NCBI GenBank assembly: GCA_025360995.1
Contig: JANYBD010000056.1
Location: forward strand, 2,996-66,995
Direction of reading: 5' to 3'
Origin: Gemmatimonadota bacterium
Lineage (GTDB): Bacteria > Gemmatimonadota > Gemmatimonadetes > Gemmatimonadales > Gemmatimonadaceae
DNA length: 64,000 nucleotides
The notes beneath the pieces are model-generated. The model saw nothing but the letters and a program-made list of their open reading frames with translations, was not told the DNA's origin and searched no databases. This document shows, piece by piece, positions 1-64,000 of this stretch. Every line of letters starts with the position of its first letter. Positions within the stretch are counted from its first letter, which is position 1. Made by a program: the position numbers and the translations under genes.

Positions 1-303
1 CCCCTGTGGATCTTGGCACCCATCGCGCTGGTATGGGGGTTTTTTATTATCGCCGATAGTGCCCAGTTCAGCGTACTCGTCACGGAAAGCGTGCCGCCGC
101 ACGCCGTCGGTACAGCGCTTACGCTGCAAACCTCTCTTGGATTCTTGTTGACCACCGCCACGATTCAGATTGTGCCACCGCTCGTGCGCTATGCCGGATG
201 GCCCTGGGCCTTTGCGCTTTTGGCAATAGGGCCAGCGCTCGGAATTCAGTCAATTCGCCGCCTCGACCGCCCGGACAGAATAATTCACGCATCGATCGAT
301 TAA
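1..303 (+). CDS. Membrane transporter, C-terminal fragment (MFS-like); gene starts upstream of window
   Basis: The frame is open from base 1. The product is hydrophobic, helix-rich sequence (FFIIADSAQFSVLV..., LGFLLTTATIQIV..., WAFALLAIGPALG) ending in a charged tail. Confidence 0.5.
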   Translation, partial: PLWILAPIALVWGFFIIADSAQFSVLVTESVPPHAVGTALTLQTSLGFLLTTATIQIVPPLVRYAGWPWAFALLAIGPALGIQSIRRLDRPDRIIHASID

Positions 304-333
304 CTTGGTTAGTAGCCTTCCAAGGACCATGCT

Positions 334-1857
334 GTGACTGTGATCAAGCAATCAGATTTCATTCAGTCCATTCAGGACGCCTTACAACACATCTCGTATT
401 TTCATCCACTCGACTACATCACGGCGTTGGGTGATGCGTACGAAAAGGAACAATCCCCTGCGGCCAAAGATGCGATCGCCCAGATCCTGACCAATTCCCG
501 GATGTGTGCCGAAGGACATCGGCCCATCTGCCAGGACACGGGAATTGTTGTCGTGTTCGTGAAGGTCGGGATGAACGTCCGGTGGGATACGACACTTTCC
601 GTGACGGACATGGTGAACGAGGGCGTGCGTCGCGCCTATTTGCAGCCCGACAATGTCTTACGCGCTTCTATCGTGGCCGATCCGGCGTTTGGCCGGAAGA
701 ACACCAGAGACAATACTCCGGCGGTGATCCATTACGACATCGTGCCCGGCGATGCTGTCGAAATCCGAATAGCCGCGAAGGGTGGCGGATCGGAAAACAA
801 AACAAAGTTCGTTATGCTGAACCCCAGTGATTCCATCGTCGATTGGGTCCTCAAAACCGTGCCAACAATGGGTGCGGGCTGGTGCCCGCCAGGGATGCTT
901 GGCATCGGTATAGGCGGCTCGGCGGAAAAAGCGATGCTCCTCGCGAAGGAATCGCTAATGGATCACATCGACATGACGCAATTAAAAGCCCGCGGCCCCC
1001 GCAGTAGCATCGAAGAACTGCGCATCGAACTGTTCGACAAGGTCAACGCACTTGGCATCGGTGCACAGGGTCTTGGCGGGCTCTCAACCGTTCTCGATGT
1101 AAAAATCCTCGATTACCCAACGCACGCTGCGTCTAAACCCGTGGCCATGATTCCAAATTGTGCGGCCACGCGCCACGCACATTTCACACTTGATGGCTCC
1201 GGGGTCGCACGTCTCCCCGTCCCGAAACTTGAAGACTGGCCGGACGTGACGTGGGCACCGGACCGCAATGCGCGATGCGTTAATTTGGATACGCTTAATC
1301 GCGATGAAGTAGCAACCTGGCGGGCGGGTGAGCGGCTGTTGCTTACCGGCAAACTGTTGACCGGCCGCGATGCCGCCCACAAGCGTATTGCCGATTTATT
1401 CGCAAGCGGTCAGGATCTTCCCCCGGGGGTCGACTTTACGAATCGCGTGATTTACTACGTTGGCCCGGTTGATCCCGTGCGCGATGAAGTGGTTGGGCCC
1501 GCCGGCCCGACAACGGCGACCCGTATGGACAAGTTCACCGAAATGATGCTTGAAAAAACGGGCCTGATCGCGATGATTGGCAAAGCCGAACGCGGCCCGC
1601 TTGGCCTCGAAGCAATCCGGCACCACAAAGCCGCGTACCTGATGGCGGTCGGCGGTGCCGCATACCTGGTATCGAAAGCCATTCGCGGTTCACGCTGTAT
1701 CGCATTCGAGGACATGGGAATGGAGGCAATTTACGAATTTACAGTCGAGGATATGCCCGTTACGGTCGCCGTCGATTCGGCCGGAAATAACGTCCACGAG
1801 AGCGGTCCTGCCGAGTGGAAGGCCAAAATTCGGCAATTGCCGGTCCTGTCCGGTTAG
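334..1857 (+). CDS. fumA: Class I (Fe-S) fumarate hydratase, fused alpha/beta type
   Basis: 507 aa. Contains the CQDTGI Fe-S ligand motif, and the length fits fused class I fumarase/tartrate dehydratase family proteins. Confidence 0.88.
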   Translation: MTVIKQSDFIQSIQDALQHISYFHPLDYITALGDAYEKEQSPAAKDAIAQILTNSRMCAEGHRPICQDTGIVVVFVKVGMNVRWDTTLSVTDMVNEGVRRAYLQPDNVLRASIVADPAFGRKNTRDNTPAVIHYDIVPGDAVEIRIAAKGGGSENKTKFVMLNPSDSIVDWVLKTVPTMGAGWCPPGMLGIGIGGSAEKAMLLAKESLMDHIDMTQLKARGPRSSIEELRIELFDKVNALGIGAQGLGGLSTVLDVKILDYPTHAASKPVAMIPNCAATRHAHFTLDGSGVARLPVPKLEDWPDVTWAPDRNARCVNLDTLNRDEVATWRAGERLLLTGKLLTGRDAAHKRIADLFASGQDLPPGVDFTNRVIYYVGPVDPVRDEVVGPAGPTTATRMDKFTEMMLEKTGLIAMIGKAERGPLGLEAIRHHKAAYLMAVGGAAYLVSKAIRGSRCIAFEDMGMEAIYEFTVEDMPVTVAVDSAGNNVHESGPAEWKAKIRQLPVLSG

Positions 1858-1996
1858 AAATACCGTCGATTGGACAGAATTTCGCTAAAAATCGGGGCTC
1901 CAGCCCTTCGAATTTGGGCCAAAATTGGTTAGTTTCAGGTCAGCTCAAATGACGGTGTGTGTGTCGTCGCACCGGCTATTCACATCTGGAGACTGC

Positions 1997-2206
1997 ATGC
2001 GCAAACCACGCCCGGCCTCGTACAATCCGGCCCAGGCATTGAATCTCATTGCTAACGACCGCAATGGTACACCACTCTCCTGTCCCTCCTGCTCCGGCGC
2101 AATTGAGCGCGACCCAGGGGAGTTCCCACCTGCTCCACGTTGCCATGTCACGCTCAAGTGCCTAAACTGTGGCCGCTTCGCCCGGTACATCGCCGGCGCC
2201 GCGTAA
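1997..2206 (+). CDS. Small 4-Cys zinc-ribbon protein (hypothetical)
   Basis: ATG at 1997 is preceded by GGAG. Two CxxC pairs are present (CPSC...CLNC). About 69 aa, with no recognised family. Confidence 0.35.
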   Translation: MRKPRPASYNPAQALNLIANDRNGTPLSCPSCSGAIERDPGEFPPAPRCHVTLKCLNCGRFARYIAGAA

Positions 2207-3302
2207 CTGTTTGACTTCGGCGAGCGTAGCCGAGCCCGTTACATCCCAAGTCGTTAGCCGTAGGCTGGCAATTCCAGCCTGCGGCCGGGTTCTATTACTA
2301 GCTGGATTCCTGACAATCAGTCTTCCGCTCGACGCGCAGCGCCCGGCCAATCCATTGCCGAACGCCCGCGCAGCGGCGCCACAGCTCACCTTGGATGATC
2401 CAAGTCGCATTCGTCCGTTGCCAGCGACGGCGGAGCTCGCGGCGTTGGTCGGCGAATACGGTGCGGGTGCCGATACGATCATCGTACTCGAGCGCGGGGG
2501 ACGGCTCTTCGCAATGCACTACCCCGCCGAAGTTCAAATCGCCGTCAGTTCGTTCGCCAGGGATTCGGCCGGTCGACCTATAGCGCTCCAGCTCGATACT
2601 CAGCGATTTCCGAGGCGATCCGTCGGCACGGCGGAAGGCGTCACTTTTCGAATTGTTCCTGCGCAGCCCGTCGACGTGCTGCGCCGCCTGGCGTTGGCCG
2701 AACAACCGCCGGTGGAGAGTGGCCACCATCTTCGCAGTGACCTTACTGACGTGGCCGGACTCGAGCACGGCGTCAAGCTCGACATCCGATACGCCACCGC
2801 AAACAACTTTATGGGGGCTCCGATGTACTCGTCGGCCCGCGCGTTTTTACAGCGGCCCGCCGCCGAAGCGCTGATTCGAGCGCATCGGTCATTGGCGGCG
2901 TATGGTTTTGGCTTGCTGATTCACGATGCGTATCGTCCGTGGTACGTGACCCGCATGTTCTGGGACGCGACCACCGGCGCCGAGCGCGGCTTCGTTGCGA
3001 ATCCGGCCACGGGGTCCAAACACAATCGTGGCGCAGCGGTCGATCTCACACTGTATGAACTGTCTACCGGGGCTGCGGTTCGGATGACCGGCGGCTACGA
3101 CGAATTTTCGGAGCGCTCGTACGCTCACTTTCCTGGCGGGACGGCCTTGCAACGGTGGACGCGCGATTTGTTACGGCGGGTAATGGAACGGCAGGGTTTT
3201 ACGGTGAACCCGTCAGAGTGGTGGCATTTCGATTATGAACACTGGCGCGAGTACCCGTTACTAAACACACCGTTCGAGGCCATTGGCCGGCTACGCCGAT
3301 AG
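2169..3302 (+). CDS. D-alanyl-D-alanine dipeptidase (peptidase M15D, VanX/DdpX-like) with long N-terminal extension
   Basis: The C-terminal half carries the VanX-type motifs HDAYRPW, SKHNRGAAVDLTL and EWWHFDY. The N-terminal ~150 aa is an extra region containing a hydrophobic segment. A TTG at 2211, right after the upstream stop, is an alternative start. Confidence 0.8.
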   Translation: MAASPGTSPAPRNCLTSASVAEPVTSQVVSRRLAIPACGRVLLLAGFLTISLPLDAQRPANPLPNARAAAPQLTLDDPSRIRPLPATAELAALVGEYGAGADTIIVLERGGRLFAMHYPAEVQIAVSSFARDSAGRPIALQLDTQRFPRRSVGTAEGVTFRIVPAQPVDVLRRLALAEQPPVESGHHLRSDLTDVAGLEHGVKLDIRYATANNFMGAPMYSSARAFLQRPAAEALIRAHRSLAAYGFGLLIHDAYRPWYVTRMFWDATTGAERGFVANPATGSKHNRGAAVDLTLYELSTGAAVRMTGGYDEFSERSYAHFPGGTALQRWTRDLLRRVMERQGFTVNPSEWWHFDYEHWREYPLLNTPFEAIGRLRR

Positions 3303-3617
3303 CGGCAGCTCCATTTGCCGGGCTGGCGCGCGGCGTTCCATCGGACGTTGCGGCTGTGGTGCGAGCGGCAGCGCGACATAGCGAAACTCCACGGCCTCGG
3401 CGACGGTAACGCGGTCGCCCAGTAGCTGGGCGGTCTGATGCCTGAGTTGCAACAGTCTGAGCGGGACAGCCGACCTCGTGCCGCCGGCTGCCAGTTGCGC
3501 CTCACCGCACGCTTCGCGGGTCAGGATGCGGGCAAGCGGATGCGCAAGCAATCGTTCGATTTCCCGTGTGTCCTGTCGGGATACTGCAGCGACCAGCGCG
3601 TCCAGGTAGGCGAGCAT
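3291..3617 (-). CDS. Hypothetical protein (108 aa)
   Basis: ATG at 3617 lies 7 nt downstream of a strong AAGGAGG. It is co-directional with, and 96 nt downstream of, the Nudix-regulator gene. No recognisable motifs. Confidence 0.5.
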   Translation of the reverse strand: MLAYLDALVAAVSRQDTREIERLLAHPLARILTREACGEAQLAAGGTRSAVPLRLLQLRHQTAQLLGDRVTVAEAVEFRYVALPLAPQPQRPMERRAPARQMELPLSA

Positions 3618-3713
3618 GTGTGCTCCTCCTTTTGACGTTAGGTACACATTGCAACTAATACTAATACCTCGAGACAGGAATTGGTGTCACTGTTCTGTCT
3701 CAATCTGAAGCGA

Positions 3714-4406
3714 TTAGCCGCCGAGCAGTTCGAACCGGACGCCGCGACGGCCGCCACGCCGCTTTCTGGGGGCATACCGGTAGAGCTGAGCGGGACGCCC
3801 GCGTCCTTCGCTGCGCCATTCGTCCATCGGCTCCACGAGCCACGCCGCCTGCAATGACCGGCGAAAGCTTGCCTTATGCACTCGGCGACCCAACAGCAGT
3901 TCGTACACTTCCTGCAACTCGGTCAGCGTGAACGTCGGGGCCAGCAGGCGGAACGCGATGGGCGACGAATCCATCCGAACCCGCAGGGTGACAACGGCCG
4001 TCTCGATCATCGTGCGTTGGCGCGGGGCAACCGGCGGTAGTGCGTCAACCTCAAACCATTTGGCGCCGGCGGGCAGCGCGCGCTGACGCTCCGGCGTGAC
4101 CGCCACATACGCGAGCGAGACGGTCGCTGTAGAAGGGTGGCGCTTCCCGTCACCGAACGCGCCTATTTGTTCGACCCATGCCGGTCGCACGCCACCGGCG
4201 GACGCGGCGGCGGTGACGGCGGTTTCATCGAGGGCGGCTGCATCGGTCAGCGTCGTCCACGGCAACATCCAGCGTTCGCGCATGGACGGTCCACCCGGTA
4301 CCAACAGCACGGCGAGGCGGCGGCCGTGTGGGGTACAGATCACGATATCGAGCGAGACAGCAGACGATCGGCGGGCGCGCAAAGGCGCAGAAACACGGGC
4401 GCGCAT
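3714..4406 (-). CDS. Nudix-related transcriptional regulator (NrtR-like: Nudix fold plus C-terminal winged helix)
   Basis: The C-terminus (FTLTELQEVYELLLGRRVHKASFRRSL...) resembles the NrtR winged-helix domain, and the N-terminal half is Nudix-like. ATG 4406 is preferred over the TTG at 4427 because a promoter/operator palindrome covers 4417-4444. Confidence 0.65.
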   Translation of the reverse strand: MRARVSAPLRARRSSAVSLDIVICTPHGRRLAVLLVPGGPSMRERWMLPWTTLTDAAALDETAVTAAASAGGVRPAWVEQIGAFGDGKRHPSTATVSLAYVAVTPERQRALPAGAKWFEVDALPPVAPRQRTMIETAVVTLRVRMDSSPIAFRLLAPTFTLTELQEVYELLLGRRVHKASFRRSLQAAWLVEPMDEWRSEGRGRPAQLYRYAPRKRRGGRRGVRFELLGG

Positions 4407-4416
4407 GAGATCGGTA

Positions 4417-4439
4417 ATTAGTATCAAATCAATACTAAT
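4417..4439. promoter_or_regulatory. Perfect 23-bp palindrome ATTAGTAT-N7-ATACTAAT (core TTAGTA-N9-TACTAA), abutting a TTGACA -35 box at 4439-4444 (minus strand)
   Basis: Read directly: attagtatcaaatcaatactaat. It sits 11 nt upstream of the regulator ATG, and the minus strand reads TTGACA immediately 5' of it. Confidence 0.55.
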
Positions 4440-4466
4440 GTCAAGCGCCGACCATTTTCCAACGCG

Positions 4467-4745
4467 TCAGTGGGTAATCGTGCCCTGTTTCGTCGTATCC
4501 ACATCATCTTGAGCGCCCTGACGAAACAGAAATGCTTCCATGTTCCGCATTAGGAATTGTCTGGCTTGTGGATCCATCACGTTTAAGCCGTAGTGATTGA
4601 TCAACATCGTCTGCTGTTTGAGCCAGTCCCCCCAGCAGTCTCGGCACGTGCCCTCGAGAATCCGCGCACCGATCGCGCCTGGGAATGGTGCCCGGTCAAA
4701 TGCCTCTTTCTCTTTGCCGCAGCGCGCACACGTGAGCAATGCCAT
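4467..4745 (-). CDS. yggX: Fe(2+)-trafficking / oxidative damage protection protein YggX
   Basis: 92 aa. The sequence C..C...EAFDRAPFPG..G..I......C...W..W...Q.MLINHY.LN matches the YggX family. Confidence 0.85.
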   Translation of the reverse strand: MALLTCARCGKEKEAFDRAPFPGAIGARILEGTCRDCWGDWLKQQTMLINHYGLNVMDPQARQFLMRNMEAFLFRQGAQDDVDTTKQGTITH

Positions 4746-4828
4746 GCAGGAAATCTAGACGCCCTCACGACGCCAAGCTACGGGACCGCGCTGCTGGAAC
4801 CGGACGTGTATGTCCACTATCATCGTCG

Positions 4829-5857
4829 ATGGTGAATAATGTCACGCGAGCCCCGCACCATACACCAGAGGGACGCTTTCGCAATCCGTGGCCGGGTCCC
4901 ACCGAGCACGGATTTGGCAGCCTGTTTCGATGGATACTCGACCGCGCTCGGCACGGCCGACGGCACGGCCGATTCGGCGCGCCATCGCGCGGCGTATCAA
5001 TTGCGAATTGCGAACCAGAGATTCGCCAACCGCGAGCAAATGCAAATGAATGCCGCGTGACCTGGATCGGACATTCCTCCTTTTTGCTCCAGATGGGCGG
5101 CCTCAACATCCTCACGGATCCCATGTGGGGCGACCGCGCATCACCCGTGCCGTTCGCTGGACCGCGACGGTTGATGCCGCCGGGTGTGGCGCTCGACGCA
5201 CTGCCGCCCATTGACCTCGTGCTCCAGTCACACGACCACTACGATCATTTCGACATCGGCACGGTGCGGAAACTCGTGGACCGCTTTCCGCGGGCGGCTT
5301 GGCATGTTCCGCTGGGAGTTGGAGCGTTGGCGCGCGCGCACGGTGTTACGGATATCCTCGAATACGACTGGTACGAAAGCGCGACCCTCGGCCCCGCGCA
5401 CGTGACCTGTGTTCCGGCGCGGCACTTTTCCGGCAGGTCGCTTACCGGCCGAAACAGCACACTGTGGTGTGGCTGGGTACTCACCGTCGGAGAATTTCGG
5501 ATCTATTTCGCCGGTGACACGGCATTACATCCGGATTTTGCAACAATCGCCGAGCAGTGCGGCCCATTCCATGCAGTGCTACTGCCTATTGGTGCCTACG
5601 ACCCGCGCTGGTTCATGCGTCCCGTACATCTCGATCCCGAGGAGGCGGTTGTCGCCTACGAAGCGATGGCCGCGCGCCAAGCCCATTCGGCACCGGTGAT
5701 GATCGCGATGCATTGGGGCACGTTCGCGCTCACGGACGAACCAGTCGACGAGCCGCCGGTCCGACTGCGCGCCCGATGGTCGGCCGGCCGGCATGCCGCG
5801 AACCAACTTTGGGTGCTCGCACCCGGTGAGACTCGGGCACTTCCGACGTTACCGTAA
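4829..5857 (+). CDS. MBL-fold metallo-hydrolase (NAPE-PLD-like)
   Basis: Contains HSSFLLQ...LTDPMW and the SHDHYDHFD metal motif. The ORF opens at 4739, but that start would overlap the divergent yggX start, so ATG 4829 is preferred. Confidence 0.8.
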   Translation: MVNNVTRAPHHTPEGRFRNPWPGPTEHGFGSLFRWILDRARHGRRHGRFGAPSRGVSIANCEPEIRQPRANANECRVTWIGHSSFLLQMGGLNILTDPMWGDRASPVPFAGPRRLMPPGVALDALPPIDLVLQSHDHYDHFDIGTVRKLVDRFPRAAWHVPLGVGALARAHGVTDILEYDWYESATLGPAHVTCVPARHFSGRSLTGRNSTLWCGWVLTVGEFRIYFAGDTALHPDFATIAEQCGPFHAVLLPIGAYDPRWFMRPVHLDPEEAVVAYEAMAARQAHSAPVMIAMHWGTFALTDEPVDEPPVRLRARWSAGRHAANQLWVLAPGETRALPTLP

Positions 5858-5875
5858 CGCGGACTCCGTTCGCAG

Positions 5876-6751
5876 CTAGGCGAGACGCGTCTCAAGCCAA
5901 TCAGCCGCCATTTGTTCAAGTGCCTCGTGACCATAATCCACCGTCACCACGTGTCCATTGCCGGACGTCCAGTGCAGCGTCTTGTCTCGAGATCCGATGC
6001 TATCAAAAGATTCCGCCGCCGACGCGGGAGGAATTCGATTGTCTTCGCGGGATTGAATTACGAGTACCGGCTGGAAGACTCGCGGCAACGCTGTCCGCGC
6101 CATGCGTACAATTCGATCGAGCTCGATAAGCAATCGTGGAGTCGATCGGCGATAGGCAATCATCGCGTCGGATGCGACGGGGTCATGGACCGATCGGCCA
6201 CCACCGGACGCCAAATAGCGTGCGCCCAATGCGGCGATCGGCGCGAGCAGGCGCAGTAGTCGCAGCGGCATTGACGCGTGTAAATACGGCGCAAACGCCA
6301 CCACGGCACGGACGTCAGGGTGTTTCGCGGCAAGCACCATCGCGATGGCGCCGCCCATTGATAGTCCGCCGACGGCAACCTCGGAATGGGACGCTTGTAG
6401 TTCATTCAAATGCGTTCGTCCTGCGTACACCCAACCTTCGGCACGCGATTCGGCAAAGATGCGCAACGTCCGTCCATGCCCAGGAAGGAGCGGCACGTGC
6501 ACACTCCATCCGCGAGCATGCAAGGCGCGGGCGACCGACGCCAGGGACTGCGGCGAATCATTGTAACCATGCAACAGCAGCACGGCTCCTCCCCGCGTTC
6601 CCGTCAGCACGATCGGCTCGGCACCCACAATAATTCCATCACGGTCACGTGGGTACGCAACGATGAAATTTCGCTCCTCACGGCGCGCAATAGCGCTCCG
6701 AATTATCCACCACGCGACAGCAAACGCGACAAAGGCAATCACCGAATTCAC
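5876..6751 (-). CDS. Alpha/beta hydrolase (esterase/lysophospholipase-like), N-terminal TM anchor
   Basis: Has a GLSMGG nucleophile elbow, LLLHGYNDSP, and a hydrophobic N-terminus. Confidence 0.8.
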   Translation of the reverse strand: MNSVIAFVAFAVAWWIIRSAIARREERNFIVAYPRDRDGIIVGAEPIVLTGTRGGAVLLLHGYNDSPQSLASVARALHARGWSVHVPLLPGHGRTLRIFAESRAEGWVYAGRTHLNELQASHSEVAVGGLSMGGAIAMVLAAKHPDVRAVVAFAPYLHASMPLRLLRLLAPIAALGARYLASGGGRSVHDPVASDAMIAYRRSTPRLLIELDRIVRMARTALPRVFQPVLVIQSREDNRIPPASAAESFDSIGSRDKTLHWTSGNGHVVTVDYGHEALEQMAADWLETRLA

Positions 6752-6808
6752 CGGCGGCGCCCCTTCTGTCTTCGGTCGACCTGCATCCGATTTGGTGCGA
6801 AGGTCATC

Positions 6809-7720
6809 CTACTTGAGATATCCGTGAGCCACCCGACCTGGCTGACCGTCGAACTCCTGCGTCGTCTTGTATCGCTCAAAACGGCCGTCGCCAGCGACAC
6901 CGCGTGCTTTTTGTCGCAACGCATCCATTTCACCGGCATGGAATGGTTTGAAGTCGGACGCCAATTTCAGATTTTTTTTGAGTATCGCCAAACTCTCCAT
7001 CCCGCACAGCACTGAGCTGACGGGAAGCGAGAAACAGTATCGGAGCGCCTCTTCCGGTTTTACAACGCGCGAGTTGGCAATCGCACCACCGGCGATTGGC
7101 TTCGTCGCGATGACCGCAATCCCTCGGCGCACCGCTTCCGGCAACACTTGTTTTTCAAACGATCGAAAGGTGGCGTCGAAGGGATTCAGCGGCATCATCA
7201 TCGCATCCCAGGCAAATCCGCGTTGCAACAACTTCACATGTATGTGCGGAGACTTGTGCCCGCCAAACGCAATCCATCGCGTCTTCCCCTGCTCTCGCGC
7301 TTCCTGGGCGGCATCGAGACCGCCGTGATCGTACATCCAGTCCGGATCATTGTCGTAAATCACTTCGTTAAATGACCACACGTCGAGAATATCGGTCTTG
7401 AGACGCCCTAGCGACTCATCCACCTGTTTCATTGCCATTTTGTAGTCGCGAACATGGGCACCGCACTGCCATACGAGCGTCACCCGCTCCCGGTATCCAT
7501 CTTTAAGGGCAAGACCGAGCCAGCGTTCGGTGCGACCCTCGCCGAATTCCCAGCCCAGCTCGATCAGATTCACGCCGTGGTCAATGGCCTCCTGGACCAC
7601 GCGCACGGCTTCTTTCTGGCCGGCGCCCGCGAGCCGTCGGGTGCTCAATGACAGAATGGATGTGGCGCGGCCGGTGCGGCCGAGCGGGCGCAATTCCATA
7701 ACCGCAGGTTCTTTCGGCAT
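6809..7720 (-). CDS. Aldo/keto reductase
   Basis: 303 aa with AKR-type sequence (GVNLIELGWEFGEGRTE..., typical length). Confidence 0.8.
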   Translation of the reverse strand: MPKEPAVMELRPLGRTGRATSILSLSTRRLAGAGQKEAVRVVQEAIDHGVNLIELGWEFGEGRTERWLGLALKDGYRERVTLVWQCGAHVRDYKMAMKQVDESLGRLKTDILDVWSFNEVIYDNDPDWMYDHGGLDAAQEAREQGKTRWIAFGGHKSPHIHVKLLQRGFAWDAMMMPLNPFDATFRSFEKQVLPEAVRRGIAVIATKPIAGGAIANSRVVKPEEALRYCFSLPVSSVLCGMESLAILKKNLKLASDFKPFHAGEMDALRQKARGVAGDGRFERYKTTQEFDGQPGRVAHGYLK

Positions 7721-7746
7721 CGAATTCGGGGGTCGGGGGGAAGACG

Positions 7747-8358
7747 TCAGTCGTGTTCGTCGAACGCATGCTGCGCCGATGTAATCAGAAATTGCAATCG
7801 GCTTTCGCGATCTGTTTCGTCGAACGCGATAGCGCTCGAAAGCAACGCAAACTGGCGAGTCATCTCGTCACGGATAAACGGTTCTGTGCGCGGTGCGCCA
7901 AGCAAATCGAGCGAGTTCTCCGCCAACTGACGAAGAGCATCACGCGTTGCCACATCGAGCGCCGCGAGTGCGGTCGGGTCGGCGCGCAGGGCGGCCGAAT
8001 GGTCGCGCGACCGGCGCGGCGCTTCGAACATCGTCCGAAAAGATGCGAGGGTAACTTCGTACGAACCTGGCGTATGTTCCCGGACTTCGGCAACAACACC
8101 TTTCCGCTTCAGTGCCGTTAGTAATTTTCGAATGGAATTGCGCACGACCGGAACTCCGTCAGCGCTGCCATTGCCCCGTCCAGTGATGACCAAAACGGTT
8201 CCCGCATTGGCCACTTGGCGCTCCCGCAACCACGGCTCCGCCCGGCGTACCGCTTCGGCGCCCGTCGGCAACGCCGTACGCAGATCCAGCGTTCTGGCGA
8301 AGCCAAACTGTGCCTCGTCTAGCGCGTGATGGAGCGCGGCGTGCGGTGACTTCTTCAT
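7747..8358 (-). CDS. Smr domain-containing protein
   Basis: Smr-like block LDLRT...VLVITGRGNGS....VR..I..LL. Confidence 0.55.
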   Translation of the reverse strand: MKKSPHAALHHALDEAQFGFARTLDLRTALPTGAEAVRRAEPWLRERQVANAGTVLVITGRGNGSADGVPVVRNSIRKLLTALKRKGVVAEVREHTPGSYEVTLASFRTMFEAPRRSRDHSAALRADPTALAALDVATRDALRQLAENSLDLLGAPRTEPFIRDEMTRQFALLSSAIAFDETDRESRLQFLITSAQHAFDEHD

Positions 8359-8374
8359 TCTGTGAAAGCTGGCA

Positions 8375-9964
8375 TCACCGAACCACCTGCTTCAGTATAT
8401 GCCCATCGAGTTTTTCCATCGGCGTGATATGCAAGATCGCCGCAAGTGTCGGTGCCATGTCCACGGTGCGTACCATCGTCGAATATTGTCCGCGCTTCAC
8501 GCCAGCACCCCAAAAGAGGATCGGCACGTTGGCGTCCGGATCGTTTGGCGATCCGTGCGTTGCATAGGTCTTCGATAGCCAATAACTGTATGGCGTGAGT
8601 GAGACGATCAACCGCGCTGGCCCATCGGGCGTGAACATATGCAACCAGCGCCGTGCGATGGTATCGTGAACGGTGTCCGCTTTGGCAATCGTCGTGATGA
8701 GATCGGCACGTTGCACGCCTTGAAGCCGAAGCACCTCTACACCAAAGCCGGCAAACGCCGAGTCGGCATTCACACCGGCTTTCGTGAATACGTCCTGTTT
8801 GTTCAAGAACACAACGCCATCGTCGAGTGCGAGAGCGGTGCTGTCGACACCCAAGGCCTTGAGCCGCATCAGAAAATTCTGCCAGATCACATCGACCGGA
8901 ACGATTTTCGCTTCACCATTCGGATAGTTCGGCGATTTGAGTGTCGGAAACGGACTCATGCCGTGATCGCCCGTTAGTGCGACGACATACCGTCCTTTCC
9001 CTACTCTGGCGTCGAGCGAATCGAGAAACGCACCGAGAAGCACATCGAGACGAAGGATGTGATCGTGTAATTCTTTCGAGTCGGGTCCGAAGCGGTGTCC
9101 AATGGCGTCGAGCGTCGAAAACGAGACGGCCAAGAGGTCTGTGCGCGATCGGCTTTCACCCAATTGCATTTCTCGCGCACCGGCCAGGACAAATGCCGCG
9201 GTCATCTCATCCATCCATGGAAACTCGACGAACGTTCTGGTCGCCGACGAATCGCGGAACTGATGCGGGAAATAGTAGTCGTGGCCATTGTTTTCGATGG
9301 CAACGCTGTCGGGCTCCCGATAAGCGGCTGACTCCCTGAGCGGAGTCCACGCGGTGCCAATGTGCGATTGAACAATCTTTTGCGCGTTAAAGCGTTGCAC
9401 CCATGTGGGCAGCGTATCTGCGTAGTAACGGCTCGTCGTGAATGTTCCGTTCGATGATGCGTACCAATAGACGTCCGCTTTCGTCCGACCGATCGGCAGG
9501 ATTGCACCGCGATCTTTCCGGGATGCAGATAGCACGCGCGTCGCCGGATCGGCGGTGCGCATCCAATCGGTGAGTGTTGTACCGATAAATCGCGCCGGCG
9601 ACGCACCGAGATCGGCCGCGCCAATTAACGGTACGCCGCGCTGGTTCACGCCCTGACTGTTCATCACAATTCCGGTGTGCACCGGAAACCGGCCCGACAT
9701 GACCGACGCATGGCCGGGTGCTGTTTCGGTGATACCATGATCTTGAAAGCCCTGTGCGAAGAAGGCCCCGCCATCATGCAAGCGTTTCAGTCCGCCGGAG
9801 AGTTGCTTGCCAAAGCGTGCGAAATAATCCGCACGCATCTGATCAATAGTGATAAACACAACCAATGCGGGCGGTGCGCCGTGCGTTTGCCGTGGCGCCT
9901 GCGCCGCTGCATTGACCGTGAGGAGACCCACCGCTAGCGTGACGATCCGAATTTGGTGACGCAT
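8375..9964 (-). CDS. Alkaline phosphatase-superfamily phosphodiesterase / nucleotide pyrophosphatase, secreted
   Basis: Signal peptide MRHQIRIVTLAVGLLTVNAAAQA, plus the metal-site motifs ITIDQMRADY and LTGDHGM. Confidence 0.8.
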   Translation of the reverse strand: MRHQIRIVTLAVGLLTVNAAAQAPRQTHGAPPALVVFITIDQMRADYFARFGKQLSGGLKRLHDGGAFFAQGFQDHGITETAPGHASVMSGRFPVHTGIVMNSQGVNQRGVPLIGAADLGASPARFIGTTLTDWMRTADPATRVLSASRKDRGAILPIGRTKADVYWYASSNGTFTTSRYYADTLPTWVQRFNAQKIVQSHIGTAWTPLRESAAYREPDSVAIENNGHDYYFPHQFRDSSATRTFVEFPWMDEMTAAFVLAGAREMQLGESRSRTDLLAVSFSTLDAIGHRFGPDSKELHDHILRLDVLLGAFLDSLDARVGKGRYVVALTGDHGMSPFPTLKSPNYPNGEAKIVPVDVIWQNFLMRLKALGVDSTALALDDGVVFLNKQDVFTKAGVNADSAFAGFGVEVLRLQGVQRADLITTIAKADTVHDTIARRWLHMFTPDGPARLIVSLTPYSYWLSKTYATHGSPNDPDANVPILFWGAGVKRGQYSTMVRTVDMAPTLAAILHITPMEKLDGHILKQVVR

Positions 9965-10089
9965 GAAAATTGGTGACCGTTTAAGTAGGTAATGAACCGG
10001 CTACATCGCTTGCGGAACGATGAAGGGGCGCCCCAGCGACCCGCTAGAGGCACCCCATCAGAAAACCTGCTCCAGCCAACATAACCGCC

Positions 10090-11277
10090 CTAGCCGACCG
10101 CCTCGGACAATAGCTTGACTCCCCGCTCCAGTTCAGCCCGTTCCATCACTAGTGGCGGGAGGAGGCGCAGCGTGTGGTCCCCGGCAGAGCAGATCAACAA
10201 GCCAAGGTCAAGTGCTCGGGCCACGATGTCTTTCGCCGGATCAACGACATCAATCCCCCACATATAACCGATCCCCCGCACCGCCCGAATTTTCGGTGAG
10301 GCAGCGGCCAATTGCTGCAGTGCCTCTCCGAGCCAGGCGCCGTTAATTGAGACGCTTGCCAGCAATCCTGGATCGCTCAGCCGGTCGAACACGTGCAGAG
10401 CCACGGACGATACAAACGGTCCGCCACCGAACGTTGTCCCATGGTCGCCGGGCTGCAACGTCTGCCCGATAGCTTGCGTGGCGAGTATCGCACCCATCGG
10501 CAAACCTCCAGCCATTGGCTTCGCAACGGTGAGTACGTCGGGTGTGAATCCGAGTTGTTCGTGTGCGAAAAAGGTGCCGGTGCGCCCATATCCGCATTGA
10601 ATCTCATCGAGAATCAGGGCGATGCCGCGGGTGCGGGTCATTTCGCGAAGAGCGCGTAGAAATTCACCGTCAAGCACCCGCACTCCACCCTCACCCTGCA
10701 CCGGTTCAACGATCACCGCCGCAACGGTCTCGGCATTCAACGCCGCGTCGATTTCTCCCAGATCGCGTTCGATGATGGAAATGCCGCCGGCGAGGGGACG
10801 AAATGGCGCGCGATACGATGGACGGTCCGTGGCAGCCAATGTGCCAAACAACCGCCCGTGAAACGCGCCCCGCAACGCGATAATCTCATGTTTCGCGGTC
10901 CCGCCCGTCGTACGCGCCCATCGCCGAACCATCTTGAATGCGCCTTCATTTGCTTCAGCACCCGAGTTGCAAAAGAACACCCGATCGGCAAAGGTCCGTT
11001 CAATAAGTTTTTCCGCCAACCGTTCCCCTGGTGCCGTGCGATAGAGGTTCGACACGTGCACGAGACCGCCATCAATCGCCTCGCGCATCGCACGTTCCAG
11101 GCCAGCGTCACTGTACCCCAATGCATTGACAGCAATGCCGGCAACAAAATCGAGATAGGCTCGCCCGTCTGCATCAAACAATTCGACACCGGCTCCGCGC
11201 ACGAACTCCATGGGCGCGCGACGGTACACGCCAAGCAACGCATCCGAGGCGGGAGGAGCAGAGGTCGCCGGCGTCAT
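10090..11277 (-). CDS. argD: Acetylornithine aminotransferase
   Basis: Class III PLP aminotransferase ([29 protein letters not shown]) in arg gene context. Confidence 0.9.
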
Positions 11278-12059
11278 ATTGCACCTCGAGTCGCTGGAAG
11301 TGAAAGCACAAGTTGTGTTCCGACGGCACGATCCGTGATACCGTCAAGGGCCGATATTCGAACCGCTGCAACACCACCTCGCAGCGCGGCAAGTCCTGCT
11401 TCGAGCTTCGCCACCATTCCGCCCGCAGCAACGCCACGTGCGATAAGCCCTTGGATGCCAGTCGCGTCGAGCCGGGGGATCACTGCCCCGTCTTCGATCA
11501 CGCCGGGTACATCAGCGACGAGCACGAGTTCATCGGCACCAAGTGACGACGCAAGCGCCGCCGCCGCATCGTCCCCATTCACGTTAAGTCCGGCGCCCGC
11601 CGAATCACCGCCATCCCGTGCCAATGGGGATATCACCGGAACGAAACCGGCGCCGAAGAGCAGTCGCACGATGGTCGCATCAACGGTGACCGCACCACCC
11701 ACGCGTCCCATGATTGCACCATTCGTCACGTGGGCAGTGAACAAGAGCCCGTCCTCTCCGGAGATACCAACCGCACGTGTGCCATGTGACACCAGGGCGG
11801 CCACCAGACGTTTGTTGATGGTCCCGGAAAGCACCATGCGAACTATTTCCAAATCTTCAGTGCTGGTCACACGCCGGCCATTCCGAAACTGCGGCTCCAG
11901 TCCCAGTCGCCGTTGCAACGCCGACACTTCGTCTCCGCCGCCGTGCACAATACACAGCGCGTTGCCGGCGCCTAACGCGGCCTGTGCAGCGGCAGCGAGC
12001 GTCGACGACAAATGCGGATCATCTTGTGCGCGACCGCCAATCTTCACCACTCGCGTCAC
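11274..12059 (-). CDS. argB: Acetylglutamate kinase
   Basis: Contains VVKIGG and HGGG motifs. It overlaps argD and argC by 4 nt each. Confidence 0.9.
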   Translation of the reverse strand: MTRVVKIGGRAQDDPHLSSTLAAAAQAALGAGNALCIVHGGGDEVSALQRRLGLEPQFRNGRRVTSTEDLEIVRMVLSGTINKRLVAALVSHGTRAVGISGEDGLLFTAHVTNGAIMGRVGGAVTVDATIVRLLFGAGFVPVISPLARDGGDSAGAGLNVNGDDAAAALASSLGADELVLVADVPGVIEDGAVIPRLDATGIQGLIARGVAAGGMVAKLEAGLAALRGGVAAVRISALDGITDRAVGTQLVLSLPATRGAI

Positions 12060-13015
12060 GTTGGGAGCCCTAGCGTCTCGTCGAATCCAAGCATCAGATT
12101 CGCATTCTGCATGGCCTGTCCGGCGGCACCTTTCATCAGATTATCAATAGCCGATAGCACGAGCAGCGTCGGGCGACGCACTTGTTCCACTGGCATCACG
12201 GTGATGCGCGCCACGTTGCGATGATTCACGTGACGCAACTCCGGGAGATCTGCGACGACCTCGATGAATGGTTCGCCCGCAAACCGCTTCCTGTAGAGTG
12301 CCAGCGGGTCAGCGATCGCGTGCGAGAGCGGCACGGTGATCGTCGCCAAAATTCCGCGTGCGACGGGTAGCAGGTGCGGCGTGAACAATACATCGGCGTC
12401 ACAAGACAATTCGCCGAGCACGGCTCGCATTTCATTCAGATGGCGGTGCGTATTGCCGGCGGCGTAAGCGCGAAAATTTTCCGTGACCTCGCCGAACAAC
12501 AGATCCGTGCGTGCGCTCAACCCCGCACCTGTCACGCCACTCGCGGCGCTCACACTAATCGTCGCACCGCGCTCAACATGCTCTCCCTCAAGGAGGGGCA
12601 GGAGGCCGAGCAGGATCGCCGTCGCATAGCAGCCAGGATTGGCGACCACACTTGCACCACGCACGGATTCGCGTCGCAGCTCCGTCAATCCGTACGGAAT
12701 GTTGTCGTCGTTCCCGACGCGAAGATCCGACGACAGGTCTACAACCTTGGCGCCGGCCGCGCACGATTTTTCGACCCATACCTTTGACGCACCGTGCGGC
12801 ATGGCACTGAAGACGAGTTCGGCGTCACCGAGCGGCGCATCGTCCGTGGCGATAAACGTGACCGTGCGTCCACCGTTGAGTTCCACAGTTTTCCCGCGCT
12901 GTTCATTAGCGGTGGCAAAAGCCAAGGACATCCGAGGATGCTGAGCGATGAGCGCACACAGCTCGCGGCCGGCATAGCCGCTTGCTCCGAGCACCCCAAT
13001 TGGTGTTCTATGCAT
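12056..13015 (-). CDS. argC: N-acetyl-gamma-glutamyl-phosphate reductase
   Basis: Contains GASGYAG and the catalytic NPGCYAT motif. Confidence 0.9.
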   Translation of the reverse strand: MHRTPIGVLGASGYAGRELCALIAQHPRMSLAFATANEQRGKTVELNGGRTVTFIATDDAPLGDAELVFSAMPHGASKVWVEKSCAAGAKVVDLSSDLRVGNDDNIPYGLTELRRESVRGASVVANPGCYATAILLGLLPLLEGEHVERGATISVSAASGVTGAGLSARTDLLFGEVTENFRAYAAGNTHRHLNEMRAVLGELSCDADVLFTPHLLPVARGILATITVPLSHAIADPLALYRKRFAGEPFIEVVADLPELRHVNHRNVARITVMPVEQVRRPTLLVLSAIDNLMKGAAGQAMQNANLMLGFDETLGLPT

Positions 13016-13028
13016 TGTTTAATGCATA
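13009..13028. promoter_or_regulatory. ARG-box-like palindrome TATGCATT-GTTT-AATGCATA
   Basis: Perfect 8-bp arms read directly. It overlaps the argC start codon and lies in the argC/argR divergent region. The TGCAT..ATGCA type resembles ARG boxes of GC-rich bacteria. Confidence 0.5.
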
Positions 13029-13113
13029 AGTTCTCACTCAGTCACTGTCAACTGTGCCTTACCTTCGGCGTACCGTTGGGCTATCCTCTGCGTGACCCGA
13101 GGAGACCACGCGA

Positions 13114-13569
13114 ATGAACAAGCAGGAACGGCAAAGGGTGATTCAGGAACTGATCGCCACACGTCCAATAGGCAGCCAGGAAGAACTGAGACAACTGCTC
13201 GCCGAACGGGGACTGGACGTCACGCAATCCACGCTGTCCCGCGACATGCGAGACCTCCGCATCGCCAGAATTCCTTCGCCCGCCGGCATTCGCTACACTT
13301 CCGCCGTCGCGGCGTCCGCCGACGAAGGACGCGCCACCCTGGCGTCAATTTTTCCGCAACTCTTCGCGCGACTCGACGTCGTGGGCGAGCTAATCGTCGT
13401 CAAAACCGTCGTCGCCGGCGCACAACCAATCGCCGAAGCAATCGATTCCGAAGGCAATCCTGACGTTCTCGGTACAATCGCGGGTGAAAACACCATCCTC
13501 CTGATCTGCCGCTCCGAAGCCGCTCGCGAACGCATCGCCAAGCGCCTTCTCGCCCTCGCGAAACGGTAG
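13114..13569 (+). CDS. argR: Arginine repressor
   Basis: 151 aa. N-terminal wHTH (SQEEL...L...G..VTQSTLSRDMRDL) and a C-terminal oligomerisation/arginine-binding domain (GTIAGENTILLI). Confidence 0.9.
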   Translation: MNKQERQRVIQELIATRPIGSQEELRQLLAERGLDVTQSTLSRDMRDLRIARIPSPAGIRYTSAVAASADEGRATLASIFPQLFARLDVVGELIVVKTVVAGAQPIAEAIDSEGNPDVLGTIAGENTILLICRSEAARERIAKRLLALAKR

Positions 13570-13676
13570 TTTCTGGCAGCGAAAACCGTTCCCTTGCGAA
13601 CGCATATTTATGTGGTTAATTTGCGGAGCCGGTTCCCACACAAATTCAGATCCCGACCGAAGGAGCTTTCCTTAAG

Positions 13677-14885
13677 ATGCGTACCATCGCGCTCGCCTAT
13701 TCCGGCGGCCTCGACACCTCAATTATCGTGCCCTGGTTGCGCGAACATTACGACGCAAAAGTCGTCTGCGTCGCGGCCGACATTGGCCAGGGAGAAGAAG
13801 AACTCAACGGCGTTGTCGAAAAGGCAATTGCCTCGGGTGCATCAGAGTGTTTCGTGGAAGATCTGCGGCAGGAGTATGTCCGCGATTTTATTTGGCCCAC
13901 GCTCCGCGCTGGTGCGATCTATAATCGCAAATACCTGCTCGGTACTTCAATGGCCCGGCCGTTGATTGCCAAAAAGCAGGTCGAAGTGGCCCGGCGTGTT
14001 GGTGCCGATGCGCTTTCGCACGGCTGCACCGGCAAGGGGAACGACCAAGTTCGCTTCGAACTCACATATATGGCATTCGCGCCGGATCTTCCGGTGATCG
14101 CACCGTGGCGGATGTGGGACATTAAAAGTCGCGAAGATGCGCTGGCCTATGCGGCAGCACACCACGTCCCCGTCTCCGCTACTACCGCCAAGATCTATTC
14201 TCGCGACCGAAACATCTGGCACATTTCGCACGAAGGCGGAGTGCTTGAGGATCCCAACAGCGTGCCGCCGAAAGATCTGTTTATGTTGACGACCGACCCC
14301 AGCGACGCACCAGCCACGCCGGAAGATGTCACAATCGGATTTGAAAGTGGCACACCGGTCACGGTGAACGGGATCGCGCTCGATCCCGTCGCATTGCTCA
14401 CCGTACTCAATGAGATTGGCGGCAAGCACGGCGTTGGTCGCGCCGATATCGTCGAAGACCGGTTGGTGGGAATGAAATCCCGAGGCGTTTACGAAACGCC
14501 CGGTGGTACCCTGCTCTACACGGCGCACAGCGAACTCGAAATGCTCGTGCTCGATCGCCGCACACTCGCCGCGAAAGATCTCATTGCGCCCCGCTACGCC
14601 GATCTCGTATATGAAGGACGCTGGTGGACCACGGAGCGCGAGGCGTATGATGCGTTCGTGAACATCACGCAACTGCGCGTGACCGGCACCATCACGTTGC
14701 GACTCTGCCGTGGTACCGTCACTATCGCCGGTCGTCAGAGCGATCAGGCACTCTACGACGAGCGCTTCGTCACCTTTGGCGAAGACGATGTGTATGAGCA
14801 AAGCGATGCCGCGGGATTCATTCGCCTCTTCGGACTCTCGCAACGCGTGCGCGCATTGAAAGATCTCGAGCTCGCCAAGCGATGA
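13677..14885 (+). CDS. argG: Argininosuccinate synthase
   Basis: AYSGGLDTS P-loop-like motif, 402 aa. Confidence 0.95.
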   Translation: MRTIALAYSGGLDTSIIVPWLREHYDAKVVCVAADIGQGEEELNGVVEKAIASGASECFVEDLRQEYVRDFIWPTLRAGAIYNRKYLLGTSMARPLIAKKQVEVARRVGADALSHGCTGKGNDQVRFELTYMAFAPDLPVIAPWRMWDIKSREDALAYAAAHHVPVSATTAKIYSRDRNIWHISHEGGVLEDPNSVPPKDLFMLTTDPSDAPATPEDVTIGFESGTPVTVNGIALDPVALLTVLNEIGGKHGVGRADIVEDRLVGMKSRGVYETPGGTLLYTAHSELEMLVLDRRTLAAKDLIAPRYADLVYEGRWWTTEREAYDAFVNITQLRVTGTITLRLCRGTVTIAGRQSDQALYDERFVTFGEDDVYEQSDAAGFIRLFGLSQRVRALKDLELAKR

Positions 14886-16285
14886 GCGACGGCAGCGTCG
14901 ACGGCGAAGCCAATGCACACAAACTTTGGGGAGGACGCTTTGCCGGCGGCCCTCACCCCGCCCTCGACGCTGTCAATCGATCGATTGGCGTTGATTTTCG
15001 TCTCTGGCCATTTGATATCCGCCTCTCGAAAGCTTGGGCCGCCGCCCTCGTCAAGGCATCGGTCCTCACGCCCGATGAATGCCGTCGCATTGTCACCGGT
15101 CTTGATGCGGTCGCAAACAGAATAAGCGCTGGCGAAAAACCCATCGCCACCGATGAAGATGTGCACACTATGATCGATCGGCTCTTGCATGCCGAGTCGG
15201 GCGATGTCGCGTCACGGTTGCACACGGGCCGTAGCCGCAACGACCAAGTCGCGACGGCCACGCGACTTTGGACGATAGACGCCATCGCGAGAATCGACGG
15301 ACTGGTGCAAACACTTCAACGCGCCATCATCACACAAGCCGAATCGATCGAAAGCGTGATCATGCCTGCGTATACACATTTGCAGCGGGCGCAGCCAGTG
15401 AGCGGTGCGCACTGGATGTTGTCACATTTCTGGCCGCTCGAGCGTGACCGCGCCCGTTTCGTTGCGGCCGGGCGCGCCGCCAACGTATTGCCACTCGGCT
15501 CTGGCGCCATCGCCGGATCCGCGTTCGCCGTTGATCGATCGAGCATTCAAGCCGAGCTCGGCTTTGCGGCGTTGTCGGCCAATAGCATCGACGCCGTCGG
15601 CGACCGGGATTTTGTTGCGGATACGCTTTTCGCTCTTACCATGTTGGGCGCACACCTCTCGCGACTCGCCGAAGATTTGATCCTGTTCGGATCGAGCGAG
15701 TTTGGTTTTGTTCGCTATGGAGATGCGTTCTCAACCGGCTCGTCTATGATGCCGCAGAAAAGAAATCCCGATGCCCTGGAACTCGCGCGTGGTTCCGGCG
15801 CACGAGTCTTGGGCGACCTTGTCGCATTGCTCGCGACCATTAAGGGATTGCCAAGCGGCTACAACAAGGATTTGCAAGAAGACAAGCGTTCGCTGTTCGA
15901 CGCGGTGGACGCAATGGTCTTATTGTTGCCCGCCGTTGCGGGTTCATTGGAAACGTTGACCTTCAATGCGACGCGAATGCGCCACGCGGTCACGAGCACG
16001 ATGATGGCAACTGACTTGGCTGACTACCTCGTCCGCAAACACGTGACATTCCGAGACGCGCATGGAGCGGTCGGATCATTAGTGCGACAGGCGGAGGAGC
16101 AGGGCGTTGAACTCACCGGCCTGCCGTTCTCGGCATTTCAGCAGGCACATCCGCAGTTTGAACGCGATGTTCTTGAAGAACTATCCGCCGAAAAATCAAT
16201 TGCGCATCGCGAAATTGCTGGCGGCACAGGAGCGCATGCGGTGCGGGCCCAGCTGGAAGCCGCGAAGCGCACGCTCTCCTTCTGA
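14882..16285 (+). CDS. argH: Argininosuccinate lyase
   Basis: Fumarate-lyase signature GSSMMPQKRNPD. It overlaps argG by 4 nt. Confidence 0.95.
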   Translation: MSDGSVDGEANAHKLWGGRFAGGPHPALDAVNRSIGVDFRLWPFDIRLSKAWAAALVKASVLTPDECRRIVTGLDAVANRISAGEKPIATDEDVHTMIDRLLHAESGDVASRLHTGRSRNDQVATATRLWTIDAIARIDGLVQTLQRAIITQAESIESVIMPAYTHLQRAQPVSGAHWMLSHFWPLERDRARFVAAGRAANVLPLGSGAIAGSAFAVDRSSIQAELGFAALSANSIDAVGDRDFVADTLFALTMLGAHLSRLAEDLILFGSSEFGFVRYGDAFSTGSSMMPQKRNPDALELARGSGARVLGDLVALLATIKGLPSGYNKDLQEDKRSLFDAVDAMVLLLPAVAGSLETLTFNATRMRHAVTSTMMATDLADYLVRKHVTFRDAHGAVGSLVRQAEEQGVELTGLPFSAFQQAHPQFERDVLEELSAEKSIAHREIAGGTGAHAVRAQLEAAKRTLSF

Positions 16286-16302
16286 ACCAATCGGTATCGT
16301 AG

Positions 16303-16677
16303 TCAACGCCCCCGAACAATCTTGTGCGCGGCGGTGACATCGGCCTCGATCCGGTTGCACATGATCTCACACAGCTTGAGCACGTCGGCATCGGCGAGTG
16401 CGTAATACACGAACAGGCCATCACGGCGCCGTTTCACAAACCCCTTCGCGTGCAGTTGTTGTAAGTGCTTAGACAGGTTTCCTTGGCCCATGCCGGTCGT
16501 TCCGACAAGCTCGGACACAGTCCGTTCGCCACCCTCCAGCACATGTAAAAGTTGTAGTCGGGCGGGCTCAGCCAGCGCGCGAAAACGTTCGGCCACGACG
16601 GTCAATAGTTCCGGTGTCGATTCCCGTCGAACTCGAGTGTTAGAGCGGGGTTGCATTGCAGTAGGGATCTCCCTCAT
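16303..16677 (-). CDS. ArsR/SmtB-family transcriptional regulator with a C-terminal CxxxC pair
   Basis: ArsR HTH (ALAEPARLQLLHVLEGGERTVSELV...GMGQGNLSKHL). The only cysteines are Cys103 and Cys107 (LCEIMC). It is the last gene of the sulfur operon. Confidence 0.85.
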   Translation of the reverse strand: MREIPTAMQPRSNTRVRRESTPELLTVVAERFRALAEPARLQLLHVLEGGERTVSELVGTTGMGQGNLSKHLQQLHAKGFVKRRRDGLFVYYALADADVLKLCEIMCNRIEADVTAAHKIVRGR

Positions 16678-16763
16678 CGTGTTGCGGGCTTATTGACCGT
16701 CGCGGAGCAGAATGCTTGAGTGCACATGCTGGCCAAGAGTTTATTGCCAGGCGTAAAGGCGAG

Positions 16764-17303
16764 TCAGAAAGCCTTCTTTGAAGTGAAATTCGTTGGCAAC
16801 AACGTGATCACCACTGCGAAAATTGCGCCAAGCACCAGCGCGACGACGACTGCCGGCAGATGTAGCACGTCGGCTAACGTTATCTTGCCAAGATCCATCA
16901 ATGTGTTCATGGGCGCGATGATCGTCGCGTACACCAGAGTAAAAACCAGCGCGCCGACGACGCCGCCGAGGACAGCCCAAATGGCATCCTTGCGCCCTTC
17001 GCCGAGTCCGACAACGCATGTGCCGGGGCAGTAACCGCCGATACCGAATCCGACACCGAAGACCAGCCCACCGACTAGCACGCCAACGACATACGTCGGT
17101 TTGATATCAAAGTGCATGGGAACCGCGAGGTTGAGCAGGTAGACGAGCACCATCCCAACAGCAATTGTCGTCGCCATGAATTTGATGATCGAGATGTTCT
17201 CGAGTCGCAAGTTCTGCGCAATAACACCGGGGCTCGAGGCACGGACGCGCTGAATCAACACGCCCATCGCGACGCCCACGAGCAAGGCATAGAGACCGGT
17301 CAT
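16764..17303 (-). CDS. YeeE/YedE-family sulfur-compound transporter, half-size subunit
   Basis: 179 aa, polytopic, with a GGYCPGTC motif. Confidence 0.8.
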   Translation of the reverse strand: MTGLYALLVGVAMGVLIQRVRASSPGVIAQNLRLENISIIKFMATTIAVGMVLVYLLNLAVPMHFDIKPTYVVGVLVGGLVFGVGFGIGGYCPGTCVVGLGEGRKDAIWAVLGGVVGALVFTLVYATIIAPMNTLMDLGKITLADVLHLPAVVVALVLGAIFAVVITLLPTNFTSKKAF

Positions 17304-17304
17304 T

Positions 17305-17844
17305 TTAGTTCCCTCCCTTTTTCAGCAACTTCGCGGTGCCAATGCCGGTCGCGAACACACCGGCACCGAAAATCATCCCGCTCACTGAAAGCTGGGTAAT
17401 GCCCGAAATAATGTGCCCACTTGTGCAGCCGCCGGCGATGCGCGCACCGAAAACAATGAGTACGCCGCCGATGAAAGCATCACGATAGCGCGCTCCTGAG
17501 GACTTCTCTCCGGAATGCACCATCTCTAGCGCCGGCTTCTGTTCGCGATTCAGCAAAGCAGCGAGAAAACCGCCGATGAGGAGTCCGACCACTAGGTATG
17601 TCTCGGGCTTTAACAAGGAGCCCATCTTTACGAGATAGGGATTGGCTGACGCGTACGCCGGCGAAACAACGCGCAAAACTGCGCCGACAAACCGCGGGTA
17701 GGTGCCGCTGACGCCGATCGGCCCCCAGAGAAGAATGGATGCCGCGCTGACGAGTCCAAACAGGATGCCAAATTTCGCCCACGGCGGAATCGGCGTCGAG
17801 CCCGTCGACACTACTGGTAACGCTTGGGTGGTGGAAAAAGCCAT
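17305..17844 (-). CDS. YeeE/YedE-family sulfur-compound transporter, half-size subunit
   Basis: 179 aa, polytopic, with a GGCTSGH motif. It is separated by 1 nt from its partner gene. Confidence 0.8.
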   Translation of the reverse strand: MAFSTTQALPVVSTGSTPIPPWAKFGILFGLVSAASILLWGPIGVSGTYPRFVGAVLRVVSPAYASANPYLVKMGSLLKPETYLVVGLLIGGFLAALLNREQKPALEMVHSGEKSSGARYRDAFIGGVLIVFGARIAGGCTSGHIISGITQLSVSGMIFGAGVFATGIGTAKLLKKGGN

Positions 17845-17903
17845 CTAGCCCTCCTCGGAACGGTGGAATCGATGCCGGTAGCCGATGTGGGTCCGGCACA
17901 ACG

Positions 17904-18521
17904 TCACTTCACTTCGTTACCGCCGCGACGATTGTCGCGCACGAACTTGTTATGGTATGGCATCTTTACGTGCATTAAGGACGCCGAATCGAGGATGACA
18001 TCCTTGGAAATCACCTGATTCGCAGCGAGGAGGAACGCGGTGAGCGCGTAGACCTCGGCGTTGGTGAGCGATCCTGGCGCGGTGTGTGGCATGGCACGCC
18101 GCACGTAATCGAATACGGTCGTCGCTTCCGGCCAGTAATTGCCAATCGTTCGCGTAATTCTCCAATCGCTTGCGAACGGAAAGCCTTCGCCTTTCGGGTC
18201 GCGTCCCACGAGGGCCGGAAACATCGGTGGCATTCCCTGCCCCTGTGCCGCATGGCAACTCGCACACTTCTGTGCGAAAAGTGTAGCGCCTTCGGCGGTG
18301 GTACCGTGGCCCGGTGGGAGACCGTGTCCGTCAGGAGCCACATCTATATCAAGCACCGCCACCTCAACGGAAGATGCGGCGCGCCCCAGCCCGTAGCGCG
18401 TCACAAGTGGACGCGCTCCGCTTACAGCGCCGCCGTGATCGCGCGTACAGGCAACCAATGTGAGCAGGAGCGCACCGGACGCGACCCATGTCAACGCCCG
18501 CGGCATTTCAACTCTCCCCAT
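17904..18521 (-). CDS. Monoheme cytochrome c subunit of sulfite dehydrogenase (SoxD/SorB-like)
   Basis: One CASCH heme motif and a signal peptide. It overlaps the 3' end of the Mo-subunit gene by 14 nt. Confidence 0.7.
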   Translation of the reverse strand: MGRVEMPRALTWVASGALLLTLVACTRDHGGAVSGARPLVTRYGLGRAASSVEVAVLDIDVAPDGHGLPPGHGTTAEGATLFAQKCASCHAAQGQGMPPMFPALVGRDPKGEGFPFASDWRITRTIGNYWPEATTVFDYVRRAMPHTAPGSLTNAEVYALTAFLLAANQVISKDVILDSASLMHVKMPYHNKFVRDNRRGGNEVK

Positions 18522-19809
18522 GGAAGAAGACGCGGCCTTCTGGTGTTACCCGCGCTCCGACGATCGGGTTGAAGTGAAAATCGGTGCCGATGCCGCGCAC
18601 CTTTATGAGTTCGCTGCGAGTCGGTTGTACATATCCCGTTTCATCGGTCGCTCTGGAGAGCAGCACCGTTTCACGACCGTCCCACTCCCACATGTAAGTG
18701 AAGCGCACGTGTGCCTTGGACCGGACCGGCTCCTGCAATTCCGCCACGTGCCAACTATGGCCGCCGTCCGTACTCACTTCCGCGCGCGCAATCTTGCCGC
18801 GCCCGGTCCACGCTATCCCACTCACGGGCCACCATCCCTTTGTCAGCACGTGTGGGTGCGCCGGCGAAGTGATCACAGACTTGGCATCCATTTCAAAGCT
18901 GAATTGGCGGGCTGTTCCATCGGGGAGCGGATCAGTGTACTTCGACGTCTCCCATCGTGTCATCCATGGCCGCGTACCAAGTTCGATGCGGCGGAGCCAC
19001 TTCACGTTTGTGTTGCCCTCCCAACCGGGGAGCAACAAGCGAAGAGGAAAACCCTGCTCGGGCCGAAGGGGTTCGCCGTTCTGCGCCCAAACCACGAGCG
19101 CGTCATCCATCGCCTTAGAAACGGGAATCGAGCGCGTCATTACGCAGGCGTCCCCGCCCTCAGCCAAGAACCAACTGGCACTATCGCGCACACCAGCTTC
19201 GGCGAAAAGAATCTTGAGCGGGACGCCAGTCCATTCGGTATTACTGGTTAGCCCTGCGACCTTCTGCGGTGTCATCTCTGGTTTCGGTTCGCGAAACGCC
19301 GAGCGACCGTTGCCCGAACACTCAATGAAGCACGTGCGCGTGATCTGAGGAAAGCGTCTGATCTCATCAATGGTGAAAATGAGTGGACGTTCGACGAGGC
19401 CGTGCACGAGCAATTGATGACGCGAAGGATCGATGTTTGGCACACCGGCGTGATGGCGCTCAAAGTGCAGATCGGCTGGCGTGATCGTGCCGGTAAGCTG
19501 TTCCAACGGTGAAAACGAACTCCCGGTGACCTCACCGACTGGTGTGCGCACGGGTCCCACGAACTTCGAGCGATTGCCGACGGCTGACGTCGGCGCGCCC
19601 TGCAGCTTTGTGGCGTCCACGGGCACCGTCGGCATCGCAGGCGAAATTGATTGCTGCGACTGTGCAACCATGGGGAGGCCCGCGAGCGCGACTCCGCCGA
19701 TGGCACACGCAGCTCCGGCAAGTAGCTCACGACGTGTGAGCGCGTCTGACATCGCGTCGTCGCGAATCATTTCATTTTGAGTAGGCGGACGGTCTGCGTT
19801 GATTTTCAA
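18508..19809 (-). CDS. Sulfite dehydrogenase / sulfite-oxidase-family molybdopterin subunit (SoxC/SorA-like)
   Basis: Twin-arginine signal (TRRELLAGAA), the Mo-ligand Cys context FIECSGNGR, and a C-terminal dimerisation domain. The true start may be an internal Met at 19770 or 19752. Confidence 0.85.
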   Translation of the reverse strand: MKINADRPPTQNEMIRDDAMSDALTRRELLAGAACAIGGVALAGLPMVAQSQQSISPAMPTVPVDATKLQGAPTSAVGNRSKFVGPVRTPVGEVTGSSFSPLEQLTGTITPADLHFERHHAGVPNIDPSRHQLLVHGLVERPLIFTIDEIRRFPQITRTCFIECSGNGRSAFREPKPEMTPQKVAGLTSNTEWTGVPLKILFAEAGVRDSASWFLAEGGDACVMTRSIPVSKAMDDALVVWAQNGEPLRPEQGFPLRLLLPGWEGNTNVKWLRRIELGTRPWMTRWETSKYTDPLPDGTARQFSFEMDAKSVITSPAHPHVLTKGWWPVSGIAWTGRGKIARAEVSTDGGHSWHVAELQEPVRSKAHVRFTYMWEWDGRETVLLSRATDETGYVQPTRSELIKVRGIGTDFHFNPIVGARVTPEGRVFFHGES

Positions 19810-19816
19810 TAGTCTC

Positions 19817-20776
19817 CTAACGGTTCACGCGGCCAAGCACGGCTGGCTTCGGGACGAGCGCTCCCTGTGGATTCTCGCGCGGCAAGAGCTGGCGTGGTGG
19901 CTTGAATGCCTCGTGCCCCTGCGTGCGATACGGTACATCTTTCGGCGCGCCGCCCATCGGCCAGTCACTTTCCTTGCCAGGTGAGTCCGGGCGAGGATGT
20001 GCGTTAATGAATGCAGAGAGGTCGAATGCCTGCTGCGGTGTCAGCGTGCCTGGTGCCGACTGCGGCATATTGTGCCAAATGAAAGTTGCAGCGCGCTCTT
20101 CGCGTGCCATCGACGCGCCGATCGAGTACGACATGGGTCCCCACAGCGCCGGAATCGGACCGTTACCACCGCCGTCCTTCAAGTGACACGCGATACACGT
20201 TTTCTCGAACAGCACTCGGCCCCGCAGCGTGTCGCCGGCGAGCATAACTTTCATTGCGATAAGGCCGTCAGTTCCTGCTGTTTTTCTGCCGACGGGGACG
20301 TCATGAGATATGAAGGCAAGATAGGCAAGGATATCGACCATCTCACGGCTACCTACTGGGATCGCATTACCGGCAAGCGAACGCGTGAAACAGTAATTCA
20401 CGCGATCGGCGAGAGCGATAACGGCGCCTGATCGCGCCAGGTATTTCGGGAACCGGGCATGCGACCCACTGAGCGGCGCCGCACTAGCTTTAAGGCCGTC
20501 GTTTTGATGACAGCTCGTGCAGCGCATACGCGTGGTAGCGTACGCGGGCAGACTCTCTGGCGTAAAGCGGATGAGGTAGAGACCTCGCTTGATCGACGCA
20601 CCGAGCGAGTCGTCCGGAATGTCAGCTTCGCGAGGCGGTTTCCATTGCGCTTCAGTAAATTGGGTTGCGACAGAGCCCGCGCCGTTGCCACGCTCTTTTG
20701 TGGTGCCGCAAGCGATGAGCGAGGCCAGGGTCGCCAGTGCAAACACGCGCGCAATTCTCAAAGTCGATGCGCTCAC
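19817..20776 (-). CDS. Diheme c-type cytochrome, possibly TsdA/SoxA-like
   Basis: Two heme motifs (CTSCH and CIACH) and a lipoprotein-like signal (LIACG). The segment DRVNYCFTRSLAGN resembles the Cys-ligand region of thiosulfate dehydrogenases, from memory only. Confidence 0.7.
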   Translation of the reverse strand: MSASTLRIARVFALATLASLIACGTTKERGNGAGSVATQFTEAQWKPPREADIPDDSLGASIKRGLYLIRFTPESLPAYATTRMRCTSCHQNDGLKASAAPLSGSHARFPKYLARSGAVIALADRVNYCFTRSLAGNAIPVGSREMVDILAYLAFISHDVPVGRKTAGTDGLIAMKVMLAGDTLRGRVLFEKTCIACHLKDGGGNGPIPALWGPMSYSIGASMAREERAATFIWHNMPQSAPGTLTPQQAFDLSAFINAHPRPDSPGKESDWPMGGAPKDVPYRTQGHEAFKPPRQLLPRENPQGALVPKPAVLGRVNR

Positions 20777-20817
20777 GGAACTACCCCCGGGAAGCTAACT
20801 ATTGTCTGTAGGTGCAT

Positions 20818-20846
20818 ATAGTAGTGCAAATGTGCCTGCGTTGCAA
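20818..20846 (-). promoter_or_regulatory. Candidate sigma70 promoter of the sulfur operon: TTGCAA-17 nt-TACTAT
   Basis: The minus strand reads TTGCAAcgcaggcacatttgcacTACTAT, about 45 nt upstream of the GTG start at 20776. Confidence 0.35.
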
Positions 20847-21113
20847 CTAGATCACGTTGAGCTTACTGACGACGAGGCCGTTTGGCAGTTGATCATTCAG
20901 TCTTTCCTAGTGAAGCCATCCGTGAACTGCTAAAGCAGGAATGGCGCGTTGCGGTCAGGTGGTCGACTTTAGGGCGTGCTGGCTGCCATGTATCGTGGCA
21001 GGCGTCTGGCGAGAGATTATATGTATACAAACATTTGTTTTTATAACTCAGTAAGTACTTGAAACATAAATCGATATACAATATTATGATATTATCCTCT
21101 TTTAGAAGGATAT

Positions 21114-21521
21114 TTGCAAAAACTCACGACTTCAACGGCCGCAGCAACACTTGGGGTCGATTCCAAAGCTCTCGATAACATTCTGTCGCGAGAGGCAAGT
21201 CATTTGGTGCCGCGTGGAGCCCGTGGGAAAAGTCGCCGTATCTCTGTTCACGTTCTTGAACTGGTAGCGGTCGCGCTGGTTCTCAAACGCGACCTGGGCA
21301 TTCCGATCGTCCGCGGCCTCGATCTGGCGACTAAGCTCGGCGAGTCCGTTTCGGGCGAGATCCCGTTTGGTCGCTACGGGACGCTACGCTTCAACATCCA
21401 TCCATTGAGATCCGCAATACAGCAATCCATTGCTGACATTGTCGAGCAAACGGTGCCCCCCTTACGTGGACGGCCGCCATATCTTCTCCCCAAAACGGAG
21501 CGGGGCACATCAGAACTCTGA
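21114..21521 (+). CDS. Hypothetical HTH-containing protein (orphan)
   Basis: TTG start 4 nt after AGAAGGA. The N-terminus (TTSTAAATLGVDSKALDNIL) looks like a helix-turn-helix. No family recognised. Confidence 0.5.
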   Translation: MQKLTTSTAAATLGVDSKALDNILSREASHLVPRGARGKSRRISVHVLELVAVALVLKRDLGIPIVRGLDLATKLGESVSGEIPFGRYGTLRFNIHPLRSAIQQSIADIVEQTVPPLRGRPPYLLPKTERGTSEL

Positions 21522-21530
21522 GGTGCCCCG
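21501..21530. terminator. Bidirectional hairpin between the HTH gene and cspA
   Basis: CGGGGCAC...GTGCCCCG with an inner CAGA/TCTG stem. On the minus strand it is followed by CTCCGTTTTGGGG. Confidence 0.55.
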
Positions 21531-21554
21531 CTCGGTTTGATTCAGCAAACGAAG

Positions 21555-21767
21555 TCAGGCGCCGACCTTGGTCACATTTTCTGCCGCCGGGCCCTTTTGG
21601 CCTTGTACGATGTCAAACTCAACCGCATCACCTTCGGCGAGCGACTTGAAGCCGTCCCCCTGAATGGCGCTGTAGTGTACGAAGCAGTCCTTTTGCCCGT
21701 CATCTGGCGTGATGAAACCAAACCCCTTTGCATCGTTGAACCACTTCACCTTTCCCGTCGTGCCCAT
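21555..21767 (-). CDS. cspA: Cold-shock protein (CspA family)
   Basis: Contains [15 protein letters not shown] and VHYSAI RNP motifs, 70 aa. Confidence 0.95.
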
Positions 21768-21898
21768 TCCTGCTCCCGTGTGATGATTGATGCAGGGAGC
21801 GGAACGCGCCGTACCCTGACAATCTGTTCTGTCCGCAGGACCCCCGGACCATACCGGTCCCGCATATCCAAGCCGTGCCGACAGCTCAGAGTTTCGAG

Positions 21899-21927
21899 AA
21901 AGTAGGACGTCTTGAGAAAATTGGCAA
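21899..21927 (-). promoter_or_regulatory. Candidate cspA promoter: TTGCCA-17 nt-TACTTT, implying a ~125-nt 5' UTR
   Basis: Read on the minus strand: TTGCCAattttctcaagacgtccTACTTT. A GGGAGCAGGA RBS lies directly before the ATG. Confidence 0.35.
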
Positions 21928-21956
21928 TAGTTCGCACAGCCAGTGCCTGATATGGA

Positions 21957-21989
21957 GCGCTAGTGCAGCGCTAGTGCAGCGCTAGTGCC
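21957..21989. repeat. Tandem repeat, 3 x 11 bp (GCGCTAGTGCA GCGCTAGTGCA GCGCTAGTGCC)
   Basis: Read directly. Each unit contains the AGCGCT palindrome. The last unit supplies the TAG stop of the minus-strand gene ending at 21982. Confidence 0.85.
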
Positions 21990-22425
21990 CGCTCGCTCTC
22001 CTGACACCATTCACGAAGTAACCTGTCTCCCCAAAACAATTGGTTGGGACACCACGATGTTCTGCATAATCAAGGGCGACCAGACCGCCCTCCAATTTCT
22101 GAATCACCTCGGCAACAGAGTCGCCACGCACCGTGAAAATAAAAATCTGCGACATCGCCCCTGGCATGTTCACTTGGGCAAGTTCACCCTCCCACGTTTT
22201 ACAAAGCCACCCCTTTTTCGAAAGCTTTTGCACGTAACCCACCCGATTGCCATGCGAGTAACTGAAATTCAAGGCGACTCCTGCCCAAATGGTGAATACT
22301 AGGGCTGGTGCCGCAACGAGAATTAGCAATGTGAGTTTTCCCCAGTGCCGCCGAACAAAACCACGGGCCGGTGGCATCGCCGGAGCAATCGGCACAGGTT
22401 CGTTGACAGACGTAGGTTCTTTCAT
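21982..22425 (-). CDS. Hypothetical membrane-anchored protein (147 aa)
   Basis: The plausible start MKEPTSV... at 22425 gives one N-terminal TM (LTLLILVAAPALVFTIWAGVAL) plus a soluble domain. The longer ORF to 22812 would overlap ispG and has a low-complexity N-terminus. Confidence 0.5.
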   Translation of the reverse strand: MKEPTSVNEPVPIAPAMPPARGFVRRHWGKLTLLILVAAPALVFTIWAGVALNFSYSHGNRVGYVQKLSKKGWLCKTWEGELAQVNMPGAMSQIFIFTVRGDSVAEVIQKLEGGLVALDYAEHRGVPTNCFGETGYFVNGVRRASGH

Positions 22426-22477
22426 TTGTCTGAGGGCAGGGTAGGGAGCGACAATTCGTGCTGGAAAGTTCGCCTCG

Positions 22478-23776
22478 TTGTCCCGCAACGCCAAGGCCCC
22501 TGCGATCACGCGCGCTCCGCGAGTAGCTTTGGAACGTTCACCACCAGAGGCCGCCGTGGTATTCCAAGAACGCAGAAAAACTGTTACCACGATGGTCGGA
22601 GACGTCGCCGTTGGCTCGAATTGGCCTGTCGTCGTGCAGTCCATGACCAATACCGACACTGCAGACGCCACATTAACCGCGCAACAGGTGGTGGCGCTTG
22701 CGCAGGCTGGCTCGCAGCTCGTTCGGGTTACGGTCAATAACGACGACGCTGCACAAGCGATCCCGGAAATGATTGCGCGCGTTGCCGACCTGGGCGTCTC
22801 CGTTCCAATCATTGGAGACTTTCATTACAACGGACACTTATTGCTCGTGAAATATCCGGAGTGTGCACGCGCACTCGCGAAGTATCGTATTAACCCGGGC
22901 AATGTCGGCAGTCGACATCGGGATGAGAACTTCCGCACGATTATCCGTGTGGCGAGAGACAACGACAAACCCGTACGCATTGGTGTGAACTGGGGATCGC
23001 TGGATCAGGATCTGCTGACGTCAATGATGAACGACAACGCCGGCCTCGCCAACCCACTCGACGCGAAAAACGTCTATATGGAGGCGATGATCGAGAGCGC
23101 GCTACGGTCCGCGCTACTCGCCGAAGAGTCGGGGTTGCCGCACAATCGGATTATCATTTCTGCGAAAATCTCACAGGTGCAGGATTTGCTCGAGTGCTAT
23201 CGCCGGCTCGCAACGCGGTGTGATTACCCGTTACACCTCGGCCTTACCGAAGCGGGGTTGGGAACCAAGGGTGTCGTCTCGACCACGGCAGCGCTGTCTC
23301 TCGTACTTGCCGAAGGCATCGGTGACACTATTCGCGTCTCACTCACGCCGCGTCCCGGCGGTGATCGCACAGAAGAAGTCCAGGTCGCGCAACAGATACT
23401 CCAGTCGCTCGGCCTGCGCGCTTTCGCTCCTCAAGTGACCGCGTGCCCAGGATGCGGCCGAACAACCAGCACGTTTTTTCAAAAAATGGCGGAGGATATT
23501 CAACTGTATCTACGCGAACAAATGCCGCGCTGGAGAGAACACCATCCAGGTGTCGTCGATATGAAGGTCGCGGTGATGGGGTGTGTAGTGAACGGGCCAG
23601 GCGAATCGAAGCACGCCAACATTGGTATCTCCCTGCCAGGAACAGCAGAAGAACCGAAGGCCCCGGTATATGTGGATGGTCGGCTCAGCGTGACGCTGAA
23701 AGGCGACCACATCGTACCGGAATTTCTGGCCATTCTCGACGAATACGTGGTGCGTCGCTACTCCAAGGCCGTGTAG
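22478..23776 (+). CDS. ispG: 4-hydroxy-3-methylbut-2-en-1-yl diphosphate synthase
   Basis: Contains RRKT...VQSMTNTDT and CPGCGRT Fe-S motifs. Confidence 0.9.
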
Positions 23777-23790
23777 ACGAACGGTCGAGG

Positions 23791-24411
23791 CTACCGTGCT
23801 GTAACGGGTGGGTGATCGAACTGTTCGAGGGCGACCACGATCGCACGCAGCTCGTCAATAATCGGCGCGGTAAACCCGATCTCTAACAGCCGTTCATACA
23901 CCGACCGGTACGCACGAATCGTCCCCTCGCGACCTACGGCGAAACGGCTCCAGACCGATTCCGTGTCAACGGTACGATTCAGGTCGGCAAGAATTACACT
24001 GCCATTGTGCACGTGATCGGCCGCGCACACCCAACGTGCTTGCTCGCTCGTCTGCGTCAGACGCGCGAGAAAGTCTACATGGCGCTCCTCTTTGTCAAAT
24101 TCATTTCCGTCGTCGTCAAATTTTCGCGGGATAACCGAAATCACAGTGTCGAGCACCCCCTCGCCAAATTTGTCACTGATCCGATCACTGAGCATCTCAC
24201 GTGTCCAACCCCCGCGCACACAATCATCGATCACGTCATGCAGGACTCCGGCGACAACCGTATCAACATCCTGACGATAGCTCGTCAAGATGACGGCGAT
24301 ATTGGCCGGCTGTGTGACGTACGGATTTCGCGTGCCCTTTCGCACTTGCATGTCGTGGTGCTTTGCCGCAAAAGCCAGCGCGTGGTTGATGCGATCGGAG
24401 TAACCGTTCAT
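23791..24411 (-). CDS. HD-domain protein, RelA/SpoT-type hydrolase domain only (small alarmone hydrolase-like)
   Basis: Contains AFAAKHHDMQVRKG...PY..QP and GVLHDVIDD. 206 aa, with no synthetase domain. Confidence 0.7.
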   Translation of the reverse strand: MNGYSDRINHALAFAAKHHDMQVRKGTRNPYVTQPANIAVILTSYRQDVDTVVAGVLHDVIDDCVRGGWTREMLSDRISDKFGEGVLDTVISVIPRKFDDDGNEFDKEERHVDFLARLTQTSEQARWVCAADHVHNGSVILADLNRTVDTESVWSRFAVGREGTIRAYRSVYERLLEIGFTAPIIDELRAIVVALEQFDHPPVTAR

Positions 24412-24544
24412 CTCGGCGATACCACCTAATGCTACGAGTTATACGGGAAGGCAACTTGGAGCCGTGAAACCACGGACCCGGACCCTACAAACTACCATTC
24501 GCTACTGGTGCTGTTCGTCCTGTTTTCTCACTGGTGATCCAACG

Positions 24545-26197
24545 TCAACTCTGGGTTTTGACATTCGCGGCAGCTCCGGCCATCAATGCGGCGCGAGACG
24601 GGACAGTCGGCGAGTCTCCGTCCCACAAGACTACGCCATGGACGGCCACCCCACCATCTCGTAGCCGCTGAGCCAGGGTCTCCAGTTCTAATATTGCCGT
24701 ACGCGCAACTTGGGCGCACAACACAGTCGGCATGTCATCCATCAAAGCGCGAACCGCGACAAGCTCCGCTCCATTGGGGGCAACTAGTACGCTAAAATCG
24801 TATTCACCGCGGAACCGTGCAAACTCGTCACGCCCCAGTTCCCACGCATCGCCATCAAGTGATTCCCGGCGCACTGAACCCGCTGGAACGACATCGATTG
24901 CCAGCCGGCTGCTTGCACCTACTGAATGCGCGACTTCGCGCCAGAGCCGAACGCCCGCCAGCGCGTCAGAGAAACCAGGTTCAGGAGGTTGCGCATAGTA
25001 CGCGGCAGCCGCACTGGATTCCGCATCGACATCCACGACCAAAGTGGCCCGCTCGTCCGCCGCCGCCGCGAGAGCCAGCCGGCCGGCGACCGTCGCCACT
25101 ACCCCGCGATCATCGCCGCTAACCGCAACAGTGCGGGTCCGCGTGCCGGTGGCGGTCAGCGCGAGAAACAGCATGCGAAATGGATCAATGCCTCCGGCGT
25201 CTTGCCCGCCGGTAACGCGCCGCGCACTCGCGCGCACGGTCGCCACAACTGGTGCGCCGGTCGCCCACTCCGCTTCGTATGCTGATGCAACGGTGGCATG
25301 ACCAAGTTCGGCAGTGAACGTGATCGAGAAGCCAACCAGCAATCCCATCACCGTTGCAGCGACAAGAATGGCCAGCAAGGGAACACGATGACTCACCGTG
25401 GTAGCCATCATCTTCTCGCTTGCGTCAACGGCACTGTTGGCGGCCCGCGCCGCTGTGATGGTGGAATCCGCGATCGCCGCTTGTGTTCGCGCCGAATCTC
25501 GGGCCGCTCGGAGCCGATTGACTTCGATATCGGAATTCGGTGCGAGCGAAGATTGAATTACTAGCAAATTGCGGGCGAGTTGCGTTCGGCGCTTTGTGGC
25601 AATCTCGCGAATGGATAGTCCCACGGCGTTCGCACGATTGGTAAGATCGGCGAAGACGCGTTCAGCGCTTGCCGGGTCCAAGGCCGCGCGATCGCGTTCG
25701 ATCGCATCGATAGAATCGACCAGTGCGGCAATGCGTGCATCTCCGCTCAGCGCCTGTGCCGCTGCGAGTGCGCGATACGACGGTGCGAGGGGTGCTTTTG
25801 TGGCACGGTCCAATAGGTCATCGAGCGCCGTAATGATTGCCTGTAGTGAATCACGGTGTTGGCGCTCAAACTCGGTCGGGCGTGATAATTCACCGACCAT
25901 GGATTCCGCTCGAAGCAACGCGACATCGAGTGATGCGTTAATGTCGCTCAACACGTTATGCGCGGAGTCGGCGCGGTGGCGGAGCATCAGGGTGTCGACA
26001 CGGTACAGTGTCGGTAACGCAGGTACTGGGCTGCGGCCGGTCAGTGACGGCAACAACAGCAGGGCGACCGACACAATTCCAATCGCGGAGACGGCGAACA
26101 CGGCAAGTCGTCCACTACGCCGCACGGCAAGTGAGGCCCGGGCACCTAGCCATTCTGCCCGCGAGGGTGGGGTGGCGACTATCGTGCGAAGCGACAT
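24545..26197 (-). CDS. Wzz/GumC-like chain-length-determinant protein fused to a BY-kinase-like domain with degenerate Walker A
   Basis: Two TM segments flank a long helical/Ala-rich periplasmic-type region. The C-terminal domain aligns by eye to the BY-kinase layout (VAVSGDDRGV in place of the GxxGxGK[ST] Walker A, then LVVDVD). Confidence 0.5.
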   Translation of the reverse strand: MSLRTIVATPPSRAEWLGARASLAVRRSGRLAVFAVSAIGIVSVALLLLPSLTGRSPVPALPTLYRVDTLMLRHRADSAHNVLSDINASLDVALLRAESMVGELSRPTEFERQHRDSLQAIITALDDLLDRATKAPLAPSYRALAAAQALSGDARIAALVDSIDAIERDRAALDPASAERVFADLTNRANAVGLSIREIATKRRTQLARNLLVIQSSLAPNSDIEVNRLRAARDSARTQAAIADSTITAARAANSAVDASEKMMATTVSHRVPLLAILVAATVMGLLVGFSITFTAELGHATVASAYEAEWATGAPVVATVRASARRVTGGQDAGGIDPFRMLFLALTATGTRTRTVAVSGDDRGVVATVAGRLALAAAADERATLVVDVDAESSAAAAYYAQPPEPGFSDALAGVRLWREVAHSVGASSRLAIDVVPAGSVRRESLDGDAWELGRDEFARFRGEYDFSVLVAPNGAELVAVRALMDDMPTVLCAQVARTAILELETLAQRLRDGGVAVHGVVLWDGDSPTVPSRAALMAGAAANVKTQS

Positions 26198-26260
26198 CGT
26201 TTCAGCAAGTTATTGCCCCGCATGCGGCAATGCGGGGCAGGGAAGAAAGGTGGAAACGAA

Positions 26261-26288
26261 ACGGGCGCCCGAAAATGCGGGCGCCCGT
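26261..26288 (-). terminator. Intrinsic terminator of the cupredoxin gene
   Basis: ACGGGCGCCC-8 nt-GGGCGCCCGT, a perfect 10-bp stem, followed on the minus strand by TTCGTTTCC. Confidence 0.55.
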
Positions 26289-26309
26289 TCGAGAGTGTAG
26301 CTCCTGCGA

Positions 26310-26810
26310 CTACTGAACCGTGATCGTTCCTTTCATGTTCATGGCAAGGTGTGGAGTGCAATAGAACGCGTATGTCCCCGGCTTGATGCTACCAAGCGAC
26401 AGGGTGAACGAATCACCGATCGTCGTCAACAACGTGCTGCTCAGTTCCGACGCTCTGCCCGCGCCAAAGTTGGCGTCAAGCTGTGCCTTTACGTCGGCAG
26501 GAATGGTTGCGGCATCAAATGCAACATTGTGTGGAATCATTGAGACCACGACGAACTTGATGCCGTCGCCGGCTTTCACCGTGATGTTCGCCGGTTCGAA
26601 ACGATAGCCGGTTGCATCGCCCATCATTTTCACTTCAACCGTTTTTCCCGTGATCGGCGCCGCGGTTCCAGCGGCTCCACTCGACGGCGCTGCCGTTGTT
26701 GCGGCTGCAGGTGCAGGCGTGGCCGGAGCCGTGTCCTGTTTTTTATCGCTACCGCTGCAAGCGCCAAGCACAACAGCGCTCGTCACGAGCGCCAAATTAA
26801 TAAACCGCAT
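26310..26810 (-). CDS. Type-1 copper protein (plastocyanin/pseudoazurin-like cupredoxin), lipoprotein
   Basis: Lipobox LGACSG and Cu ligands PHNVAF...YCTPHLAMNM. ATG 26810 lies 9 nt after AGGAGG (the ORF-track start is 26840). Confidence 0.85.
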   Translation of the reverse strand: MRFINLALVTSAVVLGACSGSDKKQDTAPATPAPAAATTAAPSSGAAGTAAPITGKTVEVKMMGDATGYRFEPANITVKAGDGIKFVVVSMIPHNVAFDAATIPADVKAQLDANFGAGRASELSSTLLTTIGDSFTLSLGSIKPGTYAFYCTPHLAMNMKGTITVQ

Positions 26811-26884
26811 TGCTGTAGTCCTCCTGGACCGAACTACCAAATGAAAGTAATTAAAGACGCGATTTGGATCAGTATTCAGACGAA

Positions 26885-26900
26885 TGTGAAATTATTCACA
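26885..26900. promoter_or_regulatory. CRP/FNR-family binding site, TGTGA-N6-TCACA
   Basis: TGTGAAATTATTCACA read directly, centred about 82 nt upstream of the cupredoxin ATG. Confidence 0.45.
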
Positions 26901-26941
26901 ATACTGCCGAAACGCAAATATGCATTCCGGGTCACGGCCTC

Positions 26942-27670
26942 TTAAAACTTGGACTTTTTGCTCAATCTTGCAACAGAGTCTTCCAACACCCTCAAACGGG
27001 CCGAATCGACCACTTTCTTAGTGGGAATTCCCATTGGAGGCGGGGGAGCGGAGTCGGGCATCCCGGCCGCATATGCCGTGAGTACCCGCTCCATCCAAGC
27101 CCAGTCTTGAGCTCCAAAGAAGGACTTACCATTAATAATGAAAGCGGGAGTTCCCCGGACGCCGTGTCGCCGCGCCGCTTCGTCTGCCGCGTCGAGCCGC
27201 CTTTGGTGATCCTTTCGCGCCGCACACATCGCAAATTTCGCTGTATCGAGCTTTAACTCGGTGGCGTACTTCTGCAACGCGGCTGGAATGTCGGTCTCGC
27301 GCTTCCATTTGTCTTGACGCTCGAACAACAGCTCGTGCATCTCCCAAAAATGGCCCTGTTCTATGGCGCAAGTCATTGCTGCCGATCCCGCGACACTGCC
27401 GCGATGCCAGGCGAGATCAATTACGGTCAGTTGCACTTTCTTGCCGCCAACCCAGGTCATGCGAAGCGGCTCCGCAGCGCTTCGCGAAAACGTGCGACAA
27501 TCTTCGCAAACGAGATCGTCAAAGTACATCATCTTGATCGGAGCCTGCGCGTCGCCCTCCCGATACGCCACCGCCGCCGCGTCGGGGTCGGCGCCGGTCG
27601 TTGCGGTCGAACTGCAGGCGAACAGAAAGGTTGCCAGAACCGGGGCAAGGTATCGGTGAGAGGGTCGCAT
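26942..27670 (-). CDS. DsbA-family thiol:disulfide oxidoreductase, lipoprotein
   Basis: CEDC active site and thioredoxin-fold layout. The start MRPSHRYLAPVLATFLFACSS (27670) gives a lipobox. The ORF track extends to 27733. Confidence 0.75.
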   Translation of the reverse strand: MRPSHRYLAPVLATFLFACSSTATTGADPDAAAVAYREGDAQAPIKMMYFDDLVCEDCRTFSRSAAEPLRMTWVGGKKVQLTVIDLAWHRGSVAGSAAMTCAIEQGHFWEMHELLFERQDKWKRETDIPAALQKYATELKLDTAKFAMCAARKDHQRRLDAADEAARRHGVRGTPAFIINGKSFFGAQDWAWMERVLTAYAAGMPDSAPPPPMGIPTKKVVDSARLRVLEDSVARLSKKSKF

Positions 27671-27680
27671 ACCAACAAAT

Positions 27681-27709
27681 TTGACGAAAGGCCGCTTCGT
27701 CGCTAGTCT
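27681..27709 (+). promoter_or_regulatory. Candidate his operon promoter: TTGACG-17 nt-TAGTCT
   Basis: Read directly. The -10 box ends 7 nt before the leader-peptide ATG. Confidence 0.35.
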
Positions 27710-27716
27710 TGGTCCT

Positions 27717-27803
27717 ATGCGCCTCACCGCCATCCATCACGTGCACCGCCACCACGGCCAGTCGGGCCGGGGGATCGTCGTGTGTTTCCGGATGCTTGCG
27801 TAG
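27717..27803 (+). CDS. his operon leader peptide (28 aa, MRLTAIHHVHRHHGQSGRGIVVCFRMLA)
   Basis: Hand-translated. 5 His codons fall within 7 consecutive codons (27735-27755). It lies between a promoter-like element and a terminator, upstream of hisG. It is too short for the ORF track. Confidence 0.55.
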   Translation: MRLTAIHHVHRHHGQSGRGIVVCFRMLA

Positions 27804-27837
27804 CGCCTCTCCGAGATTTCACCGCCCGACCCTTCGG

Positions 27838-27863
27838 CTCGTCCAGACTGGACGGGCTTTTTT
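27838..27863 (+). terminator. Intrinsic terminator / attenuator in the his leader
   Basis: Stem CTCGTCC / GGACGGG (one G-U pair), loop AGACT, then C TTTTTT. It ends 40 nt before the hisG ATG. Confidence 0.6.
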
Positions 27864-27903
27864 CTTGGCGGTTGTTCGCAGTTAACCTCTGACAGACCAT
27901 ACC

Positions 27904-28770
27904 ATGCTTCGCATAGCGCTACCAAACAAAGGCCGACTCAACCAGGAATGCCGGGAATTGCTCGCCGACGCCGGTCTCGAAGTACGTGCATCCAGCGAGC
28001 GGGCGCTCACCGCTTCACTGGGAGGCGAATTCGAAGCGATCTTTGTGCGCGCTCAGGATATTCCCGAATTTGTCGCCGATGGGGCCGCGGATGCCGGCAT
28101 CACCGGTTGGGATCTGGTCAGCGAGTCCGAGCGCGGACTTGAATCCCGACTCGATCTCGCATTCGGGAACTGCCGCATTGTCGTCGCGGTACGCGACGAC
28201 AGTGATGTGCGGACCCTGGAAGACATCGGTGCAGGAGTACGGGTGGCCACTGTCTTCCCCAGGCTGACCCGGGCTTTTTTTGCGTCTGCCGGTCGCGCCG
28301 TTGAAATCGTTCCGATTTCCGGAGCCGTCGAAATCGCACCACACCTCGGAATTGCCGACATTATCGTTGACCTGACCTCGACTGGCTCCACGCTGCGCGT
28401 CAACGGATTGCGCGAAGTGGCCACGGTATTGGAGTCAAGTGCGCGCCTCATCACGGCCCGTGGTGACGGTGCCGCGCCCAGCGCGCGCGCAAGCGCTCTC
28501 GATGAACTTGTAATTTCGCTCCAGTCTGTCTTGGCAGCGCGAGGACAGCGCTACGTCATGGCAAACGTCCCGCGGGCAAAGCTCGATGAGGTGAAACGCG
28601 TTTTACCGGGCATCTCCGGCCCAACCATCATCGACCTCATGAATGGCGGGACGATGGTCGCGGTGCACGCAGTTGCCCCAGCCGAAACGATTTATAGAAC
28701 ACTCGCCGAACTCAAGCGACTTGGTGGCGAAGGCATTCTCGTCACAAGGATCGAGAGGTTAATGGCATGA
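27904..28770 (+). CDS. hisG: ATP phosphoribosyltransferase (long form)
   Basis: 288 aa. Has the MLRIALPNKGRL start and a C-terminal regulatory domain. Confidence 0.95.
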   Translation: MLRIALPNKGRLNQECRELLADAGLEVRASSERALTASLGGEFEAIFVRAQDIPEFVADGAADAGITGWDLVSESERGLESRLDLAFGNCRIVVAVRDDSDVRTLEDIGAGVRVATVFPRLTRAFFASAGRAVEIVPISGAVEIAPHLGIADIIVDLTSTGSTLRVNGLREVATVLESSARLITARGDGAAPSARASALDELVISLQSVLAARGQRYVMANVPRAKLDEVKRVLPGISGPTIIDLMNGGTMVAVHAVAPAETIYRTLAELKRLGGEGILVTRIERLMA

Positions 28771-30074
28771 ATGCCCTTTCTCTGGCCGTGCGTGGAACGT
28801 ACGGCGAGCTTACGGCAGCGCAACACGCAATTCTGTTTGACCGCGCAACGAGCTCCGACGACATGATTCGCGCCACCACCGCGGCCATACTGCAACGCGT
28901 GCGAATCGATGGCGACACTGCGCTGCGCGCACTCGCGCTCGAGTTCGATAACATCGCACTTGAGACATTCGAAATCCCGCGCATGCGCTGGCAATCCGCC
29001 TTGGCATCCCTGGATCCGAAACTCCGTAGTGCGCTCGAGCGTGCGGTCGCAAATATTCGGAGCGCGCACCAAGTCTTCCGGCCGGTGAATCGCGAATTCA
29101 CCACAACGGATGGCGTGACGATTAGTCGCCGAGCCACACCACTGCACCGCGTCGGTGTCTATGCGCCTGGTGGACGGGCAACTTACCCCAGTAGTCTGTT
29201 GATGGGTGTTGTGCCGGCCCGCGTGGCCGGTGTGGATGAAGTCATCGTTTGTTCTCCCCCGGCGCCCGATGGCGCGCCGTCTCCGGTGCTGCTCGCCGCG
29301 GCAGAGCTCGCCGGTGCCGACCGCGTGTTCGCGCTCGGTGGTGCCGGTGCTGTTGCCGCGATGGCCTATGGTACTGCAACCGTTCCGCGGGTCGATCGTA
29401 TTGTTGGTCCGGGTAACGCATGGGTTGCCGAAGCGAAACTACAAGTGGCCGGGGTCGTCGCCATAGATGCGCCGGCGGGCCCAAGCGAACTGCTAGTGAT
29501 CGCCGATGACTCAGCGGACGCTGACATCATCGCACGCGAATTGTTGGCGCAAGCCGAACACGACCCCATGGCAACAGTCGTGCTGGTGACTACCAGTATG
29601 TCACTCGTAGACCGTGTGGATAGCCGTCTCGCTGTGCTTGTTTCGGGCGCTGCACGTGAGTCGATCATTCGGCAGTCATTGGCGCGTCGGGGTGCCTTCA
29701 TTGTTGTTCCCGCACTCAATGACGCGTTGACCTTCGCATCCGATTTCGCCGCGGAACACGTGCTCGTTGTGTGCAGTGATGCTGAATCTGTGGCTGACCG
29801 CGTGCGGAATGCCGGCACCGTGTTCATCGGCGCCTATAGCAGTGTTGCGTTTGGCGACTACCTCACTGGAGCCAATCACGTTCTCCCGACTGGCGGCTTG
29901 GCCAGGAGTTATTCTGGATTGTCAACCATAGACTTCTATAGATGGACTACTCGGCAACGCATCAGCCAAAGCGCGGCCGCCGCGTTGGCAAGTGATGTGG
30001 GCACCTTGGCCGATGCGGAGGGGTTGCCCGCTCACGCGGCTGCGGCCCGCCACTGGCAGGAGAAATCTGCATGA
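28767..30074 (+). CDS. hisD: Histidinol dehydrogenase
   Basis: 435 aa with typical HisD blocks (GGAGAVAAMAYGT, QAEHDP). Overlaps hisG by 4 nt. Confidence 0.95.
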   Translation: MNALSLAVRGTYGELTAAQHAILFDRATSSDDMIRATTAAILQRVRIDGDTALRALALEFDNIALETFEIPRMRWQSALASLDPKLRSALERAVANIRSAHQVFRPVNREFTTTDGVTISRRATPLHRVGVYAPGGRATYPSSLLMGVVPARVAGVDEVIVCSPPAPDGAPSPVLLAAAELAGADRVFALGGAGAVAAMAYGTATVPRVDRIVGPGNAWVAEAKLQVAGVVAIDAPAGPSELLVIADDSADADIIARELLAQAEHDPMATVVLVTTSMSLVDRVDSRLAVLVSGAARESIIRQSLARRGAFIVVPALNDALTFASDFAAEHVLVVCSDAESVADRVRNAGTVFIGAYSSVAFGDYLTGANHVLPTGGLARSYSGLSTIDFYRWTTRQRISQSAAAALASDVGTLADAEGLPAHAAAARHWQEKSA

Positions 30075-31132
30075 CCCAACGTCGTGCCGATCAACTCGCC
30101 CGCGAAGGTTTCAACGCGATCCCACGATATAGCTCGGGAGCCGACGTGGAGATCGATCTCAGTGACAACACCAATGCGTGGGGTACACCACCTGCGGCAC
30201 GTAGCGTGCTCCGTGCCGCAGCGGGAACAGGCGCTGCGCGCTATCCCGATCTGTATGGCGAATCACTCAAACGCACCGTCGCCGATCGGGCTGGCATTTC
30301 ACCGGCATGCGTCGTTACCGGAAACGGATCTGACGATGTGTTGGACTGCGCCATCCGCGCGTTTGCGGCACCCGGCGACACCATTGCGCACCCGGATCCC
30401 ACTTTTGTGATGCTCCCTGTATTTTCGCGCATCAACAATATCCGGCCGGTGCCCGTTCCACTGACGGCGGACTACGCCATGGATGCCGATGCGCTTCTGG
30501 CGACCGGGGCCCGAATTATTTATCTCTGCTCACCGAATAACCCGACCGGCACGGCTACACCTGCCGATGTGATACGCAAAGTGATTGCGCACGCACCCGG
30601 GTTAGTCATCGTTGATGAGGCGTACGCCGAGTTTGCCGGAGTTCCGGGCCTCTTGTCCGAAGCACCCTCGCTTGAGCGCGTACTGGTCTGTCGGACGTTC
30701 TCCAAAGCTTACGGACTTGCTGGGTTGCGTGTGGGGTATGGGACCGCAACGCCAGCGATTATCGAAACAATCGAACGGTCTCGCGGACCGTACAAGCTGA
30801 ACATTTTTGCCGAACGCGCGGCCGTCGCAGCAATGACGGACGACGCGGGGTGGGTGGTTGAGCGCGCGGCTGAAGCGGTCGCGAATCGAGTTCGGCTTAG
30901 CGATGCCCTCTCAGCAATGGGGCTCAGCGCATTGCCATCGGCGACAAATTTCCTGCTGGTTCCTACGCCAAAAACTGTTGTGCTCGCGGCACGGCTCCGA
31001 GCGAACGGAATTGGTATTCGCGCGTTTCAAAACTTGCCCGGACTTGGCGATGCAATGCGCATCACCGCCGGGCCGTGGCCGGTTATGGAGCGAGTGCTCA
31101 GCGTCATTGCCGACGGCTTGGAGGGTTCGTAG
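30071..31132 (+). CDS. hisC: Histidinol-phosphate aminotransferase
   Basis: Class II aminotransferase (CSPNNPTG, FSKAYGLAGLRVGY). Confidence 0.9.
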   Translation: MTQRRADQLAREGFNAIPRYSSGADVEIDLSDNTNAWGTPPAARSVLRAAAGTGAARYPDLYGESLKRTVADRAGISPACVVTGNGSDDVLDCAIRAFAAPGDTIAHPDPTFVMLPVFSRINNIRPVPVPLTADYAMDADALLATGARIIYLCSPNNPTGTATPADVIRKVIAHAPGLVIVDEAYAEFAGVPGLLSEAPSLERVLVCRTFSKAYGLAGLRVGYGTATPAIIETIERSRGPYKLNIFAERAAVAAMTDDAGWVVERAAEAVANRVRLSDALSAMGLSALPSATNFLLVPTPKTVVLAARLRANGIGIRAFQNLPGLGDAMRITAGPWPVMERVLSVIADGLEGS

Positions 31133-31722
31133 TGCGTATTACCGTGTTCGACTATGGCGCCGGCAACCTCCACTCGCTCACCAAATCACTGGGCGGCGAG
31201 GGTCGGGACGTAACGCTTGTCAGCAATCCGCAATTGGCACTCGACACAGACGTCCTGATACTTCCGGGCGTTGGTGCGTTCGCTCCTGCCGTTGCGGCAA
31301 TGGCCGCGGCGCGCGACATCATGCGGTCCGCGCTGCAGGCGGGGCTTCCCTGTCTCGGGGTTTGTCTCGGCATGCAACTGTTGTTCGAGTCAAGCGACGA
31401 GGGTGACGGAGAGGGCCTCGCAATTTTCGGTGGCCGTGTGGAGCGACTACGCGCACAACATGTGCCACAGATCGGCTGGAATGACATTGAAGACGTAAAC
31501 GATCTACTGTTCGCACGATCCAGCCTGCGGACCGCATACTATGCGAACAGTTTCGTCTGCCGTCCAACCGATCCGACAGTGGTGACCGCGTGGTCGACAC
31601 ACGACGGCGATCGTTTTCCGGCAGCCGTTCGGGCCGGAAATGTGGTAGGCGTGCAATTCCATCCAGAGAAAAGCTCAACACCAGGCGTGCGATTCATCGA
31701 GGAGTTTTTGCAGACATGTTAG
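31132..31722 (+). CDS. hisH: Imidazole glycerol phosphate synthase, glutaminase subunit
   Basis: Contains VRITVFDYGAGNLHS, GVCLGMQ and HPEKS. The GTG start overlaps the hisC stop by 1 nt (TAGTG). Confidence 0.9.
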   Translation: MRITVFDYGAGNLHSLTKSLGGEGRDVTLVSNPQLALDTDVLILPGVGAFAPAVAAMAAARDIMRSALQAGLPCLGVCLGMQLLFESSDEGDGEGLAIFGGRVERLRAQHVPQIGWNDIEDVNDLLFARSSLRTAYYANSFVCRPTDPTVVTAWSTHDGDRFPAAVRAGNVVGVQFHPEKSSTPGVRFIEEFLQTC

Positions 31723-32429
31723 CGATTCCAGCGTTGGATTTACGCGACGGGCATGTCGTGCAATTGATCGGTGGAGACTACGCCCATGAGAGTATTCGCC
31801 TCGAGCGGCCGCGTGACGTGGCCCGTGAGTGGAGCCACCATGGTTTCCACCGGCTACACATCGTCGACCTCGACGCAGCCACCGCACGGGGATCCAATCG
31901 GCAAGTGGTTCGTGATCTGCTCGCCGACAAGATTTGTCCGATGCAAGTCGGTGGCGGTGTTCGCACGGACGACGACATTCGCTCCTTGGTTGATGACGGA
32001 GCGGATTGGGTGATCGTCGGCACGCGAGCGCTCGAGGAACCGGCGTGGCTCGAAGAGACCGCGGCGAACTTCCCGGGACGTCTCATTGTCGCGGCAGATG
32101 TGCGTGAGCGAAACGTGGTGACCCGTGGGTGGTCGCGGCAACTACGACGCACCATTCTGGATGTGGTTGACGATATGCGTGGCCTTGCCCTCGGCGGCTT
32201 GCTGGTCACGGCCGTGCATCGCGAAGGGTTACTGCAAGGCACGGACCTCCCGCTCATGGAAGACGTGGCCGAAGCGAGCGCATGGCCGGTGCATGCATCA
32301 GGCGGTATTGCCACGATGGCCGATCTTCGAGCACTTGACGAGCGCGGCATCGCGGGCGTTGTGATAGGAATGGCACTCTATACCGGAACACTCGACCCGC
32401 GCATTGTCGCGGAGGAGTTCGCGCAATGA
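31716..32429 (+). CDS. hisA: ProFAR isomerase
   Basis: MLAIPALDLRDG start, (beta/alpha)8 family. Overlaps hisH by 7 nt. Confidence 0.9.
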   Translation: MLAIPALDLRDGHVVQLIGGDYAHESIRLERPRDVAREWSHHGFHRLHIVDLDAATARGSNRQVVRDLLADKICPMQVGGGVRTDDDIRSLVDDGADWVIVGTRALEEPAWLEETAANFPGRLIVAADVRERNVVTRGWSRQLRRTILDVVDDMRGLALGGLLVTAVHREGLLQGTDLPLMEDVAEASAWPVHASGGIATMADLRALDERGIAGVVIGMALYTGTLDPRIVAEEFAQ

Positions 32430-32971
32430 CGTCATCGAAAATTGTGGAACGCAACACTGCCGAAACGCGCATCCGTGTCGAGGTCGCACCGGGAACCGGG
32501 CTCGCGCGTGTCGCGACGTCCGTGCCATTTCTTGATCACATGTTAGTGGCATTGGCAAAATACAGCGGCCTGGATCTCACGGTCGCGGCCTCTGGTGATT
32601 TGCGGCATCATATCATTGAAGACGTTGGCCTCACGGTCGGTGCAGCGATTGCAGCGGCCGTCCCGGTTGGCGCGGCGCGGTACGGGGAACACACCGTACC
32701 GATGGACGATGCACTGGTGCAGGCCGTGATCGATGTCGGGGGTCGTCCGTTCTATCAAGGTCCACTGCCGAGTTCACTCTACGAGCACTGGATGCGTTCC
32801 TTCTGTGATGCCGGAAAGTTTACGCTTCACCTCCGGGTGTTGCGAGGCGACGATCGCCATCATGTTGTCGAAGCGGCATTCAAGGCGCTCGGGTTTTCGC
32901 TGAGACAGGCGCTGGCTGACGGCGGCACCGTGATGAGCACCAAAGGCACCGTCTCCGTGGAACACGCGTGA
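32426..32971 (+). CDS. hisB: Imidazoleglycerol-phosphate dehydratase (monofunctional)
   Basis: Contains RNTAETRI, FLDHML and HHIIED motifs. 181 aa, with no phosphatase domain. Confidence 0.9.
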   Translation: MTSSKIVERNTAETRIRVEVAPGTGLARVATSVPFLDHMLVALAKYSGLDLTVAASGDLRHHIIEDVGLTVGAAIAAAVPVGAARYGEHTVPMDDALVQAVIDVGGRPFYQGPLPSSLYEHWMRSFCDAGKFTLHLRVLRGDDRHHVVEAAFKALGFSLRQALADGGTVMSTKGTVSVEHA

Positions 32972-33732
32972 GCTTGTCCCGTCGTGTCATCGTGTGTCTC
33001 GACGTAAGAGACGGTCGGGTCGTAAAGGGAGTGCAGTTTGAGGGTTTGCGCGAGGTTGGCGACCCTGTCGAGCTCGCGCAGCATTATGAGCGTGACGGTG
33101 CCGACGAGATCACGTTTCTCGATATTTCGGCGACGATTGACGCGCGAGCCACACTCTTCGATCTCGTCCGGCGCACCGCGGAGCAGCTGTTCATTCCTCT
33201 AACGGTAGGTGGTGGGATTCGTACGGTGGACGATATCGCCGCGGCACTTCGCGCCGGCGCCGACAAGGTCAGTGTGAACTCAGCGGCGGTATATTCGCCG
33301 GAGATTCTTGCTGAAGGGGCCGCACGTTTTGGGACACAGTGCATCGTCGCGAGTATCGATGCCAAGCGCGAGGGGACTTCGTGGCGCGTGTATACGTCGG
33401 GCGGCAAGCGTCGCACGGAGCTCGACGCCATCGAATGGGCACACTACTGCGTTGCCCAAGGTGCCGGTGAGATACTTCTCACCAGCATTGATCAGGACGG
33501 ATCCCGCAACGGATACGACCTCGCGCTCACGCACGCGGTGGCGTCAACCGTTACGGTTCCGGTGATTGCCAGTGGCGGTGCCGGCGTGGCATCGCATATC
33601 TGTGATGCCATCGCCATTGGCGCGGCTGATGCGGTGCTCGTCGCGGGGATTCTCCACGACAGAGTCAGCACGGTTGGTGCGCTCAAGCGCGCCCTGCGTG
33701 ACGCTGGTCAATCCGTGCGGCTGGTCGCATGA
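32968..33732 (+). CDS. hisF: Imidazole glycerol phosphate synthase, cyclase subunit
   Basis: Contains RVIVCLDV..GRVVKG and GGGIR motifs. Confidence 0.95.
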   Translation: MSLSRRVIVCLDVRDGRVVKGVQFEGLREVGDPVELAQHYERDGADEITFLDISATIDARATLFDLVRRTAEQLFIPLTVGGGIRTVDDIAAALRAGADKVSVNSAAVYSPEILAEGAARFGTQCIVASIDAKREGTSWRVYTSGGKRRTELDAIEWAHYCVAQGAGEILLTSIDQDGSRNGYDLALTHAVASTVTVPVIASGGAGVASHICDAIAIGAADAVLVAGILHDRVSTVGALKRALRDAGQSVRLVA

Positions 33733-34505
33733 GCGAATCTCTCGAATCGCTGATGCAGGCCGCGCAAGAAGCGGCGCGGCTCGCCGGGCGCTATGCCTTG
33801 CAATATTATCGCAGCAATATTTCGGTGGACATCAAGGGTGATGGCAGCCCCGTGACTGAAGCCGATCGCGGAGCCGAGCGGGCAGTTCGTGATTGGATCA
33901 ACAAACGATTTCCGAATGACGGGATTTTCGGTGAGGAGTTTGGAGAACGTATTGGCACCAGTGGTCGCCGCTGGGTGCTTGATCCCATCGACGGTACCAA
34001 AAACTTTGTGCGGGGCGTGCCGTTGTGGGGATCACTCGTTGCGGTGATTGACGTCGAACACGTAGTGGCCGGAGCGGCTTGCTTCCCGGCAGTAGATGAG
34101 ACGATCAGCGCCGCACGCGGGTGCGGCGCATGGAATAACAATGTCCGTGCCGCGGTAAGCACTGTGGACGATGTCCGGTCGGCAACGGTGCTGATCACCG
34201 ATGATCGCGAGCTCGGCGAGTGTCTGACCCACACGACGTGGAACGCCGTTGCCAACAACGCCGCCGTCTATCGCACTTGGGGCGATTGCTTTGGCTATTT
34301 GCTTGTCGCCACCGGCCGCGCCGACGTGATGGTTGATCCGCGAGCCAACCTGTGGGACGTGGCCTGCTTCCAGCCCATCATTGAGGAAGCCGGCGGTGTT
34401 TTTACCGACCTCCTTGGCGTGCCAACGGCGTTCGGTGGTCATGCCATCGCCACCAATGCTGCGCTTGCCGTCCGTGTGCGCGCCGAACTTGGCATCGGTA
34501 CATGA
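33729..34505 (+). CDS. hisN: Inositol-monophosphatase-family protein, probable histidinol-phosphate phosphatase
   Basis: IMPase motifs GEE, WVLDPIDGTKNF and WGDCFGYLLVATGRAD. It sits inside the his operon, where no other HolP phosphatase is encoded. Confidence 0.7.
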   Translation: MSESLESLMQAAQEAARLAGRYALQYYRSNISVDIKGDGSPVTEADRGAERAVRDWINKRFPNDGIFGEEFGERIGTSGRRWVLDPIDGTKNFVRGVPLWGSLVAVIDVEHVVAGAACFPAVDETISAARGCGAWNNNVRAAVSTVDDVRSATVLITDDRELGECLTHTTWNAVANNAAVYRTWGDCFGYLLVATGRADVMVDPRANLWDVACFQPIIEEAGGVFTDLLGVPTAFGGHAIATNAALAVRVRAELGIGT

Positions 34506-34554
34506 AGGGAGACTCCGCGCTTTTTTCCACCCGTTTTCTACAGGCAGAACCAGG

Positions 34555-35148
34555 ATGAATCTCGACGCGCTCAATTTTGAGAAGGGCAGTGGCCTCGTCA
34601 GCGTGGTCACCCAGGATGCGCAGAGCGGGCAGGTGTTGATGCAAGCGTTCGCGAGCCGGGAAGCTTTGGAGCGCACACTGGCGACCGGGCAAATGCATTA
34701 TCACTCGCGCACGCGTGGCCTCTGGCACAAGGGAGCGTCGAGCGGCAACACCCAACAGGTGATATCCCTAACCGCGGATTGCGATGGCGATACCATCCTT
34801 GCCCGGGTGATTCCGGCCGGTCCGGCATGTCACACGGGCACCGTCACTTGTTTTGGTGACGTTGCCGCCGATACACTCGGTGAGCTTGATGCAATGATCG
34901 ACAGCAGATCTGTGGTGCCGCCATCCGCCACGGTCAGCTATACCGCTAGGTTACTCGGCGACCGGAACCTTCGCCTCAAGAAAATCGGCGAGGAATCCAG
35001 TGAGTTTGTCACGGCGTGTGCGGACGGGGACGCGGTGCGCGCTACCGAAGAGGCGGCCGACCTGCTGTATCATATGCTGGTCGCGTTGCACGCCGTCGGC
35101 GGTTCGCTCGACGGGGTGCGTAGCGAATTGCGCGCTAGAACGAAGTAA
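34555..35148 (+). CDS. hisIE: Bifunctional phosphoribosyl-AMP cyclohydrolase / phosphoribosyl-ATP pyrophosphatase
   Basis: HisI block (LVSVVTQD...VLMQAF...HYHSRTRGLWHKG..SGN) followed by a HisE block (LYHMLVAL). The internal ATG at 34555 is chosen because the upstream part of the ORF overlaps hisN. Confidence 0.9.
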   Translation: MNLDALNFEKGSGLVSVVTQDAQSGQVLMQAFASREALERTLATGQMHYHSRTRGLWHKGASSGNTQQVISLTADCDGDTILARVIPAGPACHTGTVTCFGDVAADTLGELDAMIDSRSVVPPSATVSYTARLLGDRNLRLKKIGEESSEFVTACADGDAVRATEEAADLLYHMLVALHAVGGSLDGVRSELRARTK

Positions 35149-36442
35149 GTCGCTCGCGGCGGATCAATGCCGCGTCGCCCACATATGCCCATCGCACATT
35201 TTTCAGATACTGTTGCGCGACCCGCTGCACGTCTGATCCGGTGACGGCGCGCAATTCGTCAACAAACCGTTCACCGAAGCGAAAGTCTCCACGATACAGC
35301 TGCGCTCGCGCGAGAAAATCCGCTTGAGCCGTGCTCGTTTCATTGTCGAGGAAATACTCGGTGATGAACTGCGCCACGAGTGGACGCAAGTTCTCGGTCG
35401 GGATCGTGTGTTGCTGCAGCGCACGTACCTCATTTCTCATGAGGGCAACCGTTGTATCAGGCGCCGTGGTCGTGACATACAATCCTATTGACGTAAGACC
35501 ACGATCTCGAAAACTGGCGTTTACCGCATAAGAGAGGTTCCGGCGCGACCGAATCTCCGAGAAGAATCGCCCGGAAAGAATCGCCGCGGCCACCCGTAGG
35601 GCGGGAGCGTCACGCGAGTTTGCCGGCGGCCCAGCCATATAGCCCTGTAAATAGTTGGTCGGTAGTGGACGTCTATCATACACCACATCTCCTGGCAGCA
35701 GCGTACTAATCGAGGGCATGCTCCATCTATACGTTCCCACGGGAAGTTTACCGATCGTCGCGCGCACCAGCGCTTCAATTTTCAGGCGTGGGACGTCCCC
35801 GACGACGACAAGTAACATCCGTGACGTCACCATCTGATCGCGATGGTAGGCCTTGAGTTGCCTGAGACTAATCGAAGCAATTGATATTGGTGTTCCGACT
35901 GGCGCGAGCGCATAAGGCTGACCGGCATAGGAAATGCTATCCGCGAGATAGTCGAGGGTCGCGTCAGGGCTGTCGGTTCGCTGCCGAAGGCCGGACAACA
36001 ATTGGTCACGCACAAACTCAAACTCCGTTGAGTCGAGTGTCGGATGCATCACCCGATCCGCGAAAATCGACCAAGTGGAATCGAGTTCACTGGTAGTGGT
36101 TCGCACACCCGCCAACGTCCAGTCATCATTCGGCACGATGGCGATACCGCTCCCGGTCCGGGCCATCGCCCGACGGAGCACCGTTTTCGGATACTTCGCA
36201 GTACCGCGTTCGCTTACCTCAAGCAGCAATGCCTCAATACCGGCATTCTGCGCGGTCAACTGCCGTACGCCGCCCAGTAAATACAAATTTGCAACAACGA
36301 TCGATGTATTCGTCCGCCGTTGTATGACTTTCACGCCATTCACCTCGTATGAGGTGGTCGCTGTGTCGCGCTGGGCGTGCAACGTTCCCGAAACGCCTAC
36401 GGCGCTTAAGGCCAGTAGGGTGCTGAGAATTCTAATGATCAC
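35135..36442 (-). CDS. M16-family peptidase-like protein, non-catalytic type (no HxxEH)
   Basis: Signal peptide and M16 fold layout. It is paired with, and overlaps by 4 nt, the catalytic M16 gene. Confidence 0.75.
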   Translation of the reverse strand: MIIRILSTLLALSAVGVSGTLHAQRDTATTSYEVNGVKVIQRRTNTSIVVANLYLLGGVRQLTAQNAGIEALLLEVSERGTAKYPKTVLRRAMARTGSGIAIVPNDDWTLAGVRTTTSELDSTWSIFADRVMHPTLDSTEFEFVRDQLLSGLRQRTDSPDATLDYLADSISYAGQPYALAPVGTPISIASISLRQLKAYHRDQMVTSRMLLVVVGDVPRLKIEALVRATIGKLPVGTYRWSMPSISTLLPGDVVYDRRPLPTNYLQGYMAGPPANSRDAPALRVAAAILSGRFFSEIRSRRNLSYAVNASFRDRGLTSIGLYVTTTAPDTTVALMRNEVRALQQHTIPTENLRPLVAQFITEYFLDNETSTAQADFLARAQLYRGDFRFGERFVDELRAVTGSDVQRVAQQYLKNVRWAYVGDAALIRRERLTSF

Positions 36443-37848
36443 TGGTTCATCCCCATGGCCGCGAGCTCCGCATCGGTGAGCTTCAGCCGTTGGCGATCTT
36501 CGGTGGTCATCATCAATCCGACAATATGCGGCTTTCCAATAATGTATTTATTGGCGTAACTGTTCAGATTTGCAACCGTGCGCTTGGCCATCTCGTCATT
36601 GTATTTCATATAGTACTCGAGCCCGGACACACTCCACCAAAAACCGATCGTGTGTGATGACTCCGAACTGCGTTCAAGTCCAAACTCGGTCGTCACCGCC
36701 CTATTGGCTTTCGTCGCGTCGAGTTGGTCCTGTGTTATGTATCCGGGTTTTACGGTCTCTTTGAGTTCCGACCACAGCGCCGTCATGGCCTCGCGCAATT
36801 TGCCCGGTGATGTTTGACCACTGATGGTGATGGGTCCGATATTGTTCAGCGTGTAGTAATTCACAAGGATGCCTTGCCAGAGGCCACTGTCCACCAGCCG
36901 ACGTTGAAACCGCGACTGCTGATTGTTCAGCACGTCCGAGTACACGTCCGCCACGAAAGTCGCGGCTTCGTCCTTTCGGACGCTCGGTCCCTGCCACTGA
37001 ATAAGCACGGTCACCGCGTTCACGTTCTCCTCGACGATAACCGCATCATTCTGGGTGAGCGGCGGAATCGACGGAATCGGCGTCTTGGCAAACGGATCGT
37101 CGCCACGTTTCCAGACGCCGAACACTTTCGTCGCCATCGCGAACGCTACCTCCGGACTTACATCACCGGAAATTATCAGTACAGAATTGTTTGGGACATA
37201 ATAGAGATTGCGGATGTACCGCATTTTCTCCGGCGTCGTCGTCGCGATCACCTGCCGGTCGCCAATCACATTCTTCCGGCTCCATGCCGTCGTCCAAAGT
37301 TTCCTGCCCATTGCCGCTTCCAGTTTGAAGACCGGTTGCGATTCATTGCGGTCGTATTCGCCGATCACGACCTGGCGCTCGCGCTCCAGTTCATCCTGAC
37401 GAAAATGCGGCGCGAGAAATCCGGCGACCAAAAATTGCATGCCGGCTTCCAGTGAATCACTGCGCAAGGTGAGGAAGTAATTCACCTGCTCTTCCTTGGT
37501 GGTGGCATTGAAGACAGCACCCAACTCGGAGGCGCGCTGGATGTATGCATCCGGCTCCGGATAGGCGTCGTTGGCCTTGAAAAACATGTGTTCGTTTAAA
37601 TGCGCCAATCCTGCGTACTCGGGCGATTGGGTGAACGACCCATTCCGCACCGTGACCTCAACGGTTACAAGAGGAACTCCATGGTTTTCGACGACGACGA
37701 CTTCCAAACCGTTCGGCATCACGCGCCGCTGCATGACCCGTTCCAATTCCGCGCGTTGCGCAACAAGAGGTGCTGCCACCGAAATTATGAAGCCTGTGGC
37801 GCTGGCGAGGATGCGTAGCCGCCTGTTGATTTCCCATGCAATGATCAA
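36439..37848 (-). CDS. M16-family zinc peptidase (HLNEH active site)
   Basis: HxxEH motif in GLAHLNEHMFF. The TTG start at 37848, 4 nt after GGAGAG, gives a signal peptide (IIAWEINRRLRILASATGFIISVAAPLVAQ). The 664-aa ORF on the track would overlap murB. Confidence 0.8.
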   Translation of the reverse strand: MIIAWEINRRLRILASATGFIISVAAPLVAQRAELERVMQRRVMPNGLEVVVVENHGVPLVTVEVTVRNGSFTQSPEYAGLAHLNEHMFFKANDAYPEPDAYIQRASELGAVFNATTKEEQVNYFLTLRSDSLEAGMQFLVAGFLAPHFRQDELERERQVVIGEYDRNESQPVFKLEAAMGRKLWTTAWSRKNVIGDRQVIATTTPEKMRYIRNLYYVPNNSVLIISGDVSPEVAFAMATKVFGVWKRGDDPFAKTPIPSIPPLTQNDAVIVEENVNAVTVLIQWQGPSVRKDEAATFVADVYSDVLNNQQSRFQRRLVDSGLWQGILVNYYTLNNIGPITISGQTSPGKLREAMTALWSELKETVKPGYITQDQLDATKANRAVTTEFGLERSSESSHTIGFWWSVSGLEYYMKYNDEMAKRTVANLNSYANKYIIGKPHIVGLMMTTEDRQRLKLTDAELAAMGMNQ

Positions 37849-37863
37849 TGGACTCTCCGGCCG

Positions 37864-38808
37864 GTGATGACACCCGACGAACTGTTTCGCATACTGCGCC
37901 CCACGCTTGTCGCGGAGCGCTTGCACCAATTGGTTCCGCTGGCGTCGCTGACCACATTTAAAATTGGCGGGCCTGCCGACGTACTGTACGATGCCACATC
38001 GGCCGACGACCTCGCTAGCGCCGTTGCGACCGCCCGTACCATCGGTATCCCCTTCTTTGTACTCGGACTTGGCGCAAACGTTCTGATTGGCGATCGCGGT
38101 TTTCGCGGCCTCGTGATTCGAAACACCGCTGCACAACTTGAGTTCCCATCCGCCAATCTCGTGCGAGCTGAGAGCGGTATTGTCATAGCTGATCTCATCA
38201 AAATCACGGTGGCACGAGGGCTCTCCGGACTCGAACACTATGTGGGCATTCCAAGCACCGTCGGTGGGGCGGTCTGGCAAAACCTCCATTTCCTTTCCCC
38301 TGCCCCGGAACGCGAACGGACGATATTCATCGCCGATATTGTCGAATCCGTTGAATTGCTGACGGCGAGTGGTGAGCGCCTTGCAGTCGACCGCCAAGCC
38401 ATGCGGTTCGGATACGACACCAGTCGGCTGCATGACTCTGGCGACGTCGCGCTCGCCGTCACCTTTCGACTCACCCCGGAAGACCCTACCACGCTGCAGC
38501 GCATCATGCAGGAGAATTTAAGCTGGCGAGGTTCACGCCATCCGTGGCTTGAACATCACCCCAGTGCCGGTTCCATCTTTCGGAAGATCGAAGGAATGGG
38601 CGCCGGGCGCCTAATTGAACAATGCGGACTAAAGGGTCACCGCATTGGCAATGCGCAAATTTCTTATATTCATGCCAATATCATTGTCAATCTTGGCGGT
38701 GCGACCGCCGCGGACGTTCGAGCCCTGATCGCTACGGCACAACAATCCGTACGCGAGCGGTTTGATCAACAGCTCGAGCCGGAAATCGGATTCGTCGGCG
38801 AGTTCTAG
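37864..38808 (+). CDS. murB: UDP-N-acetylenolpyruvoylglucosamine reductase
   Basis: FAD-binding domain pattern (TTFKIGGPAD, LGLGANVL) and the MurB C-terminal domain. Confidence 0.9.
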   Translation: MMTPDELFRILRPTLVAERLHQLVPLASLTTFKIGGPADVLYDATSADDLASAVATARTIGIPFFVLGLGANVLIGDRGFRGLVIRNTAAQLEFPSANLVRAESGIVIADLIKITVARGLSGLEHYVGIPSTVGGAVWQNLHFLSPAPERERTIFIADIVESVELLTASGERLAVDRQAMRFGYDTSRLHDSGDVALAVTFRLTPEDPTTLQRIMQENLSWRGSRHPWLEHHPSAGSIFRKIEGMGAGRLIEQCGLKGHRIGNAQISYIHANIIVNLGGATAADVRALIATAQQSVRERFDQQLEPEIGFVGEF

Positions 38809-40979
38809 AAGAGTTGCCCTAGGTCAACCTGCATCTTCCACGGACCGGACCTGTCTATCGGCCGGGCAACACCGATACCGAGTGCGCCGCCAAAAAGCCG
38901 AATCCCAGCGTTCACCGACGCTCGGGCATTTCCGGTGACAACAGAAACAGGCAGTCCGTCCGCTGATGTCCCGAGTCGCTGAATTGCGGCACGCGCCATA
39001 GCATCCGACGCGCCCGTCCAGCCGGTCTGCGCGCTGAGAAAGAGCGCTGGAGACAGTGAGGGAAGCCAGAGTCTGCTGGTCAGATGAATCGGCGCATTCA
39101 ACACGTTCAATCGATACATCACCAGGCCACGCAACACAGCGGCTTGATCGCCGGCGAATTCTTTGTATCCATAGCCTGCCAAATTCTGCGTACTCCCCAG
39201 CTCGAATAGTTGTTGCGAGAGGCGGTCGCCGACCAGTGCCCCGGCATCGAAGCGACTTGCGAAAGTCCACCGGTCTTTGTTTTGGCGTGCACTGAGCCGC
39301 AATTCCACGCGCTGAAATTTCAACTCCCCGTCTCCGCGGAGATAACTCAAAGCAGCGCCAGCTCCGGTGCGCATAAACTCAGCGGCCGCATCCGGGTGCC
39401 ACTCCACGGTGATCGCCGTCCGAACATACGATCCGGCATCTACCCCTCTGTTGGGCAGAAAGTGCGTGGAGACGATCGGTCCTCGCGTCAATGTTGCCAC
39501 GGTGTTTCTGTCTTGCGCCCAGCCACTTTCAAATCGAACACGTGCCGAATTGCCTACCAGGGAACGGGTAACGGCGACTCCGGCACTGTACCGATCCACG
39601 TAGTCGTAGTCGTCGAAGCCGAACAACGCTCCGAAACTCGATCCAGAGTCCAATGGAACACGAAAATCGTTCGTGTTATCAAGTGATCGCCCAACACGAA
39701 TCGCATACGTCCAAACATTTCTGCGCAGTTCGGCGGAGATCCGGCCTCGAACCGTCCGTTCGTTCCAGGCATATCCGGCAATGACTCGTGTGGTCAATCC
39801 AGGTGCTGCGTCGCGAAAACGCGCGCTCACTCCGAGTCCGGTGAACAACCCTTCAACTCGATTGAAGCGAATCAGATCTGTCGCCCGTTCGGTTTGCAGC
39901 GTGATCACCGGCGGGCCTGAGGTGCGCCAGCGCGGAGGTGCGACATCAGCAAAGTCATCACTCGTTGCGGAGGCGGTCGCCGCACCAATATCCGAACGCC
40001 ACGCGCGGAACCGTGCAAGCGAATCCGCTGCGGCGATCCGGAGGACGTGTGGTTGCGCTCGCAGTGTGTCCTCCCGCACCACGTTGGCCGCACCGGCAAC
40101 ACTGTCTGGAGCGCTAATCTGATAATCGCGAAACCGCGACACGATGCGAAAGACGGCCTTGGCATCGCCAATAACGGGCGCCATCGCTTGCGCTTCGAAT
40201 CGTTGGTACGACGGCAGCCAGTACTGCTGGTTCACCTCGCTGTTTACCAGCTCGACATATACAACTCCTTGCAACCTCGTCGGACCCAGCAATGTGTTCA
40301 GTGGGCTGTCTGACTCGCCAGATGACGCGAATGCTCCGCGCATTCGCACGACGTTCATCCGGTCCACGTCTAGGTCGATTTCACCGCTGAAAAGAATGGT
40401 CCGGGACGGTAGCTTTGATTTCGGAATTACTTCAATGTGCACAATTCGAATTTCTCGATCACCCACCCGCAGCTTCTCGACCAAGTTTCCACCACTGTAC
40501 CGGTAGACGCGCTCACGGTCGTCTGCCAGCGGATGCACGGCGAACATCGTCCGTCGTGCGTTCGCGCCGCGCATCCCGCCGCGTGTGGTGTCGCGTCCAA
40601 AGAGTAGCGCCAAACGATTCCCATAGAGCGAGGGCACGGCCCATGAATTGCGAAGAAATCCGATCGTCGCAAACTCCAAGCCAAGTGCCTGCGCGCGGTA
40701 CCCGATTACCCGCTGCTCGAACTCTCCGGTACGAGCCCATGTCAGCGTGCTGGCCACCTGTTCGATCGACGCGGACATTTCCGCACCGCCACCGTCGTGC
40801 GTGCCAACGGAGATTTCACTTTCGAGGTTCGCGTAATAGCGCCCCAATGTTGGTGGCACACGATGGTTGATGCGGGCCGCCTCGACGACCAATGCACGCA
40901 CGGCCGCGTTGGAATACGTCGCCGTGTCAGTCGGAAGATTCGCCGCAGCCGTCTGTGCAAAAAAGAGGATCGGAAGCAT
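38805..40979 (-). CDS. Large predicted outer-membrane beta-barrel protein (function unknown)
   Basis: 724 aa. The C-terminal half alternates in beta-strand-like fashion and is rich in G/Y/R, with a terminal ...VDLGQLF (aromatic last residue). Its start codon directly follows the stop of the upstream gene (TAGATG). Confidence 0.55.
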   Translation of the reverse strand: MLPILFFAQTAAANLPTDTATYSNAAVRALVVEAARINHRVPPTLGRYYANLESEISVGTHDGGGAEMSASIEQVASTLTWARTGEFEQRVIGYRAQALGLEFATIGFLRNSWAVPSLYGNRLALLFGRDTTRGGMRGANARRTMFAVHPLADDRERVYRYSGGNLVEKLRVGDREIRIVHIEVIPKSKLPSRTILFSGEIDLDVDRMNVVRMRGAFASSGESDSPLNTLLGPTRLQGVVYVELVNSEVNQQYWLPSYQRFEAQAMAPVIGDAKAVFRIVSRFRDYQISAPDSVAGAANVVREDTLRAQPHVLRIAAADSLARFRAWRSDIGAATASATSDDFADVAPPRWRTSGPPVITLQTERATDLIRFNRVEGLFTGLGVSARFRDAAPGLTTRVIAGYAWNERTVRGRISAELRRNVWTYAIRVGRSLDNTNDFRVPLDSGSSFGALFGFDDYDYVDRYSAGVAVTRSLVGNSARVRFESGWAQDRNTVATLTRGPIVSTHFLPNRGVDAGSYVRTAITVEWHPDAAAEFMRTGAGAALSYLRGDGELKFQRVELRLSARQNKDRWTFASRFDAGALVGDRLSQQLFELGSTQNLAGYGYKEFAGDQAAVLRGLVMYRLNVLNAPIHLTSRLWLPSLSPALFLSAQTGWTGASDAMARAAIQRLGTSADGLPVSVVTGNARASVNAGIRLFGGALGIGVARPIDRSGPWKMQVDLGQLF

Positions 40980-41669
40980 CTACGTATCACTTCCAAGACG
41001 GGTAATTCGTTCCAGTCGCTCGAGTACTCGTCCGACCGCTCCAGGCAAGCGTGCCGACCATGGCAACGCGTCCAGAATCTTGAGGTCGGCATCGGGCTGT
41101 TGAATGAACTGGCTGGCAACTCCTGCCAGGAAGTTCCGTACATCGAGAGGAGCGGCGGCGATTTCGTCAACGATCGCCATGCGGCCATGCACCAGGGTCA
41201 TGATGTCGATGCAATTCTCGCGGACTCCATCGGAATGCAGTGCATCCCACCACGCAGCTGCAAGAAACGCCGGTGCGCCTGCGATTCGAATTGAGAGCGG
41301 CGGCAGAAGCTTGGCGGTCGTCGTGCAATCCAAAGCATAAGCGTACCATGGATTGCTGTACTTCGCCTCATCGTCTTCGTGAGCAGTGATCACGAGCGCC
41401 TGCCCGTTTGGTGTGCGCCAGCACTCGGTAGAGTTACGGTTGGTCGCCGGCTCCAATCCTAGGTTGCGAAGTTCCGGCCGAAGGCGATCGCGCGAGCTGT
41501 AACTGATTGCAGTGATCGGTGTGCCTGCATCCTCGGTACGGCCCGCCGACTGGTCTACCAAGAGTGGTACGGTGGCGCTGCCGATAAAGACGAGTCGATT
41601 GGCCAGAGTTGAGACTGCTCGTGCGACCTCTTCCAGCCGAAGGCGACTTGAAGCCGGGTTGTCGCTCAT
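40980..41669 (-). CDS. Hypothetical protein, possible divergent nucleotidyltransferase-fold (AbiEii/MNT-like?)
   Basis: 229 aa. The N-terminal LVFIGSATVPLLV...GRTEDAG resembles hG[GS]...D.D of minimal NTases but with the acidic pair degenerated. Its start overlaps the upstream stop (ATGA). Confidence 0.35.
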   Translation of the reverse strand: MSDNPASSRLRLEEVARAVSTLANRLVFIGSATVPLLVDQSAGRTEDAGTPITAISYSSRDRLRPELRNLGLEPATNRNSTECWRTPNGQALVITAHEDDEAKYSNPWYAYALDCTTTAKLLPPLSIRIAGAPAFLAAAWWDALHSDGVRENCIDIMTLVHGRMAIVDEIAAAPLDVRNFLAGVASQFIQQPDADLKILDALPWSARLPGAVGRVLERLERITRLGSDT

Positions 41670-42205
41670 CCGAGCCCACCGAGCCTATCGACAGTTGCTT
41701 CGAGCTTTTCGCGGATCCCTTGTTCGGCCAGGCTACGCTCCAGCGATTGACCGATTCGCAATGAGTCGGCCAACGTGAGCAATTCATAGAGCGGCGGGTT
41801 GGACGCGGCGAATTCCGCTGCCGACGAACAGAGTGGAGTTAACGACATTCCGAGCAATGTGCCGTCCGCGTGTGGCCAGACGATCGGTTCCGTGCTGGAA
41901 AGCCGGCTTGAGAGCGAAGGTGCAGAATGCGCCGTGGGAATACCAAGCGACTGGGGACCAAAGTGCGGTGGAAACGCATGCTTGAGTCCGTATTTGAGAA
42001 AGTCGATGAGACTGCTCGTGGCGACGGTACGTTTATCTGGTCTCAGAAGTGCCGCTAGCTTCAGCCTGGATACTGATGAATGGGCTTCACTGACACTAAT
42101 TCCAACCGAGCCCGCTAGTGCAGCATAGACGGCTTCAGGAGTTATTGTAAGCTGAAGTGCCACAACAACATCGATAGGTCTGCTAGATCGTTGTTTATCA
42201 GCCAT
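41666..42205 (-). CDS. Hypothetical protein with N-terminal winged-helix-like domain
   Basis: 179 aa. The N-terminus (VVALQLTITPEAVYAALAGSVGISVSEAHSSVSRLKLAALL) looks like a wHTH. It is the first gene after an AT-rich promoter region. Confidence 0.45.
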   Translation of the reverse strand: MADKQRSSRPIDVVVALQLTITPEAVYAALAGSVGISVSEAHSSVSRLKLAALLRPDKRTVATSSLIDFLKYGLKHAFPPHFGPQSLGIPTAHSAPSLSSRLSSTEPIVWPHADGTLLGMSLTPLCSSAAEFAASNPPLYELLTLADSLRIGQSLERSLAEQGIREKLEATVDRLGGLG

Positions 42206-42216
42206 TATATAATTAC

Positions 42217-42232
42217 TATTTTCTAGAAAATA
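42217..42232. promoter_or_regulatory. Perfect 16-bp palindrome TATTTTCTAGAAAATA (candidate operator)
   Basis: Read directly. It starts 12 nt upstream of the ATG at 42205. On the minus strand a TGTGAC-17-TATATT promoter-like element ends just 5' of it. Confidence 0.5.
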
Positions 42233-42399
42233 GAATATATCTTAACGCAATCTGTTGTCACATAACAGTATACACTATTTTTGGTGATTCTGACAGACAA
42301 TTTGGAAGTAGTCTGCCTCCAAGTCATTTCGGCGTTTCTAGGCAATCATATCAATTCTTCTGTTGCTCATTTGACTCCTTCGACCCACGTTCCCTGTTC

Positions 42400-45039
42400 A
42401 TGCCAATCCACCAAACTCGGACACGAATCGTGAGTTCTGCCTCGTCGGTCTCTTTCGCCCTCCTACTCCTCTTGGCTGGAGCTCGACTACCTGCCCAGTC
42501 GCCTCCTGAACAGCTCGCCGCGCACGGCGTCTCGCACGATCTCGCCAAGTTTCGCAGCCAAACCATCACGGACGTTCGGTATGACCTTCGGATGGACGTC
42601 ACTGCTTCTGATTCGGCCACCGGGCATGTCCAAATTCGCTTTCGACGAACCAGCGGCGGTGACGCGATCATCGATTTTCGAGGGCGCCGCCTGACGCGAA
42701 TCGTTGCCAACGGTATTCCGCTCGCCATGGACGCATTCAATGGCGCTCATATTCGGATTCCGTCCCGGTTACTGCGCGCCGGTGAAAACAGCGTATTTGT
42801 TGAATTTGTGGCCGACATCGCCGCAAGTGGCACGAGCATCATCAAGACCCACGACGCGTCCGACGGAAGCGACTATTTGTACACCCTCCTCGTTCCTGCC
42901 GACGCCAATCAGCTTTTTCCCTGCTTTGATCAGCCTGATTTGAAAGCGCGAGTTTCCCTTTCATTGACCGCGTCCCGCGCCTGGACTGTACTCGCAAATG
43001 GATCCGTCGCTAGCGCAGACACCTCCGGCGATCGTGTGACCACGCGATTTACGGAGACTAAGCCGCTGAGTACGTACCTCATTGCCTTCGCCGCCGGGCC
43101 GTGGCAACGCGCGACTTCGGTTGTACGCGGGCGCTCGATCAGCGTTTACGCGCGTCGTTCACGAGCAAAGGAGGCCGACCTCGACAGTCTGCTCGCACTC
43201 AATCATCGGGCAATTTCCTGGATGGAGCAGTATTTCGGGCGTGCGTATCCGTTCGAGAAATTCGATTTCCTGTTGGCGCCAGCCTTTCCGTTTGGAGGAA
43301 TGGAACACCCAGGTGCCGTCTTCTATAGCGAAGATCGGTTCATCTTCCGTGAACGCCCGACCCTGCCCCGACGACTCGGCCGCTTCTCAACCATTCTCCA
43401 CGAAGTCGCCCATCAGTGGTTTGGGGACCTCGTCACCATGAAATGGTTTGACGATCTCTGGCTAAAAGAGGGATTCGCTACGTACATGGCGGCCAAGGCG
43501 CTGAACGATCTCGAGCCGTCTAGCGATGCGTGGAAGAGTTTTCACCTCGGCAATAAGCCCGTCGCCTATGGCGTCGATCAAACCACCGGCACCACACCGC
43601 TCTGGCAAGAACTCGACAATCTCGACCAGGCTAAGAGCGCGTATGGTGCGATTGTGTACAACAAAGCGCCTTCTGTCTTGAAACAGTTGAACTACCTCGT
43701 CGGCGAAGCTGCCTTTCGATCGGGAGTTCAGCACTTTCTGGCAGCCCATTCGTACGCAAATGCAACTTGGCAGGACCTACTTTCCGCTATTGGCACTGCC
43801 GCCGGCACACCGCTCAATGCCTTTGGCAAGAACTACATGCTTCGCCCTGGTATGCCACTAGTCGAAACGCAAATCACGTTGCGTGATGGAAAAATTGATC
43901 AGCTCTTACTCGTACAATCCCCGGCACAAAGCCTCTCGGGCTCCGCAGCATGGCCGCTGAAGACTCAAATCTTGCTTGCCTATGGAGACCAGAAACCCAT
44001 CACACTGGCAGTCGAACTCTCGAAATCAATTACAAACATTGTCGCTGCCCGCGGATTGCCAGCGCCAATATTTGTTTTTCCGAATTTCGCAGACTACGGA
44101 TACTTTCTGACCTTGCTCGACAGTGCAAGCATCCGCGCACTGGAGTCCGGTGAAATCGGACGGGTCCATGATGCATTCTTGAGGGCACTGCTCTGGAGCG
44201 CCCTCTGGGATCAGGTCCGTGAAGCACGGATGGATCCAGCGCAATTCGCCAAGCTCGTTCTCGCCGAGCTACCCCAGGAGAGCGATGAGCAACTCGTACC
44301 AACACTCCTGAACCGTCTCGACCGGGCGACCCGCGCATATGTGTCAGACGGCGATCGCGAACGCATGCGCAACGATGTTGAGCGCGTACTCTGGGACGGT
44401 GCGCACGACACCCGAAAGCCCTATGGAATTCGCAAAGGTTTTCTCGATACGTTTATCCAACTCGCGACAAGCGCCGACGGACTTTCAATGGTGCGGTCAC
44501 TGCTGGCCGTCGATTCTATTGCCGGCGAACCGCTTCGCGACCCGACGCGCTGGGAGATAGTGAATCGCCTGTTAGTCGTTGGTGCGTCCGACGCGGAAAG
44601 CGCCCTGAGTACACAAACGAGGCGCGACACAACACCCGATGGGCGACGCCGCGCCTTCGTCGCCGGGGCGGCTCGGCGCTCAGCGATGACAAAGCAGGAC
44701 TACTTCAGTCGCTATTTTGCCGACAAGAATCTCAATGAAGATTGGGCATCAGGAAGTTTGGGAACATTCAATGCCGTCGAACATCAGCATCTTACCCTGC
44801 CATTTCTTCGCGCCGCCCTGGATTCACTTCCCTACATTCAGGCAAACCGTCGCATTTTTTTTCTGGGTAGTTGGCTGGGCGCGTTTCTCGGCGGACAAGG
44901 AAGTGACGCCGCGCTAGAGATCGTTCGGCGCTTCCTCGCAGAACATCCGGCCCTTCCAAAAGATTTGCGCCAGAAAGTCCTGCAAAGCACCGATGAACTC
45001 GAGCGAACTGTGCGAATTCGCGCTCACTGGCAACATTAA
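42400..45039 (+). CDS. pepN: M1-family aminopeptidase N
   Basis: Contains GGMEHPG, HEVAHQWFGD and WLKEGFATY. Has an N-terminal signal sequence. Confidence 0.9.
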   Translation: MPIHQTRTRIVSSASSVSFALLLLLAGARLPAQSPPEQLAAHGVSHDLAKFRSQTITDVRYDLRMDVTASDSATGHVQIRFRRTSGGDAIIDFRGRRLTRIVANGIPLAMDAFNGAHIRIPSRLLRAGENSVFVEFVADIAASGTSIIKTHDASDGSDYLYTLLVPADANQLFPCFDQPDLKARVSLSLTASRAWTVLANGSVASADTSGDRVTTRFTETKPLSTYLIAFAAGPWQRATSVVRGRSISVYARRSRAKEADLDSLLALNHRAISWMEQYFGRAYPFEKFDFLLAPAFPFGGMEHPGAVFYSEDRFIFRERPTLPRRLGRFSTILHEVAHQWFGDLVTMKWFDDLWLKEGFATYMAAKALNDLEPSSDAWKSFHLGNKPVAYGVDQTTGTTPLWQELDNLDQAKSAYGAIVYNKAPSVLKQLNYLVGEAAFRSGVQHFLAAHSYANATWQDLLSAIGTAAGTPLNAFGKNYMLRPGMPLVETQITLRDGKIDQLLLVQSPAQSLSGSAAWPLKTQILLAYGDQKPITLAVELSKSITNIVAARGLPAPIFVFPNFADYGYFLTLLDSASIRALESGEIGRVHDAFLRALLWSALWDQVREARMDPAQFAKLVLAELPQESDEQLVPTLLNRLDRATRAYVSDGDRERMRNDVERVLWDGAHDTRKPYGIRKGFLDTFIQLATSADGLSMVRSLLAVDSIAGEPLRDPTRWEIVNRLLVVGASDAESALSTQTRRDTTPDGRRRAFVAGAARRSAMTKQDYFSRYFADKNLNEDWASGSLGTFNAVEHQHLTLPFLRAALDSLPYIQANRRIFFLGSWLGAFLGGQGSDAALEIVRRFLAEHPALPKDLRQKVLQSTDELERTVRIRAHWQH

Positions 45040-46028
45040 CTGCGTTTCACTGTTTTTGCGTCACTCACAATACTGGCGACGGCGCCTGCTGCCAAAATCG
45101 CGGCGATCACGGCAAGAGTCCAGAGGTTCGCGTTCGCACCAAAAATGTCACGCATCCGTTCACCAAGTAACATTTTTACGCCAACAAATCCGAGGACGAC
45201 AGCAAGTGATGCGTTCAGATATTTGAACTTCTGGATCATTCCGGCGAGCCCGAAGTACAGCGACCGCAAGCAGAGAATCGCGAACACGTTTGACGTGAAT
45301 ACCAAAAACGGGTCAGTCGTGATCGCGAAAATCGCCGGAATGCTGTCCACCGCGAACAGCAGGTCGGTGCTTTCCACCAACACCAGCGCCACCATCAGCG
45401 GCGTGAAGTAGCGTTTTCCTTTCTGGATGATTTGAAACTTTTTTCCGTGAAACTCCTTGGTCACCCGGAAATGTTTGTTGAGCCACTGAACGATAAATGC
45501 GTCGTTCGGCGTTTTCTCCTTTTCGCGCGCGAGCAGCATCTTCACTGCCGTGAATACGAGAAACACACCAAACAACAGAAGAATCCAGTGGTACCGCGCC
45601 ACCAGAACCGCGCCGGCCCCGATCATCGCCCCGCGCATGGCCAGCGCTCCGAGAATCCCCCAAAACAATACGCGGTGTTGAAGTGCCGGCGGCACCTTCA
45701 CATGTTGAAAAATCAGCGCAATCATGAACACATTGTCCATCGATAAGCTGAGCTCAATCACATAGCCCGTGAGAAACTTCACGGCGGCAAGACGTCCGCC
45801 ATTGATCTGGTGGTCAACGGTATCCGCGACGGAGCCAAGTCCTTGCCAATGACTTTGGTACACGAAGTAGACGAGCCCCGCGAACCCCAATGCCAAGGCC
45901 ACGGTAAAAGCGGCGAAACCCAGCGCTTCTTTTATCGATGGCGCGTGGGCCTTCTTGTTGAACACACCCAGATCGAGGGAGAGCAACACCAGCACGAAGG
46001 CAAGAAATCCGGCCCATGGCAGTATCAA
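45036..46028 (-). CDS. terC: TerC-family integral membrane protein
   Basis: 330 aa, polytopic, with TerC-type blocks (ELSLSMDNVFMIALIF, VDSIPAIFAIT). The TTG start overlaps the upstream stop (TTGA). Confidence 0.85.
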   Translation of the reverse strand: MILPWAGFLAFVLVLLSLDLGVFNKKAHAPSIKEALGFAAFTVALALGFAGLVYFVYQSHWQGLGSVADTVDHQINGGRLAAVKFLTGYVIELSLSMDNVFMIALIFQHVKVPPALQHRVLFWGILGALAMRGAMIGAGAVLVARYHWILLLFGVFLVFTAVKMLLAREKEKTPNDAFIVQWLNKHFRVTKEFHGKKFQIIQKGKRYFTPLMVALVLVESTDLLFAVDSIPAIFAITTDPFLVFTSNVFAILCLRSLYFGLAGMIQKFKYLNASLAVVLGFVGVKMLLGERMRDIFGANANLWTLAVIAAILAAGAVASIVSDAKTVKRS

Positions 46029-46381
46029 GTCTTCGCCGCCTCAACCCACGCCTTCCATTCGGCGTCGGCCAATCCAATGGTGACTTTGTGCTGCCATCGA
46101 ACGAGAGGCTGCTGGATCACAAACGGTTCCTCGGTCAGTTTATCGAGCCAGCGGCTGTCGTCGTAGCGCACAGCGCCCAACCCGAGATCTGCGTATCGTC
46201 TTGCTGATTTGTCGATGAGGGCCGTCACGCCAAATTTCTGTGCGAAGCGCTGTAGCTCGCCCTTGCTTGGCGGTCGATCATTGAAATCCACGAAATGGAC
46301 CTTTATCCGGCGCTCACTGAAGAATCTCAGCGCTTTCTTTGTATTCGTACTTTTGTTGGTTCCGAAAATCTGAACTTCCAC
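46025..46381 (-). CDS. ArsC/Spx-family (YffB-like) protein lacking the N-terminal cysteine
   Basis: 118 aa. The IFGTNKSTNTKKALRFF block aligns with IYG..C..C.KA of the family, but no Cys is present anywhere in the protein. Confidence 0.7.
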   Translation of the reverse strand: MEVQIFGTNKSTNTKKALRFFSERRIKVHFVDFNDRPPSKGELQRFAQKFGVTALIDKSARRYADLGLGAVRYDDSRWLDKLTEEPFVIQQPLVRWQHKVTIGLADAEWKAWVEAAKT

Positions 46382-46496
46382 GGCAGGGCGGTCTCAGGTC
46401 AGGTTAGGCGTGTCGCATACTATTATATGATTGCGCCTCAGCTTGTGCCGATTCTTGGTGTTGAATTGCTGCCGATCCGACTCGACCGGACCCACC

Positions 46497-47480
46497 ATGC
46501 CAGAGATAGAATCCAAATTCCGCCCCGCTTGGTGGTTGCCAGGCCCGCACCTTCCGACGATCTGGGGGAAATTTGGCCGTTGGCAGCCGACCGTGCACGA
46601 TCGGGTGGAACGGGCCGAAACACCAGACGGCGATCACATCTCTCTTGTCCGGATGGGCGTCATTCGTTCCGGTGTTCCGCATTTATTAATTCTCCACGGC
46701 CTTGAAGGGAAGATAAATGCCAAGTACGCACACGGAATGCTGGCCGAGGCCCGCACGCGTGGATGGAGCGGCGACTTGATGATGTTTCGCTCGTGCGACG
46801 GTGAACCGAACGACGTCCGGCGATTGTACCACTCCGGAGAAACCACCGACATCGACTTTGTGGTCCGTGGACTCATCCAGGCTCATCCAGATTTGCACTT
46901 GCTGCTATGCGGCGTCTCCTTGGGAGGGAACGTCACCCTCAAATGGCTTGGTGAACAGGCGGCGAATTTGCCGCCGCAAGTCAAGCGTGCCGTAGCCATC
47001 AGCGTTCCATTTGATCTGGAAGAAGGGTCGGTGTTTATGGAACGCGGATTCTCGCGCGTGTATGTGCGACACTTCCTTCAAACCTTACGCGAAAAAACCC
47101 TACGCAAGATGGAGCGTTTTCCCGACCTGTGTAATCGCGAGCAGTTGATGGGCGCGCGCACTTTTCGCGACTTCGACAATCTTGTGACCGGCCCGGTGCA
47201 CGGATTTTGTGATGCCCACGACTACTACTCGAAATCGAGTTCGATCGGGTTCATCGACCAGATTCAGGTTGAGACACTGCTATTGAGTGCCTGGGATGAT
47301 CCCTTCTTACCAAAGCGGGTCCTCGAGCGGGTTCGCGAAATCGCACGGGCGAACCCGAGTCTTTTCCTTGAGTTCAGCGAACGGGGAGGCCACGTCGGTT
47401 CTGTAGAGGGGCAACCGTGGTCTCAGAATTATTATGTCGAAAAACGTTCAATTGAATGGTTATCCGAGTTTATGGCGTAA
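46497..47480 (+). CDS. Alpha/beta hydrolase, YheT/ABHD1-3-like
   Basis: Contains FRPAWWLPGPHLPTIWGKF, LHGLEG and a GVSLGGN nucleophile elbow. Start taken at the internal ATG 46497. Confidence 0.8.
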   Translation: MPEIESKFRPAWWLPGPHLPTIWGKFGRWQPTVHDRVERAETPDGDHISLVRMGVIRSGVPHLLILHGLEGKINAKYAHGMLAEARTRGWSGDLMMFRSCDGEPNDVRRLYHSGETTDIDFVVRGLIQAHPDLHLLLCGVSLGGNVTLKWLGEQAANLPPQVKRAVAISVPFDLEEGSVFMERGFSRVYVRHFLQTLREKTLRKMERFPDLCNREQLMGARTFRDFDNLVTGPVHGFCDAHDYYSKSSSIGFIDQIQVETLLLSAWDDPFLPKRVLERVREIARANPSLFLEFSERGGHVGSVEGQPWSQNYYVEKRSIEWLSEFMA

Positions 47481-47690
47481 TAATACATCGTTAGTGTTTT
47501 TATAGTGGCTTTATAAATGCCACTGTTTCGACCTAAAGACACATAAGTCTGCTTCGCCAGTAGCCGCGAGTGTTATGTGCTGGTGTCAGAGTTACGGCTC
47601 GTTTTTCAACATGGTGCCGGTTTTAATCTCGCAATAGTTTACACGTGAATATATCTTTTCCGCGCACCCATTTCAGTTGAGGTTCGGTCG

Positions 47691-48707
47691 ATGTCGCGTC
47701 GCCTATTGATCTGTGCCACTCTGTTTCTTTCAGCCTGCACACTCCAACGCTGGCAGCCATCACAACCGTCGGCCGTGAACGACCATATGGCCCATATGAG
47801 CGTCGCCGATGCGCGCTTATCGGGATTTTCTGAAGCAAACAAGACTGATCAGAGCATACCCGGATTCCCGGCGAGTGCCATAAACGCTGAAGCGCGTTTA
47901 AAGGCCAGCCCCCGCCACGCCGAATGGGTGAAAATTGCGTGGGAGCCGGGTTCCAAGGACTCGCTGATGGCTTGGGTTGTCTATCCGTCGTCCAGAACCA
48001 AGGCACCGGTAGTCGTCGTGGTACATGAAATTTTTGGTCTTTCCACCTGGGTTCGCGGCGTGGCCGATCAAGTCGCCGCTGAGGGCTTTATTGCCATCGC
48101 ACCCGATTTTCTGTCCCGTGTACGTGGTGGCCCCACCAGCGATGAACTACGCAGCGACTCCGCGACGCGAATCATCCGCGGGGTAAATGCCGAAGAGCGC
48201 AACCGCGCCATCACGGCGGTAGCGAACTATGCAATGTTGCTGCCCTCCGCCCAGCAGAAGTACGCAGTCATAGGGTACTGCTGGGGCGGCCAGACGACGT
48301 TCATGCACGCCATCAATGGTGGCGTGAAAGGCTTCTCTGGCGGCGTCGCATTCTATGGATTTCCGTATACGACAGGTGGAGCGCCGGCTACTGCGACAAC
48401 CGCCGCAACGCCGGCGACGATCAACGTTGACTCCCTGGCAAAGATCAAAGTGCCGATGATGCTCCTCAGTGGCTCGAAAGACGCTCGCATTGGCGCGGCC
48501 ATGCCACAGCTCGATTCCCTTATGAAAGCAATGGGGAAGAGCTACGTCGGAAAAAATTACGAAGGCGCCACCCACGGTTTTCTCCGCGCCCAGGACGATC
48601 CGAAAGCCAGTCGCGATACCGCCGAAGAAGCCGCGAACATCGCCGCAACCAAAGACGGTTGGCCCTTGACGATATCGTTCCTTAAGAAAAATCTTGGGGC
48701 GAAATAA
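47691..48707 (+). CDS. Dienelactone hydrolase-family protein, secreted/lipoprotein
   Basis: Lipobox-like LFLSAC, VVVVHEIFGL, and a GYCWGG Cys nucleophile elbow. Confidence 0.8.
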   Translation: MSRRLLICATLFLSACTLQRWQPSQPSAVNDHMAHMSVADARLSGFSEANKTDQSIPGFPASAINAEARLKASPRHAEWVKIAWEPGSKDSLMAWVVYPSSRTKAPVVVVVHEIFGLSTWVRGVADQVAAEGFIAIAPDFLSRVRGGPTSDELRSDSATRIIRGVNAEERNRAITAVANYAMLLPSAQQKYAVIGYCWGGQTTFMHAINGGVKGFSGGVAFYGFPYTTGGAPATATTAATPATINVDSLAKIKVPMMLLSGSKDARIGAAMPQLDSLMKAMGKSYVGKNYEGATHGFLRAQDDPKASRDTAEEAANIAATKDGWPLTISFLKKNLGAK

Positions 48708-48712
48708 ACCGG

Positions 48713-48997
48713 TTACCGCGCCATAAAGTACACGGAAAGCCATTCCGGCCAATTGCCGGTCATTTCAAAGAAGTCGTCGAAGTGCCGAAGACCGCTAGTT
48801 TCGAAGGCCTCGAGCAATATGCCGAGGCCTTCGTCATTGTAAATCGGCCCGATGGCAATAAGTTCGCCTTCAACCCGAAATTCATCGTCCGTAAGATTGA
48901 GGGAAGTATCGATTTGGGTGCGGGTAAAGCCCGCCCGCTCGAACGCTTCCTTTCGAACCAGTAGCGTGGGAGCACCTGACGTGAGTGTAAGTGGCAT
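48713..48997 (-). CDS. Hypothetical small acidic protein
   Basis: 94 aa from MPLTLTSG. No motif recognised. The longer ORF (to 49048) would overlap mnmG. Confidence 0.4.
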   Translation of the reverse strand: MPLTLTSGAPTLLVRKEAFERAGFTRTQIDTSLNLTDDEFRVEGELIAIGPIYNDEGLGILLEAFETSGLRHFDDFFEMTGNWPEWLSVYFMAR

Positions 48998-49020
48998 GGT
49001 GGCAGGATAGCTTTCGTCCA

Positions 49021-50946
49021 ATGACAGAAGCAAGGGTAGAAGCCACATACGATGTCATTGTCGTCGGCGGCGGACACGCGGGTACGGAAGCCGCCGTGGC
49101 CGCCTCCCGTTCGGGCGCGCGCGTCGCGCTCGTCACGAGCGTGATCGACACAATCGGCCAAATGTCATGTAACCCGGCCATTGGCGGGGTCGCCAAAGGC
49201 ACGGTCGTTCGTGAGGTAGACGCACTCGGCGGCATAATGGGCCGCGCAACCGATCTGGCAACTATTCAGTTTCGGATGCTGAACCGCGGTAAGGGTCCAG
49301 CCGTTTGGGCGCCGCGCGCGCAATGTGATCGTGGACTCTATCGAAGAGCTGTCCGGCAGTTAATCGAAGCGCATCCTGGAATCTCTATCGTGCAGGGCAC
49401 GGTGCGCCGGTTGTTGTTCGCACCTGGCGACGCGCGCGTTGCGGGTGTCGAGACTATGGAGGGACGTCGCTTTGGTGCGCGGTCCGTGGTCATCACCACC
49501 GGCACGTTCTTGCATGGCCGCATTCATATTGGTACCGACACGCAAGTTACCGGTGGGCGAGCCGGCGAAGCGGCCACGACTCACCTCGCAGAGCAATTGG
49601 CAGACGTCGGCCTCACGGTTGAGCGGTTCAAGACGGGCACACCGCCGAGGATTGATGGTCGTAGCGTGAACTTCTCCGCGCTTGAGCGACAGGAAAGTGA
49701 GATTGCCGATTTCCAATATTCATGGTCTGTGTTCGCTCCGCATCGGCACAACGAACAGCTGCCTTGCTGGATAACCTTCGCCGGCGAACCGACCAAGCGG
49801 ATTGTAGCTGATCATATCAATGAGTCTGCAATGTATGGGGGCGCAATTGGCGCTCGCGGACCCCGCTATTGTCCGTCAATCGAAGACAAGATTGTCCGGT
49901 TCCCGAACGCGGAACGACATCAGGTATTCCTGGAACCCGAAGGACTCGACACCAGTGAGCTGTATGTGAACGGCCTTTCCACATCGCTGCCGGTCGCCGT
50001 TCAACTCGAAATGCTGCATTCGGTGCCCGGACTCGAGCGCGCCGAGATGACCCGATCCGGTTACGCGATTGAGTATGACTACTATCCACCGACGCAGCTT
50101 TTCGCGTCGCTTGAAGTCCGCGCGATCCAGGGTTTGTTTTTTGCCGGCCAGATCAACGGAACTACCGGGTATGAAGAAGCGGGCGCTCAGGGCGTCGTCG
50201 CCGGTATCAATGCGGCGCGACGATCTGTGGATCGTGAAGCAATCGTACTCGGTAGGGAAACGTCATACATCGGCGTACTCATCGATGATCTCGTCACCCG
50301 TGGCGTGGATGAACCCTATCGTTTGTTCACATCGCGCTCCGAGTTCCGCCTAACTGTTCGTCAAGACAATGCGCTTCGCCGCCTCGGGCCGATTGCAGAA
50401 GCGATGGGATTGTACTCTGGTTCGGAGCGGCGTGTGCATGATGCGCGCATCGCCGCCGAAGATCGGGCACACACATTAGCTCGTGAAACCAGCGTGCGAC
50501 CAGAACAGGTTGCGGCGTTGCTCGCACCGTCCGGAACCGCTCCATTGATCCACTCCGTGCGTGTTGCTGAGCTCGCCAAGCGTCAAGGTGTCACGCTCAC
50601 CGCGCTCTTTGCGGCAGCGGGGATTCGCGTTGACGTGCCGTTGGAAGCGTTGACCACTGTTGAATTGGAACTCAAGTACGACGGGTATTTCAAACGGGAA
50701 CGCGAAGCCGCCGATCGCCTGAAGAAGATGAGCAGCTTCGTTCTGCCGCTTGATGCACCATACGAAACCATGCGTTCCCTTTCAACGGAGTCACGTCAGA
50801 AATTGGCCGTGCGCCGCCCATCCACTTTGGCCCAAGCGTCGAACCTCCCGGGCGTGAGTCCGTCGGATCTCCAGAATCTTGTGATGGAGATTGAGCGTCT
50901 GCGATCTGTTCGGCCGACGGACGTCGACGGCGTCGCTACATCTTGA
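49021..50946 (+). CDS. mnmG: tRNA uridine 5-carboxymethylaminomethyl modification enzyme
   Basis: YDVIVVGGGHAGTEAA FAD motif and length of about 640 aa. The ORF opens at 48991. Confidence 0.95.
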   Translation: MTEARVEATYDVIVVGGGHAGTEAAVAASRSGARVALVTSVIDTIGQMSCNPAIGGVAKGTVVREVDALGGIMGRATDLATIQFRMLNRGKGPAVWAPRAQCDRGLYRRAVRQLIEAHPGISIVQGTVRRLLFAPGDARVAGVETMEGRRFGARSVVITTGTFLHGRIHIGTDTQVTGGRAGEAATTHLAEQLADVGLTVERFKTGTPPRIDGRSVNFSALERQESEIADFQYSWSVFAPHRHNEQLPCWITFAGEPTKRIVADHINESAMYGGAIGARGPRYCPSIEDKIVRFPNAERHQVFLEPEGLDTSELYVNGLSTSLPVAVQLEMLHSVPGLERAEMTRSGYAIEYDYYPPTQLFASLEVRAIQGLFFAGQINGTTGYEEAGAQGVVAGINAARRSVDREAIVLGRETSYIGVLIDDLVTRGVDEPYRLFTSRSEFRLTVRQDNALRRLGPIAEAMGLYSGSERRVHDARIAAEDRAHTLARETSVRPEQVAALLAPSGTAPLIHSVRVAELAKRQGVTLTALFAAAGIRVDVPLEALTTVELELKYDGYFKREREAADRLKKMSSFVLPLDAPYETMRSLSTESRQKLAVRRPSTLAQASNLPGVSPSDLQNLVMEIERLRSVRPTDVDGVATS

Positions 50947-52988
50947 GCACCACTGACGGGCGCAGCGATAGCGTCACCGTCGATTGGCTAGCGACGCGCG
51001 GCATTGCTGTGATGCTGGCCGTGCTGGGCTTTCTCCCGTTGTGTCGATGGCTGCCGGGGGGAGAAGAAGATCCCGATTACACACGACGATTATCCGAATG
51101 GGGATACGGCACCGGCATTTGTGTTGGCATCGCGATTTTGGTGGTGGTCCTGTCGTCTCGAATGAAAATGCCAAGCCGGCAGTCGCTGCCAACGATACCA
51201 GGGTTGGCGTTACATCCGTTGTGGCTCTGCGTGGCGGCGTTCAGTCTTTATTGTTGGATCGCCCTGTCAGTTTTTTCAGGGCGGCCGTTGATGATCGACG
51301 AAGTGGTTCAGGTGATGCAAGCGAGGATTTTCGCGGCGGGACAGCTCTGGTTACCGGTTGCCGCTCACCGGGAATTCTTTTCCGTCCTGCACATTGTCGA
51401 TGTTGCGGAAAAGCGCTATGCGCAGTTTCCGCCGGGCGGGCCGGCGATGCTCGCCTTCGGTGAAATATTCCGCGCAACATGGCTAGTTGGACCGGTATGC
51501 GGCGCTATTGCCGTCTGGTGTTTTTCTCAGATCGTACGCGTGACCGATCCGGACGCCGGGCCATGGCAGCTTTGGGCTACGACTGCACTCTTTGCCGTGG
51601 CACCGTTTGGCGCGTTCATGTTTGGCTCGCACATGAATCACGGCACAGGGTTGATGTGGCTCGTGCTCGCGGTGTTGGCGCTGGCGCGTATGATGGACGG
51701 AACCGTCACGCGTCGGCGACGCGTATCCTGGGCGTTCGTAAACGGACTCGCGCTGGGAATGGCGGCGACGATTCGTCCGCTCGATGCGTTTGCGTTCGCA
51801 CTTCCCGCGGCATTGTGGATGGTGGTACGTGCGACGGGTGACCGACGTGAATGGGTTCCCGCGATCGTTGCTGGAGCCGGAGTGGCAATTCCTTTTGCCG
51901 CAATGCTCTGGGTGAATGCGCAAACGACTGGAGCACCATTTCTTTTCGGATACGAAGTGCTTTGGGGTAAGGGTCACGGGCTGGGCTTTCATACGTCGCC
52001 GTGGGGAGTCGCTCACACGCCATCGCGCGGCGTCGAGCTGCTCTCGCTCTATGTCACCCGATTACAGACGTATCTATTTGAAACGCCGTTTCCGTCAATG
52101 GTACCAGTGATTGCCGCCCTGGCGCTGGCGCGCCGAGTATCGGCGCTCGATCGCTACCTCTTGGGAAGCGCGACACTTCTTGGCGTATTCTATTTTGGGT
52201 ATTGGCACGACGGATTTTACCTCGGACCACGGTTTGTTCTCCCCTGGCTACCGGTAATTATTCTTTGGGCCGCTCGGCTACCCCGACTTGTGCGTGAGCG
52301 TTTTGCCGATCGCCGGATTTCACTCGGTGTGAATTCCGCGCTGGCCACGGGCGCGTTGATTGCGGTGACGGTATCCGTGCCGATTCGCGCCGAGATCTAT
52401 CGTGGTGCCTTCCAGTCAATGCGTGTGAATTTCACGCAATTGGCATCGGATGCCAATGTCACGAACTCGCTGGTGTTCGTGCGAGAGAGTTGGGGTGCGC
52501 AGATTATCGCGCGCATGTGGGCGCAGGGTGTTTCCCGTAATGCGACGGAAACGTTCTATCGAAAGATTGATGCGTGCGCCCTCGACCACGTGATGCGAAC
52601 CGCCGAGGCGGAAGGATGGACCGGTTCGCGGGTAGAGTTGGAGATGGCACCGTTGATGGCGGATTCGTCGCGGGTCATCAAGAGCCCGTTGTCCACCGAC
52701 CCCACGGAGCGGCTGTTGCCGGGTGCGACATACGATGCGAGTTGCACGGCGCGCATTGCCGAGGATCGCCTGGGATTTGCATTGCTGGTACCGCTATTGC
52801 TTGAGCGGGGTAGTGGGAATGTGTACGCTCGGGATTTACAGGGGCGCGATTCGTTGTTGCTGCAGCAGTATCCCGAGCGGCCGGTCTATCTGTTGCGACA
52901 TCAGGGTTCGGCGGTGGACGCTCCATTCGAATGGTTACCATTGCGCCGGGATTCGCTGGTGGGCGCCTGGCGGAGCGCGGTGCCGTAG
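50943..52988 (+). CDS. Polytopic membrane protein, GT-C-fold glycosyltransferase-like (ArnT/PMT-like)
   Basis: More than 10 hydrophobic segments. A DE motif lies in the first loop (RPLMIDEVVQVMQARIF), followed by a C-terminal soluble domain of about 200 aa. The TTG start overlaps the mnmG stop. Confidence 0.5.
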   Translation: MSTTDGRSDSVTVDWLATRGIAVMLAVLGFLPLCRWLPGGEEDPDYTRRLSEWGYGTGICVGIAILVVVLSSRMKMPSRQSLPTIPGLALHPLWLCVAAFSLYCWIALSVFSGRPLMIDEVVQVMQARIFAAGQLWLPVAAHREFFSVLHIVDVAEKRYAQFPPGGPAMLAFGEIFRATWLVGPVCGAIAVWCFSQIVRVTDPDAGPWQLWATTALFAVAPFGAFMFGSHMNHGTGLMWLVLAVLALARMMDGTVTRRRRVSWAFVNGLALGMAATIRPLDAFAFALPAALWMVVRATGDRREWVPAIVAGAGVAIPFAAMLWVNAQTTGAPFLFGYEVLWGKGHGLGFHTSPWGVAHTPSRGVELLSLYVTRLQTYLFETPFPSMVPVIAALALARRVSALDRYLLGSATLLGVFYFGYWHDGFYLGPRFVLPWLPVIILWAARLPRLVRERFADRRISLGVNSALATGALIAVTVSVPIRAEIYRGAFQSMRVNFTQLASDANVTNSLVFVRESWGAQIIARMWAQGVSRNATETFYRKIDACALDHVMRTAEAEGWTGSRVELEMAPLMADSSRVIKSPLSTDPTERLLPGATYDASCTARIAEDRLGFALLVPLLLERGSGNVYARDLQGRDSLLLQQYPERPVYLLRHQGSAVDAPFEWLPLRRDSLVGAWRSAVP

Positions 52989-53007
52989 GCGTGGTTGCTA
53001 AGGGGTA

Positions 53008-53030
53008 TTTAGTAACATATTGATACTAAA
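53008..53030. promoter_or_regulatory. Palindrome TTTAGTA-N9-TACTAAA (same TTAGTA-N9-TACTAA core as 4417-4439)
   Basis: Read directly: tttagtaacatattgatactaaa. It lies 46 nt upstream of the SIMPL gene ATG. A TATACT box is at 53049-53054. Confidence 0.45.
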
Positions 53031-53075
53031 CATATTTATTTACATTAGTATACTATTTCATTCCTGGAGAGACTT

Positions 53076-53786
53076 ATGCGGTTTCACTCATTCCTATTGC
53101 TCGGCCTAATAGCAGGCGGGATTCAAGCGCAGAGTCCCGCGCTTAACGTGCCACAGATCGTCACAAGCGCATCGGCGGAAGTTGATCTGAAGCCGGATCG
53201 CGCCGCATTGTCGTTCACCGTGGAGAGTCGCGCCGGAACTGCGGCGCGCGCCGGCGCCGAGTCCGCCAGAAAGCAACGTGCGGTACTCGACACATTGCGG
53301 GCCATGGGTATTTCGCCAGATCAAATGACTACGACCAGCATTGATATCAGCCCGGAGTATGTCTATCCTGGGCAGAATCAGCCGCCCAGGGTGTCCGGCT
53401 ACGTCGCGCGCAACTCTGTCCGGGTGGAAGTGCTCAAAATTGACCAGACCGGGGCTTTGATAGACGCAGCGTTGTCGAAGGAGGCGTCCGGTGTCGGATC
53501 ATTGGACTTCAGTTCGTCCAAAGAGGCTGAGGGCAGACGTCAGGCGTTGGAGCTGGCGGTTGGAAAAGCAAAAGCCGAGGCGGAGTCAATGGCGCGCGCT
53601 GCGGGCGTCACGTTTGGAACGCTGATTGAGCTCATCGCCCAGCCTCAGTATGTGCAGCCAATTTATCGTAATATGGCTTTCAAGTCAGCCATGGCCCAAT
53701 CGTCAGCTGATGCCACCCCGGTTAGCCCGGGACAACTCAAGATCAGCGCCACTGTCAGCGGCCGGTGGAGCTTTACGCCTAGATAG
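53076..53786 (+). CDS. SIMPL-domain (DUF541) periplasmic protein
   Basis: Signal peptide plus the typical SIMPL layout (...A.V.L.PD.A.....V......A..A..........L...G.....I.T). Confidence 0.75.
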   Translation: MRFHSFLLLGLIAGGIQAQSPALNVPQIVTSASAEVDLKPDRAALSFTVESRAGTAARAGAESARKQRAVLDTLRAMGISPDQMTTTSIDISPEYVYPGQNQPPRVSGYVARNSVRVEVLKIDQTGALIDAALSKEASGVGSLDFSSSKEAEGRRQALELAVGKAKAEAESMARAAGVTFGTLIELIAQPQYVQPIYRNMAFKSAMAQSSADATPVSPGQLKISATVSGRWSFTPR

Positions 53787-53787
53787 G

Positions 53788-53803
53788 TGTTTCACGTGAA
53801 ACA
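53788..53803. promoter_or_regulatory. parS: parS centromere-like site, perfect consensus TGTTTCACGTGAAACA
   Basis: Read directly. It lies 1 nt after the SIMPL stop and 33 nt before the parA ATG. Confidence 0.85.
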
Positions 53804-53835
53804 TTAGCCATTGCCGATTTGATGGGGGAGCCGGT

Positions 53836-54672
53836 ATGTTCACTCGGCTCCCCTTTCTCACCTTTGGCAAACTGGAAGTCGTGGCTAGAGTTATCGCAAT
53901 TGCAAATCAGAAGGGTGGGGTAGGCAAGACAACGACAGCGGTTAATCTCGCCGCGAGTCTTGCTGCCGCCGAGCAACGGGTATTGCTGATCGATGGCGAC
54001 CCTCAGGGAAATGCCACCAGCGGCATCGGCATTGACAAAGCATCTGTGGACAGGACTGTCTATGACGTTTTGTTGGATCCCTCTCTCATAGAGCTGGCAA
54101 TTGTCCACTCTGTGCAGTTTCGTCACCTGGATGTTGTGCCGGCGACACCGGACTTAGCTGGTGCGGAAATAGAGCTCGTTGGCAAAGATGAGCGTGAACT
54201 CTCAATGCGTCATGCCCTTGTACCGATTCGCCAGGCGTATGATTTCATTTTAATTGACTGCCCTCCGTCACTCGGGCTAATCACACTAAACATGCTCGCT
54301 GCAGCTGACGCACTATTGATTCCTTTACAGTGCGAGTACTACGCACTCGAGGGGCTTTCGCAACTCTTGAATACGATTCATCTGGTACAGCAGGGAATTA
54401 ATCCGTCGTTGGCGATCGAAGGGGTTCTTCTGACGATGTTCGATGCCCGGCTTAATCTCTCGCGTCAGGTCGCCACGGATGCGCGCGAGTATTTCGGAGC
54501 AAAGGTTTTCCAGAACGTAATTCCCCGAAACGTCCGCTTGGCAGAAGCTCCAAGTTTTGGGAAGCCGATCATTCTGTATGATGTCGCATCGGTCGGGGCG
54601 CAAGCGTATGTCGGCGTCGCGAAGGAGTTGATTGAACGTCAGCGAGTACATACAAAGCCAAAGCCGGATTGA
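53836..54672 (+). CDS. parA: Chromosome partitioning ATPase ParA/Soj
   Basis: Deviant Walker [19 protein letters not shown]. Confidence 0.95.
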
Positions 54673-54688
54673 CAGTTTTGTGACCGAT

Positions 54689-54711
54689 TGCTAAACATAT
54701 GTCTTTTAGCA
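54689..54711. promoter_or_regulatory. Palindrome TGCTAAA-N9-TTTAGCA in the parA-parB intergenic region
   Basis: Read directly. It shares the 10-mer CTAAACATAT (54691-54700) with 53026-53035. Confidence 0.35.
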
Positions 54712-54755
54712 TAACTCCTTTTATGGCAATGGATTATATAAAATGACAAGGTATT

Positions 54756-55673
54756 ATGTCAACTGACAAAACCAATAGGCTTGGCCGTGGGCTTGATGCG
54801 ATATTCTCAGCGCAGTCGGCGTCCAGAGCTCCGGACGCTCGTTCCGGGGCTGCCGACGGCCTTGGGTTACGTCAGATAGCCGTTGCACTGATTCGTCCGA
54901 ATCCTCTGCAGCCCCGGAAAGAGTTCGATCCCGCTGAACTTACTGAACTCGAGTCCAGTATTCGCGCGAACGGACTACTGCAGCCCATTGCCGTCCGGGT
55001 TGCTGGCGGTGCATTTGAATTGATCGCCGGCGAGCGGCGCTTTCGAGCTGTGCAACGCCTTGGGTGGAATGAGATCCCCGCCATCGTGCGCGACATTGAC
55101 GACCGTACGCTTCTCACACTTGCGTTGGTTGAAAATCTGCAGCGGGCAGATTTAAACCCCATGGAAGAAGCGGAAGGATATCAGCAATTGCTCAGCCAAT
55201 TCTCGCTAACGCAACAACAGGTTGCCGATGTTGTTGGGAAGGATCGTTCGACCGTCGCTAACACACTGCGCCTGCTCGCGTTGCCAACGGCTATTCGTGG
55301 AATGGTGCGCGAAGGCGCGTTGACAATTGGTCATGCGCGCGCACTTCTCGCACTTGGCGATGATCAGCGCATGCTCGCACTAGCACGAGATATTGTCACT
55401 GAAGGGCTGAGTGTTCGCGCTGTCGAGCAACGCGTCCGCGAGTCCGGAAAGAATACGAGAACCGCCCGCACGGCCGCAAAACCCGTAGCCACTGTTCGCG
55501 GTCATGCCGAAATCAGTCGGATAGAAGAAGAGCTCCGCCGCCGGCTGCAGACAGATGTGAAAGTACATCTATCATCACCAGACAAGGGTGAAGTTCGAAT
55601 CTCCTTTTATTCCGTCGATGATCTCGAGCGTGTCCTCGATATCGTACTCGGCGCCGCGCGCCACTCCCTATGA
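54756..55673 (+). CDS. parB: Chromosome partitioning protein ParB/Spo0J
   Basis: Contains LQPR, the GERRFRA box and an HTH (QQQVADVVGKDRSTVANTLRLL). Confidence 0.95.
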   Translation: MSTDKTNRLGRGLDAIFSAQSASRAPDARSGAADGLGLRQIAVALIRPNPLQPRKEFDPAELTELESSIRANGLLQPIAVRVAGGAFELIAGERRFRAVQRLGWNEIPAIVRDIDDRTLLTLALVENLQRADLNPMEEAEGYQQLLSQFSLTQQQVADVVGKDRSTVANTLRLLALPTAIRGMVREGALTIGHARALLALGDDQRMLALARDIVTEGLSVRAVEQRVRESGKNTRTARTAAKPVATVRGHAEISRIEEELRRRLQTDVKVHLSSPDKGEVRISFYSVDDLERVLDIVLGAARHSL

Positions 55674-56074
55674 GCGTGCAAGGAAACCGAACATCACGCC
55701 AATCTCGGACCCATGGTCACGGAAACGTGTTCTCTCGCGACTCTGGGTCAATGCTCATCCATATGCAACGGGAGAGCGGTCTGGCACACCAGACCCTCAC
55801 GCTACGGCCGTGGCAGGTCCAGGTGCTACGAATCGTCACGTCTCGTTGGTTTTTTCTCGTGCTTTCGATCGTCGCATTGAGCTGGTTGTATTTGGCTATG
55901 CAGACAGCACGCGTTCCCTTGCTCACCACGCGTATCTCCCACCTCGAACAAGACGCACGCAGGTTAGACACCTTACAGGTTCGGCTCACGCAACTGCAGG
56001 CGCGATATGATCAGGTCCAAAAAATGTTGAGCACTCCGGGTGCCGCTGCGACATCCGTCCCTACAACACCGTAG
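55670..56074 (+). CDS. Hypothetical single-pass membrane protein with coiled-coil segment
   Basis: Its ATG overlaps the parB stop (ATGA). It has a TM segment (WFFLVLSIVALSWLYLAM) followed by heptad-like LEQDARRLDTLQVRLTQLQARYDQVQ. Confidence 0.5.
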   Translation: MSVQGNRTSRQSRTHGHGNVFSRDSGSMLIHMQRESGLAHQTLTLRPWQVQVLRIVTSRWFFLVLSIVALSWLYLAMQTARVPLLTTRISHLEQDARRLDTLQVRLTQLQARYDQVQKMLSTPGAAATSVPTTP

Positions 56075-56098
56075 CACTTTCGCGGAGGAACCGTGGCA

Positions 56099-56533
56099 AT
56101 GTTTGGAAAAGATGGAACACCGCGTTCAGAAATCAGAACCAGCAATTCCGGCGAAGCAACGCTGTCGATCATCGCCAGCGGAATGCGGATCGTTGGCGAT
56201 ATTGAAAGCGCCGGCGTCATTAAGGTTGACGGTCACATTGATGGCTCTGTGAATGGTGCCCGACAGGTATTGCTTGCACGTGGAGCCGCGATTCACGGCA
56301 ATATCACCGCCGATGAGATCGTAATTGGTGGGTTCGTTTCCGGAGCCGTCATTGCCGCACAGAGACTCGAACTTCAAGAGACCGCGGTTGTAAATGGCGA
56401 CATTGATACGACTTCGATTGTCGTGCTCGAAGGGGCAAAGATCAATGGATCGGTTCGAATGCGCGGCGTCAATAGCGATGGAGTAGACATTAAGAATTCA
56501 ACAGAGCCCCTCCACATAGGCAACGCGCCTTAG
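56099..56533 (+). CDS. Bactofilin (polymer-forming cytoskeletal protein, DUF583)
   Basis: Repetitive beta-helix pattern (I.G.I....I.V.G.I.G.V). ATG 56099 lies 8 nt after GGAGGAA (the ORF-track GTG is at 56093). Confidence 0.85.
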   Translation: MFGKDGTPRSEIRTSNSGEATLSIIASGMRIVGDIESAGVIKVDGHIDGSVNGARQVLLARGAAIHGNITADEIVIGGFVSGAVIAAQRLELQETAVVNGDIDTTSIVVLEGAKINGSVRMRGVNSDGVDIKNSTEPLHIGNAP

Positions 56534-56655
56534 ACAACACCGTATCATAGCGACATCTGTTTTCGATATTTGCACAATCTCATTGTATGGTAAACTAGTG
56601 TTTATTATTTCGTTACAAACGATTGTACAGTAAGCACATAAATAGATAATATTTT

Positions 56656-57639
56656 ATGAAATTTACGAAAAATATCGTTTTTATCAACATTGCCATAGTC
56701 AACCTCGTTGCGTGCGTTGCCCCTAAAAACGAGGCAAGCACCAACTTCAAGGTGGCGCTCCTAACCCCTGGACCTATATCCGATCAATCCTGGAACGGAG
56801 GGGCCTATGCCGGCCTCATGCGTATCAAGGACAGTCTCGGGGCCGAGGTCAGTCATATTCAAACAAAAACACCGGCGGAATTCGAGCAAAACTTCCGCCA
56901 ATATGGGGCAAACGGATACACGCTCGTATTCGGGCACGGATTTGAATTCCAAGACGCAGCGTCCCGCGTGGCACCAGAATTTCCAAAAACCATCTACATC
57001 ACAACCGGCGGAACTGCCACCGGCGTCAATCAGGCCGCCATGGGATTCTCATTCGGGCAGCCGTCTTTTCTGGCGGGATTCGTTGCTGGCTCCGTGACAA
57101 AATCCGGCATCGTCGGATGTATCGGCGGCACCGAACTTCCGCCCGTGAAGGCAAGCTTCGCCGCATTCACCGCCGGCGTGCACACGGCCAACCCCAAGGC
57201 AACAATTCTAGTTTCCTATATTGGGAACTGGGACGACGCGAGCGCAGGCAAAGAACAGGCCCTCGCGCAAATCGGGCAGGGCGCTGACGTAATCTTTCAG
57301 AACGCCGACGCCGCTGGCCTAGGAGTTTTTCAGGCAGCAAAGCAAACGCACGACGTATTCATCATCGGCTCCAATGCCGACCAGAACAACATTGCCCCTT
57401 CTGTCACCTTGGGAAGTGTGCTCATTGATCTCCCGCGCGCATTTATGCTGGTGGCTCGCGAGGTAAAAAGCGGCACATTCAAAGGTCGGATGATTCAACT
57501 CGATACCAAGACCGATGTTGTGCGGTGGGTACCGAATCCATCGCTCCCTAGCGCGATTCCTGTCAACGTCACACAACGCGTGGATTCCATTCGTGCCACG
57601 ATGCTCGCCGAGCAGTTCGTGATGCCGCCGCTCTCATGA
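56656..57639 (+). CDS. BMP-family (PnrA-like) ABC transporter substrate-binding lipoprotein
   Basis: Lipobox LVAC and a BMP family pattern (PGPISDQSWNGGAY, GHGFEF, GGTELPPV). Confidence 0.85.
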   Translation: MKFTKNIVFINIAIVNLVACVAPKNEASTNFKVALLTPGPISDQSWNGGAYAGLMRIKDSLGAEVSHIQTKTPAEFEQNFRQYGANGYTLVFGHGFEFQDAASRVAPEFPKTIYITTGGTATGVNQAAMGFSFGQPSFLAGFVAGSVTKSGIVGCIGGTELPPVKASFAAFTAGVHTANPKATILVSYIGNWDDASAGKEQALAQIGQGADVIFQNADAAGLGVFQAAKQTHDVFIIGSNADQNNIAPSVTLGSVLIDLPRAFMLVAREVKSGTFKGRMIQLDTKTDVVRWVPNPSLPSAIPVNVTQRVDSIRATMLAEQFVMPPLS

Positions 57640-58415
57640 ACAGTGTTGCGCTGCACACCATCGCCGGAGAGCTTGATACGCTACTCCGCACAGCCGAGAC
57701 AGCTGACTATCCGCCAGCCCTGAACGGTGTGCAGGTTGAGCACCGCGGACCCGTCACACGCATCGCTGCAGCGGTGGACTGCTCAGAGCGCACTATTCGG
57801 GGGGCTGCGGAGTGCGGCGCCAATCTCCTGATCGTCCATCACGGACTTTTTTGGGGCGGACTGCGCCCCCTGACTGGTCCGCTATACACGCGCATTCGAC
57901 TGCTGATGGATTACGACATCGCATTGTACTCTTCGCACTTGCCGCTCGACGCACACGACCGTTTCGGAAACTCTCTGTTGTTGGCGCGTGAACTCGGGCT
58001 TGCGGCGTCCGGCACATTTGCCAGGTACGAAAACATTCAGTGTGGTGTGCGGGGCGAGGCCGACATTCCGACGGAACGTCTCCTTGCACAACTGGACGCC
58101 TTCTCCGCTGGCCACAGTGGTCGCGCCATCGCCAGCGCTTTTAGTGCAGGACGGCGAACGCATCGTTGGGCTATTTGTTCGGGCGCCGGTGTTAATCCCG
58201 AAACCTTGCACGAGGCGGAGTCCCTTGGAATCGACACACTGATTACGGGCGAAGGCCCGCATTGGAGCGCCGTTGACGCCGTCGAGCGCGGTCTCGTCAT
58301 CATGTACGGCGGACACTATGCGACCGAAACTCTGGGCGTCCAAACACTCGCAGCTCACATCGCTGAACGCGTTGGGCTCCCCTGGCAATTCGTGGCGGCG
58401 CCGACAGGGCTGTGA
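57636..58415 (+). CDS. Nif3-family dinuclear metal centre protein (YbgI-like)
   Basis: Contains NLLIVHHGLFW, SHLPLDAH and GGHYATE motifs. Confidence 0.85.
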   Translation: MNSVALHTIAGELDTLLRTAETADYPPALNGVQVEHRGPVTRIAAAVDCSERTIRGAAECGANLLIVHHGLFWGGLRPLTGPLYTRIRLLMDYDIALYSSHLPLDAHDRFGNSLLLARELGLAASGTFARYENIQCGVRGEADIPTERLLAQLDAFSAGHSGRAIASAFSAGRRTHRWAICSGAGVNPETLHEAESLGIDTLITGEGPHWSAVDAVERGLVIMYGGHYATETLGVQTLAAHIAERVGLPWQFVAAPTGL

Positions 58416-59851
58416 CCGGACTGCACCTCTCCCTTGACGCCATCACGAAACGGTTCGGGGCAACGCTCGCCCTCGACAACGCGAGCATCACAGTGCGCGG
58501 TGGCACGCTCCATGCACTCCTCGGCGAAAATGGTGCCGGCAAAACAACGCTGATGCGGCTCGCTTTTGGAATGACACAGCCGGATTCCGGTGTTATTGCG
58601 CTCAACGGTACGCCGTGCCATTGGCGCTCCAGTGCGGGCGCTATCGCGGCTGGCATCGGCATGGTGCATCAACATTTTCTCCTCGTGCCGGCAATGACCG
58701 TCGCCGAAAATATCGCGCTTGGTGATCGCGGCGTGTTCACCGGCTTTTCTCCGCGCGACGCCGCAGATCGCGTGCGACGGATCGGCGCCGAAACAGGCCT
58801 GATCCTCGACCCGGACTCCCGCGTCGGTGATCTGCCTGTGAGTGCACAACAACGTCTCGAAATTGTGAAGGCCTTGGCGCGAAACGCGAAGTTTTTGATC
58901 CTCGACGAACCGACAGCGGTACTCACTCCACGCGAGGCACAGGAACTGTATGAGTGGCTTCGGGGATTCGTGATCCGTGGCGGAACGGTCGTGCTCATTA
59001 CGCACAAATTACGCGAAGCGCTAAGCATCGCCGATGACGTGACGGTCTTGCGCCGTGGGCGGTGCGTGTTGAGCGCACCCGCTGCCGAACTAAACGAAAC
59101 GACGATTGTTCAGGCCATGCTTGGCGGGCGTATTGACCCATCACCCGTGCCAGAGAAGGGCACGGTGGGACCTGTTGTTCTTCGAATCATGGACGTGGCT
59201 GTTGATGATGACCAAGGCGTTCGCCGCTTAACGGAGGCGACGCTCGATATTTCAGCCGGTGAAATTGTTGGCGTTGCTGGCGTGGAGGGTTCCGGCCAGC
59301 GGGAGTTGTTACGCGTATTGGCAGGTCGAGTGCAACCGACGACCGGCCAAGTCAGAATTCCCGAGCGCGTTGGTTTCGTTCCAGAAGATCGCCATCGCGA
59401 CGCGCTCATTCCCGAGATGACACTGGTCGAGAACGTTGCACTACAAGATGCAAGCCTCCGGACAGGAAGGATGCAGTGGGCCTCCATCGCGTCCCAAACT
59501 GCCGCACTCGTCCACGCACACGATGTGAGGACCGCGGACATCACAGTGCCGGTCGCATCGCTGTCTGGAGGCAATCAGCAGAAGTTCGTTCTGGCTCGTG
59601 AGTTGGCTGGCGCGCCGCCGGCACTCATCGCCGAGAACCCGACTAGGGGTCTTGATGTTCGCGCCACCGCACAGGTGCTTTTGCAATTGCGACAGGCTCG
59701 GGCCCAGGGCGTCGCCATCGTTGTTTACTCCAGCGATCTCGATGAGATTCTCGCGCTAGCCGACAGAATAGTTGTCTGCTTCAATGGTCGGGTGATCTCA
59801 ACGCAAGCGGATGGTGACGCCATCGCGCGCGCGATGATTGGGGTGTCGTGA
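58412..59851 (+). CDS. ABC transporter ATP-binding protein, duplicated ATPase (sugar/nucleoside type)
   Basis: Walker A GENGAGKTT, an LSGGNQQK signature in the second half, and two NBDs. Confidence 0.9.
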   Translation: MTGLHLSLDAITKRFGATLALDNASITVRGGTLHALLGENGAGKTTLMRLAFGMTQPDSGVIALNGTPCHWRSSAGAIAAGIGMVHQHFLLVPAMTVAENIALGDRGVFTGFSPRDAADRVRRIGAETGLILDPDSRVGDLPVSAQQRLEIVKALARNAKFLILDEPTAVLTPREAQELYEWLRGFVIRGGTVVLITHKLREALSIADDVTVLRRGRCVLSAPAAELNETTIVQAMLGGRIDPSPVPEKGTVGPVVLRIMDVAVDDDQGVRRLTEATLDISAGEIVGVAGVEGSGQRELLRVLAGRVQPTTGQVRIPERVGFVPEDRHRDALIPEMTLVENVALQDASLRTGRMQWASIASQTAALVHAHDVRTADITVPVASLSGGNQQKFVLARELAGAPPALIAENPTRGLDVRATAQVLLQLRQARAQGVAIVVYSSDLDEILALADRIVVCFNGRVISTQADGDAIARAMIGVS

Positions 59852-60906
59852 CGACACCGCGTTGGCTTACTCGCGTTGGCGTACCTGCAGCGGTAACCGT
59901 GGTCGTTATCACCACCCTGTTACTCGTGGTGTTGCTTGGCGGATTCGATCTCTCTCGAGCGCTCAGGGCGCTGTGGAGCGGATCCATCGGAAGTTCCTAC
60001 GCGTTTTTTTCGGAGACGCTGGTGCGCGCATCTCCGCTCATTCTTCTTGGCCTTTCCGTCGCTCTCGCGTTTCGCGCGGGCATTTTCAATATCGGCGCCG
60101 AAGGACAACTGCTTGCTGGTGCGACAGCGGCCGTGGCCGTTGGGCTAGGCTTCTCACAACTCCCCAGTGCTTTATTGGTACCCGCGGAGTTGCTTGCTGC
60201 AGGAATCGGCGGGGCATTTTTCGCGTTTATTGCTGCAGTATTGAAACGGCGCTTCGGTGTGCTTGAGGTAATCAGTACCTTGATGTTGAATTTTGTTGCC
60301 CGGTACGCCGTGAGCTACCTGGTACGTGGGCCATTGCAGGAACCAAGCCATGCGTACCCGCAGAGCGGCGCACTACCGCCGGCGGCCAGATTGCCAACAA
60401 TTATTTCAGGACAACAGACACATCTCGGACTGCTGATTGCGCTGATTTTTGCGGGTGCACTCTGGTGGTACCTTCGTTCGACCGCCGTGGGCTTTCGTGT
60501 TCGCGTTATCGGAGCGGGCCCGATCGCGGCAGCAAGTAGTGGTAGAATTGATGTCCCACAGGTGATATTCGGGGTGTTTCTGGTCAGCGGCGCCATCGCC
60601 GGTTTGGCTGGAGGCATCCAAGCCACCGGAGTAACGTACGCTCTCTATGAAGATATTTCTCCAGGCCTCGGATACAGCGCAATTGCGGTTGCGTTACTCG
60701 CAAGACTGCATCCGCTCGCTGTTGTGATTGCCGCTCTGTTCTTCGGTGCGCTCGAAGCAGGGGCCGCCGCCATGCAGCGGGATGCTAGCGTGCCCGCCGT
60801 GTTTGTCGCGGTCGTCGAAGCGCTGGTGATTCTCGGTGTACTCGCCATCGGTCGTGTCCGCACGCAGATCGCAGTAGGTCGCCTGACGGCGGAGCCAGCC
60901 GAGTGA
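59848..60906 (+). CDS. ABC transporter permease
   Basis: Polytopic, with NIGAEGQ typical of BMP-type permeases. Confidence 0.85.
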   Translation: MTTPRWLTRVGVPAAVTVVVITTLLLVVLLGGFDLSRALRALWSGSIGSSYAFFSETLVRASPLILLGLSVALAFRAGIFNIGAEGQLLAGATAAVAVGLGFSQLPSALLVPAELLAAGIGGAFFAFIAAVLKRRFGVLEVISTLMLNFVARYAVSYLVRGPLQEPSHAYPQSGALPPAARLPTIISGQQTHLGLLIALIFAGALWWYLRSTAVGFRVRVIGAGPIAAASSGRIDVPQVIFGVFLVSGAIAGLAGGIQATGVTYALYEDISPGLGYSAIAVALLARLHPLAVVIAALFFGALEAGAAAMQRDASVPAVFVAVVEALVILGVLAIGRVRTQIAVGRLTAEPAE

Positions 60907-61826
60907 GCAACAACGCAATCGGGTTGTTTCTCGAAGCCACGGTGCGCACGGCAACACCACTTGCCTATGCCGCGCTTGGTGAGCTGGTCGTGGAACGAAG
61001 CGGAGTTCTGAACATCGGTCTAGAAGGAATAATCATCGCTGGCGCATTTGGCGCTCTGGTCGGTGCTGGCGCGGGTGGAGCCACTGCGGGATTCGTCGCG
61101 GCCGTGTGCGCCGGAATGATTATTGCCTCAATATTCGCATTTTTCGTCGTAACCCTGAAGTCCGATCAAATTATTTCAGGCACGGCTATAAGTATGTTCG
61201 GGCTTGGGGTGACGGGCGTCCTGTACAAGATCCTCTACGGAACTACGGGCGCAGCGCTCCACACGCCGACGGTTGGGCCATTGGTTATTCCGTTTCTCGG
61301 CGATCTCCCGTGGGTCGGTGGTGCCCTGTTCGCACAACCTGTTGTGACCTACGCATTGTATCCGTTGGTTGTCGCCGTTTGGTGTTTTCTTAATCGATCA
61401 GCGGCTGGCCTTGCACTGCGCGCAGTCGGAGAGCGGCCCGAAGCGGCCCGAGCGGCGGGGATTTCGCCGTCACGCGTTCAATGGATATCCATTTTGTTTG
61501 GCGGAGCCATGGGTGGCCTTTGTGGTGGTACGCTCGTTATCGCTCAGGCTGGAACGTTTGCCGAAGGAATTTCAGCAGGGCGGGGCGTGATCGCGATCGC
61601 CATTGTCGTACTGGGGCGCTGGACAGCTGTTGGTGTCGCCGGCGCCGCACTTCTGTTTGGTGCAGCAAGTGCGTTACAGTATCTCGCGCAAGCGAAGGGT
61701 TGGCCACTGCCGTACCAATTCTCTCTGGCGTTGCCCTATGTGCTCACGCTTGTGGCTTTAGCCGGATTGCGCGGCCGCGTCGCAGCTCCGGCAGCGCTGG
61801 CACGATCTGATGCGGAAAGTATCTAG
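60903..61826 (+). CDS. ABC transporter permease
   Basis: Polytopic, with NIGLEGI. Overlaps the preceding gene by 4 nt. Confidence 0.85.
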   Translation: MSNNAIGLFLEATVRTATPLAYAALGELVVERSGVLNIGLEGIIIAGAFGALVGAGAGGATAGFVAAVCAGMIIASIFAFFVVTLKSDQIISGTAISMFGLGVTGVLYKILYGTTGAALHTPTVGPLVIPFLGDLPWVGGALFAQPVVTYALYPLVVAVWCFLNRSAAGLALRAVGERPEAARAAGISPSRVQWISILFGGAMGGLCGGTLVIAQAGTFAEGISAGRGVIAIAIVVLGRWTAVGVAGAALLFGAASALQYLAQAKGWPLPYQFSLALPYVLTLVALAGLRGRVAAPAALARSDAESI

Positions 61827-62731
61827 CGCACACATGTCAGCGCATCGCTGGACCAGCGTCGACGCCACGCACCAGATGCCGTGCGCTCTATGAGATCGAG
61901 TTGCGCGACCCGATCTCCTTCACGGACAAACGCCAGCATCGGCTGCGCGCCGTGGAGGAGCACCGCAGCTAAGAGATCCGTGCCTTCGACCCGGTCTTCC
62001 GGCCCCGCATCCTGATGTACGTAGTCCATTTTCCACGCGCCGACACTGCTTGGATCGGGCTCGGCAATAATCGTCACAACCTGTGCTCGTGGATTTGATT
62101 CGACGTTGATCGACCGCATGGCAATGGCCACGACCAAACGTGTTTTATCCTGCAACACCACTCGCCACACGTCACGCACCACAACAGGAAGCCCGCGAAA
62201 TGGTAATGAGGCCGAGTCATCGGGGAGGGCACTCACCAGTTTGCTCACCAGAATAGCTTCGGCCGCGGAATCTTTTCGCGAGATATCACCACCGCCGTCG
62301 ATCGCCAACGGAACAGCGACACCTGGTGAGAGGGCAAAAGACCACATTGGAAGCGATTGCCCTGTCAGCGAAAGTAGTTGGCCAGACCGGAGTCGGGGGC
62401 AAGAATACGGGGACGCTTGCGGGTGAAACATCGCGCGTGTTGTTCGCGCTTCGTGCGTGAACAGCTCCACTTCGATACTAGTGTCGAGTAGTGTATCGCG
62501 TACAAACAGCATCGGTGCGCCAGTTTCTGTTGATGGCATTGCCACCACGGCGCCAAGTGCATCATCCCACTGCCGTCCATCAGACACCGGCGCGACCGAC
62601 GTCGTGCCAGCTCCTCCAGTGGTGCCGGCCGTGGCCACACCGCCTTGGGCACTGTCCGAACGACTAGCGCGCTCGCACGCGCTTAACAACAACACGAGTA
62701 CGAAAGGAAAGACGGTCAGCTTTGTTGTCAT
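61823..62731 (-). CDS. Hypothetical lipoprotein
   Basis: The start MTTKLTVFPFVLVLLLSAC gives a lipobox. Its ATG overlaps the stop of the upstream DUF4031-like gene (ATGA at 62728-62731). The ORF track extends to 62914. Confidence 0.5.
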   Translation of the reverse strand: MTTKLTVFPFVLVLLLSACERASRSDSAQGGVATAGTTGGAGTTSVAPVSDGRQWDDALGAVVAMPSTETGAPMLFVRDTLLDTSIEVELFTHEARTTRAMFHPQASPYSCPRLRSGQLLSLTGQSLPMWSFALSPGVAVPLAIDGGGDISRKDSAAEAILVSKLVSALPDDSASLPFRGLPVVVRDVWRVVLQDKTRLVVAIAMRSINVESNPRAQVVTIIAEPDPSSVGAWKMDYVHQDAGPEDRVEGTDLLAAVLLHGAQPMLAFVREGDRVAQLDLIERTASGAWRRRWSSDALTCVR

Positions 62732-62967
62732 CCGCACGGAGGAAGCCATGGTCCGACGAGATCCCAATGCCATGCATCGCGACGATGTCCGGTCGCCGGA
62801 TCCCGGAGGGCTTTGTATTGCAAACGTTCGGGATTCAACCCAACGGCGCGACCGTATGCAACGAGCGCCTGCTGATTGTTGGACACCAGATGAGCCATCG
62901 CTCGTCCCTTCCATGTATGCCGGTGTAACCAGAGTCCACCAGACATAGCATAGCGCATTCCGGCCAA
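62728..62967 (-). CDS. DUF4031-like small protein
   Basis: Pattern W.GR.MAHLVS......L.A....VGL......Y........HWDL resembles DUF4031, from memory. Confidence 0.5.
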   Translation of the reverse strand: MAGMRYAMSGGLWLHRHTWKGRAMAHLVSNNQQALVAYGRAVGLNPERLQYKALRDPATGHRRDAWHWDLVGPWLPPCG

Positions 62968-63020
62968 GCGGAATTGGAATTCACGCCACTCTGGCGTGGT
63001 GATGTCCCGGGATAATGCGC

Positions 63021-63404
63021 CTACTGACAGCCGATCAGGCCTTCAACCGTGGCAGGCGGCACCGGCGCGACGTTGCCAAAATAGATGGCACACATGAGCG
63101 GAAAGGATGCCGGATGGGTGGCGACCGCGCCCCATCCCGAAGCCGTGGCCGTCGTCACCGTCAGTACAACACCGGGCGAAGTGGCGTAACTCAGAGTGGA
63201 CAGCACCGAAGTGTACACTTCGTTGTCGTAGTAATACGCCTCTTGGGCGGTCGCAAGATTTCGCAGATCGGACTTCAGCGCTGCGGCGTTGGCCTTGCCT
63301 TTGGTGTTCTGAAATTTCGGGATCGCAATCGCCGCGAGAATGCCGATGATTACAACCACAATCAGAAGTTCGATCAATGTGAAGCCGCGTTTTGTGGCTG
63401 ACAT
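63021..63404 (-). CDS. pilA: Type IV pilin (prepilin-type N-terminal cleavage/methylation domain)
   Basis: KRGFTLIELLIVVVIIGILAAIAIPKF, with a C-terminal Cys pair. Confidence 0.85.
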   Translation of the reverse strand: MSATKRGFTLIELLIVVVIIGILAAIAIPKFQNTKGKANAAALKSDLRNLATAQEAYYYDNEVYTSVLSTLSYATSPGVVLTVTTATASGWGAVATHPASFPLMCAIYFGNVAPVPPATVEGLIGCQ

Positions 63405-63651
63405 TTCACTTCCAGGAAACAGGTCATTGCTTAGCCCGATGTGACAGGCATCACAAGCAGATCGATATCATTTTTGCGACGCGTTCGCAACCGTGAGTAT
63501 CCCAGAAGCAAACACGGGGCCGTGTCCGGCTAATAGCTGTAAAGATATACGTTACAACGGCTTGCGGGGCAAGGTATGACGTGGCTTGCCTCGCCTGTAT
63601 ATTCGTTTCGCGATGATTGTCGCAGAGTGCAACACGAATTGGCACATAGGT

Positions 63652-64000
63652 TTAGTCCTTTGTCTCAACCCAGTTGGCGCCTGTGCCCACGTCAACTACC
63701 AAAGGCACGTCGAGCTTAACCGCAGTAGTCATCTCGCGCACAACCATTTCATGCAGTGCCGAGAGTTCGGCGGGCGGCGCTTCAAACACGAGTTCATCGT
63801 GCACCTGTAGCAACATACGACTCTCCATCCCACTCGTACCAATCGCCGCATGAATTCGCAGCATCGCCACTTTGATCAAGTCGGCCGCTGACCCCTGGAT
63901 CGGCGAGTTTTGCGCCGTGCGCTCACCGAACGCTCGAATGTTAAAATTCCGATCCTTAAGTTCCGGGATATATCGGCGTCGCTTGAAAATTGTTTCAACG
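63652..64000 (-). CDS. polA: DNA polymerase I, C-terminal end (gene continues beyond window)
   Basis: Motif C QVHDELVFE and a typical C-terminus (...GANW). The frame stays open to base 64000. Confidence 0.9.
   Translation of the reverse strand, partial: VETIFKRRRYIPELKDRNFNIRAFGERTAQNSPIQGSAADLIKVAMLRIHAAIGTSGMESRMLLQVHDELVFEAPPAELSALHEMVVREMTTAVKLDVPLVVDVGTGANWVETKD

Follow-up and report, generated by a model that had tools for sequence, protein, structure and literature searches.

A candidate ribosome-mediated attenuator with a histidine-codon leader peptide upstream of the his operon in Gemmatimonadota and Myxococcota

Introduction

The his operon leaders of enterobacteria and other gamma-proteobacteria (hisL, Rfam family RF00514) carry a short ORF with a run of His codons directly upstream of hisG and a terminator before the first structural gene; the antiterminator uses the 5' arm of this terminator, and further upstream the regulatory codons make up part of the 5' strand of another hairpin. 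In E. coli, the leader peptide is MTRVQFKHHHHHHHPD, encoded by an ORF led by a Shine-Dalgarno (SD) sequence and containing seven uninterrupted His codons, and the leader adopts a six-segment (A-F) structure. The E. coli trp leader (trpL) follows a four-segment logic (1:2, 2:3 and 3:4); its full-length form favours the terminator thermodynamically, which means that the decision must be kinetic. The stop codon of the trp leader lies between regions 1 and 2, so that region 2 is covered by a ribosome that terminates there.

Attenuators of his genes that use leader peptides are already known from outside Enterobacteria, and so are leader-peptide attenuators of the leaderless type (PMC9413887, PMC2965389, bioRxiv 10.1101/834739). 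The His leaders predicted by comparative genomics in Firmicutes (in the B. cereus group, Peptostreptococcaceae and Erysipelotrichales, and before hisS/hisZ in bacilli) combine lineage-specific His-codon peptides with a terminator and an antiterminator, and are not matched by RF00514 (PMC9413887, PMC2965389). In mycobacteria, polycysteine upstream ORFs with AUG or GUG starts, which need no SD sequence, lie at or within a few nucleotides of mapped transcript 5' ends (bioRxiv 10.1101/834739). A role in trans has also been shown for such elements, namely for rnTrpL and peTrpL in Sinorhizobium (PMC7298713, PMC7968998). For Gemmatimonadota and Myxococcota, no amino-acid leader-peptide attenuators are recorded in Rfam 15 or in the literature that we searched.

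In this work we analyse the region upstream of hisG in a 64-kb stretch of DNA (the window) from Gemmatimonadota. A preliminary description, made from the sequence alone, had proposed a candidate ribosome-mediated his attenuator at this position, in a window that did not look enterobacterial, as the lineage of its source confirms. Based on conservation, pairing potential and covariation, we propose that the element is a ribosome-mediated (leader-peptide) transcription attenuator of a complete his operon, a reading to which we give a probability of about 0.85.

Results

Organization of the locus

The proposed cassette (Table 1) lies directly 5' of a complete set of nine his genes, which abut or overlap each other. 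It occupies a 233-nt intergenic region that ends at the hisG ATG (27904) and is bordered upstream by a divergent gene on the minus strand, encoding a thioredoxin-like lipoprotein. A longer ORF reaching 27733 was rejected for this gene, whose real start is the ATG at 27670 on the minus strand (MRPSHRYLAPVLATFLFAC...). The TTTTTT run of the terminator ends at 27864, and the 40 nt remaining before hisG contain no promoter-like site and leave no room for a separate hisG promoter.

Table 1. Coordinates, in the window, of the features of the proposed attenuator and of the downstream operon
Feature	Position	Strand	Details	Basis
-35 promoter box	27681..27686	+	TTGACG	Read in sequence; TTG[AC]N box 35-42 nt before the leader start codon in 71/78 relatives
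-10 promoter box	27704..27709	+	TAGTCT (TANNNT type); ends 7 nt before the leader ATG	Read in sequence
Leader peptide ORF (hisL analogue)	27717..27803	+	28 codons; MRLTAIHHVHRHHGQSGRGIVVCFRMLA	Read in sequence; equivalents in relatives
Putative regulatory His codon run	27735..27755	+	CAT CAC GTG CAC CGC CAC CAC; 5' strand (region 1) of the 5' hairpin	
Helix 1:2 (anti-antiterminator)	27735..27784	+	Imperfect hairpin; His-codon strand 27735-27759 with 27765-27784	
Region 2 (antiterminator 5' strand)	27761..27777	+	GUCGGGCCGGGGGAUCG; family motif GACGGGUCGGGG	
Region 3 (antiterminator 3' strand)	27827..27843	+	Overlaps 8 of the 10 nt of the terminator 5' arm	
Intrinsic terminator (helix 3:4)	27836..27864	+	Stem 27836-27845/27849-27858, loop GAC, then U-run; GC-rich, 10 bp	
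Putatively regulated operon hisG-hisD-hisC-hisH-hisA-hisB-hisF-hisN (IMPase family)-hisIE	27904..35148	+		NCBIfam and Pfam matches

The leader ORF and its His codons

The leader ORF had been reported as a 28-codon frame with five His codons in seven, and both its coordinates (start ATG at 27717, stop TAG at 27801-27803) and its translation, MRLTAIHHVHRHHGQSGRGIVVCFRMLA, hold in the sequence, the run being broken by Val and Arg. When the 233-nt intergenic region is shuffled with its dinucleotides preserved, only 4 of 20,000 shuffles contain five His in seven codons in any of six frames (a chance of 2e-4), and the leader run is the sole such site in the six frames of the 64-kb window.

Among relatives (their selection is given below), the leader ORF contains 4-8 His codons (four in the nearest relative of the window), the interrupted run reading HHHVHHHH in the family and HHVHRHH in the window. 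In every relative the CAY repeats lie in one frame, with a start codon 4-10 codons 5' and a stop codon 3', and the ORF is 23-32 codons long wherever the sequence is complete. The His codons of the relatives comprise 263 CAC and 223 CAT, the variation inside the repeats being C<->U exchange at third positions, and this free synonymous drift indicates translation; from it, and from the conserved frame, start and stop, we infer that the leader ORF is translated. In the rest of the peptide, conservation is limited to stretches in which the RNA is under constraint: fourfold-degenerate third positions just 3' of the run are nearly fixed (C in 76/81 sequences at alignment column 74, G in 79/81 at column 80), which argues for a constraint on the RNA. 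Upstream in-frame ORFs of 59-81 amino acids, present in a few relatives, were rejected as the real leader, since it is the proximal start codon that the conserved promoter directly precedes.

Promoter and predicted start of the transcript

The two promoter boxes are separated by 17 nt in the window and had been read as starting transcription essentially at the leader ATG, with leaderless translation as a consequence. The conservation of the -35/-10 pair at a fixed distance from the start codon would fit this reading: besides the -35 box (Table 1), 67 of 78 relatives have a TANNNT box that begins 11-16 nt and ends 6-11 nt before the leader start codon. A simple promoter scanner returned no site at its threshold, the -10 box being TANNNT-like and not TATAAT-like; the evidence for the leader promoter is its conservation. 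The promoter spacing would place the transcription start at or near A27717, and the leader ORF is probably translated from a leaderless or near-leaderless mRNA. An SD-like core precedes the leader start in only 2 of 78 relatives, a figure that is not diagnostic of leaderlessness, since hisG itself mostly has no SD sequence (SD-like core in 12/81 relatives).

Three mutually exclusive helices

Pairing and covariation support three mutually exclusive helices (1:2, 2:3 and 3:4), whose mean energies are comparable (-25.1 kcal/mol for 1:2, -24.9 for the 2:3 duplex and -19.2 for 3:4). The preliminary description was right about the presence of a terminator with a U-run 40 nt before hisG, but its stem has ten pairs and the 3-nt loop GAC, not seven pairs and a 5-nt loop. 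Over 81 sequences, the terminator pairs in 99% of the cells, and three of its pairs show compensatory changes (GC<->AU and CG<->GC); the arms are otherwise near-invariant across relatives (GGCCCGUCC/GGACGGGCC), as expected for segments that each need two partners. Termination is predicted to occur at this hairpin. Sub-threshold Rfam matches (mmgR/suhB, Betaproteobacteria toxic sRNA and anti-hemB) were dismissed, given that only the terminator hairpin was aligned in them.

The antiterminator had been proposed as a pairing of 27764-27773 with 27830-27840 with one bulge; these segments stand as the core of the helix, which is in fact bulge-free and longer, with 15 bp between 27761-27777 and 27827-27843 (duplex energy of -23.9 kcal/mol, from RNAduplex and pairing by eye). 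Across the alignment it pairs in 84.8% of the cells, versus 35-56% in controls with slid partner columns. Evidence from covariation is confined to the variable outer part, the core pairs being invariant. In the GCGG/CCGC subgroup, MAFFT puts a one-nucleotide bulge out of register, for which reason an alignment-free duplex permutation test was used. The outer duplexes are more stable between cognate strands than between non-cognate ones (means of -9.03 and -7.36 kcal/mol, respectively), and none of 5000 permutations reaches the observed value, bearing in mind that these permutation tests on helix pairing ignore phylogeny. In single-column Fisher tests, columns 85/163 are significant (P=0.004), columns 52/98 borderline (P=0.053), and columns 50/100 and 83/165 not significant.

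Helix 1:2 has an energy of -20.2 kcal/mol in the window (RNAfold), the mean given above being that of the 81 sequences. Its P1 part is paired in 83% of the cells, with changes on both sides at five of seven pairs, and its P2 part in 90-95%, being also recovered by RNAalifold. P1 forms the base of the 1:2 hairpin; the median distance from its 3' end to the leader stop codon is 13 nt (range -1 to 24), and 25-45 nt separate the stop codon from region 3. The stop codon is thus downstream of region 2, so that a terminating ribosome does not mask region 2, and termination under His sufficiency would then depend on the assumption of a fast local refolding of 1:2. A further hairpin, in the spacer between the stop codon and region 3, is not claimed as a part of the element, its structure being weak (mean z = -0.6).

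Folding with and without a ribosome

When full-length leaders are folded at equilibrium, the terminator wins in nearly all states under any ribosome mask, and the switch would therefore have to be kinetic, as in E. coli trp. Equilibrium folding of masked full-length leaders was accordingly rejected as a test, and transcripts truncated at the terminator 5' arm were folded with ribosome masks in its place. In these, the terminator 5' arm pairs with region 2 in 98% of the sequences when the mask is on the first His codon and in 94% when it is on a middle one, as compared with 53% without a ribosome and 63% with a ribosome at the stop codon. Family-wide, the discrimination between stalled (0.79) and free or stop (0.47-0.54) states in the truncated transcripts is only moderate. 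The window's own truncated sequence does not discriminate between stalled and free states, the antiterminator forming in all of them except with a stall on the last His codon. The whole-leader minimum free energy is no better than that of shuffles (z = 0.05 for 27710-27870 and z = 0.47 for 27735-27835), a null result that reflects how uninformative global stability is for a switch.

Conservation in relatives and in described families

The relatives were 80 loci chosen by HisG similarity only (68-81% identity), four from Myxococcota and the rest from Gemmatimonadota, to which a HisG protein search aimed at distant phyla added two further close loci, the matches listed being saturated by relatives at 76-96% identity, with no gain in breadth. 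A His-rich in-frame mini-ORF followed by a terminator occurs upstream of hisG in 80/80 loci and in both later ones; the expectation that the His run, its frame and the terminator would be conserved is thus borne out. The cassette is immediately 5' of hisG in all 82 relatives, over two phyla. Its shared parts are the promoter at fixed spacing, the ORF, the motif CAC-GGCCCGACGGGUCGGGG at the nucleotide level, a constant-length spacer (36-51 nt across relatives) and the terminator, the distance from start codon to terminator being about 155-170 nt. The HisG proteins of the Gemmatimonadota and Myxococcota that share the cassette are ~69% identical.

In the window, no Rfam family is found at gathering score, His_leader (RF00514) being likewise absent; RF00514 is also absent from the matches in 27600-27960 even at E<=10, and 18 related loci gave no match at gathering score. 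T-boxes, a leader class with histidine-specific members, have no Rfam model match in the window or in relatives. With no Rfam match, and no description of this element for Gemmatimonadota or Myxococcota in the literature searched, the earlier impression that the mechanism had not been described in such a lineage is upheld.

Discussion

The locus has the organization of a leader-peptide attenuator: an ORF with His codons before a his operon, an intrinsic terminator, an antiterminator exclusive with it, and His codons placed in the 1:2 strand whose masking would free the antiterminator, this last with a computed discrimination that is weak in the window's own sequence. The element very probably switches the his operon on when histidine is short. 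In the mechanism that we propose, transcription would start on the leader ATG (27717) or only a few nucleotides away from it, the ORF would be translated from the (near-)leaderless mRNA, and the His-codon run would serve as region 1, pairing with region 2 (27761-27784) as a hairpin. With plentiful His-tRNA, the ribosome would reach the stop codon (27801-27803) and 1:2 would form or re-form locally, holding region 2, such that the terminator 3:4 (27836-27858 and the U-run) could fold and RNA polymerase would halt 40 nt before hisG. With charged His-tRNA scarce, the ribosome would stall on the early His codons and cover region 1, leaving region 2 free to pair with the emerging region 3 (27827-27843); this would remove the terminator 5' arm, and transcription would run on into hisGDCHABF-hisN-hisIE.

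The circuit logic is that of hisL, with the ORF, terminator, antiterminator and regulatory codons in equivalent positions, but there is no detectable homology in sequence or structure (RF00514 is unmatched). In contrast to E. coli hisL, the ORF has 23-32 codons with an interrupted run and is apparently translated from its very 5' end, its stop codon follows region 2, and a scheme of three helices (1:2/2:3/3:4) is enough. This scheme, together with the thermodynamic preference of the full-length leader for the terminator, is shared with E. coli trpL, which senses another amino acid. With the mycobacterial polycysteine ORFs, ours would share a position at or near the transcript 5' end, an initiation that needs no SD sequence, and AUG/GUG starts; the two differ in the amino acid and phyla, and in that the mycobacterial 5' ends were mapped, ours being deduced from promoter spacing. 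The Firmicutes leaders, set beside ours by description only, resemble it in that comparative genomics revealed them beyond the Proteobacteria as lineage-specific His-codon peptides accompanied by a terminator and an antiterminator, and in that RF00514 does not match them; they differ in phylum and in having 3-5 consecutive His codons (PMC9413887).

Other readings of the cassette have to be weighed against the attenuator. An attenuator might work by means other than intrinsic termination alone, through Rho-dependent polarity or hisG translation initiation, or might sense translation speed or (p)ppGpp and not the charging of His-tRNA. The scarcity of SD sequences before hisG (12/81) would fit an initiation that depends on upstream events, reinitiation after leader peptides has been proposed to boost translation of the downstream gene (PMC4833913), and equilibrium folding gives no clean switch. 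Still, the canonical GC-rich hairpin with its U-run is nearly invariant, the regulatory codons are specifically His codons before his genes, and ~100 nt lie between the leader stop and the hisG start, too long a distance for direct coupling, all of which make this variant quite improbable.

We find it very improbable that the unit is a free-standing small gene (for a His-rich, perhaps metal-binding peptide, or for a small RNA) with its own terminator, next to an independently expressed hisG and with no regulatory meaning in the adjacency. A promoter and a terminator of its own would suit such a gene, and attenuator transcripts and leader peptides of Sinorhizobium can indeed act in trans (PMC7298713, PMC7968998), but the unit adjoins hisG in all 82 relatives of two phyla, with only ~40 nt, devoid of any promoter-like site, from the U-run to hisG. 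Moreover, the weak, sub-threshold likeness to an sRNA (mmgR/suhB, 25.2 bits against a gathering score of 41) is limited to the terminator hairpin, the peptide beyond the His run is conserved only where the RNA is constrained, and the antiterminator helix would have no purpose. Hardly credible at all, in our view, is a structured RNA that is not translated (a sensor resembling a riboswitch or T-box, or a site for protein binding) and in which the His codons would be a by-product of a CAY-rich motif. The strong nucleotide conservation 3' of the His run would be in line with it, as would the control of his genes by His T-boxes in other phyla (PMC9413887); against it, even at E<=10 there is no match to a T-box, a riboswitch or any other Rfam model, every sequence has its CAY repeats in a single frame with start and stop, the repeats vary by C<->U at third positions, and the position of the promoter brings the start codon to the 5' end.

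If the attenuator reading is right, the element represents the textbook mechanism of E. coli, realized in a sequence family unrelated to the E. coli one, as our comparisons support: the mechanism class is well known and no concept is changed, classical ribosome-mediated attenuation being extended to Gemmatimonadota and Myxococcota. Since the mechanism needs a translating ribosome to affect the polymerase, it would imply functional transcription-translation coupling in these lineages, probably from leaderless mRNA. The alignment of 81 sequences (promoter, ORF and three helices) delimits a well-defined RNA family, which could enter Rfam and could help to annotate the regulation of his genes in many metagenome-assembled genomes from soil and freshwater. 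The attenuator model is testable in cultured carriers, the Corallococcus strains C. exercitus AB043A, C. aberystwythensis AB050A and C. praedator CA031B.

A further, compound suggestion, that the cassette is one homologous, horizontally transferred module moving with the his operon between phyla and that, in addition, its abundant terminated product acts in trans, we hold to be unlikely as a whole. By analogy with the Sinorhizobium elements, such a trans-acting product may be a ~150-nt leaderless RNA that codes for a His-rich peptide with a conserved ...HGPTGRG segment.

Results and Discussion

A His-rich leader precedes hisG

The leader ORF, the promoter boxes and the U-run (27681-27864) read exactly as in the preliminary description, and the five His among seven codons reported there are present at 27735-27755. 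This run is not a chance feature. When the 233-nt gap before hisG was shuffled 20,000 times with its dinucleotides preserved, 4 shuffles had five His in seven codons in any frame, and a search of all six frames of the whole 64-kb window returned no second such site. The his operon that follows is complete, with tightly packed genes; its inositol-monophosphatase-family gene is presumably the histidinol-phosphatase hisN, giving the order G-D-C-H-A-B-F-N-IE, which differs from the enterobacterial one. On the other side of the gap, the lipoprotein start codon and the his -35 box are just 11 nt apart, which means that both promoters have to overlap or lie back to back. The match of the lipoprotein to the Rcas_1661 family falls short of that family's cut-off. 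The lipoprotein/cupredoxin pair is also found upstream in L081 (an ENA contig, HisG 96% identical). Elsewhere in the window, ORFs 38805-40979 (-, 724 aa) and 21982-22812 (-, 276 aa) have no Pfam match at E<=1e-5, and ARAGORN found no tRNA or tmRNA genes over the whole 64 kb.

Features of the his leader and its surroundings (window positions unless a relative locus is named; percentages refer to the 81-leader alignment A1)
Feature	Position	Strand	Remarks
Lipoprotein and plastocyanin-like cupredoxin genes	26310-27670	-	divergent from the his leader promoter
Thioredoxin-like lipoprotein gene	true start ATG 27670	-	lipobox signal peptide; upstream border of gap
-35 box	27681-27686	+	TTGACG; 17-nt spacer to TAGTCT
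-10 box	27704-27709	+	TAGTCT; ends 7 nt before leader ATG
Leader ORF	ATG 27717 to TAG 27801-27803	+	28 codons; product MRLTAIHHVHRHHGQSGRGIVVCFRMLA
Region 1	27735-27759		His codons
Region 2	27761-27784		first 17 nt are antiterminator 5' strand
Region 3	27827-27845		serves both as 3' strand of the antiterminator and as 5' arm of the terminator
Region 4	27849-27858		terminator 3' arm, then U-run
P1			His-run centre (CAC-GYG-CAY) with GCGCGUG element; 83% paired
P2			small hairpin within post-His motif; 90-95% paired
P1 + P2 hairpin	27735-27784	+	-20.2 kcal/mol in window; family mean -25.1
Antiterminator	27761-27777 with 27827-27843	+	15 bp; pairing by eye and RNAduplex dot-bracket
Terminator stem	27836-27845 with 27849-27858	+	10 pairs, loop GAC
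U-run	ends 27864	+	TTTTTT; 40 nt before hisG ATG 27904
his operon	27904-35148	+	hisG (long form), hisD, hisC, hisH, hisA, hisB, hisF, inositol-monophosphatase-family gene, hisIE
Inositol-monophosphatase-family gene	33729-34505		between hisF and hisIE
Tandem repeat tctcccatc x3	L001, about 2930-3000		between terminator and hisG
Tandem repeat cctgttt/cctgctt x8	L049, about 790-925		between terminator and hisG
Tandem repeat ttgtttgctccaac x3	L074, about 2920-2960		between terminator and hisG

Conservation of the leader in relatives

A HisG protein scan over one genome per GTDB species gave 80 loci (68-81% identity), and since they were picked without regard to upstream sequence the comparative test is unbiased. 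Nearly all are labelled Gemmatimonadota, mainly Gemmatimonadaceae or Gemmatimonas, which places the window (about 58-60% G+C) in this phylum and bears out the earlier impression that it is not enterobacterial; the Myxococcota contribute four, from three cultured Corallococcus strains and an Archangiaceae MAG. Within 350 nt upstream of hisG, 80/80 loci have a frame in which 4 or more of 8 codons are His, and the His run, its frame and the terminator are kept in all of them, as well as in two loci fetched later, L081, where Tyr replaces the first His codon, and L082 (GCA_016195065.1, HisG 80% identical), both of which carry the same cassette. In the 78 loci with complete upstream sequence, an ATG (occasionally GTG) lies 4-10 codons before the run and a stop closes the frame, yielding peptides mostly of 23-32 residues.

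In the MAFFT alignment of 81 leaders (A1), the run is typically broken by a single Val or Ala codon and is immediately followed by the nearly invariant motif CAC-GGC-CCG-ACG-GGU-CGG-GG, a GCGCGUG-like element about 10 nt further on, and a nearly invariant terminator (GGCCCGUCC-loop-GGACGGGCC-U-run). Among relatives, start codon and terminator are separated by an almost constant length (~155-170 nt). Within the run both His codons are used (CAC 263, CAT 223 across A1), and such synonymous drift with the amino acid retained is a sequence signature of translation. Directly 3' of the run the pattern is the opposite: fourfold-degenerate third positions of Gly/Thr codons hardly vary (C in 76/81 at column 74, G in 79/81 at column 80), so the GPTGRG peptide motif is a by-product of RNA constraint.

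Promoter and possible leaderless translation

The proposed promoter recurs at the same spacing, with a TTGAC-type box beginning 35-42 nt upstream of the leader start codon in 71/78 relatives and a TANNNT box beginning 11-16 nt upstream in 67/78. The -10 element ends 6-11 nt before the start codon, which would place the transcription start at, or a few nucleotides from, the leader AUG, and this spacing supports, short of proof, the leaderless translation suggested earlier. The scarcity of SD-like cores (2/78 leader starts) is not specific to the leader: hisG has one upstream in 12/81 relatives and none in the window (27888-27903), so SD-independent initiation is general in these genomes, and the lineage seems to rely largely on it.

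Alternative helices

The preliminary description had a GC-rich hairpin with a U-run before hisG, which stands, with a stem length and loop that do not (see table). Its columns (164-172 with 183-191) are paired in 99% of cells of A1, with GC<->AU changes in the two pairs at the base and CG<->GC in the apical one, and RNAalifold likewise recovers it. Near-invariance of the arms, with HisG diverged to 68%, is expected of segments that pair with two partners each. The 5' arm is almost invariantly GGCCCGUCC in the family and GGCUCGUCC in the window, whose U at 27839 gives a G.U pair in terminator and antiterminator alike. L081 retains the consensus C.

The antiterminator pairing also holds, but needs no bulge and extends further than described. 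Pairing between columns 77-88 and 160-171 reaches 84.8%; shifting the 3' partner by 1-3 columns lowers it to 35-56%. Six core pairs are invariant or nearly so, and hence uninformative either way; the outer pairs vary. In one subgroup, GCGG in the leader is matched by CCGC ahead of the terminator; the one-nucleotide bulge present there is mis-registered by MAFFT. In an alignment-free permutation test, which covers the variable outer parts only and ignores phylogeny, cognate leader/terminator duplexes averaged -9.03 kcal/mol vs -7.36 for non-cognate ones, a mean matched by 0/5000 permutations. P1, with changes on both sides at 5/7 pairs, and P2 combine into a single imperfect hairpin, in which the His-codon run supplies the 5' strand.

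A predicted ribosome-mediated switch

These elements would map onto the classical four-segment attenuator scheme, with 1:2, 2:3 and 3:4 as anti-antiterminator, antiterminator and terminator. Their calculated mean energies (-25.1, -24.9 for the duplex and -19.2 kcal/mol, respectively) are similar enough for a switch. We folded transcripts cut off where the terminator 5' arm ends, the point at which the decision falls, with a 28-nt ribosome mask at varied positions. Pairing of the arm with region 2 was predicted in 98% of sequences with the mask on the first His codon, 94% on the middle one, 63% on the stop codon, 53% without ribosome and 7% on the last His codon (which covers region 2 itself), a modelled contrast that is moderate and in the right direction. 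The leader of the window is itself predicted to form the antiterminator in every state but a stall on the last His codon. At equilibrium the full-length leader favours the terminator in all mask states, so the choice must be kinetic; in E. coli trp, too, 3:4 is more stable than 2:3 and a kinetic choice is accepted. The three-helix logic resembles that of trp, with one difference: the leader stop codon lies 3' of region 2 and 25-45 nt 5' of region 3, so a terminating ribosome cannot mask region 2 as it does there. For the same reason, fast local 1:2 refolding has to be assumed, which, following the passing ribosome, would keep region 2 unavailable when His is plentiful.

The comparative evidence for the attenuator reading is strong, and we give a probability of about 0.85 to the leader being a transcription attenuator that works through the ribosome and responds to His; the helix assignment in its details and the leaderless status are somewhat favoured. 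A free-standing gene for a His-rich peptide or sRNA is contradicted by the invariable position directly before hisG, the promoterless 40-nt gap to hisG and the conserved antiterminator. The synonymous variation that keeps the reading frame contradicts an untranslated riboswitch or T-box-like RNA, as do the zero Rfam matches, no family being found at gathering score in the window and 18 relatives; in three sub-threshold matches, which were rejected, the alignment was confined to the terminator. Leader translation could instead work via Rho or on hisG translation; since a canonical intrinsic terminator is present, this would be the less economical reading.

Relation to known systems and distribution

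Described or predicted His leader-peptide attenuators are on record for gamma-proteobacteria, for several Firmicutes lineages (PMC9413887) and, in bacilli, ahead of hisS and hisZ paralogues (PMC2965389); E. coli/Salmonella hisL is of the same functional type as the leader here. Mycobacteria have leaderless leader-ORF attenuators (bioRxiv 10.1101/834739). The Gemmatimonadota leader is not a His_leader member, since RF00514 gives no match in the window even at E<=10. No paper on a his attenuator or leader peptide in Gemmatimonad* or Myxococc* turned up in a literature search that covered subscription journals thinly. The mechanism is of a known textbook class; the sequence family and the lineage are new. 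The leader is useful for annotation, and it offers a way to approach leaderless initiation and the coupling of transcription to translation in phyla that have been little studied, cultivable Corallococcus included.

In the Myxococcota loci (L051 2771-2975, L056, L072 and L076), HisG is ~69% identical to the Gemmatimonadota protein. The leader of the Corallococcus strains and the Archangiaceae MAG is laid out like the one in the window, with a GTG start (TTGACG-17-TAACCC-7-GTG, then MRSTSLHHHHAHH..., then the GGCCCGUCC/GGACGGGCC terminator), and this sharing suggests either inter-phylum transfer of the his operon with its regulator or very ancient shared descent. The same leader and a Gemmatimonadota-like HisG (70-80% identity) also occur in L082, L033 and L066, MAGs that carry the labels 'Proteobacteria bacterium' and 'Candidatus Eisenbacteria'; either these are mislabelled bins or the cassette has spread more widely. 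In some relatives the stretch between terminator and hisG, only 40 nt in the window, is enlarged by short tandem repeats.

Follow-up and report, generated by a model that had tools for sequence, protein, structure and literature searches.

An AbiE-like gene pair with a degenerate nucleotidyltransferase-like protein at a housekeeping locus of Gemmatimonadota

Genes and control region of the locus

The window analysed here, a 64,000-nucleotide stretch of a Gemmatimonadota assembly, contains two overlapping genes, referred to as A and B, which are followed by a gene encoding a protein of 724 amino acids (Table 1). The original prediction described two genes of 179 and 229 codons joined by an ATGA overlap, a second stop codon abutting the start of a large gene, and an AT-rich region ahead of all three, and this description holds throughout: the reading frames and the overlap (41666–41669) are as described, TAGATG is found at 40977–40982, where the TAG of B runs straight into the ATG of the 724-aa frame, and the GC content upstream of A is 0.41–0.42 (42000–42449) against 0.55–0.62 in the surroundings. 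The neighbours of the locus are M16 peptidases, murB, pepN and terC, i.e. a housekeeping neighbourhood, on which account a reading of the region as a defence island was rejected.

Table 1. Features of the A–B locus, in positions of the window
Feature	Position	Strand	Description
Gene A	41666..42205	-	179 aa; winged helix at about residues 4-78 (MarR/Lrp-like) and conserved C-terminal domain; PDC-M21A family
Gene B	40980..41669	-	229 aa; AbiEii/MenT-fold (DUF1814-type) NTase-like protein with degenerate active site; PDC-M21B degenerate sub-clade
724-aa gene	38805..40979	-	abuts B via TAGATG; ends convergently against murB
Predicted sigma-70-type promoter of the A–B(–724) unit	42234..42261	-	GTGACA, 16-nt spacer, TATATT; pattern match
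Candidate operator for A	42216..42233	.	perfect 18-bp palindrome CTATTTTCTAGAAAATAG; core TTC-NN-GAA, 9-bp arms

A scan of positions 38400–42500 for sigma-70-like sites returned three against 1.7 expected, all of them at 42232–42296 and none between A and the 724-aa gene. The best of these pattern matches agrees with the consensus at 10 of 12 positions, and the palindrome lies directly downstream of its predicted -10 box, 10 nt before the ATG of A. In 12 of 19 loci the 60 nt ahead of A contain the exact element TTCNNGAA, as compared with 96 of 4600 background windows of 60 nt and with shuffled sequences, which gave a mean of 0.34 and a maximum of 3 in 19. Because this conserved TTC-NN-GAA palindrome sits just past the -10 box of the predicted promoter, it suggests that A represses its own transcription. 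With up to 3 mismatches allowed, a single copy of the palindrome is found in its own 2.5-Mb assembly, and no operator-like copy precedes the 724-aa gene there; a wider operator regulon was accordingly rejected. Since the 724-aa gene abuts B and the scan showed no further promoter-like site separating it from A, it is probably transcribed from the promoter of A in this genome. The sequencing runs listed as containing the stretch, in whole or in part, are seven DNA runs from 3 studies, with no RNA run among them.

The winged-helix protein and the nucleotidyltransferase-like protein

The original prediction saw a winged-helix-like N-terminus in the first protein and likened the second to minimal nucleotidyltransferases such as AbiEii and MNT, noting an hG[GS]...acidic stretch with a broken DxD pair; profile and structure comparisons agree with it on each of these points. 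For A itself, neither Pfam nor NCBIfam gave a match, while HTH_24 is matched by 17 of 43 homologues. The structure model (pLDDT 92.5) aligns with MarR-family chains over residues 8–78 (VIA-align; Z 8.6, rmsd 3.0, 70 residues aligned), and a wide VIA-align search returned winged-helix matches only, at residues 4–78, with none to the C-terminal domain. Foldseek with the whole model found nothing at E≤0.001, no PDB sequence match was seen beyond the HTH, and an Atlas search with residues 72–179 reached unnamed clusters only, at 0.89–0.90. The family alignment has 17 invariant columns, all of which are present in the window protein, and the match to the PADLOC model PDC-M21A (E 6.3e-29, 99.1 bits) places residues 29–169 on positions 57–203 of a profile of 205. 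The 43 homologues match 26 Pfam families, and the 25 of these that were listed include no AbiEi family.

The corresponding model PDC-M21B is matched by B with E 1.1e-17 and 62.5 bits (residues 11–223 on profile positions 11–229 of 234). In Pfam and NCBIfam the window's B has no match, in Pfam not even at E≤1, and Pfam AbiEii (PF08843) is not reached. The wider B family comprises 1904 representatives at E≤1e-3, and among 60 of these the PF08843 cutoff of 22.5 bits is passed by 10, with 17 matching at E≤0.01; the window's B is therefore assigned to PF08843 by sequence transitively only, through this wider family. The family profile matches MenT1 (8an4) at E 4.1e-5. The structure model of B (pLDDT 90.7, pTM 0.89) gave 17 Foldseek matches at E≤1e-3, JHP933, MenT3 and MenT1 ranking first; the best matches, viz. 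JHP933, MenT3, 5uvd, MenT1 and MenT4, span E values of 2e-5 to 7e-3 and TM scores of 0.4–0.59. As modelled, B has the pol-beta-type NTase fold of AbiEii and MenT with a C-terminal helical domain.

The motif columns of B were read from a 91-sequence alignment. Motif I, hG[GS], is kept in the window's protein as F-I-G30-S31, with G30 invariant in 91/91 sequences and with Ser permitted at the second position of the motif (PMC3985639), and T45 and D47 are also intact. The family consensus GG...T-x-D-V-D nevertheless reads GS...T-E-D-A-G in the window: in place of motif II (DhD) and the third carboxylate stand D47-A-G49 and V93, at positions where the family has Asp in 79 of 91 sequences each, V93 being the only valine in its column. 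The conserved Lys and Arg (K173/R180 of AbiEii; K137 of MenT1), which the family shows as K139 (75/91) and R147 (71/91) with a consensus spacing of 7 that matches AbiEii 173/180, are absent from the window's protein, which has A139 and D147. Motif IV, +DxxD, is [H/R]-D152-L-E-D155 in the family (D152 in 77/91) and E-N-C-I-D155 in the window, with loss of the first Asp and of the positive residue; D192 of AbiEii may equate to either Asp of the family motif. The closest relatives of the window's B (72–86% identity) mostly retain D47, E49 and E93, so that the carboxylate triad would have been lost only recently in the window's lineage.

The profile alignment equates T45, D47, position 49 and K139 of the B family with T39, D41, D43 and K137 of MenT1, in which the changes D41A and K137A led to loss of NTP binding and NTase activity (PMC11375011), while AbiEii carrying D67A/E, D69A/E, K173A, R180A or D192A was in every case non-toxic (PMC3985639). 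Because at least five family-conserved residues are lost, and in view of this mutagenesis of homologues, B would be a pseudo-enzyme and not a toxin, and to judge by its residues it is very unlikely that the window's B is active as one. Residual or altered chemistry may persist in the degenerate clade. A literature search for inactive DUF1814/AbiEii proteins gave no listed match naming Gemmatimonadota.

Conservation of the pair and its link to the 724-aa gene

The neighbourhood survey covered 41 genomes of one order and 21 loci, viz. the window, L009–L026, L032 and L033, of which 16 are syntenic (the PepN/MurB locus) and five lie elsewhere. A and B adjoin in all 21, and their layout is thus more than a chance arrangement; both frames are intact throughout, apart from L026, whose B is short. 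The junction between the stop of A and the start of B in the 18 loci L009–L026 is a 4-base overlap in 13, a 1-base overlap in two, a 7-base gap in one and an in-frame fusion in two. Fused A–B genes are found in G014 (429 aa) and G012 (417 aa), and also in four metagenomic representatives (P0087, P0069, P0074 and P0110), all of the degenerate class; among canonical rows of the representative set none is fused to A.

The coupling of such a pair to an outer-membrane-type gene, which the original prediction had singled out as unfamiliar, does recur: the 724-aa gene follows B in 12 of the 16 syntenic loci and in none of the other five. It is, however, facultative and genus-specific. A–B stands at the same locus without it in the remaining four (G011, G015, G001 and the unpublished G006), and the 724-aa gene lies beside murB without A–B in G021, G016 and G022 and is located elsewhere in G009 and G015; since each occurs without the other, the link is not obligatory. 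As to the product, the predicted barrel rests on weak leads. A check against the barrel families PF01103, PF03865 and PF18939 gave only sub-threshold DUF5686 matches, in four of eight orthologues (E 0.007–0.05; cutoff 39.2 bits), and the Atlas neighbours belong to Gemmatimonadota clusters, 12–25% of whose members carry Omp85, ShlB or DUF5686, which may hint at an Omp85/DUF5686-like outer-membrane barrel. No PDB sequence match was found for this protein, and strong matches to it are confined to the genus.

These distributions bear on the possibility that the three genes form one functional unit, with A–B having evolved into a regulator or sensor devoted to the envelope protein of 724 aa, or with B working on that protein or alongside it. 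The frequency with which the genes adjoin is in keeping with such a unit, as are the junctions, of which 5 of 10 abut or overlap (the window, L012, L013, L016 and L020), the lack of a promoter-like site between A and the 724-aa gene in the region scanned, and the faster evolution of the 724-aa protein (51–64% identity among relatives against 65–77% for the flanks). Another four of the ten junctions have gaps of 59–76 nt, and in L010 the ATG overlapping the stop of B is out of frame with the tblastn match to the 724-aa protein. With these gaps, a palindrome that is unique in the genome and lacking before the 724-aa gene, either partner found alone, and no such neighbour at any of the five canonical loci, such a three-gene unit appears unlikely.

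At positions 31/47/49/93/139 each of the 14 syntenic B orthologues examined departs from the canonical pattern, and three do so at all the positions scored, whereas the non-syntenic copies L017, L021, L022 and L025 show the canonical GDDDK. PADLOC scores follow the same division (111–132 bits for canonical copies against 23–62 for syntenic ones), and a tree of B, built as a quick tree and not by a careful search, separates the 74 canonical rows from all syntenic rows by a branch with SH-aLRT 98. The catalytic residues have been lost differently in different lineages, and a canonical PDC-M21 cassette coexists with the degenerate pair in at least G008. Identity in B tracks identity in MurB (Spearman 0.55 over 91 non-independent pairs from 14 loci); A–B is inherited along with its flanks, and the degenerate pair keeps a single fixed place in the chromosome throughout a genus of soil bacteria.

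The original prediction took the pair to resemble an AbiE-like toxin–antitoxin or defence pair. Its kinship stands, both proteins matching the PDC-M21 models; its operation as such a system, with B an active NTase toxin of unusual site and A its antitoxin and autorepressor, is distinctly improbable. In its favour, PDC-M21 is itself a phage-defence candidate (bioRxiv 10.1101/2024.01.29.577857), the bicistronic arrangement, in which the genes overlap by 4 bp and the promoter has a palindrome, recalls AbiE (PMC3985639), the two genes diverge fast with raised dS, and motif I, T45 and D47 of B are retained. Set against this are G49, V93, A139, D147 and N152 at family-conserved positions of B, where published single changes of the DxD or the lysine were enough to kill the function of MenT1 or AbiEii, in AbiEii even when Asp became Glu (PMC11375011, PMC3985639), together with the degenerate state of every syntenic orthologue examined, the housekeeping neighbourhood with which the pair is inherited, and the confinement of A–B fusions to the degenerate class.

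The degenerate pair is under purifying selection, with dN/dS of 0.11–0.25. Between the window and G013 the values are 0.106 for A and 0.123 for B, with flanks at 0.06–0.125; the other four pairs give 0.14–0.25 for A and B, and the fused gene 0.187, while A of L016/L020 has saturated dS and hence no estimate. Divergence is rapid all the same: when the window is compared with G013, A and B have a dS of 1.2–1.27, about twice that of the flanks (0.55–0.87), a hint of balancing selection or of exchange of alleles as in defence loci, and within the genus identity in B is 25–37% against 65–77% for the flanks. Fast divergence of B also fits an arms race. That the pair is a decaying toxin–antitoxin remnant without present function, its frames open by chance only, would agree with this divergence and with the lineage-specific loss of catalytic residues, but is highly improbable given the low dN/dS in every estimable pair, the intact frames in 21 of 21 loci (save the short B noted above), the conserved 4-bp overlap, the 17 invariant columns of A, and retention throughout a genus in which identity of the flanking proteins has fallen to 65–77%.

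Interpretation and comparison with known systems

The reading that we favour, with some reservation, is that A–B is a domesticated, catalytically dead AbiE-like module derived from a toxin–antitoxin cassette of the PDC-M21 type, with A as autorepressor. The pair would descend from a mobile two-gene cassette of this AbiE/MenAT-like kind and would now be chromosomally fixed. A would be a winged-helix repressor, most likely binding the TTC-NN-GAA palindrome after its own -10 box and thereby autoregulating the A–B(–724) unit. B would keep the AbiEii/MenT fold, having lost the second metal-binding carboxylate of the DxD and the third carboxylate as well as the phosphate-binding lysine and arginine and the first aspartate of +DxxD, so that homology and the published mutagenesis make it a probable pseudo-enzyme, not a toxin. 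Selection still maintains B intact, and in some relatives it is fused to A. The two proteins probably act jointly as a non-toxic complex, B being for example a partner or co-factor of the repressor; this is the weakest step, and the scores of the A+B complex prediction (0.30 and 0.24, against a mark of 0.32) carry no weight either way. The transcription of the 724-aa gene from the promoter of A would be a lineage-specific wiring outside the module.

A further development of this domesticated-module reading, tentative and rather doubtful, is exaptation, whether as an obligate switch in which the dead NTase and the former antitoxin gate the envelope gene, or as an anti-addiction decoy. If the former were true, a toxin–antitoxin cassette would have been turned into a host regulatory module that is already one polypeptide in two genomes; if the latter, a dead toxin would blunt incoming canonical PDC-M21 cassettes. 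As it stands, a whole genus retains a catalytically dead copy, by the reading favoured here, at a housekeeping locus and often wired to an envelope gene, and the natural series from canonical through partly and fully degenerate to fused forms offers a tractable case of a toxin fold after toxicity. There is also a caution for annotation, as PADLOC would flag this locus and an HMM match to a defence candidate need not mean active defence.

Nucleotidyltransferase toxins of the AbiE and MenAT systems have been studied as growth-arresting toxins and as phage defences. Of the systems compared, the closest to A–B is PDC-M21 (PADLOC-DB v2 candidate, PDLC04515/PDLC04516), which both proteins match over nearly their full length and with which they share adjacent genes in identical order; the window's B differs in scoring 62.5 bits, against 111–132 for canonical copies in related genomes, and in its loss of the catalytic residues that the family conserves. 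PDC systems are presented as candidates yet to be tested, found through their embedding among known defence systems (bioRxiv 10.1101/2024.01.29.577857), and the name PDC-M21 was not found in the literature searched.

With AbiE (AbiEi/AbiEii) the pair has in common a bicistronic operon whose promoter carries inverted repeats, and in which a winged-helix protein that has a second domain is encoded first and a DUF1814-type NTase of pol-beta fold second (PMC3985639). It differs in that A resembles no AbiEi family in sequence, as far as the 25 listed of 26 Pfam families go, and in that the window's B misses Pfam AbiEii and departs from motifs II, III and IV. JHP933, a DUF1814 NTase of Helicobacter pylori (4o8s/4ok0), provides the best Foldseek matches of B (E 2e-5 to 4e-5, TM 0.40–0.50), but at 14–15% identity the likeness is one of fold only, and JHP933 was compared without any paired winged-helix gene. 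The closest solved relatives of B by sequence profile (MenT1) and by fold are the toxins of MenAT1 and MenAT3 (MenT1, 8an4/8an5; MenT3, 6y5u). The T-x-D-x-D loop of MenT1 aligns with that of the B family, family T45 corresponding to T39, the site of auto-phosphorylation (PMC11375011). The MenT toxins are active tRNA nucleotidyltransferases, whereas Gly and Ala replace the equivalents of D43 and K137 in the window's B, and the antitoxin MenA1 is unrelated to A by any comparison run.

Gene layout and candidate operator

The gene for a 179-aa winged-helix protein (A), the gene for a 229-aa protein (B) and a 724-aa ORF follow one another on the minus strand. The ATGA at 41666-41669 is common to the end of A and the start of B, and the TAG of B is followed with zero spacing by the ATG of the 724-aa gene, so that the layout and junctions described in the original prediction are borne out. 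A and the divergent pepN are separated by a 194-nt AT-rich spacer (GC 0.41-0.42), and all three sigma-70-like sites that a scan of 38400-42500 found are in this spacer.

Coordinates of the features (window positions unless a locus or genome contig is named)
Feature	Position	Strand	Remarks
A	42205..41666	minus	179 aa
B	41669..40980	minus	229 aa
724-aa ORF	40979..38805	minus	3' end convergent with murB
Best predicted promoter, GTGACA-16-TATATT	42261..42234	minus	sigma-70-like pattern
Perfect 18-bp palindrome CTATTTTCTAGAAAATAG	42216-42233		directly 3' of the -10 box, ends 10 nt before the A ATG
Terminator-like hairpin TTGGAGGCAGACTACTTCCAA with T-containing tail	42302-42322	minus	in the pepN spacer, upstream of the predicted A promoter
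murB	37864-38808	plus
Second M16 peptidase, longest ORF	36439-38433	minus	664 aa
A-B fusion gene, L014 (G014:C5)	8009-9298 (locus coordinates)	minus	429 aa
A-B fusion gene, L015 (G012:C1)			417 aa
724-aa orthologue aligning in two pieces, L011 (G002:C109)	5561-7867		query 22-127 and 134-724, ~175 bases between
724-aa paralogue, L034 (G006:C254)			unpublished genome
724-aa paralogue, G023:C19	34179-35441
IS110-family transposase, L017 (G035:C1)	4485-5522	minus	DEDD_Tnp_IS110, E 5.6e-25

An exact TTC-NN-GAA is present within 60 nt upstream of A at 12 of 19 loci, compared with 96 of 4600 60-nt windows from the same loci and a mean of 0.34 of 19 (maximum 3) in 1000 shuffles; the remaining seven loci have near-matches, and the half-site is repeated on either side in most loci. 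The core varies by locus (TTCTAGAA, TTCATGAA, TTCGCGAA) yet stays palindromic, and the window 18-mer has no second copy in its own assembly (83.5% complete) with up to three mismatches allowed. This conserved palindrome fits autorepression by A, as reported for AbiEi (PMC3985639), in which A would bind the palindrome and thereby repress its own promoter. The spacer also holds a terminator-like hairpin; the hairpin scan found three sites against 3.9 expected from shuffles, i.e. no excess.

Linkage to the 724-aa gene

The window assembly looks to belong to Gemmatimonadales, judging by one A homologue of that name and by Gemmatimonadota Atlas neighbours. Of the 24 other genomes in the genus, 18 have B, with 25-37% identity to the window protein (77% in G013); it also occurs in 3 of 16 genomes from two other families of the order. 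Eight window proteins were mapped onto each of 26 further loci, giving 16 syntenic loci (window included) flanked by pepN and/or murB-M16-M16, all 16 with the order A then B. The 724-aa protein has matches at E≤1e-100 in the genus only, in 18 of the 24 genomes (including one 39% paralogue and one fragment at a contig end), and elsewhere in the order only weak matches (E≥5e-12).

The 724-aa gene lies 3' of B at 12 of the 16 syntenic loci versus none of five non-syntenic ones. Among ten B/724 junctions, five abut or overlap (TAGATG in the window, GTGA at L012, ATGCTGA at L013, L016 and L020), four have gaps of 59-76 nt and one was left unassigned. The five close junctions are what a dedicated three-gene unit would lead one to expect. 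The pair also stands at the syntenic locus without the 724-aa gene in G011, G015, G001 and G006 (L023), and the 724-aa gene is found at another site in G009 and G015; in G021, G016 and G022 it adjoins murB, with a TAT-signal peptidase-like gene 10-13 nt upstream of it, and searches of these three genomes with all variants of A and B as queries gave neither partner. Occurring both apart and together, the linkage is therefore recurrent and genus-specific, and is required by neither the pair nor the 724-aa gene; a dedicated unit is thus unlikely. In the window the arrangement is probably an operon, in which the 724-aa gene would be transcribed by read-through from the A promoter.

In the pair-less loci L028 (G021), L030 (G016) and L031 (G022), the gene directly upstream of the 724-aa gene encodes a protein of 449-466 aa that bears a twin-arginine-type signal (MTTRRDF...) and ends in ...ENGAELFTPQSPSLEKPFAT; in L011, L019 and L024 this gene is upstream of A. 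From these positions, the pair looks to have been inserted, with the TAT-type gene (or pepN) on one side of it and the 724-aa gene or murB on the other. The orthologue at L011 aligns in two pieces, perhaps because of an insertion or frameshift, and paralogues with 37-39% identity lie away from the pair, so the family has been duplicated within the genus. The ‘beta-barrel’ identity of the 724-aa protein is only a lead: four of eight orthologues have sub-threshold DUF5686 matches, 12-25% of members among its Atlas neighbours carry Omp85, ShlB or DUF5686, the N-terminus is short and hydrophobic and the C-terminal residue is Phe, and PDB sequences gave no match. Further along, the second M16 peptidase, taken as its longest ORF, overlaps murB on the opposite strand by ~570 bases; the alignment with relatives begins only near residue 210, so the gene probably starts much further downstream, close to 37800.

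Family, fold and active site of the pair

Pfam and NCBIfam gave no match for A or B; PADLOC assigned them to its two-gene candidate system PDC-M21, as PDC-M21A (E 6.3e-29) and PDC-M21B (E 1.1e-17), respectively. A profile built from 10 close homologues of B collected 1904 representatives at E≤1e-3, of which 743 reach E≤1e-10 and 20 reach E≤1e-30. Pfam AbiEii was matched at E≤0.01 by 17 of 60 representatives scanned, 10 of them passing the cutoff, and a 91-sequence B profile found MenT1 (8an4, E 4.1e-5). The B model (pLDDT 90.7, pTM 0.89) had 17 Foldseek matches at E≤1e-3, led by JHP933, MenT3, 5uvd and MenT1, and also matched MenT4 (E 7e-3). By these three lines B has the AbiEii/MenT nucleotidyltransferase fold, and the earlier guess of an AbiEii/MNT-like enzyme family was right.

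The word index returned 48 homologues of A, and HTH_24 was matched by 17 of the 43 aligned. The A model (pLDDT 92.5) resembles MarR-family chains over residues 8-78 only (Z 8.6, rmsd 3.0, 70 residues); its C-terminal part is conserved (GVPTAHSAP, VWP, LYELLTLVDALR), and no fold was found for it by PDB sequence, Foldseek, structural-alignment and Atlas searches.

In the 91-sequence alignment, the window protein keeps G30 (family count 91), T45 (83), D47 (76) and D155 (88), and has S for G31 (75), G for D49 (79), V for D93 (79; the sole V), A for K139 (75), D for R147 (71), R for S150 (76), N for D152 (77) and I for E154 (74). T45-x-D47-x-position 49 aligns with the T-R-D-V-D loop of MenT1, and K139 with the lysine in ‘IAMKLL’, which would make T39, D41, D43 and K137 the equivalents if the chain index differs from the published numbering by one residue. 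In MenT1, the changes D41A and K137A each remove NTP binding, NTase activity and auto-phosphorylation, and Mg2+ is held by D41xD43 (PMC11375011); AbiEii D67A, D69A, D67E, D69E, K173A, R180A and D192A are each reported as non-toxic (PMC3985639), and in the B-family consensus K and R stand 7 positions apart, as do AbiEii 173 and 180. By published mutagenesis and alignment, several substitutions in window B thus have individually inactivating equivalents in AbiEii or MenT1, and homology suggests that it is not an active toxin. The family match to a candidate system would favour an active toxin-antitoxin or defence pair, which these substitutions make distinctly unlikely.

Degeneration, fusion and inheritance

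B degeneracy at this one locus is clade-wide: positions 31/47/49/93/139 are non-canonical in all 14 syntenic orthologues scored (e.g. RADDD, PADDE, RRDDL, VLHVW, IPVVY, ILTLW), L032 and L033 (68-70% identical to L013) being left out. The non-syntenic L017, L021, L022 and L025 have canonical GDDDK, and L026 has canonical N-terminal motifs in a truncated B. With the PADLOC models, canonical copies score 111-132 bits and syntenic copies 23-62 bits. In a quick maximum-likelihood tree of 108 rows (L026 dropped, fused proteins cut to their last 235 residues), a branch with SH-aLRT 98 has 74 canonical rows on one side, and all 14 syntenic rows plus other degenerate metagenomic representatives on the other. 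The catalytic residues lost differ by lineage, with R128, D155, R163 and E169 kept. L023, from the unpublished G006, is a row in the motif, identity-correlation, tree and dN/dS comparisons, and no conclusion hangs on G006 loci alone. As to surroundings, the canonical pair at L017 lies ~2.4 kb from an IS110-family transposase and the other four canonical loci have unrelated genes of metabolism or transport around them, with no recognised defence genes.

At 13 of the loci L009-L026 (18 in all) the stop of A overlaps the start of B by 4 bases, at two by a single base, and at one a gap of 7 bases separates them, while in G014 and G012 the two genes are merged in one frame; the G014 fusion matches both PDC-M21A and PDC-M21B. 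At least four A-B fusions occur among the 150 listed representatives (P0087, P0069, P0074, P0110), all with degenerate catalytic motifs, and none in the 118 canonical sequences (of 163 scored). Because fusion occurs only where the toxin is degenerate, it fits a cooperative, non-toxic complex, in which B would be the catalytically dead partner of A.

G013 aside, syntenic loci share 65-77% identity with the window in the flanks, against 38-48% in A and 25-36% in B. Between the window and G013, the two closest genomes, dN/dS is 0.106 for A and 0.123 for B (0.059-0.125 for six flanking genes), while their dS of 1.2-1.27 is roughly double the flank values (0.55-0.87), which may reflect older alleles, recombination or local mutation bias. 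Four further pairs gave 0.14-0.25 for A and B (one A comparison, with saturated dS, gave no estimate), and the G014/G012 fusion 0.187. The more similar two loci are in MurB, the more similar they tend to be in B (Spearman 0.55, 91 non-independent pairs from 14 loci). The locus is therefore largely inherited together with its flanks, with several-fold faster amino-acid change. A and B are not pseudogenes and are under purifying selection, and a functionless remnant, however well it would suit the lost residues, is very unlikely.

PDC systems are described as 145 untested ‘phage defence candidates’, discovered through their location within BREX, DISARM or type I RM systems (bioRxiv 10.1101/2024.01.29.577857); ‘PDC-M’ is absent from the main text of that preprint, and a literature search did not find ‘PDC-M21’ by name. 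Our searches turned up no earlier description of a catalytically dead version that selection maintains throughout a genus at a housekeeping locus, of natural fusions between its A and B, or of an envelope gene being so often coupled to it; the kind of system is already known, being AbiE/MenAT-like and represented by PDC-M21.
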